A stretch of DNA of 36,998 nucleotides, from positions 1-36,998 of the forward strand of contig CAZQXM010000003.1 of assembly GCA_964597205.1 (NCBI GenBank), read 5' to 3'. Below the pieces are notes generated by a model, which was given only the letters and a program-made list of their open reading frames with translations, was not told the origin of the DNA and searched no databases. This DNA comes from an uncultured Gammaproteobacteria bacterium. Lineage in GTDB: Bacteria; Cyanobacteriota; Vampirovibrionia; LMEP-6097. Below are positions 1 through 36,998 of the stretch, piece after piece (the first letter of the stretch is position 1; each line of letters starts with the position of its first letter). The position numbers were made by a program, and so were the translations under genes.

Positions 1-96
1 AATATGTATACGCGCTTAGTATCAGCCATAACTCGTATATCTAATATTACACTATCTGAGCTTAGGAATGAGGGGTTTTTTACCTTATAATGAGAG

Positions 97-2001
97 TTGC
101 CTTTGCCCCTAATTCTAAGACTATTAACAATATTACCCCTGCTCTTAAGCTTAGTGCCGCTTAAAGCCCTAGCTATCTTTGCTCCACAAAAGATAAATAA
201 GGTAGTGATTGAAGGCAACCGTTATCTAAGTAGTGATGAAATCCTAAGTGTCGTAAGGTCACAACCAACAACCATCTTTAATAAGGATCTAATTCTCGAA
301 GATCTAAAAAATATTTACCAACTAGGTTATTTCGATAAAACCGGCTTGGAAGCTAGACCAGAAGAGAATCCCGACGGTACCATCGATATACATTTCGTTG
401 TCAATGAAAATCCACCTATCACCGACATAGAAATCTATGGGACCAGGACTATTGGTGAGCTTGATAGCTATGCTAATTTTAGCGATTTAATCGGTAAACC
501 AGAAAACATCAATCTACTTGGACAAAAAATTCAACTATTAGAAGCACAGTATCTAAGCCAAGGCTATATAGTTGCAAGGGTCAAAGACATTGATCTAGAT
601 AGTGATGGCACACTGAAAATCTATCTCGACGAAGGCATAATCCAAGAAATCATATACAGCGGCAATGAAAAAACTAAAAAAGGCTATCTTGATCATTTAA
701 TTACCAATACAGAGCTGAATAGCCCATATAACGAGAAAAACTTCTCCAAAGATTTCAAGAAAATCCAAGGTACCGGCTATTACTCTAATGTAAGTCGCAT
801 GGTGACACCAACTACTGATGGCAACGGTTACGTACTTGAAATTAAAGTCCAAGAAAAGCGCAACACTAATATAGGTTTAGGTGGAGGTATCAATTCCAAC
901 GCTGGACTTTTCGGCAATGTTAATTTGCAGATGGGTAATATTCGCGGACAAGGTGAAACTTTAACTATCAACGGCTTGCTTGGTTCAGGTTACGGAGCTA
1001 ACTCGGTACTTAGCAACAGTCAATTATTCAAACGCGGCAATCTTACTCAAATTAGTGCTCGCTACAATATGCCTTATTTTAGAAACAGTGATTACAATTT
1101 CGGTATCTTTAGTACCTTTAGCAAAGGTCCTAATTATTTAATCGATTTATCCGATCAGTTCAACCTTAATGCTGGAATAAACGTTGGTAAAGCACTTGAT
1201 GAGCACAACAGGCTAGGTTATTCTGCTGCCTATAACTTTATTAGTGTTGATGATGCTGACTTAGACACTGATGAAAAAAGCTATATCGATATCATTAGCA
1301 AAAACATTCAAGAGCAAGAAGGTGGAAGCATAGCTGCTGCGCGCAAGGAGGCGAGAGCTCTACGTAAAGCACAATTAGTGAGCGGGCAATATCTCTCCAA
1401 TAAATTCACTTATAGTCACATCGATGTAGATGCTCCCAGCAAACCACGCGATGGTTGGAAAACTCGGTTCGGTATCGAACCTGGACTTTCTTTTGGTGAT
1501 ATTAATAGTTTTACCAAACTTGATAGTTCTATCACTCGCTACTCAAAATTACCTTGGAATAGCACTTTAGTTTTTAATGCACGCAGTGGTTATGAATTGT
1601 TTGGTGATATTCCTCAATTCACTCAATATCGCCTTGGTGGAATGAATGGTGTTAGAGGTTACAGGCAGCTTAGTGATCTTGGCGTCGGTACCAAATTATT
1701 GATAAGTACGGCTGAAATCCGCAGTCCTTTATATAATTTGATACCAGTAATAAAATCAAATAAATTCTTAAACAATGTAGATTTTGCTTTCTTTGCCGAT
1801 GCTGGTCTTATTGGTGGCAGTTCTAGATTGAATCGTGTTAGTGATAGGCTTAACAGAGCAGCATCTGTAGGCTTTGGGCTCAGGGTGAATCTACCATTAG
1901 TCGGAGCCTTAAGAATAGATATAGGATTCCCACTCATTGAAGCCTTAACCAACAATAGCAGCTTCTTCCGCTTGAATTTCGGTGCAGCAGATCAGTATTA
2001 A
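97..2001 (+). CDS. bamA: Omp85/BamA-family outer membrane protein assembly factor (POTRA repeats plus C-terminal surface-antigen beta-barrel)
   Basis: 634-aa ORF with TTG start. N-terminal signal peptide (MPLPLILRLLTILPLLLSLVPLKALA), POTRA-like repeats (KINKVVIEGNRYLSSDEI; ITDIEIYGT). C-terminal barrel motifs (YRLGGMNGVRGY; FFADAG; GFGLRV) are typical of the Omp85/D15 family. Confidence 0.8.
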   Translation: MPLPLILRLLTILPLLLSLVPLKALAIFAPQKINKVVIEGNRYLSSDEILSVVRSQPTTIFNKDLILEDLKNIYQLGYFDKTGLEARPEENPDGTIDIHFVVNENPPITDIEIYGTRTIGELDSYANFSDLIGKPENINLLGQKIQLLEAQYLSQGYIVARVKDIDLDSDGTLKIYLDEGIIQEIIYSGNEKTKKGYLDHLITNTELNSPYNEKNFSKDFKKIQGTGYYSNVSRMVTPTTDGNGYVLEIKVQEKRNTNIGLGGGINSNAGLFGNVNLQMGNIRGQGETLTINGLLGSGYGANSVLSNSQLFKRGNLTQISARYNMPYFRNSDYNFGIFSTFSKGPNYLIDLSDQFNLNAGINVGKALDEHNRLGYSAAYNFISVDDADLDTDEKSYIDIISKNIQEQEGGSIAAARKEARALRKAQLVSGQYLSNKFTYSHIDVDAPSKPRDGWKTRFGIEPGLSFGDINSFTKLDSSITRYSKLPWNSTLVFNARSGYELFGDIPQFTQYRLGGMNGVRGYRQLSDLGVGTKLLISTAEIRSPLYNLIPVIKSNKFLNNVDFAFFADAGLIGGSSRLNRVSDRLNRAASVGFGLRVNLPLVGALRIDIGFPLIEALTNNSSFFRLNFGAADQY

Positions 2002-2034
2002 GCTGATGGTGATATGCTAACATGATATACCGAT

Positions 2035-2379
2035 ATGCCTAACCAAGAAGAAATCAAAGATATACAACAAGCACAAGCTGATGCCGTTCCAGGCTCTGAA
2101 GAGAGAGTAGAACTTAGCGAAGAAGCTAGAGTCGCTTTCGCACTATATCTTGATGTGATAAGAGATGGCAAAGTAACTAAAATTGGTACATTAGTTCCAA
2201 CACTAAATATCCACAAATTAGCACGTTTAGCTGAAGTAAGCCCTAAACAAGTGGCTAAAAGTTTTGATAGGCTTAGAGTCAAGTCATTTTTAGCTAATAA
2301 TGATGAGGGTACTCTTTATATCCCTGACATCATCGCTTTTGAAGATTGGCTTAAGCTTGAAGGCGCAGCGATAGATTAA
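2035..2379 (+). CDS. hypothetical small acidic protein with a possible winged-helix/HTH segment
   Basis: 114-aa ORF immediately downstream of bamA. The segment KLARLAEVSPKQVAKSFDRLRVKSFL resembles a wHTH recognition region. No family recognised. Confidence 0.45.
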   Translation: MPNQEEIKDIQQAQADAVPGSEERVELSEEARVAFALYLDVIRDGKVTKIGTLVPTLNIHKLARLAEVSPKQVAKSFDRLRVKSFLANNDEGTLYIPDIIAFEDWLKLEGAAID

Positions 2380-2502
2380 CAGGACGATCTCTATTGTCTT
2401 ATCTCTGCGTTATTTGTTCGCTCAGCGTCCTCATTGACGCTTAAGTCAACTCCGGCGCTTCGCTCACAAATGCCTTGATCTAAGCCAATAGCAATCGTCC
2501 TG
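2380..2502. repeat. 123-bp MITE-like / long imperfect hairpin element with about 17-bp terminal inverted repeats
   Basis: CAGGACGATCTCTATTG (2380-2396) matches the reverse complement of CAATAGCAATCGTCCTG (2486-2502) at 15 of 17 positions. Inner hairpin GCGTC-CTCATT-GACGC and an internal direct repeat TTCGCTCA (about 2417 and 2460). Intergenic, no ORF. Confidence 0.35.
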
Positions 2503-2571
2503 AATTTAAACTTTACTCTTAACTCTACCTTAACCTAAATCTAGTATATCTACTTTGTCAGAGGAGATATT

Positions 2572-2850
2572 ATGGCAGTTTATTCATACATACCTTACAT
2601 TAACCCAGCAGAGAAAATGGCAGAAGCTAATACCCTAGTTTCTCAGTCACAAGCAGACAACTCATTTGCTGAACAATTATTACAATTAGCTATTCTCGGT
2701 CATGGTGACCAAGATGCGGCTCGCCAACTACTTGCTACAGTACGCGCGCTTATGGGCGAATCTCGCGTAAATCAAGAGTTTTGGAATGAGCAAGCTAAAC
2801 AAGATACTCAATCTTTCAAAAAAGACAACGAGCTTGTCAAAAGCAACTAA
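2572..2850 (+). CDS. hypothetical protein
   Basis: 92-aa ORF preceded by a good RBS (GAGGAGATATT-ATG). Followed 10 nt later by the next ORF. No recognisable family. Confidence 0.5.
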   Translation: MAVYSYIPYINPAEKMAEANTLVSQSQADNSFAEQLLQLAILGHGDQDAARQLLATVRALMGESRVNQEFWNEQAKQDTQSFKKDNELVKSN

Positions 2851-2860
2851 AGGTTAAACT

Positions 2861-3337
2861 ATGTCACTAAAAGCAAACAGTCCAGCGGAAGCGAACTATA
2901 TAGATTGGGTACTACAACAAGGTTTCCAGAATGACGCCACTAGAGAAATGGCGGCGGCGAACTTCCAAGATATATACAACCTTACTCGCCGTACCGGTGA
3001 TGTTGAAGTGCGTATGAGCAAAATTAAATATAGAGCTCAAGGCGTTGGCGGCATGATTGGTATTGCTGCTGGTGCTATGGGTGGTCCTTTAGGCTCAGTG
3101 ATTGGTTTTGGCATCGGTAGATCAGTAGGCTCATTCCTAGGTAATGGTATGGCTAAAAAATACTATGGTGCTGAACAAATGGCGATCAATGAGAATTTAT
3201 ATCTAGCTCGCCAGCGTGATTCTCAACTTAAATATTTAGTAGGGTTGCAAGGTAGTCTAGGAGAGTACATTGGTACACTTAGACAAAACCAAATCAAGCA
3301 GGACGAGAAAGTCTTGCAAGATATGATAGTACTTTAA
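2861..3337 (+). CDS. hypothetical glycine-zipper membrane protein
   Basis: 158-aa ORF. The central GVGGMIGIAAGAMGGPLGSVIGFGIGRSVGSFLGNG is a GxxxG/glycine-zipper transmembrane hairpin motif, flanked by a helical polar C-terminus. Confidence 0.55.
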   Translation: MSLKANSPAEANYIDWVLQQGFQNDATREMAAANFQDIYNLTRRTGDVEVRMSKIKYRAQGVGGMIGIAAGAMGGPLGSVIGFGIGRSVGSFLGNGMAKKYYGAEQMAINENLYLARQRDSQLKYLVGLQGSLGEYIGTLRQNQIKQDEKVLQDMIVL

Positions 3338-3801
3338 TAGTTAATAGGCTGATTCAAAGCATCAACCGGACCAAGATAGTCCTTGCGCAACGGATGTCCA
3401 TCCCAATTATCCGGGTTCAGTATACGTGTCAAATTAGGATGCCCATCAAAATTGAGACCTATCATGTCGTAGGCTTCACGCTCTTGCCAGTTAGCAGAAG
3501 CAAAAAGATCGCATAGGCTTGGAATAGTTGGATCAGACTTAGCTACTGTGACTTTTAGCTCAACAGCAGCATTGTTAGTAATATTACTAAAATAGTAAGC
3601 TGCTTGGTAACCTGATTTAACTTCAAGAGCTGTAATAAAATTCAGCACCATGCCTTTTTCTTTTTTAAGTTTGCCAGCGGCAGTAGTTAAATCCTTCGCT
3701 TCAATATTTAGCACCTCTACTCCACTAGCCATAGTCGCTGTAGATTTAACAGCAATTCCAGCTGCCGTTAATAAAGCTCCATATACATTAGTTTCTGTCA
3801 T
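3334..3801 (-). CDS. nuoC: NADH-quinone oxidoreductase subunit C (NdhJ/NuoC, 30-kDa subunit)
   Basis: 155 aa. The C-terminal motif NWQEREAYDMIGLNFDGHPNLTRILNPDNWDGHPLRKDY is diagnostic for complex I subunit C. Lies 1 nt downstream of nuoB. Confidence 0.85.
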   Translation of the reverse strand: MTETNVYGALLTAAGIAVKSTATMASGVEVLNIEAKDLTTAAGKLKKEKGMVLNFITALEVKSGYQAAYYFSNITNNAAVELKVTVAKSDPTIPSLCDLFASANWQEREAYDMIGLNFDGHPNLTRILNPDNWDGHPLRKDYLGPVDALNQPINY

Positions 3802-3802
3802 A

Positions 3803-4423
3803 TTAGTTAAGTATTAATCCTGTTAGCTCATCGACATCATGAACAGCTTTATCATGCGCTGCAGAAATAGCCCTACGATTAGCTAGTTTTTCGCGGCGAA
3901 TCTTACGCTGCAAAGTAAATAATCCATGTAAAAGACCCTCGGGACGCGGCGGACAGCCAGGTACATAAACATCCACTGGAATAATCCTATCAACACCCTG
4001 CACAACAGAGTAACTATCATGGAACATGCCACCAGTAATAGTGCAAGCACCCATAGCAATTACATACTTAGGTTCAGGCAATTGTTGATAAAGTCTCACT
4101 AAGGCTGGAGCCATTTTACGAGTGATGGTACCAGCTGTAATAATCAGATCGGCTTGTCTTGGAGTTGCTCTAAAAACCTCAGATCCGAATCTAGAAATAT
4201 CAAAACGTGACATACCGACTGACATCATCTCGATAGCACAGCAAGAAGTACCGTAAGTTAGAGGCCAAACACTATTAGATCTAGCCCAGTTATATATAGA
4301 ATCTAAGAATCCACCAACAGTAGTTATAACCAAATTGCTTTTAAGATCATCAGGTATATCAAGATCCTTGCGCTCAGGGAGCCTGACCATATTAGCTGAA
4401 AATAACTCTTCGATATTCGCCAT
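3803..4423 (-). CDS. nuoB: NADH-quinone oxidoreductase subunit B (NdhK/NuoB, 20-kDa Fe-S N2 subunit)
   Basis: 206 aa. Contains [54 protein letters not shown] and [11 protein letters not shown], the four Cys ligands of cluster N2. The sequence is closer to cyanobacterial NdhK than to E. coli NuoB, from memory. Confidence 0.9.
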
Positions 4424-4485
4424 AAATTGATTATATCAGCATATCTGAACCTGAAAAGCCCCTGCTTTAGCTACAATAGAAGCCT

Positions 4486-7350
4486 GTGAGCCAGCCCCAC
4501 AATTTACTACTAATCGACGGCAGCAACCTAGCCTTTAGGATGTTTTTTGCCCTCGAGATGAGCAATTTAAGAAATGCCAAGGGTGAACCAACTTGGGCAG
4601 TTTATGGAACACTCAAAGCTTTATTTGATTGCATAGAAAAAGCGCAACCTACAGCAATCGCAGTTGCTTTCGATTTACCCCAGCCTTCATTTCGCCACGA
4701 ATTGTTTGAAGCTTATAAAGCTAATCGACCAGACGAGATGCCAGATGATCTTAAACTACAGTGGCCGTTAATTAAAAACTTATTTAGATGTTTGCATATC
4801 CCAGTTATAGAAGAGCCCGGTTATGAAGCTGATGATGTGATTGGTATCATGGCGCGCAAAGCAGAAAATCAAGGCTATAACGTGGTGATACTTTCTGGTG
4901 ATAAAGATCTTTTCCAATTAGTCACTGATAAAGTTTCAATGGCTGTTCCGCAACGCGGTGGCGGACTCAAAATCATGGGACCAGCCGATGTCGTAGAAAA
5001 TCTTGGCGTGACGCCAGTACAAGTTCCTGACTATAAAGGCATTGCCGGAGATAGTTCTGACAATATACCAGGCGTTAAAGGCTTGGGTCCCAAAGCAGCA
5101 ATTAACCTCTTGACTGAGTACGGCAGCCTTGAAGGGATCTACGCCAATATAGATAAAGTAGGTCCGCCTAAAACCAAAGAAAAATTAGTAGAACAAGAAG
5201 CCAATGCTAGGCTCTCTAAACATATAGCAACCATCATCACTGACGAAGCTCAGATTAGCAACAATCCTCATCTTGGTCTTGAAGCTTGTCACCTTGAAGT
5301 GCCCGAGACTGGTGCTCTTGTCGAGTTCCTTAAAGACATGGAATTCACTAGTATACTCAAAAGATTACCAGCAGTATTGAAGCCTTTTAACAATGGCAAA
5401 ATGGTGCAAGTAGATGTCGGCGAAATAGACGAACCTACTAAACAAGAAGATCCAGCTAAACCCATCTTCAAACAAATTCAAAATCCTACTATCGAAGAAC
5501 TTGATAAGCCACTTGAAGATTTAGTGGTTAAACCTTTTATAGTTAGAGACAAAGTCACCCTAAATCTAATGCTTAAAGAACTTAATAAGGTAGAGCGTTA
5601 TGCTATAGACCTTGAAACTACCGGGCTTAACACTCTTAATTGTGAGATAGTCGGCATAGCTCTAGCTTATCAATACAATTCCGAACTCAAAACTTTTTAT
5701 ATACCAACAATGCTAGCTAGTGCTCCAGAATTCACTATTAATGAGATCTTGGTAGAAATCAAGCCTTTATTAGAAGATAAATCGAAATTACAAATCATTC
5801 AAAACGCTAAATTTGAGAAGCGTATTTTTAGACGCTATGGTATTAAAACTCATAGTAATTTCTATGACACCATGCTTGCTAGCTATGTAGAGGATCCTAG
5901 TAATAGACATGGACTGAAAGCACAAGCTAAAAGAGTTTTCAAATGGCGCATGACCGAGATTGAAGAATTAATCGGCACTGGACGTAAACAAATCACTATC
6001 AATGAAGCTCCTTTAAGTGATGTTGCCGAGTACGCTGCTGCTGACGCTTATGTAACTTACAAGCTCTATGACTATTATGAAAACAGCTTAGATAAAAATG
6101 GTAAAGAGCTGCTTAAACACATAGAATTTCCTCTAGTTGACGTGCTGGTAGATATAGAGAATAGCGGTGTCTCACTAGATGTGGAGCATTTCTCTAAGTT
6201 GAGCGTGGAGCTTAAAAACAAGATACACGAACTAGAGCAAGAGATCTACAAGCTCTCAGGCACTGAGTTCAACGTATCATCACCAAAGCAATTAAGCAGT
6301 ATTTTATTCGATGAGATGAATATAGCTCCAGTGGGCAAGAAAAATAAAACTGGTGCTTATTCTACTGACATAGGTACTCTTGAAACTCTGCTTACCGAAT
6401 ATAAATTAGATACTAAGCAAAAAAGTTTCATCAATTGCATTATCGAATACCGCACTTTAAGCAAGCTAAGCTCTACCTACGTAGAGACTCTGCCGAATCT
6501 CATCGCTAAAGAAACCAATCGCCTGCATAGTGATTTTAATCAAGTGGTCACAGCGACCGGGCGCCTAAGTTCTAGTAATCCTAATTTACAAAACATTCCT
6601 ATTAGGGATAAATACGGACGTGAGATTAGACGCGGCTTCATAGCCAAAGATACCAAACATAGTTTAATTTGTGCGGACTACTCACAGATAGAGCTGCGAA
6701 TACTAGCGCATATGGCTAATGAGAAAGCACTAATAGAAGCCTTCCTTAATAAGCAAGATATTCACAAGCGCACAGCGATGGAGATACTAGGCAAGACTGA
6801 AGATGAGGTCACAGAAGATGATCGCAGATTAGGCAAAACACTTAATTTCGCTCTCATTTATATGCAAGGTCCTTTCGCCACAGCTAAGCAACTGGGTATC
6901 AGCATGGGTGAAGCGAGAGACTTCATTAAAAAATATTTCGCTGCTTTCCCTAATATTCAACCATTTATGGACAAGATACTAGCTGGGGCACACGAGGACG
7001 GTTACGTAGAAACTATTTTCGGCAGAAGAAGATATTTCAAAAATATCAATAGTCCTAACAAGATGCTACAAAAAGAAGAAGAAAGACAAGCCTTCAACAC
7101 TCCATTACAAGGGACAGCCGCTGACATCATCAAGAAAGCCATGATAGATCTCTATAGCAGTCTAGAATGGCAGTATCCAGAGGCTAAGATCATATTGCAA
7201 GTACACGATGAACTTATAATTGAATGTCCTACTGAGATTGCTAGCACTGTAGCTGCGCATGTGCAAGAAAAAATGCAAAACGTAATTAAACTTAAAGTCC
7301 CACTAACTGTGGATCTAGCTATTGGCCAGAACTGGCTGGATGCAGCTTAG
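4486..7350 (+). CDS. polA: DNA polymerase I (5'-3' exonuclease, 3'-5' exonuclease-like and family A polymerase domains)
   Basis: 954 aa with GTG start. N-terminal LLLIDGSNLAFR and GYEADDVIG/SGDKDLFQL (FEN domain). DLETTGL (exo I). Pol motifs RLHSDFNQVVTATGRLSSSNPNLQNIP, DYSQIELRILAH, QVHDELI. Confidence 0.95.
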   Translation: MSQPHNLLLIDGSNLAFRMFFALEMSNLRNAKGEPTWAVYGTLKALFDCIEKAQPTAIAVAFDLPQPSFRHELFEAYKANRPDEMPDDLKLQWPLIKNLFRCLHIPVIEEPGYEADDVIGIMARKAENQGYNVVILSGDKDLFQLVTDKVSMAVPQRGGGLKIMGPADVVENLGVTPVQVPDYKGIAGDSSDNIPGVKGLGPKAAINLLTEYGSLEGIYANIDKVGPPKTKEKLVEQEANARLSKHIATIITDEAQISNNPHLGLEACHLEVPETGALVEFLKDMEFTSILKRLPAVLKPFNNGKMVQVDVGEIDEPTKQEDPAKPIFKQIQNPTIEELDKPLEDLVVKPFIVRDKVTLNLMLKELNKVERYAIDLETTGLNTLNCEIVGIALAYQYNSELKTFYIPTMLASAPEFTINEILVEIKPLLEDKSKLQIIQNAKFEKRIFRRYGIKTHSNFYDTMLASYVEDPSNRHGLKAQAKRVFKWRMTEIEELIGTGRKQITINEAPLSDVAEYAAADAYVTYKLYDYYENSLDKNGKELLKHIEFPLVDVLVDIENSGVSLDVEHFSKLSVELKNKIHELEQEIYKLSGTEFNVSSPKQLSSILFDEMNIAPVGKKNKTGAYSTDIGTLETLLTEYKLDTKQKSFINCIIEYRTLSKLSSTYVETLPNLIAKETNRLHSDFNQVVTATGRLSSSNPNLQNIPIRDKYGREIRRGFIAKDTKHSLICADYSQIELRILAHMANEKALIEAFLNKQDIHKRTAMEILGKTEDEVTEDDRRLGKTLNFALIYMQGPFATAKQLGISMGEARDFIKKYFAAFPNIQPFMDKILAGAHEDGYVETIFGRRRYFKNINSPNKMLQKEEERQAFNTPLQGTAADIIKKAMIDLYSSLEWQYPEAKIILQVHDELIIECPTEIASTVAAHVQEKMQNVIKLKVPLTVDLAIGQNWLDAA

Positions 7351-7940
7351 AAACCTTTGCTGACAAAATCAGAGGCTTTAACATTGCTGATGAATTGCTT
7401 AAACTCCCAGTCATCAATCAACTCATCACCTTCTTCTTCAGTCCTAAAAGCAACATCTCCATCTGGAGTAAAGAAGGTTTCGAAAAGATCTTCATCCTCT
7501 TCTTCAGCGATCTCGTAAGCTTGAGCAGTGAACTCAGGGTTAAGATCTTCAAGTATAGTTTCAGCTACAAAAATCGGTGCTTCACAGCGAAGAGCAAGCG
7601 CAATAGCATCACTTGGTCTGGCATCAACAACGGTAGTGTTTTGCTTAGCATCGATCATCATGATAGATGCGAAAAAGGTAGTGTCTTCAAAAGAATTAAT
7701 CTCAACAGAATCAATCACAGTTCCCATAGATTCCATCATCTCAATCATCAGATCATGAGTCATTGGTCTTTCCATCTCCAGCCCTTCAAGTCCTCTAGCT
7801 ATCGCTTGCGCTTCAGCTTGTCCTATCCAGATTGGAAGTGTGTATTTGCGTTCTTCGTCATGGAGTATTACTAGAGGTATATCAGACCTCACATCAAGCG
7901 CAACTCCAGTAACGAACATTTCTATCATGAGCTTTTCCAC
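7347..7940 (-). CDS. bifunctional nuclease (DUF151/BFN) domain protein with acidic C-terminal tail
   Basis: 197 aa. LVILHDEERKYTLPIWIGQAEAQAIA...RPMTHDL...DARPSDAIALALRCEAPIFV matches the BFN/DUF151 family pattern. Its stop codon overlaps the polA stop (TTAG). Confidence 0.7.
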   Translation of the reverse strand: MEKLMIEMFVTGVALDVRSDIPLVILHDEERKYTLPIWIGQAEAQAIARGLEGLEMERPMTHDLMIEMMESMGTVIDSVEINSFEDTTFFASIMMIDAKQNTTVVDARPSDAIALALRCEAPIFVAETILEDLNPEFTAQAYEIAEEEDEDLFETFFTPDGDVAFRTEEEGDELIDDWEFKQFISNVKASDFVSKGF

Positions 7941-8012
7941 TTGAAATATTTATACCCAAATGCGCTCTAGTACTAAGACTTGGAACTAAACTATATGATG
8001 TATATCTATTTG

Positions 8013-9638
8013 CTATTTGGATTTACAGCTCTCTTGTTTAGCTAAATTAACCACTTTAATTAGCGCACTTGCCTTGTTATAAGTCTCTCTATGCTCGCTT
8101 TCTGCAATCGAGTCAGCGACTATGCCAGCGCCAGCTTGAACGTGGACGCGATGCGGCTCCACCACTAAAGTACGAATCATAATGGCGGTATCCACCCTGC
8201 CATCCAAAGAAAAATAGCCTATGGCTCCACCATATGACCTACGTGGCTCAGATTCTAGCTCGGTAATAATGTCTATAGCTTCAAGCTTAGGAGCTCCACT
8301 AAGAGTACCAGCTGGAAAGCATGCTTTGAGTAAATCTATGCCTAACCTAGCATTGCTTTTTAGGTCTAAGCTTGATTTTAACTTAGCGATAACCGAACTT
8401 ACTATATGCATCACATGAGAATACTTTTCTATAATCATCTGCTGCGCCACTGTTACTGTCCCCGATTGCGCTACTCTGCCTAAATCATTACGCGCAAGAT
8501 CAATCAACATTACATGTTCAGCACATTCTTTCTCATCAGCAAGCAGGGTTTTAGCGTTATGCTCATCCTCTTCAGCAGTTTTACCGCGCGGATAAGTGCC
8601 CGCTATAGGTCTTATTTCTGCTTGATATTCGGAGCCTATCTGAAAAGCCTCATCTGCGTTGCTATGCTCGTGGAGAGTAGATTTAACTAACATCTCAGGC
8701 GACGAACCAACTAAAGCATAATTAGCATTAGCAAAATCACTAACGTTATAGATAAATAAATAGGGTGAAGGATTAACAACTCTAAGCAATCTATAAACCA
8801 ACAATGGGTCTAAAGTAACGTCAGCACTAAGTTTACGCGACAAGACTACTTGAAAAACATCGCCATCTAAAATATGCTGCTTAGCTTTAGCAACCATAGT
8901 ATAGAACTGCTCCTCGCTAGTATTAGACTTGAATACAACGGCTTCTGGACTCTTAAGCAAGTCAGCTAAAGTGACTTTGGTATCGCAACTGAGTGTGCTT
9001 AAAGCTTTAGCCTGCTCTACTAATGATTTCAGCTCAGTTAATGCCGCTTGATTAGAGCCTATCCGAAAAGTCCCATCTGCGTTGTTATGCTCGCCCTCAC
9101 AATGCTCATTTACGTCTAGTAAACTCCGCTTGCTCGGGCTCGCATGCCTAGCATCTGGACGCTTTTCGGATAGGCTCTTAGTATCATTAGCAGTGAAAGA
9201 ATTGGCAATTAAATATATCTTTCTAAGCACTCTATCGAAAACTACCATAGTGCCAACTAGCTGCATGTACATATGGGGACTCTTATCGGCAGCACAACGC
9301 AGCTTGGGTTCGATATCAGCCACTGATTCAAAAGTAAAAAAGCCTACATAACCTTTATGAAAAAATGGCAGCTCATTGACAGCTGCCATAGCTTCAATAC
9401 GCTTAGCCAATTCATCATAGGAAGCAGTCTTGACTATCTCTAAAGGTCTAAAACCAACAAAAGTATAACGAGCAAATTTCTCCGAGCCTTCTACTGACTC
9501 AAACATAAAGGCATCAGCAGAATGCTTATGCAATTCAGCATAAATAGCAACCGGATCTAAATCAGCCATTTCTAATTCTAAGTAACTAGAAAGAATCTGA
9601 GTCATATTAACTGCGGGCAGCCTCTTTAGGACTTTCAT
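8013..9638 (-). CDS. trpE: chorismate-binding enzyme, anthranilate (or aminodeoxychorismate) synthase component I family
   Basis: 541-aa ORF. Motifs VLSRK, SPYLF, GSSPE, IRPIAGTYPRG, LLADEKECAEHVMLIDLARNDLGRV, GTLSGAPK, RRSYGGAIGYF. A more likely start is the ATG at 9605 (MTQILSS..., 530 aa), directly after the secA stop. No trpG is adjacent, so TrpE versus PabB is unresolved. Confidence 0.8.
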   Translation of the reverse strand: MKVLKRLPAVNMTQILSSYLELEMADLDPVAIYAELHKHSADAFMFESVEGSEKFARYTFVGFRPLEIVKTASYDELAKRIEAMAAVNELPFFHKGYVGFFTFESVADIEPKLRCAADKSPHMYMQLVGTMVVFDRVLRKIYLIANSFTANDTKSLSEKRPDARHASPSKRSLLDVNEHCEGEHNNADGTFRIGSNQAALTELKSLVEQAKALSTLSCDTKVTLADLLKSPEAVVFKSNTSEEQFYTMVAKAKQHILDGDVFQVVLSRKLSADVTLDPLLVYRLLRVVNPSPYLFIYNVSDFANANYALVGSSPEMLVKSTLHEHSNADEAFQIGSEYQAEIRPIAGTYPRGKTAEEDEHNAKTLLADEKECAEHVMLIDLARNDLGRVAQSGTVTVAQQMIIEKYSHVMHIVSSVIAKLKSSLDLKSNARLGIDLLKACFPAGTLSGAPKLEAIDIITELESEPRRSYGGAIGYFSLDGRVDTAIMIRTLVVEPHRVHVQAGAGIVADSIAESEHRETYNKASALIKVVNLAKQESCKSK

Positions 9639-12525
9639 TAACTATCTGAGCATGTGAGAACAAGACCACAGTATCTTTGCGCACAGCTAAGAGCAGCTCA
9701 TCAAACATAGCAAAGGCTTCTTTCTTATATTCAATAAGCGGATCTTTCTGTCCATAACTCTGTAAATGAATACCATCTTTAAGTGAGTCCATCGCATGTA
9801 TATGCTCAATCCATTTAGAATCGATGATATGTAGCATAATTTGGCGCTCAGCTTCTCTAAGTATCTTAGCGCCTACTTGTTCTTCTTTAGCAGCTAGCAT
9901 CTGCATTACAGCAGCTTTAATACGAGCAATAAACTCTTCATGGTTCTGATAAATATCAGCGAACTCACTAGAATCAGTAGGTTTAACTAAACCCTTAAGC
10001 TCATCACCGAAATCTGCTTTAAGAGTTTCAAATACTTTAGTAACTGGACTAATAGCCTCATCCTCAGTATTAAACCAACTCTCAATATGATCATTAGAAC
10101 CCATATGAGTGAATACTATCTCTTCAACCCTCTCATTGAACATCCTAACTATATTGTCATGGATATCTGCACCCTCAAGTATCATACGGCGTTCACGATA
10201 TATAACTTCACGCTGAGTATTAATGACATCGTCGTATTGCAGAACATGTTTACGAATATCGAAATGATGAGCCTCAACTTTCTTCTGGGCATTATTAATC
10301 GCACCACTAACCATAGTTGCTTCTATAGGCAGATCTTCATCAGCTTTAAGCATATTCATTACAGCGATAATCTTGTCACCACCGAAAATACGCATCAAAT
10401 TATCTTCTAATGATAAATAGAATCTAGCCGAACCCGGGTCTCCTTGACGAGCACAACGCCCGCGCAACTGATTGTCTACACGTCTACTTTCATGACGCTC
10501 AGTACCAATTACATGCAGACCACCATGTGCTTGTATAGTTTTCTGAGCTTCTAAATTGACTTTATCAAAACCACTTTGCTTAGGATCATTGGCCTGAAAA
10601 CCGCCAAGCACAATATCAGTACCACGACCAGCCATGTTAGTAGCTATAGTTACCGCTGCTAGCTTACCAGCTTGTCTAATAATATGAGCTTCTTTCTCAT
10701 GGTGCTTAGCATTCAGCACATGATAATCAAGACCACTACGGATCTTCTCAAGCACCATCAACACCGAAAGAAAACTCTCTACAGCGAACTTCAGCTCTTC
10801 ATCTTTAAGCCACTCAACTTTAAAATCAAAAACAATCTGATTCTCATCATCAACCTCGATGCTACTAGAATCACAGAAGAGTTCTAATCCATCAGCAAGC
10901 TTAAGATTACCTGGTCTATCAAGCTTAGGTATTAAAGGCGCCAGAGCATCTTTAAGTTTATTTTTCTCCGCTTGTTTTAATAAGCGCTTGATTCTGAATT
11001 CTAAAACCTGCATAGCATAAGCTGGCTTTGATAATAAAGAAGCGAGATATTCTGATTTCTCTATGCTCGTTGTACCGACTAAAACCGGTCTACCAACCCA
11101 ATTAGCTCTCACTATATCTTCAACAACAGCGAAGAATTTAGAGCGCTCGTTCTTATAAACAATATCATTGAGATTTTTGCGCACTGAATCTCTATTAGTA
11201 GGAACCACCAAAACCGAAAGATTATAAATCTTGCCAAACTCTTCAGCCTCAGTAGCAGCCGTACCCGTCATACCAGAGAGTTTAGGATAAAGTCTAAAAA
11301 GATTCTGGAAAGTGATACTTGCCATAGTAAGAGTTTCTTCTTGAATATTTACTCCTTCTTTGGCTTCAACAGCTTGATGTAAACCATCACCCCAACGGCG
11401 ACCTTCCATTAACCTGCCGGTAAATTCATCAACTATTACGACTTCTTTACGCTTATGCTCAACACTATCTTTAATAATGTAGTCAACGTCTTTAACGAAA
11501 AGTTCTTTGGCTTTGATAGCTTGAATTAAATGGTGAGCCAGATTAGTATTAGGATCCCAAAGTTCCTTGACATTAAGCATCTGCTCAGCCCTGCGAATAC
11601 CAGAGTCGGTAAGGATTACATTCTTAGCTTTTTCATCAACGAAATAATCACAATTAGAATCAGTTTCGCTAAGACCGCGCTTAAGTTCGCGTGATAACTT
11701 AGCCATAGACTTATAAATATTCTGACGACTAACATCAGGCATACCACTAATAATCAATGGTGTACGCGCCTCATCGATAAGAATACTATCGACTTCATCG
11801 ACTATAGCCATATAATAAGGACGCTGAACACAGGCATTCAAGCGGTTTTCCATATTGTCACGCAAATAATCGAAACCTAATTCGTTATTAGTACAATAAC
11901 AAATATCAGCAGCGTAAGACTCTCTACGCTCAGCTTGACTGGCTGAATGTACAACCAAACCAACACTAAGTCCAAGAAACTTATAAATCTTACCCATCCA
12001 CTCAGAGTCGCGGCGAGCGAGGTAATCATTCACTGTAACTATATGCACGCCTCTACCCGTAAGAGCATTAAGATAGGCTGGCAAAGTACATACTAGAGTC
12101 TTACCCTCACCAGTCTGCATCTCAGCTATACCACCACGATGCAATTGCAAACCACCAATAAGCTGCACATCGAAATGACGCATATTAAGTACACGTTTAG
12201 CCGCTTCACGGCACACCGCAAAAGCCTCAGGCAAAATTTCTTCAAGCACTTCAGCTAAACGCTGATCACGGAGATTACGAACCTGACCTGGCATTCTAGC
12301 GACGTCATCAGCTATAAGTTTTTTGTCTTCAACTTTATCAAGCTCGGAATTTATATAATCACGAAAATATTGAGTTTTAGCCCTTAATTCATCATCACTC
12401 AGAACCTGAATAGATGGCTCAAGCGAACTGATATGCTCAGCGACAAGGCGATAATCACGTATAACTTTTTCGTTGACATTACCAGATAGGGATTTCTTGA
12501 GTTGAGTGACAAAGGCTGAAAGCAT
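9607..12525 (-). CDS. secA: preprotein translocase ATPase SecA (with a lineage-specific insertion in NBD2)
   Basis: 972 aa. MQTGEGKTLV (Walker A), VDEVDSILIDEARTPLIISG (DEAD/Walker B), TNMAGRGTDI, ERHESRRVDNQLRGRCARQGDPG. Confidence 0.95.
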   Translation of the reverse strand: MLSAFVTQLKKSLSGNVNEKVIRDYRLVAEHISSLEPSIQVLSDDELRAKTQYFRDYINSELDKVEDKKLIADDVARMPGQVRNLRDQRLAEVLEEILPEAFAVCREAAKRVLNMRHFDVQLIGGLQLHRGGIAEMQTGEGKTLVCTLPAYLNALTGRGVHIVTVNDYLARRDSEWMGKIYKFLGLSVGLVVHSASQAERRESYAADICYCTNNELGFDYLRDNMENRLNACVQRPYYMAIVDEVDSILIDEARTPLIISGMPDVSRQNIYKSMAKLSRELKRGLSETDSNCDYFVDEKAKNVILTDSGIRRAEQMLNVKELWDPNTNLAHHLIQAIKAKELFVKDVDYIIKDSVEHKRKEVVIVDEFTGRLMEGRRWGDGLHQAVEAKEGVNIQEETLTMASITFQNLFRLYPKLSGMTGTAATEAEEFGKIYNLSVLVVPTNRDSVRKNLNDIVYKNERSKFFAVVEDIVRANWVGRPVLVGTTSIEKSEYLASLLSKPAYAMQVLEFRIKRLLKQAEKNKLKDALAPLIPKLDRPGNLKLADGLELFCDSSSIEVDDENQIVFDFKVEWLKDEELKFAVESFLSVLMVLEKIRSGLDYHVLNAKHHEKEAHIIRQAGKLAAVTIATNMAGRGTDIVLGGFQANDPKQSGFDKVNLEAQKTIQAHGGLHVIGTERHESRRVDNQLRGRCARQGDPGSARFYLSLEDNLMRIFGGDKIIAVMNMLKADEDLPIEATMVSGAINNAQKKVEAHHFDIRKHVLQYDDVINTQREVIYRERRMILEGADIHDNIVRMFNERVEEIVFTHMGSNDHIESWFNTEDEAISPVTKVFETLKADFGDELKGLVKPTDSSEFADIYQNHEEFIARIKAAVMQMLAAKEEQVGAKILREAERQIMLHIIDSKWIEHIHAMDSLKDGIHLQSYGQKDPLIEYKKEAFAMFDELLLAVRKDTVVLFSHAQIVNESPKEAARS

Positions 12526-12575
12526 CAGAGACGATTATAACTGATAAAAGCCTCTATTTAGCGCTAAAACCCTGA

Positions 12576-13406
12576 TTAATAGTCGTAATCTTTAAGCATT
12601 ACTCTTAACTTCTGCAAGGATTTCATATGTAATTGACTGACCCTAGATTCAGAGATGTCAAGCACCGCCCCAATCTCTTTAAATGTTAATTTTTGATAAT
12701 GGTATAAAGCCATAATCAAACGCTCACGCTTAGGCAGACGGTCTAGACATTGAGCCAGCTTGTCTTTAAGAAAAGCATTATCAACCATCTCATCTTGCGA
12801 AGCAGCGCCTGAAGGAACCTTGTCCACCAACGCAGCACCATCATCAAGAGATTTACCATCTTCCGGAATATCAAGCGAGAATATCATCGCTGCAGCTTCT
12901 TGGCGTATACCTTGAAGTTCAGCAGCATCAATATTCAAACTGTTCATCACTTCTTCTTCAGTAGGAGCTCTACCTAGTTTATGCTCAAGATCAGCAATAG
13001 CCTCATTCATTTTTTTGACACGCTGACGGCGACTACGAGAAAGAAAATCTCTAGAACGCAAGAAGTCAAGAATCTCACCACGAATCCTAGTTACAGCAAA
13101 AGTCTCGAATGAACATTTCTGCTGAGGATCAAATCTATCAATGGCTTCTATAAGACCGATAGTGCCATAACCTATTAAATCCTCTCTATCAAAATCAGCA
13201 GTCTCAATATAAGGGAAACGACCCACTACCCAATTAACCAAATAAGCATATTTTCTGATTAACTGATCACGCAATTGCTGGGGCTTATTCTTAGTGCTGT
13301 AAGTTGCCCAAAGTCTCTGGTTCTCTTCTTTCACTTGCAGCTTATTATTCTGTTGTTCTACAGACATAAGCACAGATCTAGACTTGGTTCTATTATCCCC
13401 TTTCAT
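12576..13406 (-). CDS. RNA polymerase sigma factor, sigma-70 family group 3 (FliA/WhiG/SigF-like)
   Basis: 276 aa. Region 2 is DLIGYGTIGLIEAIDRFDPQQKCSFETFAVTRIRGEILDFLR. Region 4 HTH is LTFKEIGAVLDISESRVSQLHMKSLQKLR. No region 1.1 or long spacer, which fits group 3. The start is coupled (ATGA) to the upstream ORF. Confidence 0.85.
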   Translation of the reverse strand: MKGDNRTKSRSVLMSVEQQNNKLQVKEENQRLWATYSTKNKPQQLRDQLIRKYAYLVNWVVGRFPYIETADFDREDLIGYGTIGLIEAIDRFDPQQKCSFETFAVTRIRGEILDFLRSRDFLSRSRRQRVKKMNEAIADLEHKLGRAPTEEEVMNSLNIDAAELQGIRQEAAAMIFSLDIPEDGKSLDDGAALVDKVPSGAASQDEMVDNAFLKDKLAQCLDRLPKRERLIMALYHYQKLTFKEIGAVLDISESRVSQLHMKSLQKLRVMLKDYDY

Positions 13407-13765
13407 GTAATCATGGCCTCCAATTTATTCAAAGCTTCACGCTTAGTTTGTAATTGTTTTTTTAGAGACTTTCTGCGTCTTACGCGCTCTTTTTGTAAAA
13501 TATGTAATTGATTAGCCTGCAACCTACCAGAGAAAACTCTGCCAGCACAAAAGCCCATGATACCGACGATAATTGAATACTGAAGAGCTTCACTGAAAGT
13601 ATCAACAAGAACTAACTGATAAACATCAACTGTAATTAATTTGAAAATACTATAACTAAAGAAAAATCCTACATAACCAAGCAAACCTAGCTTAGGTGCT
13701 AAGTTGTTATAAACTTTAAATTCGTCGAGAATACATCTCTTAAGTTTTTCGGTAGCTGGATTCAT
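13403..13765 (-). CDS. hypothetical two-TM membrane protein with a basic coiled C-terminus, translationally coupled to the sigma factor gene
   Basis: 120-aa ORF with an RBS-like GAGGAA upstream. Two hydrophobic segments (LGLLGYVGFFFSYSIF; IIVGIMGFCAG). Its stop overlaps the sigma factor ATG (ATGA at 13403-13406). Confidence 0.5.
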   Translation of the reverse strand: MNPATEKLKRCILDEFKVYNNLAPKLGLLGYVGFFFSYSIFKLITVDVYQLVLVDTFSEALQYSIIVGIMGFCAGRVFSGRLQANQLHILQKERVRRRKSLKKQLQTKREALNKLEAMIT

Positions 13766-13960
13766 CAGTTAGGACATTTCCTCTAGTCCAATATTCCAGC
13801 CAGGGAGCCTTAAATACTCCACCCTAAGGGCGTAATAATGAGTGAAATAGCTCAAAAACTAAGTCATGAGTACTAATACTCTAGGACCATAAATAAGAAG
13901 AGCTAGGGTAGATACCTAGGAAAGGCGTGAAGCCTTACATTCTGCACTCGCGTTGAAAGC

Positions 13961-13990
13961 GCAATAACGTGACGTAAGTCACGTTATTGC
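13961..13990. terminator. perfect 13-bp-stem palindrome just downstream of the mlaE-like gene (possible terminator or protein-binding site)
   Basis: GCAATAACGTGAC-GTAA-GTCACGTTATTGC read directly from the sequence, 4 nt past the mlaE stop. There is no clear U-tract on either strand. Confidence 0.35.
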
Positions 13991-13994
13991 TATG

Positions 13995-14771
13995 CTACGT
14001 ATATAAAATCGACGTCAAAATCCCATCCAAAACAATAATGGCAACCATAATCATCGCCGTAGCTTGAGTAGTAGCTATGCCTACTTCCCTAGCTCCACCA
14101 TGACAATCAAGCCCGTAACTAACACTGGTTAAAATCGCGTAGAGAGTAAAAATTTCCGTTTTCAATAGAGGATAAAAATACTCCTTAAGCGATAGCTCAC
14201 GCCAAGCTTGTTCAAGAAACTGCACCGGTTCAAGACCCACTGAAGCCCAAGCTACAAAAAGACCAGAAGCTAAAGATGTAATCAGAGCAATCGCAACCAA
14301 AAGCGGACCCAATAAAAATGTCGCTAAAAGTTTAGGCGAAAGCAAATAATAGATAGGATCGACTTTCATTACTCTAAGCACGTCCACTTGCTCTGTAACT
14401 TTCATTGATGCGATTTCAGCAGTGATAGCTGTGCCACAACGAGCAGCAATAGCAAAAGCTGTAAACAAAGGTAATATCTCTCTAAGATCAGCAGCAGATA
14501 TAAGAGCACCAATAAGTTCTCTACCACCTCTACTGTTAAGCTCAACTGAGATATTAACAGTAAGAATCATACTGGCTAAAGCGGTAAGAGCTATTACCAT
14601 CGGCAGACACTCATAACCAATAAAGACTAGCTGCTTGCGTAATTGTCCTAAATCAATCTTGCCTTTAAAAATATAAGCGAGAGCTGGAATAAGTTTCGAT
14701 ACAGCAGCACCTTGCACAGCGTAAAACTGTCTTGCGGCGGCATCAAATTTAGCTAGTAAAGCAAAGCTCAT
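13995..14771 (-). CDS. mlaE: MlaE/TGD1-family ABC transporter permease (lipid asymmetry / lipid trafficking)
   Basis: 258 aa, multi-TM. QLVFIGYECLPMVIALTALASMILTV...ELIGALISAADLREILPLFTAFAIAARCGTAITAEIASMKVTEQVDVLRVMKVDPIYYLLSPKLLA matches the MlaE/YrbE/Ttg2B signature. No mlaF or mlaD is adjacent. Confidence 0.8.
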   Translation of the reverse strand: MSFALLAKFDAAARQFYAVQGAAVSKLIPALAYIFKGKIDLGQLRKQLVFIGYECLPMVIALTALASMILTVNISVELNSRGGRELIGALISAADLREILPLFTAFAIAARCGTAITAEIASMKVTEQVDVLRVMKVDPIYYLLSPKLLATFLLGPLLVAIALITSLASGLFVAWASVGLEPVQFLEQAWRELSLKEYFYPLLKTEIFTLYAILTSVSYGLDCHGGAREVGIATTQATAMIMVAIIVLDGILTSILYT

Positions 14772-14800
14772 TAATAATATTGTAAACTCTATTTAAAGCT

Positions 14801-16762
14801 ATGCCGCAAGAGCTCTATAATCCAACTCAAGATTTCAGCTCAAAAGCTAACCTAGACTCCAAGAGTTATCAAAACTTATTAGAATCTTACAATAATGATC
14901 CTGATGCTTTCTGGGCTAAATTAGCCAGAACTGAGCTAGATTGGCAGCAGGATTTTAAGCAAATATTAGATAGTAGTGAAGCGCCTTATTATAAATGGTT
15001 CTGCGATGGTAAGACTAATATCTCTTATAACTGTCTTGATAAACAAATCAAGGAAGGATTAGCCGATAAAACTGCCATTATTTTTGAAGGTGAGCCCGGT
15101 GATCATAAAAGCTATAGCTATCAAAAACTACTAATCGAAGTCTGCAAAACCGCAAACGCATTAAAAAGCCTAGGAATTAGCAAAGGCGATGTAGTTGCTA
15201 TTTATATGCCACTATGCCCTGAAGCTATTATTGCTATGCAAGCTTGCGCGCGTATCGGAGCTATTCATAGTGTAGTCTTCGCTGGTTTCTCCGCTCATGC
15301 TCTTAAAGATAGATTAATCGATGGTGACGCCAAGCTTCTAATAACTGCTGATGCTCTATTTCGCAAAGGCAATATTATCAATCTACTCGAAATAGTCAAA
15401 GAAGCAACGGAGGATATTAAATTAAAAAGCATAATTTATTTTGAAAGATTAGCTGATGCTGAATCACGAATAGATATTCCAGCTGCTTATAAAACTAATG
15501 AAGTCAAAGCATTAATTCAAGAAAATACAAACAAACTCAAAGCCAATCATAGACTGGAAAGATGGTCTGATTTAATATCATCATCAGCTGAAGATTGCCA
15601 AGCAATCGAAGCTTGCAAGGCTGAAGCTTTAGATGCTAACGATACTAGTTTTATTCTATATACTAGCGGTAGCACCGGTAAACCTAAAGGCATAGAACAC
15701 AGAGTAGCTGGTTATATACTCTGGGCGAAACTCACCATGAAATGGGTTTTCGATATTAAAGCCAATGATATTTATTGGTGCACTGCTGATATTGGTTGGA
15801 TTACCGGACATAGCTATGTAGCATATGGACCGCTTGCCGCTGGTGCCACTCAGTTTATTTACGAAGGATCACCAGCATACCCAGATAAAAATAGATTCTG
15901 GCAGCTAATCGATAAATATCAAATTAGTATTTTTTATACCGCTCCAACAGCGATCAGAACATTTATCGAATGGGGAGAGAAGTACATTAATAAATACTCC
16001 CTAGAAAGCTTACGCTTACTGGGTTCTGTCGGTGAGCCAATCAATCCAGAAGTGTGGCGCTGGTACTACGATATCATTGGCAAAAAACGCTGCCCAATAG
16101 TTGATACTTGGTGGCAAACAGAAACTGGTGGACTAATGATCACCACTCTACCTGGCGTGCAGGAGATGCGTGCTGGTAAAGCCGGCAGGGCACTGCCAGG
16201 GATTAGTGCAGAAGTGAATGAAGATGGTTTACTACTAATAACTAAACCTTGGCCTTCTATGCTTAAAGGCATATACAAAAATCCTCAGCGATATAAACTT
16301 GGCTACTGGTCAAGAGTAGAAAGTGCCTATACTGCTGGTGACGCCGCTATTATTGATGATCAAGGTTATATACAACTAGCTGGTCGCATTGATGATGTGA
16401 TAAATGTTTCAGGGCATAGATTAGGCACAGCTGAGATAGAATCCGCTCTAGTAACCAGTTCTAAAGTCGTTGAGGCAGCTGTTATCTCTGTGCCGCATGC
16501 TATTAAAGGTGAAGCGATCATAGCTTATGTAGTTGCTGCTAATAACAAGAGCCTAGAGCAAGAACTAAAAGAATTAGTCACTGAAGTGATCGGCAGCTTC
16601 GCTAGACCAGAGCGCATCATAATCTGTTCAGCTCTACCTAAAACCAGATCAGGAAAAATTATGCGCAGATTATTAAAAGACATAGCTCAAGGTAAAGAGC
16701 CTAGCGGGGATTTGAGCACGCTAGAGAACCCTGGATTAATTCAAGAGCTGCTGAAATCTTAG
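14801..16762 (+). CDS. acs: acetyl-CoA synthetase (AMP-forming)
   Basis: 653 aa. YTSGSTGKPKG (AMP-binding), WWQTETGG, LPKTRSGKIMRRLL, and the C-terminal GDLSTLENP typical of Acs. Confidence 0.95.
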   Translation: MPQELYNPTQDFSSKANLDSKSYQNLLESYNNDPDAFWAKLARTELDWQQDFKQILDSSEAPYYKWFCDGKTNISYNCLDKQIKEGLADKTAIIFEGEPGDHKSYSYQKLLIEVCKTANALKSLGISKGDVVAIYMPLCPEAIIAMQACARIGAIHSVVFAGFSAHALKDRLIDGDAKLLITADALFRKGNIINLLEIVKEATEDIKLKSIIYFERLADAESRIDIPAAYKTNEVKALIQENTNKLKANHRLERWSDLISSSAEDCQAIEACKAEALDANDTSFILYTSGSTGKPKGIEHRVAGYILWAKLTMKWVFDIKANDIYWCTADIGWITGHSYVAYGPLAAGATQFIYEGSPAYPDKNRFWQLIDKYQISIFYTAPTAIRTFIEWGEKYINKYSLESLRLLGSVGEPINPEVWRWYYDIIGKKRCPIVDTWWQTETGGLMITTLPGVQEMRAGKAGRALPGISAEVNEDGLLLITKPWPSMLKGIYKNPQRYKLGYWSRVESAYTAGDAAIIDDQGYIQLAGRIDDVINVSGHRLGTAEIESALVTSSKVVEAAVISVPHAIKGEAIIAYVVAANNKSLEQELKELVTEVIGSFARPERIIICSALPKTRSGKIMRRLLKDIAQGKEPSGDLSTLENPGLIQELLKS

Positions 16763-19475
16763 AGACATCTTTAGCACCCGCCTGAGCAAAATTCGGCTTA
16801 CCACCACCACCACCGCCACAGATCTTAGCTGCTTCGCGCACCAGGTTACCAGCATTAATACCTGATTTAACCAGAGTGTCACCGACAGCGACCGTCATCA
16901 TAACTTTATCAGTAGCAGCTATAAGCGCCACTAAAGCTTCTAAGCCTAATTGCTTCAAAGCCGCTTCAGCTAAGGATTTCAGAATATCAGCATCCGGCTC
17001 TTCAATTAATTTAGAAATATCAGCAATAAGAATTTTACGTCCAGATTCTTCTTTAGTGAGTTTCAGAATCTCGCCTAACTTGAGCATGGCTTGAGCTTGT
17101 AGTTTTTGTTTGCGCTGTTTCTCAGCTAAAGCTATAGCCTCACGCTCCGCAGCTTCTTTAGCAGCTTGCACATCAGACTCAAGCTTATCGGCAAGATATT
17201 TAGTAGCGGCTTTATTAGCGAACATCTTAATACGACGAATTCCAGCAGCAACTGAAGACTCGGAAGCTATAACCACGGAACCAATATCACCGATATTAGC
17301 AGCATGAGTACCACCACATAATTCTGTTGAAGCTTCACCCATTCTAAGGACTCTCACTTCTGCGTCTATATCATATTTATCTTCAAAGAAAGCTAAAGCA
17401 CCAGATTTAATAGCCTCGTCATAGCGCATTAGCTTGGTTTCGACAGGATATTTAGCTTGAATCCAAGTGTTGATCTGATTTTCAACAGCTTTAAGCTCGT
17501 CTGGCTTAAGCCCGCGCTCGAAGTTAAAATCAAAACGAGTATATTCATAGCCCACCTGTGAACCTGCTTGCTGAATATTAGGTCCTAAGACCTTGCGCAA
17601 TGCTGCCTGTAATAGATGGCAAGCACTATGGTGATAACGAGTAAGCTCTCTGCGCTGAGAATTAACAGTCACCTCTAAGCTATCGCCAACACTAAGTTTA
17701 GCCGCGCTATTAAAACTCACTTGATGCAAGAACAAGCCTTGGAACTTTTTAGTATCGCTCACGTCAAGCGACTTAGATCCATCTGATAGTTTGCCCCTGT
17801 CGCCTTCCTGTCCGCCTGACTCAGCGTAAAACGGAGTCGAATCGAGAATAACTTGAAAGCTCCTGAAGCCTGTTTCTGGAGCTTTCGTTTCTTCACTAGT
17901 TATAGACTCAAGCCTCTGACCATCAGGACCTATAATTGCCAGAACTTTAGAAACAGCTTTCTCAGTTTCATAGCCTAAGAATTTAGTAGCTGGCAGCTCA
18001 GCAGCCAGCGCACCATAGACTTTCGCTTTATCGATCGCTGAAACTGCAAAAGATCCAGAACTAGAAGCTTCAGAGTGTTTATCACGAGCAGCTTCATAGG
18101 CAGCTAAATCTATAGTTGCTCCATGCTCAGCAGCTATCTCTTCAGTAAGCTCCAAAGGAAAACCATAAGTAGAATAGAGATCAAAAACAAAATTACCATC
18201 AAGAGCTTTGGTTTTAGCAATAGCAGCTTCAAGAAGAACTAGACCTTTACTAATGGTTTTGGCGAACTGTTCTTCTTCTTTACGACAAATATCACGGATA
18301 AGATCCTTAGCCGTCACAAGCTCCGGATAGAAAGCACCGTAAACATCAGTAACTAAATCAGTGTATTTATAAAGCTGCGCTTCTGAAGACCCAGTGAGTA
18401 TTAACGCAAAACGTGCCGCCCTACGAATAATCATGCGCAGTACATACCCGCGCCCAAGATTACTAGGTCTAACCCCATCAGCGATCAAGAAACAAAGACA
18501 ACGTAAATGGTCAGTGACTATCTTAAGATAGAGGTCTGTCTTGCGCTCAGCATCAGTCTTAGCGCCAATACCTCTATATTTAATCTCTGAGCCAGCAGTG
18601 TTGCTAAATCCTTTAGCGAGGTTGTTTTTGATCCTAGCTAATTCATCAGTCTCAAAACTATTATGTACGCCCTGTAATATGGTAGCGATGCGCTCAAGCC
18701 CAGCACCTGTATCTATATTGCATTTAGCCAGTGGAACATAAAGCCCCTCTTCAGTTTTCTCGAACTGCATGAAAACTAAATTCCAAATCTCAACAAAGCG
18801 CTCATCATGTCCGAACTTGGCAAAGTCTGGACCCATATCATAGTAAATCTCACTACAAGGACCGCAAGGACCAGTAGTACCAGGCGGACCCCAAAAATTA
18901 TCCTTTCGGCTTAATTTCCAAATACGATTAGCTAGGGATGCTGGTGCTGAGCCATCAGCATCAGGCGCAGCATAACTAGTAGCAAGATTCAAGCCTGAAT
19001 CAAGTAATAATTGATACCAAATATCATAGGCTTCCTTATCAAAAGCATTGGTTTCATCACCAGCAAAGACTGACACATAAAGCCTTTCAGCCGGCAAACC
19101 TAGTTCAACAGTAACGAATTGCCAAGCCCAGTTAATCGCTTCACGCTTGAAGTAATCACCAAAAGAAAAATTACCCAGCATCTCAAAAAAACTATGATGC
19201 CTGGTAGTACGTCCAATATTATTGAGGTCACTATCTTTACCGCCAACTCTAACGCATTTCTGGATAGTAACAGCACGTGGCGGCTCTGGTGCTTGCTGTG
19301 CGCCCATAAATATAGGTACAAACTGAACCATACCAGCAGCGGTCAAGAGCAGAGTAGGGTTGTCAGGAACCAAAGACGAGCTGCTAGCATGCTTATGTGC
19401 TTGCAATTTCCCATCAATAAGAGTCTTAGTAGTAAAAAACTTAATCCACTTATCGCGGATCTCACGAGTGAGCAT
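16701..19475 (-). CDS. alaS: alanine--tRNA ligase
   Basis: 924 aa. FFEMLGNFSFGDYFK, WGPPGTTGPCGPCSEIYYD, editing-domain HHSACHLL and CGGTH, C-terminal GGGGGGKPNFAQAG (DHHA1). Confidence 0.95.
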   Translation of the reverse strand: MLTREIRDKWIKFFTTKTLIDGKLQAHKHASSSSLVPDNPTLLLTAAGMVQFVPIFMGAQQAPEPPRAVTIQKCVRVGGKDSDLNNIGRTTRHHSFFEMLGNFSFGDYFKREAINWAWQFVTVELGLPAERLYVSVFAGDETNAFDKEAYDIWYQLLLDSGLNLATSYAAPDADGSAPASLANRIWKLSRKDNFWGPPGTTGPCGPCSEIYYDMGPDFAKFGHDERFVEIWNLVFMQFEKTEEGLYVPLAKCNIDTGAGLERIATILQGVHNSFETDELARIKNNLAKGFSNTAGSEIKYRGIGAKTDAERKTDLYLKIVTDHLRCLCFLIADGVRPSNLGRGYVLRMIIRRAARFALILTGSSEAQLYKYTDLVTDVYGAFYPELVTAKDLIRDICRKEEEQFAKTISKGLVLLEAAIAKTKALDGNFVFDLYSTYGFPLELTEEIAAEHGATIDLAAYEAARDKHSEASSSGSFAVSAIDKAKVYGALAAELPATKFLGYETEKAVSKVLAIIGPDGQRLESITSEETKAPETGFRSFQVILDSTPFYAESGGQEGDRGKLSDGSKSLDVSDTKKFQGLFLHQVSFNSAAKLSVGDSLEVTVNSQRRELTRYHHSACHLLQAALRKVLGPNIQQAGSQVGYEYTRFDFNFERGLKPDELKAVENQINTWIQAKYPVETKLMRYDEAIKSGALAFFEDKYDIDAEVRVLRMGEASTELCGGTHAANIGDIGSVVIASESSVAAGIRRIKMFANKAATKYLADKLESDVQAAKEAAEREAIALAEKQRKQKLQAQAMLKLGEILKLTKEESGRKILIADISKLIEEPDADILKSLAEAALKQLGLEALVALIAATDKVMMTVAVGDTLVKSGINAGNLVREAAKICGGGGGGKPNFAQAGAKDVSKISAALELIQGSLACSNPR

Positions 19476-19476
19476 A

Positions 19477-21465
19477 CTAACTATTACCTTCTTGCTGTTT
19501 CTTTTTAATCTCTTCGTCTATAGCTCTAAAACGCTCTCGCTCTTTACGGCGCTCATCTTCTTCGAACTTAAGCTGCGCTTCAACCTTCTCTGGGGTGCGG
19601 GATCTAGCGATTGCCTCGAATTCTTCGAACGGAATAAAAGCAAGTTTGCCTTCACGAATCTGCGCAATAATATCAAAAACTTCAGATCTATCTAAAGTCT
19701 CTTTTTGTAAAAGCATCTGCGAAAGTCCCATAAGTTCTGTCTTATGCTCTTTAAGTAGAGCTCTAGTCTCTTCATATAGACCTTGAACTAAGTCTTTAAC
19801 TTCAGCATCTATCTTGGCAGCAAACTCTTCACTATAGTTCTTAGAAATATAATTCTGACCAAGAAACTCACTACCTTGACGCTCTCCATAGCTAACGTTA
19901 CCTAGTTCCTTGCTCATTCCCCATTGAGTAATCATTGATCTAGCGATAGCAGAACAACGCTCCATATCATTAGAGGCACCCGTCGTAACATTTTCTCTCC
20001 CAAAAACAATTTCTTCAGCAGCTCTCCCAGCTAATAGTGTTTTCATTTCACCCTTAAGTTGTTTTTCAGAGAGCGAGACCCTGTATTCTTCCTCTGTTGA
20101 CCAAGTAAGTCCAAGAGCCATGCCGCGAGGAATAATTGTCACCTTATGAAATTCATTACTGCAGGCAGTATAAATATTAGCTAAAGTGTGACCGATCTCA
20201 TGTATCGCTGTCTGCACCTGGTCTTTAGGCTTGATGATTTTACTTTTACGTTCTGGACCAATGGCAACTTTATCAATAGCTTCATCAAGATCTTTCTTGG
20301 AGACATCCTTGCGCCCTTCACGCGCTGCCATAATCGCCGCTTCATTAATAAGATTAGAAAGATCAGCACCACTAAAACCCGGAGTACGGCGCGCAAGAGT
20401 GAGCAAATCCACATCATCAGCAATAGGCTTACCTCTAGAGTGAACACTTAAAATCTTCTGTCTGCCGCTTAAATCAGGATGTTCAATGATCACCTTGCGA
20501 TCAAATCTTCCTGGACGCAATAAAGCTTTATCAAGAACATCAGGTCTATTAGTAGCAGCAAGAACTATGATGCCGCTATTGGGTTGGAAACCGTCCATCT
20601 CTACTAAGAGCTGGTTAAGTGTTTGTTCGCGCTCATCATTTCCACCACCAGACATACCACTACGCTGACGTCCAACAGCATCGATCTCATCAATGAAAAT
20701 TATGCAAGGAGCGTTCTTCTTAGCTTGTTCAAATAAATCACGCACACGACTAGCACCAACACCCACGAACATTTCTACGAAATCAGAACCACTAATACTG
20801 AAGAAAGGTACACCAGCTTCACCAGCAACGGCTTTTGCTAAGAGAGTTTTACCGCAACCTGGAGGTCCGAATAGCATTATGCCTTTAGGGATCTTGGCGC
20901 CTAGAGCTTTATACTTCTCAGCGTTCTTTAAGAAATCTACAATCTCTTCTAACTCTTTTTTACTCTCATCAATACCAGCAACATCATCAAAAGTAATATT
21001 GATATTGCGGTCCATTAGTTTAGCTTTACTCTTACCGAACGCCATCGGTCCACCACCACCAGCACCGCGAAGTAAGAATATAAAAAATCCAAATAACAAT
21101 AGAGGCACTAAAAAGTTAGAGAATATACCAGCCCAGAAACCATTATTAGCTTGCGCAACCACATCTACGTCAATTCCGCGCTCAACTAATTTATCAGCCA
21201 AATCAGGATTAGCCCCTAGTATATTCGCGGGAATCCTAGCGTAATAGGTCTGCCCATCTTTACCTACGACTTTGGCCACATCATCACCGTTTGTGAGGAT
21301 GACTTTCTTAGCGGTAGTTAGACCCTCCGCTGGGAGTACTCGCTTGATAAATTCGCTATAACTAAGTACAGATCGCTGCTTATCTTGCCCTACTAAGCTA
21401 AGAGCAAAAACAACTAAGAAAAGCACTAAAACTATGAAAGGTAGCGTAGATGGAAGTTTCTTCAT
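19477..21465 (-). CDS. ftsH: ATP-dependent zinc metalloprotease FtsH
   Basis: 662 aa. N-terminal [25 protein letters not shown] (Walker A), [31 protein letters not shown] (SRH), HEIGH zinc site. Confidence 0.95.
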
Positions 21466-21609
21466 TACAGCTATTAATTGTATCGCATGCTAAAAAAGCC
21501 TCAAGTTCTAAAGAAATGTACCGAGAAACAGGGCTATATCCTAGTCACAGCGCACTAGGTGTTCCCACCTGCTCGCAAATATTATTTTCAAGCTAGGGTT
21601 TCCCCTAAT

Positions 21610-21656
21610 AGTGAATCCTGCTTTCTGTCTATATCATCAGAGTGAATCCTCTTCAC
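21610..21656. promoter_or_regulatory. 10-bp direct repeat AGTGAATCCT x2 (31-nt spacing) upstream of the LuxR-type regulator; candidate operator
   Basis: AGTGAATCCT occurs at 21610-21619 and 21641-21650. The second copy is part of the inverted repeat GTGAA-N5-TTCAC (21642-21656). It lies about 40 nt upstream of the ATG at 21693. Confidence 0.25.
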
Positions 21657-21692
21657 AGACTTCGTAATTAGACAGGCAAACAGGAGAATAAA

Positions 21693-22406
21693 ATGACACC
21701 ACACACACAAACTAGACAAGCGGCTATCGCCCTGAGTCCGGTGCAGTCTACTGTTCAAATCACTAAAGAATTGAACATGGCAGGCTACCACAAAATCGAC
21801 AGAGTAGATTATCAAGAAGCGCTAATCCAGATCGTGGAAGTAAACAAACCACAGATCGCTATCGTTTCTAGCGAACTTCCAGGTCGCAGATCTATAGTTG
21901 AAATGATGAACAAGATAGCTGAGCTATCCCCATCTACAAGAGTTATCTACATTTCTAAAGCAATGGGCAACAAAGAAGATATCGATATCTTCTTAACTAA
22001 GAACATGAGTGCTTGGTTGCTTAGCGAAAGATCAGAGCGTACTATGTCATTCGCTATCGAAGCGGCTGAAGCAGGTCAACTCTTCATCGATTTCGCTATT
22101 AGCCAAAATATCAGAGAACAAATCAGTGGCAAACAATCATTGCTAACTGATTCATGCTCAGATTATGGTCACCTAGAATTGCTCACTGAAAGAGAAGCTG
22201 AAGTGCTGAAACTTCTTTGTGAAGGTTCAAACTACAAAACTGTAGCTAAAGCATTATTCATCTCAGAATCTACAGTGAAAACTCACATCAATAACATTTT
22301 CACTAAATTGCAAGTTAATGATAGAACTCAAGCAGTTCTATACGCACTAAAGCATGACCTAGATGGTCTGATGACTGCGACAATGACTAGCAACACTAGA
22401 GCGTAA
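21693..22406 (+). CDS. LuxR/NarL-family transcriptional regulator with a degenerate (pseudo-)receiver domain
   Basis: 237 aa, RBS AGGAG 6 nt upstream. C-terminal LTEREAEVLKLLCEGSNYKTVAKALFISESTVKTHINNIFTKLQVNDRTQAV is a GerE/LuxR HTH. The N-terminal REC-like fold lacks the acidic pocket, the phospho-Asp (IAIVSSELPG) and the Lys (AWLLSE). Confidence 0.8.
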   Translation: MTPHTQTRQAAIALSPVQSTVQITKELNMAGYHKIDRVDYQEALIQIVEVNKPQIAIVSSELPGRRSIVEMMNKIAELSPSTRVIYISKAMGNKEDIDIFLTKNMSAWLLSERSERTMSFAIEAAEAGQLFIDFAISQNIREQISGKQSLLTDSCSDYGHLELLTEREAEVLKLLCEGSNYKTVAKALFISESTVKTHINNIFTKLQVNDRTQAVLYALKHDLDGLMTATMTSNTRA

Positions 22407-22427
22407 GAATTGAAGTTATAGAGTTAT

Positions 22428-22470
22428 AAAATCACACGATGCAATTGTGTGGTATCTGTGATTTTTGATT
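22428..22470 (+). terminator. rho-independent terminator of the LuxR-type regulator gene
   Basis: AAATCACA...TGTGATTT outer stem with an inner GATGC/GTATC extension, followed by a TTTTGATTTT run, 22 nt after the stop codon. Confidence 0.5.
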
Positions 22471-22506
22471 TTGCCGGAGTGAGCCTGTCTGATATACAAC
22501 GGTAAA

Positions 22507-22544
22507 AAGTCCCGGAAGCGAAAGCTTCTGGGACTTCTCTTTTG
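22507..22544 (+). terminator. strong intrinsic-terminator hairpin (unit 1 of a tandem 74-nt repeat)
   Basis: 13-bp stem AAGTCCCGGAAGC-GAAA-GCTTCTGGGACTT with a GNRA tetraloop, followed by CTCTTTTG. Preceded by the 18-mer CTGATATACAACGGTAAA (22489-22506). Confidence 0.55.
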
Positions 22545-22579
22545 AGGCGAACCCTTGTCCTCCTGATATACAACGGTAA

Positions 22580-22620
22580 AGCCCTCGAAACCTTAAAAAA
22601 GTTTCGAGGGTTCTCTTTTT
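22580..22620 (+). terminator. intrinsic-terminator hairpin (unit 2 of the tandem repeat), directly upstream of the CDGSH gene
   Basis: 10-12 bp stem (A)GCCCTCGAAAC-loop-GTTTCGAGGG(TT), followed by CTCTTTTTGTT. Preceded by an identical 18-mer CTGATATACAACGGTAAA (22563-22580). Confidence 0.55.
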
Positions 22621-22638
22621 GTTGCTAGAATTAGCTCT

Positions 22639-22884
22639 ATGAATAATGTTAACCCTGAGCTTTTGCACACTAAACCTGTGCTCGTAGATGTAGTCCCCGG
22701 TCAAAAAATCGCCTGGTGTTCTTGCGGCTACTCAGCCGATCAAATTCACTGCGATGGTTCGCACCGTGCCCATGGCATGAGACCAGTGGTTCAAGAATTT
22801 ACTGAAGCTAAGAAAGTCGCTTTATGTGGTTGCAAACTTACTGGCAATGCACCATTTTGTGATGGGTCGCATAGTAAAAAATAA
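22639..22884 (+). CDS. CDGSH iron-sulfur domain protein (two CDGSH-type [2Fe-2S] motifs)
   Basis: 81 aa. Two copies of the signature are present: CSCGYSADQIHCDGSHR and CGCKLTGNAPFCDGSH. Confidence 0.85.
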   Translation: MNNVNPELLHTKPVLVDVVPGQKIAWCSCGYSADQIHCDGSHRAHGMRPVVQEFTEAKKVALCGCKLTGNAPFCDGSHSKK

Positions 22885-23168
22885 TAATTGAACGCTTATC
22901 TCAATATAATAAATCACAAGGTGAGGTTCTCGCAAAAGATTATCAAGAATAATCCGTATTACAATCTTATCTATTCACAATTATGCACTCGAATAAAGCT
23001 CAAAAGTTAAGATGAAAATATTCTTATCAGAATTATAAAAATAAATTGAAATATTTATAATTTATTTGCTATTATCACCGTTCGGGGAAGAAGTAAATAA
23101 TTTCTTAAGAATGTGCCAAAATCTGTTTAACTGGGCCACATCCTCAGAAATTTAACTTCGGGGGCAAA

Positions 23169-24188
23169 ATGATACGAAAAAATAGAATAGTAGTACTCTA
23201 CTGTCTTTTGTTGGGTTTATCTCAGCAAGCCGGACTGGCAGAGACGGCAAGTCGAGGGGACGAGCCGCCTCAACTGATGTTGGAGTTTATAGATGATGCT
23301 CTTTCACCACCTTCAAGTGTGGTGATTGGTCGCGACGTTGCTAAAGCAAAAGATATTGCTGGCGTGACGTTAAGTCCTGCCGTAGTTGAAACGAAACATC
23401 AACTGCAAGCAGAGGAGCACGAGCTCTTACTAGAGAGTACTACTCATTCCTATTCGGCGAATGTCGAAGAACTTATTAACAGTATTAATGATGCTGAACT
23501 TAAAAAGCAATTAATCGCCAAAGCTTTTGGTGAAAGCAGTCGTAAACAATTAGATTCCGCTCAGCTACTTAGTGTTGCTGACGCGGCTCTTAGCCTAGGA
23601 CTTAAAGATCAAGCCTTAACAGCTTATCGCAAAGCTGTAGAGTTAGACCCCAATAGTCTTAGTGCTCATCATGCTCTAGCTAAAGCAAGCGCTGATACTA
23701 ATGAGCGCGCTTATAGTTTTCTTAAGAGTGTAAGTACTGAAGCGCTTACAAGTATTGCTGACACTTGGTTTGAGCTGAAAGGAGCTAATGCTACTACTAT
23801 AGCTGCCGCGATGATACCTTATCAGTTCGCGATTCTTAAAGAACCTAATAATCCTCATTTGCGCTATCAATTTGCACGCAGACTTGAGCTAGCTGGTCTT
23901 AGTTACTATTCACTCTCAACTAAACGCTATCTAGAATCAGCGGTGCTTGCTAAACAAAAATTCTTAGCTGGTGATAAAAGCGTAGAATTTTTACTCAGAG
24001 ATTCTATAGAGTCATTAATTAGGACTCTGGCTATTCAAGGTGATTTTGATAACGCCACCAAGTATTGTCATAGTTATATTAGTCTTGGCTACGATCGTTT
24101 CAGTGCTGGCGATTCGGTGCGTGGTATTTTGCGCAAGATGCAGTCTCGGCGTAATCCTTTTCGCATAGTTTTGGAGGCAAAAGCATGA
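23169..24188 (+). CDS. secreted TPR-repeat protein, first gene of the Tad-like operon (possible TadD analogue)
   Basis: 339 aa. Signal peptide MIRKNRIVVLYCLLLGLSQQAGLA. TPR-like helices (LGLKDQALTAYRKAVELDPNSLSAHHALAKA). No canonical lipobox. Its stop overlaps the next ATG (ATGA). Confidence 0.65.
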   Translation: MIRKNRIVVLYCLLLGLSQQAGLAETASRGDEPPQLMLEFIDDALSPPSSVVIGRDVAKAKDIAGVTLSPAVVETKHQLQAEEHELLLESTTHSYSANVEELINSINDAELKKQLIAKAFGESSRKQLDSAQLLSVADAALSLGLKDQALTAYRKAVELDPNSLSAHHALAKASADTNERAYSFLKSVSTEALTSIADTWFELKGANATTIAAAMIPYQFAILKEPNNPHLRYQFARRLELAGLSYYSLSTKRYLESAVLAKQKFLAGDKSVEFLLRDSIESLIRTLAIQGDFDNATKYCHSYISLGYDRFSAGDSVRGILRKMQSRRNPFRIVLEAKA

Positions 24189-25246
24189 AATTAGTTCTTG
24201 TAATGATTTTGTGCATATTGCCTTGCTGGGCTTTTGATGCTGATGATTATATTTCTAAGCTTTATAAGCCTATGCCTGCAGAGCTTCAAGCTTTGGAAAC
24301 TAGAGTCTTTGATCAAGCCTCTTACCAACGCGAGATTAGTCCTTGGCTTAACGACCTAGAGTTCAAGCTTAGTCGAGCAGGGCTCTCTAATATTGATGCT
24401 AGTTTTTTACTATTAATAGATAAGCAAGGTCGCATAGTTAATCTTGAACTTGATGATGCTCAAGTGGAGCCAGCAGCTTTGCGTGATTTCATTTCTAAAC
24501 TTGCTAGCTTGGAGTTTGAACCTAGCCCATTGGTGAATACACGACTACTGCTTGATGCTAAGACTTTAACTATTAGTCGTAATGAGAAGCTTGAAGCTCA
24601 CAGAGATACATTAATGGCAGACTTCGATTTACTCTCTAAGCATAATTTAGCACTAAATATTAGTGGGAAAAGCAACCTAACAAGCGACGCTAATAATCTA
24701 AGTCTTAAATCGAATCATACTTATGAAGCAACTTTAATTAGCCCAGAGTTTTTCTCAGCGGCTAGAGTTGGTGACACTATTAATTTCGAACTAGAATCTC
24801 AGCAGTATGTTGGCAGAGTAATAGATACTGGCAGAGAAATTATTATTGCAACTGATGCCCTATTAATTGCCAATGAAATTCAAGCTGATACCCTTCAATA
24901 CTGGCGTTTAGAGCAACGCAATGATAGTGGGACTTGGGATTCTATGATAGCTGGCGCTACTAGTGCTGGTCTGGGATTGGGGTTAGCCAGTCAAGGTCTA
25001 GGTACTGGGATTTTTGCTGGATTAGCGGCGCTTGCTACTAGGGTGCAAGATGCCGATATTAGTCTTAATCTTGGGGATAAGTTTTCTTTACGTAAGTTGG
25101 ATGTAAATGATTTAAGTGGCTCGTTGCCAAATCGTCCAGAACAAGGCTTGCGAGTCCGAGGCAGCGGAGTTGACTCATCTGTCAATGAGCATGCCGAGGA
25201 TGAGCGTAACGCAGTTATGGGCGATTTGGCAATGAGAGCCCTATAG
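24185..25246 (+). CDS. hypothetical secreted protein (TonB-C-like N-domain, C-terminal glycine-zipper segment)
   Basis: 353 aa with a signal peptide (MKLVLVMILCILPCWAF). FLLLIDKQGRIVNLELDDAQVEPAALRDFISKLASLEFEP resembles a TonB C-terminal fold. GATSAGLGLGLASQGLGTGIFAGLAALA is a glycine zipper. Confidence 0.55.
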   Translation: MKLVLVMILCILPCWAFDADDYISKLYKPMPAELQALETRVFDQASYQREISPWLNDLEFKLSRAGLSNIDASFLLLIDKQGRIVNLELDDAQVEPAALRDFISKLASLEFEPSPLVNTRLLLDAKTLTISRNEKLEAHRDTLMADFDLLSKHNLALNISGKSNLTSDANNLSLKSNHTYEATLISPEFFSAARVGDTINFELESQQYVGRVIDTGREIIIATDALLIANEIQADTLQYWRLEQRNDSGTWDSMIAGATSAGLGLGLASQGLGTGIFAGLAALATRVQDADISLNLGDKFSLRKLDVNDLSGSLPNRPEQGLRVRGSGVDSSVNEHAEDERNAVMGDLAMRAL

Positions 25247-25253
25247 GAGGAAT

Positions 25254-25394
25254 ATGCAAGCAATAAGTCAGATGGTAATACTAACGGCTCTAGTAGCACT
25301 TCTCGCTACTACAGTTGAGCAATCGATAGTGGCTAATGTCGAAAAACAAGCTACTAATACAGCTACGGCTGTTGCTAATAAAATTTTTAGTTAG
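25254..25394 (+). CDS. small Flp-like pilin candidate 1 (46 aa; not in the supplied ORF track)
   Basis: AGGAGG RBS at 25245-25250, 3 nt before the ATG. Hand translation: MQAISQMVILTALVALLATTVEQSIVANVEKQATNTATAVANKIFS, a single N-terminal hydrophobic helix plus a short Thr/Ala/Asn tail, sitting directly upstream of cpaB as Flp genes do. Confidence 0.5.
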   Translation: MQAISQMVILTALVALLATTVEQSIVANVEKQATNTATAVANKIFS

Positions 25395-25433
25395 CTTAGT
25401 TTAACTAATGGAGAGGAAAAAGGAGGAAAATAA

Positions 25434-25592
25434 ATGAAGGAAGTACTAATCTACGGAGCGCTAGTAGCGGCAGTGATGGGAGCGGCTATCCCACTTATCA
25501 CTAACTTTACTAGCACCGCTACGACTCAAGGTACAGCGATGAATACTGCGCTGCAAACCAAGTCGCAACAATTACTTACAGCAATAGGATAA
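25434..25592 (+). CDS. small Flp-like pilin candidate 2 (52 aa; not in the supplied ORF track)
   Basis: Strong RBS GGAGAGGAAAAAGGAGGAAAATAA-ATG. Hand translation: MKEVLIYGALVAAVMGAAIPLITNFTSTATTQGTAMNTALQTKSQQLLTAIG. LIYGALVAAV aligns with the IEYGLIVALIAV core of Flp pilins. Confidence 0.55.
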   Translation: MKEVLIYGALVAAVMGAAIPLITNFTSTATTQGTAMNTALQTKSQQLLTAIG

Positions 25593-25598
25593 TAATTT

Positions 25599-26438
25599 AT
25601 GAATTATGCCAATCATGGTCGGGGAGCCGCTTACAGCCGCTCGCTCTTGACTGTCACGTCTAAATACCGTCCTGTTCTTTTAGTGGTGCTGATAGTTCTC
25701 ATAATACTAGGCACTGCTGCTGCGATGGCAAGTTACTTACACTTGAAATCTAAGGTACGCGAATTAAGCGCACTAGAGCCAGTGAAGTTGCTAGCTGTAG
25801 CTAAGGAGCTTGAAGTGGGAGATGTGATTAGTGAAGATACTTTGGTGCCGATGTTTCTTTATAGACATGAATATGAACTAGCAAAAGAATCGTATGTGCC
25901 GGAAGCTAGCAAGCATCAGTTAATAGGTAGAGTGGTCAAGGTGCCGTTACTTGCTCGCAGTTTCATTCGCCAAGAGCATTTGGCTGAAATTGGTTCCCTG
26001 CCCGGATTGGTTAATTTATTAGATAGAGATCATTCGCTTCTAGATATCAATGTGCCACAACAAGGTTTCAATGTTTTTATTAGACCGGATGACAAGGTTG
26101 ATCTTTATGAAGTGAAAGATGATCACACTGAATTGATCGCAGTGCAAGTTAAAGTCATATTAGTAGACTCGCAGCCATTGGGTAGAGCTCCTTTAAAAGT
26201 AACTGTCGATCCACGTATGGAGCGGCAGCTAACACTAGCAGTGCCAGATGCAGTATTGCAGCGAGCACTGCGTGCTAAGCAAACGCATACATTGATGGCA
26301 ACTTATGGACATGAAGCTGCTAAGCCAGTCTATAGATCAAACCCAATAGCCAAGAAATTACCTAACAAGCCGATGCAGGAACTATTCGAGACCCTAGTTT
26401 TTATTAAGGGTGAAGAGAAAGAGGTTTTAAATAAATGA
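25599..26438 (+). CDS. cpaB: Flp pilus assembly protein CpaB/RcpC family
   Basis: 279 aa. N-terminal TM anchor, SAF-like segment (LAVAKELEVGDVISEDTL), and a C-terminal HSLLDINVPQQGFNVFIRPDDKVDLY matching the RcpC/CpaB pattern (rAvsv...G.i.PGd.VDv). Confidence 0.75.
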   Translation: MNYANHGRGAAYSRSLLTVTSKYRPVLLVVLIVLIILGTAAAMASYLHLKSKVRELSALEPVKLLAVAKELEVGDVISEDTLVPMFLYRHEYELAKESYVPEASKHQLIGRVVKVPLLARSFIRQEHLAEIGSLPGLVNLLDRDHSLLDINVPQQGFNVFIRPDDKVDLYEVKDDHTELIAVQVKVILVDSQPLGRAPLKVTVDPRMERQLTLAVPDAVLQRALRAKQTHTLMATYGHEAAKPVYRSNPIAKKLPNKPMQELFETLVFIKGEEKEVLNK

Positions 26439-27751
26439 AAGAGATACTTTTAGTTTCGGATATTGAAATTGATTCACAGTTAGAATTGACGAAAGCTGAA
26501 CTGGCTCATTATGCTTACAGCTTCTCTTTTCCAGTGCCAATTAATAGAGCGCTAGATGAGTTGCGTTCGTATTCACAAATCCTGATTAACGCTAGCGGCT
26601 CTAAACTAGCAGCACTTGAATTGGTGAAGGCTATTCGCCAGCAGCATAAAACTGCTATTAAGGTTTTTGTTTATCTGCCGGAGTCCAGTGCTAGTGAAGG
26701 TAGTAAATTCGGCTTATTAGGAGCAGAAGTTGAAGATGAGTTAAGTGTTCAACGTATCATCGACAAATTACCACAAGCTGATAAACGCGGTTACAACATT
26801 GATGAAGAGATTATAGCTATCTATGGTATGTATGGTGGTGCGGGGGCATCATTACTTAGTATTTTAATTTCTTATGTCTTGGGTAACTTAGGGCTTACTT
26901 CAGTGTTAATGGAACCTAGTCCCGCAGCTACTTCTATTCGTGACGCATTAGTGTTAGAGACTAAGCCAGCTTTATTAACCAGAGATAGAAATAAAGAAAT
27001 AGATTTAAGTAAAGATATGGACTGGTTCTCTGGTTTCGTTTCTCGTAGTCATTTTTTACGTGAAACTTTTTATTTACATTTGTTCAACTCTGCAGCAGCT
27101 CGAGATATTTTCAGTCTCAAGGCTGCTAGTTTCACTGAAAAAATATCTGAACAACTACTATCTATCTCTGACCGTAGTAAATATTATCAGCATAGCGCTG
27201 ATGAGCTAGAAGCTGCTTTAAGAGCTACTCGTAGCAGTTTGCAATTATTAGGACAAGAATTGAGTGGCAAATCATGCTCGCTATTTGATGAGGTTTTACA
27301 ACCTGGATCTCAGTTAGCTAAGTATTTCGTGGTGGATTTAGGCTCTGATATTAGCAGTCCGCTTAACAGACAGTTCTTACATTTTACTAAGCATCTAATA
27401 TTATTAATACGCGACAACTGTAGCTCTGATCTTAAAACAAATTTGCAGTCACAGGTCAAGTATCTTGAAGATACTTATCATCTTAATATCATTCCGGTGC
27501 TAGCTCCTGGACATCATAGATATAAAGATTATTATCGTTTTAGTGCTTCAGAATGGCAGTCATTACTTGGACTTGAGCCGCTAGTCTTTCCTTATCAACC
27601 AGATTTAGTTTCAGGATTTTTATTAGATCACGAGGACTTGGATAATAATTCAGCTTTGATCTTATTTGTTAAAAATTTGCTTGAAAGGATTGGTATTGTA
27701 GAAACTACTAGTCGTAAGTCGTTAATGGAATTTTTGGTGAGGAATGCTTAG
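26435..27751 (+). CDS. TadZ/CpaE-like pilus localisation protein (atypical receiver plus ParA/MinD-like domain with degenerate Walker A)
   Basis: 438 aa, positioned between cpaB and tadA. N-terminal REC-like fold without an obvious phospho-Asp. The P-loop position reads IIAIYGMYGGAGASLL instead of the deviant Walker A KGGxGK[ST]T. Confidence 0.6.
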   Translation: MKEILLVSDIEIDSQLELTKAELAHYAYSFSFPVPINRALDELRSYSQILINASGSKLAALELVKAIRQQHKTAIKVFVYLPESSASEGSKFGLLGAEVEDELSVQRIIDKLPQADKRGYNIDEEIIAIYGMYGGAGASLLSILISYVLGNLGLTSVLMEPSPAATSIRDALVLETKPALLTRDRNKEIDLSKDMDWFSGFVSRSHFLRETFYLHLFNSAAARDIFSLKAASFTEKISEQLLSISDRSKYYQHSADELEAALRATRSSLQLLGQELSGKSCSLFDEVLQPGSQLAKYFVVDLGSDISSPLNRQFLHFTKHLILLIRDNCSSDLKTNLQSQVKYLEDTYHLNIIPVLAPGHHRYKDYYRFSASEWQSLLGLEPLVFPYQPDLVSGFLLDHEDLDNNSALILFVKNLLERIGIVETTSRKSLMEFLVRNA

Positions 27752-29251
27752 ATGTTAATTGCTGCTGATAATTTAATTGATTTTAAATCCTCACCGGTGC
27801 AGCAAGGTAGGTTAGAGCGAGCACTAGCCTATCGAGCTGCGATTTATCCAGTGCTTGAAGCGATACTTGATCCACAGAATAAATCTCTTGAAGCTCAATC
27901 TTTGCAGCGTGATTTTGAACGTTCTGCTTCCTTGGCTGCTAAGCCAAGTTCAGCCAAGGAGCTTTATGCGATTAAACGCCAGAAATCAATAGTCTTGGCA
28001 GCTTTTATAGATAAAGTGATGCTCTCGCCATCACGGTTTGGACTAAGTTTCGCTCAGCCACCATCACAACAGGATAAACTTTGGACTAAAACGCTACTTA
28101 TATATGACCTGCTTTATTATGGTCCGATTACAGTGCTGGCTTTATCTAAGCTCTTAGCGATAGATGAGGATTTGCGTTTGAATCCTATGGCTCAGTTGAT
28201 GCAAGATTTAGCGCATAGTTATCAGGTTAACGAAATTAGAGTCAATCAAGCCTCTGATATATTTTTTGAATCAGGGTCTAAGATTTTTACTTGGCCAATA
28301 CCTTTTTTAAGTGATAGTCATTTGCAGCTAGTTATCGACAGAATGATTAGTGAATCTAATCTACTTTATAATGCTGCCATTAGTCTTAATAGTTCTCAAC
28401 CGATAGCTGATTTCGAGCATCCTTGCGGTTATATTCGTGGTGCAGCAATGATAGCTCCAGCTGCCGAGCATCCATTCTTAACTTTAAGACTGCATCCAGA
28501 GTCTCCTTACTCGCTTGACGATCTTATGGCTCTTAATATGTTCGATAGCCAGATTATGGAATTTCTGAAAGCCTGTCAGCTGGCTGGAACTACTATTGTG
28601 ATCGCTGGTACTATGGGCTCTGGTAAAACCACTCTCTTAAGCGCTTTAGCTGAGCACTGGCCAGTAGAGGGGCGCAAAGCAACTATCGAAGATACGCCCG
28701 AATTGAGACCGCGCATCGCTGATCTGGTGAAAATGCGTACTATTGAGCGTGATCAATTTAAAAATATAGATGTAGCTTGTTTAACTAAAGCTTGCAAGCG
28801 CCATAGTGTACGCTATGTAGTTCTCTCAGAAGCTAGAGATTATTCTGCTTGGGAGATTTTACAGCTATCGCAAGCGATATTAGGTTCACTCATGACTTTT
28901 CACTATACTTTGCGCGGTACTCGATATTTGGTGGATCAAGCTCTTAGTGCTTTGGTAGCTTTATGTAAGCAGCACCCACTAGCTCCTAGTGGTGAAGATC
29001 TTAAACATCAAATCGCTAGTATGGTGCAGATACTTATACTAATAGAACAAGATCCCATCGATAGCATACGACGCATAGTGAGAATTTATCATGTGCTTGG
29101 TTATGATGAACTTAATGGCGGGCATTTTAAGGCTCTAGAACTCTTTAGTTATCAGTCTTCTGTTAACAATTTTAGACTAGAGAACTCATCTAAAGAATTT
29201 GAAGAATATTTAAAATCAAAAGGAATAAATTATGTTTTTGCTCGGTCTTAG
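27752..29251 (+). CDS. tadA: TadA/CpaF-family secretion ATPase (type II/IV secretion NTPase)
   Basis: 499 aa. IVIAGTMGSGKTTLLSAL (Walker A), IEDTPEL (Asp box), VRYVVLSEARD (Walker B), GSLMTFH (His box). Confidence 0.9.
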   Translation: MLIAADNLIDFKSSPVQQGRLERALAYRAAIYPVLEAILDPQNKSLEAQSLQRDFERSASLAAKPSSAKELYAIKRQKSIVLAAFIDKVMLSPSRFGLSFAQPPSQQDKLWTKTLLIYDLLYYGPITVLALSKLLAIDEDLRLNPMAQLMQDLAHSYQVNEIRVNQASDIFFESGSKIFTWPIPFLSDSHLQLVIDRMISESNLLYNAAISLNSSQPIADFEHPCGYIRGAAMIAPAAEHPFLTLRLHPESPYSLDDLMALNMFDSQIMEFLKACQLAGTTIVIAGTMGSGKTTLLSALAEHWPVEGRKATIEDTPELRPRIADLVKMRTIERDQFKNIDVACLTKACKRHSVRYVVLSEARDYSAWEILQLSQAILGSLMTFHYTLRGTRYLVDQALSALVALCKQHPLAPSGEDLKHQIASMVQILILIEQDPIDSIRRIVRIYHVLGYDELNGGHFKALELFSYQSSVNNFRLENSSKEFEEYLKSKGINYVFARS

Positions 29252-30158
29252 TATCGTAGTTCTAGCTTTAGTTGCCTTGTTACTAGCCTTATATTTAAGT
29301 CCTAACCTAAGACGGCAACATCCTTTGCTTAGGGTAGGTGCTAGATTCTTTGCTACCAATGAATTAATGCTTTGCGCTAATCACATAAAATCTTTTTTAA
29401 TCTCCGAGCGCTTTAATTTCCTTGATTGCCATCTTGGTAAAAACACTTTACTAAAATTAGCAGTTCCTTCGTTACTGTTTTTGGCTCTTGGGCTTTTTGT
29501 TTTAGGACCGATTTTAGTTGGACCTAGTCTTGGTCTGGTCTTGGGTTTATTAATTGCCTTAGCGTATATTTCTAGGTTAATTCTGCATTGCTATCTGGTT
29601 TTTAGAGACGGTTTATTGGCGCAAATAGAGAGGATATTACTTAGTATCCGCAATAATCTTAGTGCTGGTATGACTCTTGATTACGCGGTGACAGACGTTG
29701 CTATAGCTAGCAAGGATGAGCCAGTCTCAAGTGATTTGCGTGGATTTCTGCAGCGTGCTGAAGTTAATTTTTTAGAAAGTTTTCCGTCTTGGCTTGATAA
29801 TTTGCGCCATAAATTTCATTTACGTTCTTTAGCCAAATCTTCTCAATTATTAGGGCTTGAATTACATTACACCAATAATCAAGAAGAAGCTTTCCTCGAT
29901 GCGGTTAATTCTGTGCATAACGCGCTTAGTAGTAATAAAAAACAACGCTCAACTTTAACCATCACTTTATTCACTCTAGATTTTATTGTTTTGGCTTTTT
30001 TCGCCGTTTTATTTTATGTTATTCCATCATTTACCCTTGGTTCTGATTTGAGTTGGTGGAATTCTGCTGAGAGACCGTGGGTAATATTTCAATCTGGCTT
30101 AGTAATTTGGGGTGCTTATTTGATCACCATAGCTCTAGCCTTAAGGAGACAAGAGTGA
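29232..30158 (+). CDS. tadB: TadB-like inner-membrane platform protein (T2SSF-type domain)
   Basis: 308 aa. Polytopic, with a cytoplasmic helical domain (ILLSIRNNLSAGMTLDYAVTDVA) typical of GspF/TadB. Position immediately after tadA. Confidence 0.65.
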   Translation: MFLLGLSIVVLALVALLLALYLSPNLRRQHPLLRVGARFFATNELMLCANHIKSFLISERFNFLDCHLGKNTLLKLAVPSLLFLALGLFVLGPILVGPSLGLVLGLLIALAYISRLILHCYLVFRDGLLAQIERILLSIRNNLSAGMTLDYAVTDVAIASKDEPVSSDLRGFLQRAEVNFLESFPSWLDNLRHKFHLRSLAKSSQLLGLELHYTNNQEEAFLDAVNSVHNALSSNKKQRSTLTITLFTLDFIVLAFFAVLFYVIPSFTLGSDLSWWNSAERPWVIFQSGLVIWGAYLITIALALRRQE

Positions 30159-31015
30159 TTGCTATATTAGTTGTGGGCTTTGCCTCCGTTATTTTACTTC
30201 TACTGCTTAATCGTGCTTATCTCAGCACTGAATTGAGTTTGCAACGCTTACCAATACTGGAGCGTAGGACAACTATTCATTATGCTGAGCCTAAATTCTT
30301 GGAGCGATTTAATCCCTTGATTAGATCTTTATTACCAGAGACTCTACTACAGACACTTGAATCGGAATATCTATATCTAGGACGCAAGCTTGAATTGCTT
30401 TATGAATTAATCGTCCAAATCTTCTTAGTCTTCGCTTCTTTATTCTTTGCCTACTTATTAAATCACAATAGTTATTTTTTAATTCTAGCCTTGTTGATCC
30501 CAGCGCTATTGATTATTGAACTTAAATGCTCGCTTGCCAGTTATCACCGTGAGTTAGAAGCTGATAGCGCACATCTATTTGCTTGCGCTAGAGTCTTGCT
30601 GATTAACACCGAAACCCCAATGATCTTGGCTTTAAGAATTATAGTTAGCACTTGGCCTAATGCTAATTCCGCCACTGTGCATGAGCTTAATAAAATTATT
30701 AACAAGATAGATAAACTAGGGGCTAAAGAAGCACTTAGTAATTGGCAAGTGAAATCTGAGAAGTTTCGTGATTTCTTGTCATTCTTAGTTTCAGTTGCTG
30801 AGGGCTCTAGTAAAAGAGCGCTCAGAGCAGCTCTCGATAAATTAATAGAAAGCTCTCGCCAAGAAGAAAAAGACCGTCTACAAGAGCGGGCTGATAATTT
30901 ACAGCTCTATCTTATGGGTCCAGTAGTAGCGATGCTGTTAGTTGTTATGTATCCAATGGCAGCAGCGATAAATTTTATGATGCAAAACAGTCTATTAAAA
31001 GGGGATGGAATATGA
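30155..31015 (+). CDS. tadC: TadC-like inner-membrane platform protein (T2SSF-type domain)
   Basis: The start is reassigned to the GTG at 30155 (AAGGAG RBS 6 nt upstream, GTGA overlap with the tadB stop) rather than the track start 30077. N-terminal TM VIAILVVGFASVILLLLL, helical middle domain, C-terminal TM. Confidence 0.65.
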   Translation: MIAILVVGFASVILLLLLNRAYLSTELSLQRLPILERRTTIHYAEPKFLERFNPLIRSLLPETLLQTLESEYLYLGRKLELLYELIVQIFLVFASLFFAYLLNHNSYFLILALLIPALLIIELKCSLASYHRELEADSAHLFACARVLLINTETPMILALRIIVSTWPNANSATVHELNKIINKIDKLGAKEALSNWQVKSEKFRDFLSFLVSVAEGSSKRALRAALDKLIESSRQEEKDRLQERADNLQLYLMGPVVAMLLVVMYPMAAAINFMMQNSLLKGDGI

Positions 31016-32760
31016 AAAGGACAAGCATGGGAAAACTTATGATAGTGGGATTATTATTGCTACTAATGCTAGATGTGAGCGCAGAGCCAATTATTAATTT
31101 TGCCGCTGATCAAGCCTTGAAGATTCGCAAGGTTTTTACTGTTGGGCAAGTAGAAATACTAGATTTCGCCAAACCAGTATCACTAGCGCATTATGGTGCT
31201 AATGAAGAGTCGCTGAATTATGTCGAATTGGATAAATTAGAGCCAGAAAAAGATGGCTATCGTAAATTTATAGTTAAAGCCAAGAAACCGGGCTATGGTG
31301 AAATGACTTTTAGATCTGGTACTGATCTAATTAAGATAGAAATAGTAGTGCAGAATGATTATCAACTATTAGAATCTCAACTAAACGAACTCTTCGGTAT
31401 CCATGATGCTAACCTGGACCCAGAGGATAAAATCCAAGTTATTCCAGCAGCTCATATTGGTAATGTCTCTAGTGAAGCTAGGGTAGACGCTCACATATAT
31501 CTTAAAGGACAAGTAGCTAGTCCTAAAGATGCGATGCTTGCTGTTGCTTTTGCCGCTAATGCTGTTGGTGATACTGGTGTTAAGATCTTTTCTAATCCGG
31601 GCGGTCAACTAAGAGCTAAAGACTTAGATAGTGAGCAAGCCGAGAAAACTCAACAAGCTGCTCCTAGTAGTTCGAATCCAGCCACCGCTACTTTCGCGGA
31701 ATTTTATGAATCTACTAATAAACTTATAGACACTAATAATTTACATAGAGATTTAGTACTCGCTTCTAACAACGAAAGGGTAATTTCTTTTATTCATATT
31801 AAAGAACCAGATAGATTTTCTGTTAGGGTGCGTTTCTTAGAGGTTGATGCGCGTCATCTTAATGAATTTTCTAGCAGTTTGTTTGCTACCAATTCTGGTG
31901 GTGATGTTCAAGGTGCTGTTGGTTCAGATCTACTCGGCGTGCCCGATGTAAGTAGTGCCCCAGCTAGCTCAGCTTCGGTACTGACAAATCTACTAAGGAC
32001 TTCACTTAGCCCAGCGGCTATTACTAGTCCTGGTTTGGCGAATGCTGGTAATCTAGTCGCTGGCATTTTTAACGTGGTGGATAATCTGAATGTCAGCGCT
32101 TCTATAAGTGACTTACTGCAAGAAGGTGTACTTAGGGTGGTTAATGAGTTCTCGCTTATTACTCACTCCGGTGAGCGCATTTCTCTAGGCAAGGGTACTA
32201 GGTTCCCATTACCGCAAATCAATAATACTTTAGGTGGCACCCAACTGAGCGTGCAATATATTCCTATAGGTTTTAAGGGTGAGCTTAAAGTTACCGATCT
32301 AGAGGATGGCATGATAGATGTGCAATTGGCTAGCAGGCTTACAGCTGCCGAGTCTTCTAACCTTACTTTTATAGAAGGAGTGGCTGTGCCTATATTTAAA
32401 GAAGAATTCGTTAATAGTGGAGCGATGCTAAGAAGCGGACAAGAAGTAGTGCTCAATAGCTTCTTTACTGAGTTTGAGACCATAGCTAAATCCTCTTCGC
32501 CATTGGGTCGTATATTGCCATTATTCGGTAAGTCGCGCAAAGCTGAGAAAAAACGTAGCATGTTATTCGTCGCGCTTAAGGTAGAACAGATATCACCTAA
32601 TCTCAATTCACCAGACTTCAGTTTGCCGCATGTCGATTTCAGCCAGAAGAAAAATATCTACAATAATTATTTAGGTGATCTCAAGGTGAATAATAAGAAG
32701 GAAGAGGCTGCGCTGGATCCTTTAAGTACTGGTGCTACTTTGCCGGGGGTAGAGATTTAA
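31012..32760 (+). CDS. cpaC: outer-membrane secretin, CpaC/RcpA type
   Basis: 582 aa. Signal peptide, pilus-formation N-domain (IKIEIVV), BON/secretin-N-like LKGQVASPKDAMLAVAFAANA. C-terminal secretin domain (ITHSGERISLGKGTRFP...VQYIPIGFKGELKV...SGAMLRSGQEVVLNSFF...SSPLGRILPLFGKSR...MLFVALKVEQI). Confidence 0.8.
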   Translation: MKRTSMGKLMIVGLLLLLMLDVSAEPIINFAADQALKIRKVFTVGQVEILDFAKPVSLAHYGANEESLNYVELDKLEPEKDGYRKFIVKAKKPGYGEMTFRSGTDLIKIEIVVQNDYQLLESQLNELFGIHDANLDPEDKIQVIPAAHIGNVSSEARVDAHIYLKGQVASPKDAMLAVAFAANAVGDTGVKIFSNPGGQLRAKDLDSEQAEKTQQAAPSSSNPATATFAEFYESTNKLIDTNNLHRDLVLASNNERVISFIHIKEPDRFSVRVRFLEVDARHLNEFSSSLFATNSGGDVQGAVGSDLLGVPDVSSAPASSASVLTNLLRTSLSPAAITSPGLANAGNLVAGIFNVVDNLNVSASISDLLQEGVLRVVNEFSLITHSGERISLGKGTRFPLPQINNTLGGTQLSVQYIPIGFKGELKVTDLEDGMIDVQLASRLTAAESSNLTFIEGVAVPIFKEEFVNSGAMLRSGQEVVLNSFFTEFETIAKSSSPLGRILPLFGKSRKAEKKRSMLFVALKVEQISPNLNSPDFSLPHVDFSQKKNIYNNYLGDLKVNNKKEEAALDPLSTGATLPGVEI

Positions 32761-32933
32761 TGTTTTGGGCAGCACTATTCTCAACGGCGATAGCATTTAG
32801 TCTAATTTGGGCTTTTATTACTCAATCTTGGATGAGTGCTGCAAGTTTTATTCAAGCCGAAACTAGTCAAATCCAAACTTATAAACCCAGTGCTAAAACC
32901 AATCAAAATTTAACGGAGCTATTAGTGTCATGA
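32760..32933 (+). CDS. small N-terminally hydrophobic protein (57 aa; possible minor/pseudopilin; not in the ORF track)
   Basis: The ATG overlaps the secretin stop (TAATG) and its stop overlaps the next ATG (ATGA). Hand translation: MFWAALFSTAIAFSLIWAFITQSWMSAASFIQAETSQIQTYKPSAKTNQNLTELLVS. Confidence 0.4.
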   Translation: MFWAALFSTAIAFSLIWAFITQSWMSAASFIQAETSQIQTYKPSAKTNQNLTELLVS

Positions 32934-33292
32934 ATCCTAACTATATATCATTAGCTTTTTTAATCGTGATGATTCCTTTAGTCATAACAGGGCAGTTAAT
33001 GCCAGCATTTAATTTGCATATAGCTAGTGATAGAGAAGCTTTGGTCCGCCAGCAAACAGAGATAGAGCTAGCTAAGAGCCTTCGTCTTAGTAAACCCTTA
33101 AATCAAGTGCAAGATGATTTAGTTAAACTAAAATTGCCGGGTCTTGATATTAAATCTGCATTAGTGAGCATTGATGGTGAATATGTTTTAGCTGAACTTG
33201 CTTATCAATATTCTGGTTTACTAGTCACTAAATTTTTCACACAACAGAATCAAGTTAAAACAATAAAAGTAGCGACAGTGAGAGTAGATTAA
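32930..33292 (+). CDS. hypothetical protein with an N-terminal TM helix (possible TadE/TadF-like pseudopilin)
   Basis: 120 aa. MNPNYISLAFLIVMIPLVITGQL followed by a beta-rich soluble part. The position matches tadE/tadF in Tad loci. There is no strong motif match. Confidence 0.45.
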   Translation: MNPNYISLAFLIVMIPLVITGQLMPAFNLHIASDREALVRQQTEIELAKSLRLSKPLNQVQDDLVKLKLPGLDIKSALVSIDGEYVLAELAYQYSGLLVTKFFTQQNQVKTIKVATVRVD

Positions 33293-33294
33293 TT

Positions 33295-34083
33295 ATGAAA
33301 AACCATACAGCCATAGTAGTAGAAGATCAACCAGTAATTTGGGATTATGCGAATTACTGTCTTAAGGATACTTGTCATATCTTAGATTTTTGTACTAATA
33401 CCGCTGAAGCAGAGGAAGCTTTCTTTCAATATAGACCTGATTTGGTTTGGTTAGATTGTTATTTAGGCGAAATCTCTGATTCTAGTAATGGACCTAAGAA
33501 TAGTGGGCTAGCTTTGGCTGCTTGGATTAAGTGTCATAGACCTAAAACCAAAATATTTCTTTTTACTGCTTCTCATGATCCGACCATCCTTAAAGCTGCT
33601 CGTGATATTGGTATTGAAGGAATCGCTCTAGGCGGCAAGTTTGTGCGTGATCGGCATATTATAGTTTCTGGGATTAGAGCAGTGCTTGAGGGTAAACAAT
33701 GGATCAGTCCGCATTTAGTGGAGAATTTTGAATTGGATGATTTAGCTAGAGTTACTGTTTTTGAGTTTGCGGTTTTCTGTTCTATACTGCTTGGTAAATC
33801 TACCGCGCAAATAGCAGAGGAGCTTGATACTACACGTAAACGGGTTAATAATGCGATCTATAGAGTTAGAGAGAAACTAGAAATAGATGTCTCAGCCTCT
33901 AAAGATTATGCTTTAGATCTGATTCGCAATAAAGTCTTAGAGAAGTTGCAGTTTAATGATAGCTATGTAGTCTCTGATATTATGGCAATTAATACTGCTA
34001 TCTATGAATTTCTAAGCCCAGTATTGGCTAAGCTGAAATCAGGCATGCTTAGTAGGGTCTATCTTGATCCAGTCTTGGTTTAA
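33295..34083 (+). CDS. response regulator, canonical receiver plus LuxR/sigma-70-region-4-like HTH and a C-terminal extension
   Basis: 262 aa. IVVEDQP, DLVWLDCYL (phospho-Asp), IFLFTAS, GIALGGK form the complete REC catalytic set. HTH is STAQIAEELDTTRKRVNNAIYRVREKL. Last gene of the Tad-like operon. Confidence 0.75.
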   Translation: MKNHTAIVVEDQPVIWDYANYCLKDTCHILDFCTNTAEAEEAFFQYRPDLVWLDCYLGEISDSSNGPKNSGLALAAWIKCHRPKTKIFLFTASHDPTILKAARDIGIEGIALGGKFVRDRHIIVSGIRAVLEGKQWISPHLVENFELDDLARVTVFEFAVFCSILLGKSTAQIAEELDTTRKRVNNAIYRVREKLEIDVSASKDYALDLIRNKVLEKLQFNDSYVVSDIMAINTAIYEFLSPVLAKLKSGMLSRVYLDPVLV

Positions 34084-36282
34084 TTAACCGGACATGCTCG
34101 GGATTAAATGTGCAGCATCTGCGGTTTTGACAGCTGGTGCTAGCCTGTTTGCTGGCATTGGATTATTGAGCGGCATATTCATAGCTGCTTGCATTTGTTG
34201 TTGTATAGGATTTTCAGGAGTTTCACTTCTTACGTAGAAGAATTTTTTAATCACTGTAAGCGGTATCGCTATGATCCCGCCTAAACCAGGTATTAAGCCT
34301 CGTATTATAGTCTCAATTCTAGTCAACAAGTTATAAACTTGTTGTTTTCCTTTATCACGCTGACTTAATTCACCAACTGGAACAGAAGTTTTAAAGAGCT
34401 TACCAGTGATCGGATTCAAGATTAGAGTCTTAAGGAATCTTCTAGATACGTCCAATGATGTGATAGTTTTAACGTGGCGTTCTTGACTTTGCGCTTCTTT
34501 TTCTAATCGGTTGAGTAATTCTAGATAGCTTGATTCATGGTGGAACACATTGGCTCCAAGCTCTTTATCATGGATAATGCGATTGAGTGCTTGACCAACA
34601 AATCTAGCAAACGGTATCCAATTGCTATTAAGTAGTTTCTCTTGTAGCTTAACTAATTCATCCATAGCGTTGTAGCTGAAATCACCCTTAGCTAATGCAT
34701 ATTTTTGTCTCTGACCAAAAACCATAGCAATGATTTTTGGTACACGAGTGCTGCAAGCGTAGACCATAAAGCTTGGTAGAGCAAGGAAGGTTGAAGCTAA
34801 GCCTAATCCAATATCAAGGCTCTTCATCAACCAATTACCCTGAGCTTGTATATCTGGGTCACTGATTCTTGGAATCGCTGCTGGTAATAGCATCAATAAG
34901 GATTGTATTGGTCTAGTGATGTGATCAAGCTCTTCAATAATTGTATTTTTATTGATAAAGCCTTTGATCTTGTTTTGAGGGTCTTTTTGTATCTGCTCTA
35001 AGGCTTCTCTTTGCTCTGGCGACATCTCTGCTAATTCTTTTTCAGTTCGTGTTCGTGCTGATAAGGTGATGCGCTCAGTACTTGCATCATAAGGAAGTAT
35101 CGTCCTCATTAGATCTTTTACCAGAGGCATGTTGCAAATTGACTCAGCTCCTGTTATTAACCAAGATTTACAGTTATCAATAGTCCTATTTACAGTTCCT
35201 TCTATCTGTGCGGAAGTTTGATCTAGATCAATTTTTGCAAGCGTTTTAATATTGTACTTATCACCTATTTTCTGTAACACTTCGCGTATCTTGGAAGTAA
35301 AGCCTGTTAAATATTGGCTTACCATTTTTTGTTGTTCCCCTTCACTAAAAATCTTTCTGAATCTAGAGAAAGAACCAAATAATGATGGTATGGCTAATAA
35401 TGAACCTATAACTCCCTGCAATATATGAGAACCATTGATGCCGTAGTGTCCATTTGCCTGAGCCTGGCTCATTCCTGTTGTCCTAGCAAGTTTAAATGAC
35501 ATTAAAGTCTTATAGAAAGCATTAAGATTGGCTGATACTGGCTGAAAAACGTCACCCAATCGAGCTATAAAATTAGCAGCTTTATATTTAATATTGTTAT
35601 TGTTGTAGGTATTTCCCAGTCTGAAAATTGCGGCACTAGCATAACCTGGTATCGACAAAAGAGTACCAAGTAGAGAAGTAAATTTAGCAAGCGGTGGAAA
35701 GAATGCTTCCCAAGCACTAGCAATTTTAGTATTCTCGCCTTCTGGTTTTTTAAGGAAGAAGCTTGAAGCCATATTCTCATAAGAAAATATTAGAGACCCA
35801 ATACTGCCGGCAAGTCTTGGGTCAAGAATATTATTAAGCCAGCCAAGTTTAGGACCAAGAAATTTTTTAAATTCTGGATAACTTTGCTCTATCTTTTCAC
35901 CAAGATTAGTTTTGTTAGGGTTTTCTGGACTTGCTATTTCCTTCCTAGCCAAATCTGAAACTACTGCCCTACCTCTAGTAAGTGGTGTACTAACAGTTCC
36001 TATTACTCTTGAGATGAAAGTAAGAAAATCATGGAAGAGGTCTCTTTGCTGATTATCCGAACCAAATTGAGCAACTTGCTCTGCTTGGTTGGCAAGTATG
36101 CCACCCATCGCCGCTAAACCTAATAAACCTAGAGGAAGAGTTCTTTGGCCAGGAGTTAAAGTTTCCTGTGCAATAGCATTGCTGGCTGCTGCGGGGCCGC
36201 CAGCAAATATGCGCTTGAACCACGGCCGTGGCTCTTGTTGAGCTCCAATGATGCTCATCTTATTTAGCCAGTAATCTGGCAA
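34084..36282 (-). CDS. large hypothetical membrane-associated protein, no recognisable family
   Basis: 732-aa uninterrupted ORF. The track start is TTG at 36282, with an ATG alternative at 36258 (MSIIGAQ...). Several Gly/Ala/Leu-rich hydrophobic segments, helical polar regions, and a Q/N/P/M-rich C-terminal tail. Confidence 0.65.
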   Translation of the reverse strand: MPDYWLNKMSIIGAQQEPRPWFKRIFAGGPAAASNAIAQETLTPGQRTLPLGLLGLAAMGGILANQAEQVAQFGSDNQQRDLFHDFLTFISRVIGTVSTPLTRGRAVVSDLARKEIASPENPNKTNLGEKIEQSYPEFKKFLGPKLGWLNNILDPRLAGSIGSLIFSYENMASSFFLKKPEGENTKIASAWEAFFPPLAKFTSLLGTLLSIPGYASAAIFRLGNTYNNNNIKYKAANFIARLGDVFQPVSANLNAFYKTLMSFKLARTTGMSQAQANGHYGINGSHILQGVIGSLLAIPSLFGSFSRFRKIFSEGEQQKMVSQYLTGFTSKIREVLQKIGDKYNIKTLAKIDLDQTSAQIEGTVNRTIDNCKSWLITGAESICNMPLVKDLMRTILPYDASTERITLSARTRTEKELAEMSPEQREALEQIQKDPQNKIKGFINKNTIIEELDHITRPIQSLLMLLPAAIPRISDPDIQAQGNWLMKSLDIGLGLASTFLALPSFMVYACSTRVPKIIAMVFGQRQKYALAKGDFSYNAMDELVKLQEKLLNSNWIPFARFVGQALNRIIHDKELGANVFHHESSYLELLNRLEKEAQSQERHVKTITSLDVSRRFLKTLILNPITGKLFKTSVPVGELSQRDKGKQQVYNLLTRIETIIRGLIPGLGGIIAIPLTVIKKFFYVRSETPENPIQQQMQAAMNMPLNNPMPANRLAPAVKTADAAHLIPSMSG

Positions 36283-36391
36283 TACCTATTTTAGCGAATA
36301 ATGCGTTAATATGTATTAAAATATTAGCCCTGAGCAAGGCTAAAAAAGCCTATGGTTGAGGCACTCATATTAAATTATAACATTATTATAA

Positions 36392-36468
36392 TGGTGTGCT
36401 TGGCGGGATTCGAACCCACGACCCCCAGTTCCGGAAACTGGTGCTCTATCCAGCTGAGCTACAAGCAC
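36392..36468 (-). tRNA. tRNA-Arg (anticodon CCG), CCA end encoded
   Basis: Reverse complement: GTGCTTG-TA-GCTC-AGCTGGATA-GAGC-A-CCAGT-TTCCGGA-ACTGG-GGGTC-GTGGG-TTCGAAT-CCCGC-CAAGCAC-A-CCA. This gives a 7-bp acceptor stem, a full cloverleaf, a TTCGAAT T-loop and anticodon loop TT-CCG-GA. Confidence 0.9.
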
Positions 36469-36476
36469 AGAAGAAA

Positions 36477-36998
36477 TTAACGCCGATTCCGTAGCTCTTT
36501 CAATTTCTGAAGTAGCTCACGCTCCTCGCCGCTAATTTTATTTGGGGTTTCCACTTTAACTTTCACAAAATGATCGCCGTATTGTCCGCTGCGATTTAAT
36601 TTAGGCATTCCCTTATTCTTGATTGTGTAAACCTGTCCGAACTGAGTGCCAGCTTTAATTTCTAGTTTTGCTTTACCTTGCACAGTTTCGATTTCTAAAT
36701 TTTCACCGAGTGCTGCTTCAGGATACTCTAACTTAAGTTCAGTATAAATATCAGCACCATGTCTTTCGAATTTCGGATCATGAGCTACATGCAAGACCAC
36801 ATAAATATCACCGTTAGGTCCGCCGTGCTTACCAGCATCACCCATACCATGTAATCTCAGATGCGAACCATCTTCAACACCAGCAGGGATCTTGATCTCA
36901 ACTTCTTTTTCTTCGCGTTGTTGCCCGCGTCCTTTGCAAGTGTTGCAAGGATTTTTGATAATTTTGCCTTTGCCTTTGCAGGTTGGACAAGTCTGTGC
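36477..36998 (-). CDS. dnaJ: molecular chaperone DnaJ, C-terminal part (5' end outside the window)
   Basis: The reading frame stays open to the window edge. It encodes the end of the Cys-rich zinc finger (CPTCKGKGKIIKNPCNTCKGRG), then the CTD I/II (GDAGKHGGPNGDIYVVLHV..., YGDHFVKVKVETP). Confidence 0.85.
   Translation of the reverse strand, partial: AQTCPTCKGKGKIIKNPCNTCKGRGQQREEKEVEIKIPAGVEDGSHLRLHGMGDAGKHGGPNGDIYVVLHVAHDPKFERHGADIYTELKLEYPEAALGENLEIETVQGKAKLEIKAGTQFGQVYTIKNKGMPKLNRSGQYGDHFVKVKVETPNKISGEERELLQKLKELRNRR

Follow-up and report, generated by a model that had tools for sequence, protein, structure and literature searches.

On balance, the operon at positions 23169 to 34083 of contig CAZQXM010000003.1 is best explained as encoding a Tad-type (type IVc) machine, highly divergent and specific to its lineage, that would span the cell envelope and use leaderless Flp-like subunits. 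The window, that is, the whole stretch of DNA that was analyzed, is 36,998 nucleotides long and comes from a melainabacterium (Vampirovibrionia, order Caenarcaniphilales/"Caenarcanales"), a nonphotosynthetic relative of cyanobacteria, in line with the cyanobacteria-related host that the initial annotation had proposed. Given that the putative subunits are leaderless and that no peptidase gene was found nearby, the machine may work without a leader-cleavage step. To our knowledge, all known type IV pilins carry a leader peptide, and its cleavage is regarded as universal in the superfamily; if the proposed reading is correct, this would be a pilus machine that dispenses with such a step.

Organization and selection of the operon

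Thirteen ORFs, all on the plus strand, make up the cluster, with spacers of at most 39 nt, the largest being that from 25394 to 25434. Direct reading of the sequence bore out the tightly coupled layout and the overlaps described earlier, namely, ATGA at 24185, 26435, 31012, and 32930, a one-base TAATG overlap at 32760, GTGA at 30155, where the start of g08 is backed by a 286-aa gene call in the closest relative, L084, and a TAG followed without a gap by an ATG at 27751/27752. The ATPase gene g06 and g07 share 20 nt (29232 to 29251), and the thirteenth ORF, g02b (46 aa, 25254 to 25394), sits within an apparent 188-nt gap. Upstream of g01, the cluster is bounded by a 284-nt spacer that contains a tentative promoter-like site (TTGAAA-18-TATTAT with TG; 23046 to 23075, plus strand; 10 of 12 matches); it is a consensus match only, the top plus-strand score in a scan whose site count was not above the shuffled expectation. 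Downstream, the stop codon of a convergent gene abuts that of the response regulator gene g12 (34083/34084). All 13 ORFs are under purifying selection, with dN/dS values of 0.03 to 0.19 in comparison with L084, and the small ORFs can therefore be regarded as genuine genes rather than chance ORFs.

Core machinery

Profile comparisons confirmed the homology of six core parts to the Tad machinery, as had been claimed from the sequence of the window. CpaF and RcpA are the closest relatives in the PDB of the ATPase and the secretin, respectively, and hhalign, in which unrelated control pairs score at most 0.1% probability, links g04, g05, g07, and g08 to CpaB, TadZ/CpaE, and TadB/TadC. Among the Pfam profiles, T2SSE, T2SSF, and Secretin matched, RcpC matched g04 at 2e-3, and there was no Flp_Fap or A24 match.

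The CpaF/TadA-type secretion ATPase g06 (27752 to 29251, plus strand; T2SSE, 6e-18) has intact catalytic motifs, with Walker A GSGKTT, the Asp box EDTPE, Walker B LSEARD, and His-box H384 invariant in 30 sequences. When the family profile was compared with solved structures, CpaF ranked best (4e-24), ahead of VirB11 and FlaI. The clade comprises about 58 proteins at 40 to 100% identity, followed by a sharp fall to 29% for ordinary CpaF. The periplasmic protein g04 (25599 to 26438, plus strand) is CpaB/RcpC-like and carries an N-terminal membrane anchor (transmembrane segment, residues 26 to 44); it matches TIGR03177 (pilus_cpaB) at 1e-13, which is under the curated cutoff, and canonical CpaB in hhalign with 97.8% probability (E = 1e-12). 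Two inner-membrane platform proteins follow the ATPase. The TadB-like g07 (29232 to 30158, plus strand), with four hydrophobic segments, has no Pfam match on its own, and only 2 of 18 family members show a weak T2SSF match; nevertheless, hhalign pairs it with canonical TadB/TadC at 95.2% probability (E = 2.7e-8). The TadC-like g08 (30155 to 31015, plus strand; GTG start) matches T2SSF above the cutoff (3.5e-6) and canonical T2SSF proteins in hhalign (E = 2.6e-4). Finally, g09 (31012 to 32760, plus strand) encodes an outer-membrane secretin that resembles RcpA/CpaC and carries a signal peptide (Secretin, 4e-7; 30.2 bits against a cutoff of 27.5 bits), and the sole significant PDB match of its family profile is RcpA (8odn, 5e-5).

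The TadZ/CpaE-like protein g05 (26435 to 27751, plus strand; dN/dS 0.045) combines an atypical receiver domain with a ParA/MinD fold. Residues 1 to 81 of the family profile match response regulators, the P-loop region matches the ParA-like PF-32 (3k9g, 5e-4), and hhalign aligns the family with canonical CpaE over 299 columns (83.6% probability, E = 8e-6). The reported loss of the P-loop lysines holds for the entire family: the motif reads GGxG[AST]S, and both Walker A lysines are missing in 18 of 18 members, compared with KGGxGK[ST] in the outgroups. Canonical TadZ keeps ATP binding (PMC6668835); judging from its motif, g05 is probably only a scaffold or localization factor.

Distribution of the cassette

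The same gene order, small protein-CpaB-TadZ-ATPase-TadB-TadC-secretin-two small proteins-response regulator, was found in about 24 related species-level MAGs, so the departures from the described Tad loci are family traits. All six deviations listed in the initial annotation are real, but they come with a cassette that is the norm in this order and not an oddity of one genome. The placement of the secretin after tadC is kept in every locus, and g12 closes every complete locus, as it does in the window. Both the gene order and the motif "defects" are conserved where the ATPase has diverged to 35 to 40% identity.

Leaderless subunit candidates

Directly upstream of cpaB, in the position of flp, lies g03 (25434 to 25592, plus strand), which encodes a 52-aa leaderless Flp-like subunit (MKEVLIYGALVAAV...). 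Immediately before its ATG, the window has a TAA in frame, which rules out a leader; AGGAGG is found 8 nt upstream. The gene was found in 23 of 23 loci, and in all of them the MK[ED] start has a Shine-Dalgarno site ahead of it and the N terminus reads MK[ED][VI]LIYG; 19 of the 23 lack any upstream alternative start. When 1.84 billion proteins were searched exhaustively, just 12 representatives of the family emerged, all starting with MK[ED], and no canonical Flp. Lengths range from 46 to 80 aa, the design is all-helical, and conservation is sharply polarized, with pairwise identity of 77% for residues 1 to 22 and 29% for residues 23 to 52; the N-terminal 22 residues remain 77% identical even where ATPase identity is only 38 to 60%. 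Y7 is invariant and G8 is conserved in 19 of 20 sequences (Ala in one), with hydrophobic residues next. This Y7-G8 pair matches Y6-G7 of Flp, a motif that packs the core of the Tad filament (PMC10710030). A point against a Flp identity is that the conserved acidic residue (Glu) occupies position 3 instead of 5. The Flp-like assignment is made because of position, size, conservation pattern, and this short motif, whereas homology to Flp has no statistical support in hhalign (P = 0.06) and g03 has no Flp_Fap match.

A second pilin-like candidate, g02b (25254 to 25394, plus strand), is a 46-aa leaderless protein with an N-terminal hydrophobic helix (MQAISQMVILTALVALLATT...), preceded by AGGAGG 5 nt upstream. 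It has no family match and a dN/dS of 0.11 and is conserved only in L004, L005, and L084. Neither candidate scored as an ordinary Flp_Fap member, and the absence of a leader and of the G/XXXXEY motif, first noticed in the window, is true across the whole family.

The operon and the window also lack an A24 (TadV/CpaA) prepilin peptidase, as the initial annotation stated. For 28 related cassettes, read with about 10 kb to either side (449 kb), the A24 HMM gave a best E value of 0.41 and no hit, and a search for class III signals turned up no ORF near any of the 28. The same HMM detects peptidases in 8 to 11 outgroup Tad loci, and canonical G/XXXXEY Flp genes are present in outgroup loci.

A real but rather unlikely alternative is that the Tad pilus is of the ordinary kind that depends on a peptidase, with its Flp prepilin and TadV/PilD encoded elsewhere in the genome and with g02b, g03, g10, and g11 as accessory inner-membrane components. 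Such an arrangement is conceivable because the reading extended about 10 kb to each side of the cassettes, and it has precedents: "loner" prepilin peptidase genes, unlinked to the systems that share them, are common (PMC6668835), the Myxococcus major pilin gene kilP lies outside the kil cluster, independent of the cluster's own peptidase (PMC12075869), and a gastranaerophilalean melainabacterium encodes pilA-D (PMC5877343). The lack of significant similarity between g03 and Flp profiles points in the same direction. However, g03 occupies the flp slot in all 23 loci and is pilin-like in its size, helical design, and hyperconserved N terminus, and neither a canonical prepilin nor an A24 peptidase lies within about 10 kb of the 28 cassettes, although outgroup Tad loci examined in this manner show both. 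Moreover, we know of no Tad accessory protein that resembles g03.

Accessory genes and proposed mechanism

As initially described, the operon opens with a TPR protein and a 353-aa protein, an arrangement that is limited to the closer subclade. The secreted TPR protein g01 (23169 to 24188, plus strand; 339 aa; TPR_14 and TPR_11 at gathering cutoffs; dN/dS 0.07) has a signal-peptide-like N terminus without a lipobox; it is kept at 36 to 74% identity in 13 loci of that subclade, is absent from divergent loci, and could be a TadD-like secretin helper, a relocated counterpart of TadD. The 353-aa g02 (24185 to 25246, plus strand; dN/dS 0.19) has a signal-like hydrophobic segment at its N terminus, and around residue 270 there is a hydrophobic stretch rich in glycine. 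It matches no Pfam or NCBIfam family, its homologs (21 to 36% identity) occupy the same position in 12 loci, and its single-sequence AF2 model is uninformative (pLDDT 35).

Two short ORFs downstream of the secretin gene are recognized by positional conservation. The 57-aa g10 (32760 to 32933, plus strand; dN/dS 0.09) has a hydrophobic helix from residue 2, no leader, and no family match, with a counterpart of 54 to 78 aa in 17 of 17 complete loci. The 120-aa g11 (32930 to 33292, plus strand; dN/dS 0.11), likewise without a leader, has a hydrophobic helix at residues 6 to 24 and a counterpart of 87 to 125 aa in all complete loci; in a low-confidence AF2 model (pLDDT 47), a long helix at the N terminus leads into four strands, and the hhalign comparison with TadE was not significant. 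The protein may resemble a minor pilin or, alternatively, be a bitopic protein of the PilN/PilO kind. The last gene, g12 (33295 to 34083, plus strand; Response_reg, 8e-9), encodes a response regulator with a receiver and a LuxR/sigma-70 region 4-type helix-turn-helix (Sigma70_r4_2 and GerE also match). The phosphoacceptor residues are kept: among 17 sequences, E10, D11, D54, and K115 do not vary and T91 hardly does. In addition, g12 is among the best-conserved genes of the cassette (41 to 74% identity over all loci; dN/dS 0.03).

In the machine that we favor, the intact, CpaF-like hexameric ATPase g06 would drive the platform formed by g07 and g08, g05 would act as scaffold or localization factor, and g04 would bridge the periplasm to the secretin g09, aided perhaps by g01 in the closer subclade. 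The polymerized subunit would most likely be g03, possibly together with its paralog g02b; both would correspond to the mature part of a Flp pilin, with the initiator Met at the position of the prepilin -1 Gly, and, having no leader to remove, would need no A24 prepilin peptidase. The N-terminally anchored g10 and g11 may be minor subunits or alignment proteins, and g12 would place expression under the control of an unlinked kinase.

By analogy to the type II secretion system (T2SS) or Kil, the leaderless subunits might instead form a short pseudopilus or piston of a Tad-derived machine that has given up building an extended adhesive pilus and serves another task, for example protein secretion or contact-dependent attack on other cells, a reading that we consider improbable. 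The remodeling of the parts is compatible with it (moved secretin, TadZ pseudo-ATPase, extra secreted g01 and g02, unrecognizable TadE/F/G), predators occur among Vampirovibrionia (PMC5877343), and Tad-like systems kill in Myxococcus (PMC8460266, PMC12075869), but genes resembling effectors or toxins are not conserved beside the cassette, and nothing in the sequence separates a short from a long filament. A decaying operon that has lost leader, Walker A, and peptidase, as the several missing hallmark motifs and an ATPase split into two ORFs in one MAG (L016) might suggest, is effectively refuted by the intact ORFs under strong purifying selection, by gene order and "defects" shared across lineages, and by the invariant catalytic motifs of the ATPase.

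Comparison with known systems

The characterized Tad/Flp loci are organized as flp-tadV-rcpCAB-tadZABCDEFG in Aggregatibacter actinomycetemcomitans and pilA-cpaA-F in Caulobacter crescentus. Like these, the cassette packs its genes tightly into a single operon and has a CpaF/TadA-type ATPase, split TadB and TadC, CpaB/RcpC, an RcpA/CpaC-type secretin, and a TadZ/CpaE-like protein that joins a receiver to a ParA domain. The assembly genes are again headed by a gene for a very small, all-helical subunit, a TPR protein is again present, and a dedicated retraction ATPase is again absent. The gene order of the cassette differs from theirs: the secretin follows tadC instead of rcpC, and a REC-HTH response regulator is the fixed last gene. 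Furthermore, the subunits lack a leader and G/XXXXEY, with the acidic residue at position 3 but Tyr-Gly kept; tadV/cpaA is neither in nor near the cassette; TadZ lacks both Walker A lysines; TadE, TadF, and TadG are unrecognizable; and divergence puts most parts under curated family cutoffs.

The Myxococcus xanthus Kil system, which mediates contact-dependent prey killing, is likewise a remodeled Tad-derived machine outside the proteobacterial model lineages, in which, as here, pilin and peptidase were not obvious from the cluster (PMC8460266, PMC12075869), a resemblance drawn on generic Tad parts. Unlike the cassette, however, Kil has leaders with G/XXXXE on KilP and all minor pilins, as well as the peptidase KilA (PMC12075869).

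Archaeal Epd-like, EppA-dependent type IV pili, proposed as the ancestors of Tad (PMC6668835), share with the cassette small pilins, adjacent platform genes, and an ATPase with a secondary P-loop protein, and their Glu5 is conserved yet dispensable (PMC10710030, PMC6668835). They differ in relying on class III signal peptides and EppA/PibD and in having no secretin or CpaB. In a crude neighbor-joining tree, the ATPase clade falls outside all of the bacterial CpaF sequences that were sampled, but the family scores far better with CpaF (88 bits) than with archaeal FlaI (51 bits).

Operon organization and selection

The operon (positions 23169 to 34083, plus strand) is an uninterrupted run of ORFs, twelve of which are found at a 50-aa threshold. 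A thirteenth ORF, the 46-aa g02b (25254 to 25394, plus strand), with an AGGAGG ribosome-binding site, occupies the seeming gap before the 52-aa ORF g03. The junctions described in the initial annotation were all recovered on reading of the sequence, namely, ATGA overlaps at 24185, 26435, 31012, and 32930, TAATG at 32760, a GTGA overlap at 30155, and the TAG-ATG abutment at 27752. Furthermore, the ATPase gene overlaps its downstream neighbor by 20 nt, and the longest spacer within the operon is 39 nt. Comparison with the closest relative, locus L084, in which the ATPase is 89% identical to that of the window, yielded dN/dS values of 0.03 to 0.19 for all 13 ORFs, the four small ones included; thus, all 13 are real genes. 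A search against Rfam identified no regulatory RNA in the window, the sole RNA family detected being tRNA-Arg (CCG) (36392 to 36468, minus strand), and promoter and terminator scans of the window did not rise above the shuffled background.

Tad-type core proteins

Single-sequence searches produced weak family matches (T2SSE, 6e-18; T2SSF, 3.5e-6; Secretin, 4e-7; RcpC, 2e-3; pilus_cpaB, 1e-13), and several operon proteins had no match at all in them. Family profiles were therefore built from the orthologs in related loci and compared with structures in the PDB as well as with canonical Tad proteins from outgroup (ordinary Tad) loci, the identity of which was checked with Pfam. Control pairs of unrelated proteins yielded hhalign probabilities of 0.1% or less.

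The ATPase (g06) profile matched CpaF best among the structures in the PDB (8rkd and 9e24; 4e-24), followed by VirB11 (8e-14) and FlaI (6e-13). The Walker A motif, Asp box, Walker B motif, and His box are all invariant, and the nearest proteins outside the family are annotated as CpaF, at ∼29% identity. A type IV secretion ATPase of the VirB11 kind was considered and rejected, given the preference of the PDB profile search for CpaF; the NCBIfam scores for VirB11 (85 bits) and TrbB (70 bits) fall far under the equivalog cutoffs of 250 to 300 bits, and no VirB/Trb channel genes are present, the neighbors of the ATPase gene encoding CpaB, TadZ, T2SSF, and secretin proteins. Residues 1 to 150 of the ATPase (27752 to 28200) are kept within the clade and have no counterpart in CpaF or in any solved structure; this N-terminal region of ∼150 residues looks like a clade-specific domain.

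The two genes downstream of the ATPase gene encode separate single-domain platform proteins, as in Tad systems. The TadC-like g08 exceeds the Pfam cutoff for T2SSF (3.5e-6) and aligns with canonical T2SSF by hhalign (E = 2.6e-4). For the TadB-like g07, members scanned singly against Pfam gave almost no matches, the profile matched nothing in the PDB, and hhalign with g08 was not significant; its kinship was settled only by profile-profile comparison with canonical TadB/C from the outgroup loci (95.2% probability; E = 2.7e-8). Similarly, g04 scores 1e-13 and 51 bits against TIGR03177, short of the equivalog cutoff of 71 bits, and aligns with canonical CpaB at 97.8% probability (E = 1e-12). The secretin g09 passes the Pfam Secretin cutoff (30.2 against 27.5 bits), and the sole significant PDB match of its family profile is RcpA (8odn; 5e-5). 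With CpaF and RcpA as the best solved relatives and hhalign links to CpaB, TadB/C, and CpaE/TadZ, the Tad-type core proposed in the initial annotation holds: judged from its sequence, the machine is Tad-type.

The candidate subunit g03 and other small proteins

The N terminus of g03 reads MKEVLIYGALVAAV. In the window, the ATG is immediately preceded by an in-frame TAA, with an AGGAGG positioned 8 nt upstream. Across the related loci, a Shine-Dalgarno sequence stands ahead of the MK[ED] codons in 23 of 23 cases, and 19 of these 23 loci contain no start codon at all between the upstream stop and the Met of MK[ED]. A leader is impossible in g03 because of the in-frame stop and the Shine-Dalgarno site. 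An exhaustive HMMER/phmmer search of 1.84 billion representative proteins recovered only 12 relatives, all of which begin with MK[ED]; for two of them, the called start lies upstream and is obviously wrong. The absence of a leader and of the G/XXXXEY motif, previously asserted for the small pilin candidates, is therefore a family-wide property of g03, with MK[ED][VI]LIYG at the N terminus of all members.

Residues 1 to 22 of g03 are 77% identical across the family, compared with 29% for residues 23 to 52. Such N-terminal hyperconservation is the pattern of type IV pilins. Tyr7 is invariant and is followed by Gly8 in 19 of 20 sequences (Ala in the other) and then by hydrophobic residues, an arrangement that mirrors Tyr6-Gly7 of the Flp motif, which makes up the core of the Tad pilus in Caulobacter; Glu5 forms no salt bridge in that structure (PMC10710030). 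When the Tyr residues are aligned, the initiator Met of g03 lands exactly at the −1 Gly position of a prepilin. The N terminus would be expected to stay intact as (f)Met-Lys-Glu, because Lys at P1′ blocks Met aminopeptidase. Residue 20 of g03 (encoded within 25434 to 25592) is Pro in 16 of 20 sequences and is reminiscent of Pro22, which breaks the helix in type IVa pilins and is reported missing from Tad pilins (PMC10710030). An hhalign comparison of g03 with Flp sequences (those of the outgroup loci plus two further sequences) was not significant (P = 0.06). The check for ordinary Flp_Fap pilins gave no PF04964 match for g03 and no other Pfam or NCBIfam match, and the phmmer search of the 1.84 billion proteins with g03 returned family members only and no canonical Flp. 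The profile, family, and phmmer searches thus provided no statistical support for homology of g03 and Flp, which is inferred.

The 46-aa paralog g02b is leaderless like g03 and is conserved in the closest relatives. The two small proteins encoded after the secretin gene, g10 and g11, are leaderless, too, and their position is conserved in all loci. Neither matches TadE (PF07811), and the g11 family aligns with canonical TadE from the outgroups at 0.8% hhalign probability. The predicted structures of g11 (pLDDT 47, from 4 database homologs) and of the 353-aa protein g02 (pLDDT 35, from a single sequence) are too poor for a fold search.

TadZ-like, regulatory, and TPR proteins

The TadZ-like g05 consists of a receiver-like N terminus, in which Asn replaces the phosphorylatable Asp, and a ParA-like fold (3k9g; 5e-4), and aligns with CpaE/TadZ at 83.6% hhalign probability over 299 columns. 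Its P-loop reads GGxG[AST]S, compared with KGGxGK[ST] in the outgroups. The loss of the P-loop lysines, initially noticed in the window protein, extends to the whole family, with Lys in 0 of 18 members, and the most divergent members have lost the glycines as well. The strong purifying selection on g05 (dN/dS of 0.045) despite the lost lysines is consistent with a protein that serves as a scaffold and binds no nucleotide.

In the response regulator g12, E10, D11, D54, and K115 are invariant and the helix-turn-helix is highly conserved; the protein is predicted to be phosphorylatable, and no kinase gene is linked to it. The TPR protein g01 is secreted, with a signal peptide and no lipobox, and occurs in the closer subclade of related loci, being absent from the divergent ones. 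It may stand in place of TadD, a TPR lipoprotein that acts as the secretin pilotin.

Distribution of the cassette and its hosts

The ATPase clade comprises ∼58 proteins that are 40 to 100% identical, with an abrupt fall to ∼29% for ordinary CpaF, and in a crude neighbor-joining tree sits on a long branch as the sister group of every bacterial CpaF sampled. The gene order is common to ∼24 species-level MAGs: small protein, CpaB, TadZ-like protein, ATPase, TadB-like protein, TadC-like protein, secretin, small protein, ∼110-aa protein, and response regulator. Thus, the secretin gene after the TadC-like gene and the terminal response regulator, both listed as departures from described Tad loci, recur throughout. 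The opening of the operon by a TPR gene and the 353-aa gene, likewise listed, applies to the window and the closer subclade, where a TPR gene and a gene for a ∼300- to 350-aa protein of no known family lie ahead of the core; elsewhere, they do not. Because ∼24 MAGs share the cassette, these deviations are fixed traits of a lineage-specific system and not accidents of one genome. In the related locus L016, on a 1-Mb long-read contig, the cassette ATPase (9971 to 11474) is split into ORFs of 167 and 301 aa, the split being due to a frameshift in a pseudogene or else to a fault of assembly or polishing.

The suggestion of a cyanobacteria-related host is well founded: all named relatives among the best 120 AlaRS matches are “Candidatus Melainabacteria” or “Cyanobacteria bacterium REEB446,” and NuoB of the window is nearest to NdhK of cyanobacteria and chloroplasts. 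The cassette-bearing genomes are labeled Melainabacteria, Vampirovibrionia, or “Candidatus Caenarcanales”; carriers include the contigs JAYQSH010000005 (1.04 Mb) and CAZKAT010000002 (424 kb), assembly JABSOS01, and melainabacterial contigs (JACCDV01) of GCA_013565675.1. The MAGs with the closest cassettes (L004, L005, L006, L011, L012, L014, L017, and L018) are labeled “uncultured Gammaproteobacteria”; these are probably mislabeled third-party assemblies, because the cassette, AlaRS, and NdhK all indicate Melainabacteria. A very large NCBI assembly, GCA_013565675.1 (contig numbers above 350,000), contains two differing melainabacterial cassettes, L001 and L084 (ATPases 61% and 89% identical to that of the window, respectively), and therefore at least two such organisms were present in that sample.

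Several neighboring genes were also noted. These Caenarcaniphilales probably have flagella: in L001, flagellar rod genes of the FlgF/FlgG type (2740 to 5046) lie directly upstream of the cassette, and a FliA-type sigma factor is encoded in the window (12576 to 13406, minus strand). A second LuxR/GerE-type regulator, an orphan whose receiver domain is weak and degenerate, is encoded just ahead of the operon (21693 to 22406, plus strand), followed by a small CDGSH iron-sulfur protein (22639 to 22884, plus strand); both genes are kept in L084 and do not form part of the cassette in other loci. A 732-aa ORF (34084 to 36282, minus strand) with several hydrophobic segments and no Pfam family converges on the operon, its stop abutting that of the response regulator gene with zero spacer; L004, L005, and L084 have homologs at this position, and more distant loci do not. 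In the 972-aa SecA (9607 to 12525, minus strand), the DEAD-like domain match runs from residue 13 to residue 430, whereas the profile has 290 positions, a difference that points to some 130 residues inserted within the motor domain.

Prepilin processing and alternative explanations

An HMM for A24 peptidases was built from Pfam-verified peptidases of the outgroup Tad loci, which had been located by the GxGDxKL motif. This HMM recovers 8 to 11 peptidases in the outgroup loci and none in a total of 449 kb that covers the window plus ∼10 kb to either side of each of 27 related cassettes (best E = 0.41), in agreement with the earlier claim that the window lacks a TadV/CpaA peptidase. No ORF with a class III signal was found in the window or near any related cassette. 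The outgroup loci contain canonical Flp genes with G/XXXXEY, followed by TadE; the ORFs after flp were considered as A24 peptidases and ruled out, Pfam identifying them as TadE.

The main rival to leaderless assembly is a canonical prepilin processed by a loner peptidase, both encoded elsewhere in the genome. Unlinked prepilins and loner peptidases each have precedent in other systems (PMC6668835, PMC12075869), and pilD is present in another melainabacterial order (PMC5877343); we nevertheless consider this explanation rather unlikely. The locus might instead encode a Tad-derived secretion or killing device, which is less likely still and appears improbable. A decaying operon, the least credible reading by far, is contradicted by the invariant ATPase motifs and was rejected on the dN/dS values of all 13 ORFs.

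The best-supported reading, in which we have moderate confidence, is a Tad-derived filament machine with Flp-like subunits translated without a leader, such that prepilin processing would be bypassed. More tentatively, the system would be the first among type IV filament systems to have abandoned both the class III signal peptide and the prepilin peptidase entirely. The Flp-like subunits would be made in “mature” form, with the initiator Met replacing the −1 Gly and position 3 occupied by an acidic residue, and after membrane insertion would be polymerized directly by the CpaF/TadBC motor. This streamlined variant, fixed across an order of nonphotosynthetic cyanobacteria, would further include a TadZ scaffold blind to nucleotides and a response regulator of its own. 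No description of a Tad system in Melainabacteria or of a leaderless type IV pilin was found in the literature searched.

Removal of the leader by an aspartic peptidase of the A24 family is regarded as universal and defining for type IV filament machines, namely, pili, type II secretion systems, competence pili, and archaella (PMC6668835, PMC12075869). If the leaderless protein is truly the polymerized subunit, on which the significance hinges, a conserved natural system of this kind would show leader cleavage to be dispensable and would offer a minimal model for the purpose of the leader and of its removal, be it membrane orientation, assembly timing, or N-terminal chemistry. The lysine-free TadZ would be a natural test of whether scaffolding by TadZ needs nucleotide binding. 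Furthermore, a whole clade of Tad-like systems escapes standard detection models, most of the parts scoring under curated cutoffs, and a surface organelle would be added to the little-known biology of Vampirovibrionia.

Comparison with Tad and type IV filament systems

The cassette differs from Tad/Flp systems in lacking a Flp prepilin with a class III signal and G/XXXXEY, a local A24 peptidase, and TadE/TadF. [quoted passage not shown] The type IV filament superfamily is described by five key functions, namely, an ATPase, a platform, a pilin, a prepilin peptidase, and, in diderms, a secretin (PMC6668835). Of these, the cassette encodes the ATPase, platform, and secretin, together with a pilin-like subunit devoid of a class III signal, and the peptidase is absent locally. 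Conversely, the cassette shares with Tad/Flp systems the CpaF/TadA ATPase, TadB/TadC, CpaB/RcpC, and an RcpA/CpaC-type secretin. With six core parts common to both, the system, as far as its genes allow it to be read, works like a Tad pilus.

Follow-up and report, generated by a model that had tools for sequence, protein, structure and literature searches.

How could a Tad-like pilus be assembled from subunits that are made without a leader peptide? The question is raised by a 36,998-nt stretch of DNA (the window), in which two very small genes, ORF1 and ORF2, stand before a cpaB-like gene. What defines a type IV filament subunit is its class III signal peptide, and in the type IV filament superfamily the prepilin peptidase counts as one of the core, ancestral components (PMC6668835). 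The features of the locus are as follows.

23169-24188, + strand: TPR protein, possibly TadD-like, the first gene of the conserved block (Pfam TPR, conserved position)
24185-25246, + strand: 353-aa protein with a signal-peptide-like N-terminal hydrophobic segment (no family match)
25245-25250, + strand: Shine-Dalgarno sequence of ORF1, AGGAGG (read from the sequence)
25254-25394, + strand: ORF1, 46 aa, putative accessory small single-helix protein without a leader, MQxxxQ-hydrophobic-T.EQS...KIF
25421-25433, + strand: Shine-Dalgarno sequence of ORF2, AGGAGG (25421-25426), and in-frame TAA (25431-25433), both read from the sequence
25434-25592, + strand: ORF2, 52 aa, leaderless candidate for the major filament subunit, MKEVLIYGALVAAV...
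25599-26438, + strand: CpaB/RcpC-like periplasmic protein (TIGR03177 E = 1e-13, below the curated cutoff; Pfam RcpC E = 0.002)
26435-27751, + strand: TadZ/CpaE-like protein, by position (weak match to TIGR03815 only, E = 3e-4)
27752-29251, + strand: TadA/CpaF-type secretion ATPase (Pfam T2SSE E = 6e-18)
29232-30158, + strand: TadB-like polytopic platform protein (5 predicted TM segments, conserved position, no Pfam match)
30077-31015, + strand: TadC-like platform protein (Pfam T2SSF, 27.4 bits against a cutoff of 25.2)
31012-32760, + strand: outer-membrane secretin (Pfam Secretin, 30.2 bits against a cutoff of 27.5)
32760-32933, + strand: conserved 57-aa protein with a hydrophobic helix from residue 2, perhaps a minor subunit
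32930-33292, + strand: conserved leaderless 120-aa protein, perhaps a minor pilin or PilN/O-like (hydrophobic helix at the N-terminus)
33295-34083, + strand: response regulator with a LuxR-type HTH, the last gene of the block (Pfam Response_reg and GerE, conserved in all loci)

The machinery was compared with the canonical Tad/Cpa system (RcpC-RcpA-RcpB-TadZ-TadA-TadB-TadC-TadD-TadE-TadF-TadG plus TadV) as the reference. The two had in common a CpaB-like protein, a TadZ-like protein assigned by position, a CpaF/TadA-type ATPase, a secretin, a TPR protein and two platform-like proteins. The CpaB-like homologues carry PF16976/PF08666, and the place of the TadZ/CpaE-like gene between cpaB and the ATPase gene was conserved. 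One protein of the platform pair passed Pfam T2SSF, and its partner, for which no match was obtained, was polytopic and syntenic. The true start of the TadC-like gene probably lies downstream of the GTG; its relatives are 286-290 aa long. The nearest named relatives of the ATPase were CpaF proteins (JGI naming); the NCBIfam scores of the ATPase itself lay under the equivalog cutoffs. In contrast to the canonical system, however, this ATPase formed its own clade at 40-100% identity, after which identity dropped to 31% or less against canonical CpaF. Moreover, the secretin gene follows tadC here and not rcpC, and TadE/TadF/TadG domains and TadV were not detected at the locus. Neither the window nor the 120-aa family gave a match to PF07811 or PF13400, whereas the canonical loci L021 and L022 did show these domains. 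The extra conserved genes encode proteins of 300-356, 57-66 and 109-125 aa and the LuxR-type response regulator. The first of these, represented by the 353-aa protein, was a conserved partner in all loci, located just 5' of the small genes. The 120-aa family had no Pfam match in 12 of 12 members, and the AF2 single-sequence model of the window protein was unreliable (pLDDT 44).

The translation starts of the two small genes determine whether a leader exists. ORF1 (25254-25394) reads MQAISQMVILTALVALLATTVEQSIVANVEKQATNTATAVANKIFS and ORF2 (25434-25592) reads MKEVLIYGALVAAVMGAAIPLITNFTSTATTQGTAMNTALQTKSQQLLTAIG. According to the first-pass annotation, both genes are real, are preceded by strong Shine-Dalgarno sequences and are translated from the hydrophobic helix onward. 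These claims held: AGGAGG precedes both genes, an in-frame TGA lies 6 codons 5' of the ORF1 ATG with no start codon in the interval, and an in-frame TAA (25431-25433) abuts the ATG of ORF2. Among the 13 ORF2 loci compared, upstream in-frame stops occurred in all, at 0-21 codons; an alternative in-frame start was absent in 12, and a purine-rich GGAG-like motif stood 5' of the ATG in most. A longer ORF2 with an upstream start and a normal leader is excluded by the stops and Shine-Dalgarno positions at these 13 loci. Four relatives (P0004, P0030, P0031 and L001) appeared to carry N-terminal extensions, which were purine-rich stretches abutting the conserved Met, with a GGAG motif in the case of L001. 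We read these extensions, from their composition and placement, as translated ribosome-binding sites. No leader was present in any ORF2 relative (36 distinct sequences). At the level of sequence, translation of ORF2 is shown to start at Met-Lys-Glu, directly on the hydrophobic helix, with neither a basic leader nor a Gly(-1) cleavage site.

The 36 distinct relatives of ORF2 came from about 20 Melainabacteria-type loci. Nine were found in a set of 5.8 billion proteins and 16 when 1.84 billion representatives were scanned exhaustively with HMMER; a scan of IMG/VR with the ORF2 profile gave no match. The first-pass annotation had placed the small genes where flp genes sit and had suggested a search for homologous short ORFs beside cpaB in relatives. 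Such ORFs were found: ORF2 was the gene directly 5' of cpaB in every fetched related locus that extended that far, and this adjacency was kept even in the deepest branch, whose ATPase has 44% identity. Residues 1-14, MK[ED]vLIYGALVAAV, were almost invariant. The near-invariant positions among the 36 sequences were M1, K2 (35), E/D3 (35), L5, I6, Y7 (35), G8 (34), A9 and L10, and the first 50 alignment columns were free of indels. The N-terminus was MK[ED]xLIY with one exception (MAQV...), in which K2 and E3 are both missing, and the side-chain charge of residues 1-3 was 0 in 36 of 36. For codons 1-14, pN was 0.05 and pS 0.60 (pN/pS = 0.085), and pN reached 0.46 for codons 26-50. The C-termini varied in sequence and length, with G/S/N/T-rich extensions, and the family ranged from 46 to 80 aa. 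These comparisons indicate that ORF2 is a genuine conserved gene; conservation, and for ORF2 also pN/pS, argue against ORF1 and ORF2 being chance ORFs. A core helix that is conserved and an exposed end that varies are, as judged from the alignment, the pattern of a pilin.

The same alignment bears on whether ORF2 could be the precursor of a small secreted peptide unrelated to filaments, with a Sec signal peptide cut by signal peptidase I near residue 29. In the window, S-T-A (residues 27-29) follows the hydrophobic segment and could pass as an A-x-A-like site. The putative -3/-1 positions were unconserved among relatives, however, and the hydrophobic stretch of 22 residues was invariant in sequence. 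Signal peptides conserve their character and not their sequence. Furthermore, ORF2 was strictly syntenic with the Tad-like genes. This reading is very improbable, and it was rejected on the unconserved cleavage site and the invariant hydrophobic region.

The two small genes had been treated by the first-pass annotation as equivalent Flp-like pilins, which was not borne out: ORF2 was universal, ORF1 was patchy, and no similarity between the two families was detectable with hhalign. ORF1 was conserved in eight distinct loci (the window, L029, L030, L005, L002, L033, L034 and L036) and missing from all other related loci. On this distribution, ORF1 is a patchy accessory gene. It may be a lineage-restricted second small subunit of ORF2-like design, and its possible roles would include those of a minor subunit, an alternative subunit or a membrane accessory.

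The resemblance to Flp/Fap pilins (C. crescentus PilA, Aggregatibacter Flp-1, PF04964) lay in design and position. ORF2 precedes rcpC/cpaB, as flp genes do, in all loci reaching upstream of cpaB, and its family length (46-80 aa) compares with a mature Flp size of 40-60 aa. Also common to both were a Tyr-Gly pair close to the N-terminus, a hydrophobic N-half with a polar C-half, and a conserved N-terminus with a variable C-terminus; the description of each small ORF as one hydrophobic helix followed by a polar tail, with the size of a mature Flp, was likewise supported. The AF2 model of ORF2 was a single continuous helix over residues 2-51 (pLDDT 91.7), which corresponds to the alpha-1-type helix only. 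The Tad pilin of C. crescentus consists of one continuous helix of 45 residues, in which Tyr6 and Gly7 lie in the core and Glu5 lies outside the subunit contacts (PMC10710030). A predicted lone helix is a weak structural argument for pilin identity.

The term Flp-like did not extend to sequence. Pfam Flp_Fap (PF04964) matched none of 30 ORF2 members at E <= 10, no pilin family was among the Pfam matches of these relatives, and Pfam and NCBIfam gave no meaningful match for ORF1 or ORF2 themselves. Profile-profile comparison, which the first-pass annotation had suggested, was equally negative: in hhalign, the ORF2 and ORF1 families scored probabilities of 2-7% against seven canonical Flp sequences and each other, and homology to Flp is therefore not claimed. 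One of the seven references is what we take to be the C. crescentus PilA sequence. A tblastn search with C. crescentus PilA against plasmids returned 3 matches, too few for an Flp profile. A PDB sequence search with the ORF2 family profile gave chance matches only and no pilin (e.g., PsbM, E = 0.26), and Foldseek found 0 matches for the ORF2 model in the PDB, as expected for a lone helix. The motif G/xxxxEY(G/A) was also missing. In ORF2, the Glu5 equivalent is Ile, the acidic residue stands at position 3 beside Lys2 instead, Thr2 is lacking and Tyr-Gly is kept as Y7-G8; in ORF1, Glu5 and Tyr6 are both absent. This agrees with the earlier remark that Glu5 is replaced and Tyr6 survives in one copy. 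Unlike Flp/Fap pilins, neither small ORF has the leader of a class III signal peptide, and unlike Flp/Fap systems the ORF2 locus has no tadV.

The processing enzyme was sought alongside its substrates. Peptidase_A24 gave no match in the 37-kb window, in which the polytopic membrane ORFs were the two platform proteins and MlaE only. At 21 related loci, for which flanks of up to 10 kb were covered, no prepilin peptidase candidate was found; the polytopic ORFs there were TadB/C only, plus a 111-aa opposite-strand ORF in L010 that was judged to be probably spurious. The absence of a peptidase reported for the window was thus confirmed and extended to some 20 related loci. No small ORF with G-x4-E-[YF] and no class III-type N-terminus occurred in the window or in the fetched loci up to L023. 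Since tadV/pilD may be encoded away from the pilus locus, a peptidase-free locus is weak evidence alone (PMC6668835). A peptidase or a canonical flp gene could lie outside the scanned loci. MSH pili also have a locus without a peptidase gene; their pilins retain a normal class III signal peptide and depend on a peptidase borrowed from another system (PMC6668835), whereas ORF2 lacks the very motif that a peptidase would recognise. Archaeal type IV pilins and archaellins, which are cut by PibD/FlaK/EppA, have a continuous alpha-1 helix as ORF2 does and do not require Glu5; archaeal Epd-like pili are the presumed ancestors of Tad systems (PMC6668835, PMC10710030). Unlike ORF2, the archaeal subunits have a short basic leader ending in Gly/Ala, need a peptidase and usually carry a globular C-terminal domain.

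A borrowed enzyme, such as a type IVa PilD encoded elsewhere, might nevertheless treat ORF2 as a prepilin with the 8-residue leader MKEVLIYG and cut it after Gly8, an alternative raised in the first-pass annotation. Gly8 was present in 34 of 36 sequences, and different systems often share a prepilin peptidase that is encoded apart from them (PMC6668835). However, Gly8 is replaced by Ala in one relative and by Thr in another, residues 1-8 are the best-conserved part of ORF2 and are hydrophobic rather than basic, and cleavage would leave a membrane anchor of only about 17 uncharged residues (9-25). Tyr7-Gly8 also aligns with the Tyr6-Gly7 core of mature Flp. Cleavage after Gly8 is accordingly regarded as quite improbable.

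We infer a filament role for ORF2, and we consider it fairly probable that ORF2 is a filament subunit synthesised in its mature form, so that the system would be independent of prepilin peptidase, the processing step on which every known type IV filament relies. Every type IV filament subunit characterised to date has a class III signal peptide, which sets a prior against this reading (PMC6668835). The lack of sequence homology to Flp or any pilin counts against it as well, as does the spacing of cpaB, which starts 6 nt after the ORF2 stop with no attenuator that would boost pilin over machinery; a scan found neither an attenuator nor a terminator after ORF2. A rather unlikely alternative is that ORF2 and/or ORF1 is a bitopic inner-membrane accessory that binds TadB/C or CpaB and does not polymerise, the true subunit being encoded elsewhere or by one of the two small post-secretin genes. 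This alternative would account for the missing pilin homology and class III signal peptide; the extreme conservation of the transmembrane N-terminus would also fit a tight intramembrane protein-protein contact, and two more conserved genes with N-terminal hydrophobic helices do lie 3' of the secretin gene. Against it, the variable C-terminal halves with G/S/N/T-rich tails are typical of filament surfaces and not of machine subunits, and the position at the head of the machinery, the strong Shine-Dalgarno sequence and the mature-Flp size all fit a subunit. Moreover, none of the checked loci yielded a further pilin candidate bearing a class III signal.

In the mature-subunit reading, ORF2, which is encoded first in line before cpaB, tadZ, tadA, tadB, tadC and the secretin gene, would serve a divergent Tad-like pilus of Melainabacteria type as its major structural subunit. 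The protein would insert N-in/C-out into the inner membrane via residues 4-25, and its N-terminal side-chain charge would be zero because K2 is paired with E/D3. Given a charge-neutral N-terminus, the TadA/TadBC motor could lift the subunit from the bilayer, and leader removal would be unneeded. ORF2 would then polymerise into a helix-only filament. The core of this filament may be formed by the invariant 14 N-terminal residues, including Tyr7-Gly8 (matching Flp Tyr6-Gly7), and the surface by the variable Thr/Asn/Ser/Gly-rich C-terminus. The filament would leave through the CpaB ring and the secretin, and the prepilin peptidase would be dispensable for this machine. A wider proposal, for which we see the case as evenly balanced, is that a whole lineage of Tad-like type IV filament machines has dispensed with class III signal peptides and the peptidase. 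The major and possibly all small subunits of this lineage (ORF1, the 57-aa and the 120-aa proteins) would be translated mature and charge-neutral and be polymerised directly by the ATPase and platform.

A full-text literature search found no description of a leaderless Tad-like pilin system. If the proposal is true, the superfamily core (ATPase, platform, pilin and peptidase) loses one component, and a natural test of the purpose of leader removal becomes available. If ORF2 is a subunit that starts mature, leader removal is mechanistically unnecessary for extraction and polymerisation. The ORF2 system would instead point to N-terminal charge neutrality as the real requirement, the Lys2-Glu3 pair being lost jointly in the one exceptional relative. 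Pilin finders and HMM-based detectors that seek G-x4-E would miss or misclassify such loci. Furthermore, ORF2 may offer a minimal 52-residue subunit for filament engineering, and the locus would give the non-photosynthetic relatives of cyanobacteria, a poorly known group, an additional surface organelle.

Public gene callers called the ORF2 homologues; ORF1 was called in L002 and L030 and missed in L029. Rfam gave no RNA family in the region, and the promoter and terminator scan gave no more matches than expected from shuffled sequence, with the best -35/-10 match at 23046-23075, 5' of the TPR gene.

The two small + strand ORFs that the first-pass annotation had described as leaderless Flp-like pilin genes, each with a strong Shine-Dalgarno sequence and both ahead of cpaB, were present as described. 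They were located within a block of co-directional genes (23169-34083), the members of which are as follows.

Genes of the co-directional block
23169-24188, +, TPR protein (Pfam TPR matches)
24185-25246, +, 353-aa protein with a signal-peptide-like N-terminus, without a family match
25254-25394, +, ORF1, 46 aa, read from the sequence
25434-25592, +, ORF2, 52 aa, read from the sequence
25599-26438, +, CpaB/RcpC-like protein (TIGR03177, E = 1e-13, below cutoff; Pfam RcpC, E = 0.002)
26435-27751, +, TadZ/CpaE-like protein, assigned by position (weak TIGR03815 match)
27752-29251, +, T2SSE ATPase (E = 6e-18)
29232-30158 and 30077-31015, +, two platform-like polytopic proteins, one of which passed Pfam T2SSF
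31012-32760, +, secretin
32760-32933, +, 57-aa protein
32930-33292, +, 120-aa protein
33295-34083, +, LuxR-type response regulator

The order of these genes was kept throughout the related loci. Outside the block, the window was ordinary chromosome (BamA-like, NDH subunits, PolA, SecA, AlaRS, FtsH, acetyl-CoA synthetase and tRNA-Arg).

The ORF2 product (MKEVLIYGALVAAVMGAAIPLITNFTSTATTQGTAMNTALQTKSQQLLTAIG) was preceded by a Shine-Dalgarno sequence, AGGAGG, at 25421-25426. Nine relatives with 58-94% identity were retrieved from 5.8 billion proteins, and when 1.84 billion cluster representatives were scanned exhaustively with HMMER, the family profile gave only 16 members above noise, all of which were small proteins. 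About 20 distinct related loci were recovered by CpaB-centred scans of species-representative genomes and metagenome contigs and by contig look-ups. Three of them were titled Candidatus Melainabacteria, and the same locus occurred in several TPA MAGs titled 'uncultured Gammaproteobacteria' (L005-L008, L010, L015 and L016; assemblies of SRP150892 and SRP302895), a label that is probably wrong. An ORF2 homologue was the gene directly before cpaB in every locus reaching upstream of cpaB, even where CpaB identity fell to 33-40% and ATPase identity to 44%. Moreover, among 20 distinct coding sequences, pS was 0.60 and pN 0.05 for codons 1-14, and pN was 0.46 for codons 26-50. Hence, the frame is translated and its N-terminus is under strong purifying selection. 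Judged from these sequences, ORF2 is a real gene.

The start site of ORF2 was examined in 13 distinct loci for a longer in-frame start with a normal leader. In the window, an in-frame TAA (25431-25433) adjoined the ATG, so a longer product is impossible there. The closest in-frame stop preceded the conserved ATG by 0-21 codons, no ATG, GTG or TTG intervened in 12 of the 13 loci, and a GGAG-type motif preceded the ATG in most of them. The few database entries extended at the N-terminus (MNRVTVQGEER-, MALKSSAGEKREKK- and VRRKEKNK-) read as translations of the purine-rich stretch immediately before the conserved Met; in L001, the locus with the last of these, the stretch includes a GGAG motif. 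Across 36 distinct family sequences, the N-terminus read Met1 (36), Lys2 (35), Glu/Asp3 (35), Val/Ile/Leu4, Leu5 (35), Ile6 (35), Tyr7 (35), Gly8 (34), Ala9 (34) and Leu10 (36). No window ORF, and no Melainabacteria-type locus among those up to L020, showed an N-terminus of class III type or the motif G-x4-E-[YF]. The leaderless start proposed for ORF2 was thus borne out by the stops, the missing alternative starts and the N-terminal conservation, and ORF2 as annotated here is without a leader.

The family members were 46-80 aa long. In 34 of 36 sequences, residues 4-25 formed an uncharged hydrophobic stretch; the C-terminal half was polar and rich in T/N/A/S/Q/G, and the tails past residue 50 were G/S/N/T-rich and variable in length. 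The AF2 model of ORF2 was a single continuous helix (residues 2-51, pLDDT 91.7). Pfam Flp_Fap was matched by none of 30 members, even at E <= 10, and no pilin was found among PDB sequences with the family profile. In hhalign, the family matched seven canonical Flp sequences with a probability of only 2-7%; six of these came from the fetched loci, and the seventh was what we take to be the sequence of C. crescentus PilA. The near-invariant Tyr7-Gly8 aligned with Flp Tyr6-Gly7, an alignment without statistical support, which would make the initiator Met the positional counterpart of the prepilin Gly(-1); this equivalence is plausible. The C. crescentus Tad pilin is one continuous helix of 45 residues, in which Tyr6 and Gly7 belong to the tightly packed core; its Glu5 makes no contact with neighbouring subunits (PMC10710030). 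ORF2 is therefore Flp-like by design and position but not by sequence. The earlier interpretation as a whole was partly supported: the genes are genuine, conserved, leaderless, pilin-shaped and located where flp would lie in a Tad-like operon, whereas homology to Flp was not demonstrable. That missing homology would suit a membrane accessory of the machine that is not polymerised, a rather unlikely reading to which the variable, low-complexity tails are poorly suited. ORF2 as the filament subunit is moderately favoured.

The ATPase relatives ranged from 100% down to 40% identity, and canonical CpaF, separated from them by a gap, stood at <=31%; the machine is Tad-like and, by this measure, forms a distinct clade. 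The canonical Tad loci L021 and L022 carried TadE, TadG, SAF/CpaB, ParA-type TadZ and T2SSF genes, and L022 encoded a normal Flp with an 11-residue leader (MLSIQKEKGQG/LVEYALIL...). In contrast, the window system had no detectable TadE, TadF, TadG or TadV, its secretin was placed after tadC, and conserved genes of its own were added. Peptidase_A24 had no match in the window, where the only polytopic membrane ORFs were the two platform proteins and MlaE, and neither the window nor the flanks (up to 10 kb) of 21 related loci contained a prepilin peptidase gene or candidate. Type IV filament subunits are defined by the class III signal peptide, and the prepilin peptidase is counted among the core components (PMC6668835). 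The peptidase gene can be located elsewhere, as for MSH (PMC6668835); therefore, a locus without it is ordinary, whereas a subunit without a class III signal is not. Full-text literature searches returned nothing relevant on leaderless Flp or leaderless pilins, or on Tad or Flp pili in Melainabacteria or Vampirovibrionia.

The first-pass annotation offered cleavage after Gly8 as an alternative. Such processing, by a peptidase with its gene at another locus, is very unlikely: two relatives carry Ala or Thr at position 8, the first eight residues are hydrophobic and the best conserved, and only ~17 hydrophobic residues would be left. A precursor with a Sec signal peptide is more improbable still, given a cleavage site that is not conserved and an invariant hydrophobic region. 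As an uncleaved filament subunit, ORF2 would insert N-in/C-out with only Met-Lys-Glu at its cytoplasmic end. Residues 1-3 had a net side-chain charge of 0 in all 36 sequences, and the sole member without Lys2 (the relative P0037, MAQVIIFG) also lacked the acidic residue at position 3; this joint loss fits a neutralising ion pair, although it is a single event and possibly compensatory. With no basic leader as anchor, the subunit could be extracted and polymerised directly by the TadA/TadBC motor, and the machine would be peptidase-independent. The filament would pass through the CpaB ring and then the secretin, with the invariant first 14 residues forming its core and the variable C-termini its surface.

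ORF1 (MQAISQMVILTALVALLATTVEQSIVANVEKQATNTATAVANKIFS) was preceded by AGGAGG at 25245-25250; an in-frame TGA lay six codons upstream, and no start codon intervened. It occurred in 8 distinct loci, always between a 300-356-aa gene and ORF2, and was absent from the others. Its pattern was M-Q/G-x-[IL]..., a hydrophobic stretch, T.E(Q/A)(S/T) and a C-terminal (K/R)I(F/Y); by these comparisons it is conserved, though patchily. The two genes after the secretin (32760-32933 and 32930-33292) were kept in all related loci as proteins of 57-66 aa and 109-125 aa, neither with a Pfam match and both with a hydrophobic helix from residue 2-6; the AF2 model of the 120-aa protein, built from a single sequence, was unreliable. 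Like ORF1, both begin with this helix and have no leader. Each of the three may be a minor subunit or a membrane accessory, and the two after the secretin may also be PilN/O-like components.

In every locus, the 353-aa protein (24185-25246) was conserved and encoded just before the small genes. Near its C-terminus was a hydrophobic Gly/Ala-rich patch, followed in relatives by a short 'LSFNL.KGDK'-type motif. Unlike the ParA-type TadZ of L021 and L022, the TadZ-like protein (26435-27751) had no ParA/AAA_31 Pfam match, and its Walker-A-like stretch was only degenerate (IYGMYGGAGASLLS). The listed GTG start of the TadC-like gene (30077-31015) gave an 82-nt overlap with the preceding gene; since its relatives are 286-290 aa long, the true start is probably further downstream. 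LuxR-type response regulators flanked the operon on both sides (21693-22406 and 33295-34083), and the downstream one belonged to the conserved block in every locus, suggestive of dedicated regulation. A 732-aa ORF without a Pfam match (34084-36282, - strand) was a kept neighbour of the operon in three related loci (L029, L030 and L002). Finally, a tRNA-Arg gene (anticodon CCG; 36392-36468, - strand) adjoined a truncated DnaJ C-terminal ORF at the window end.
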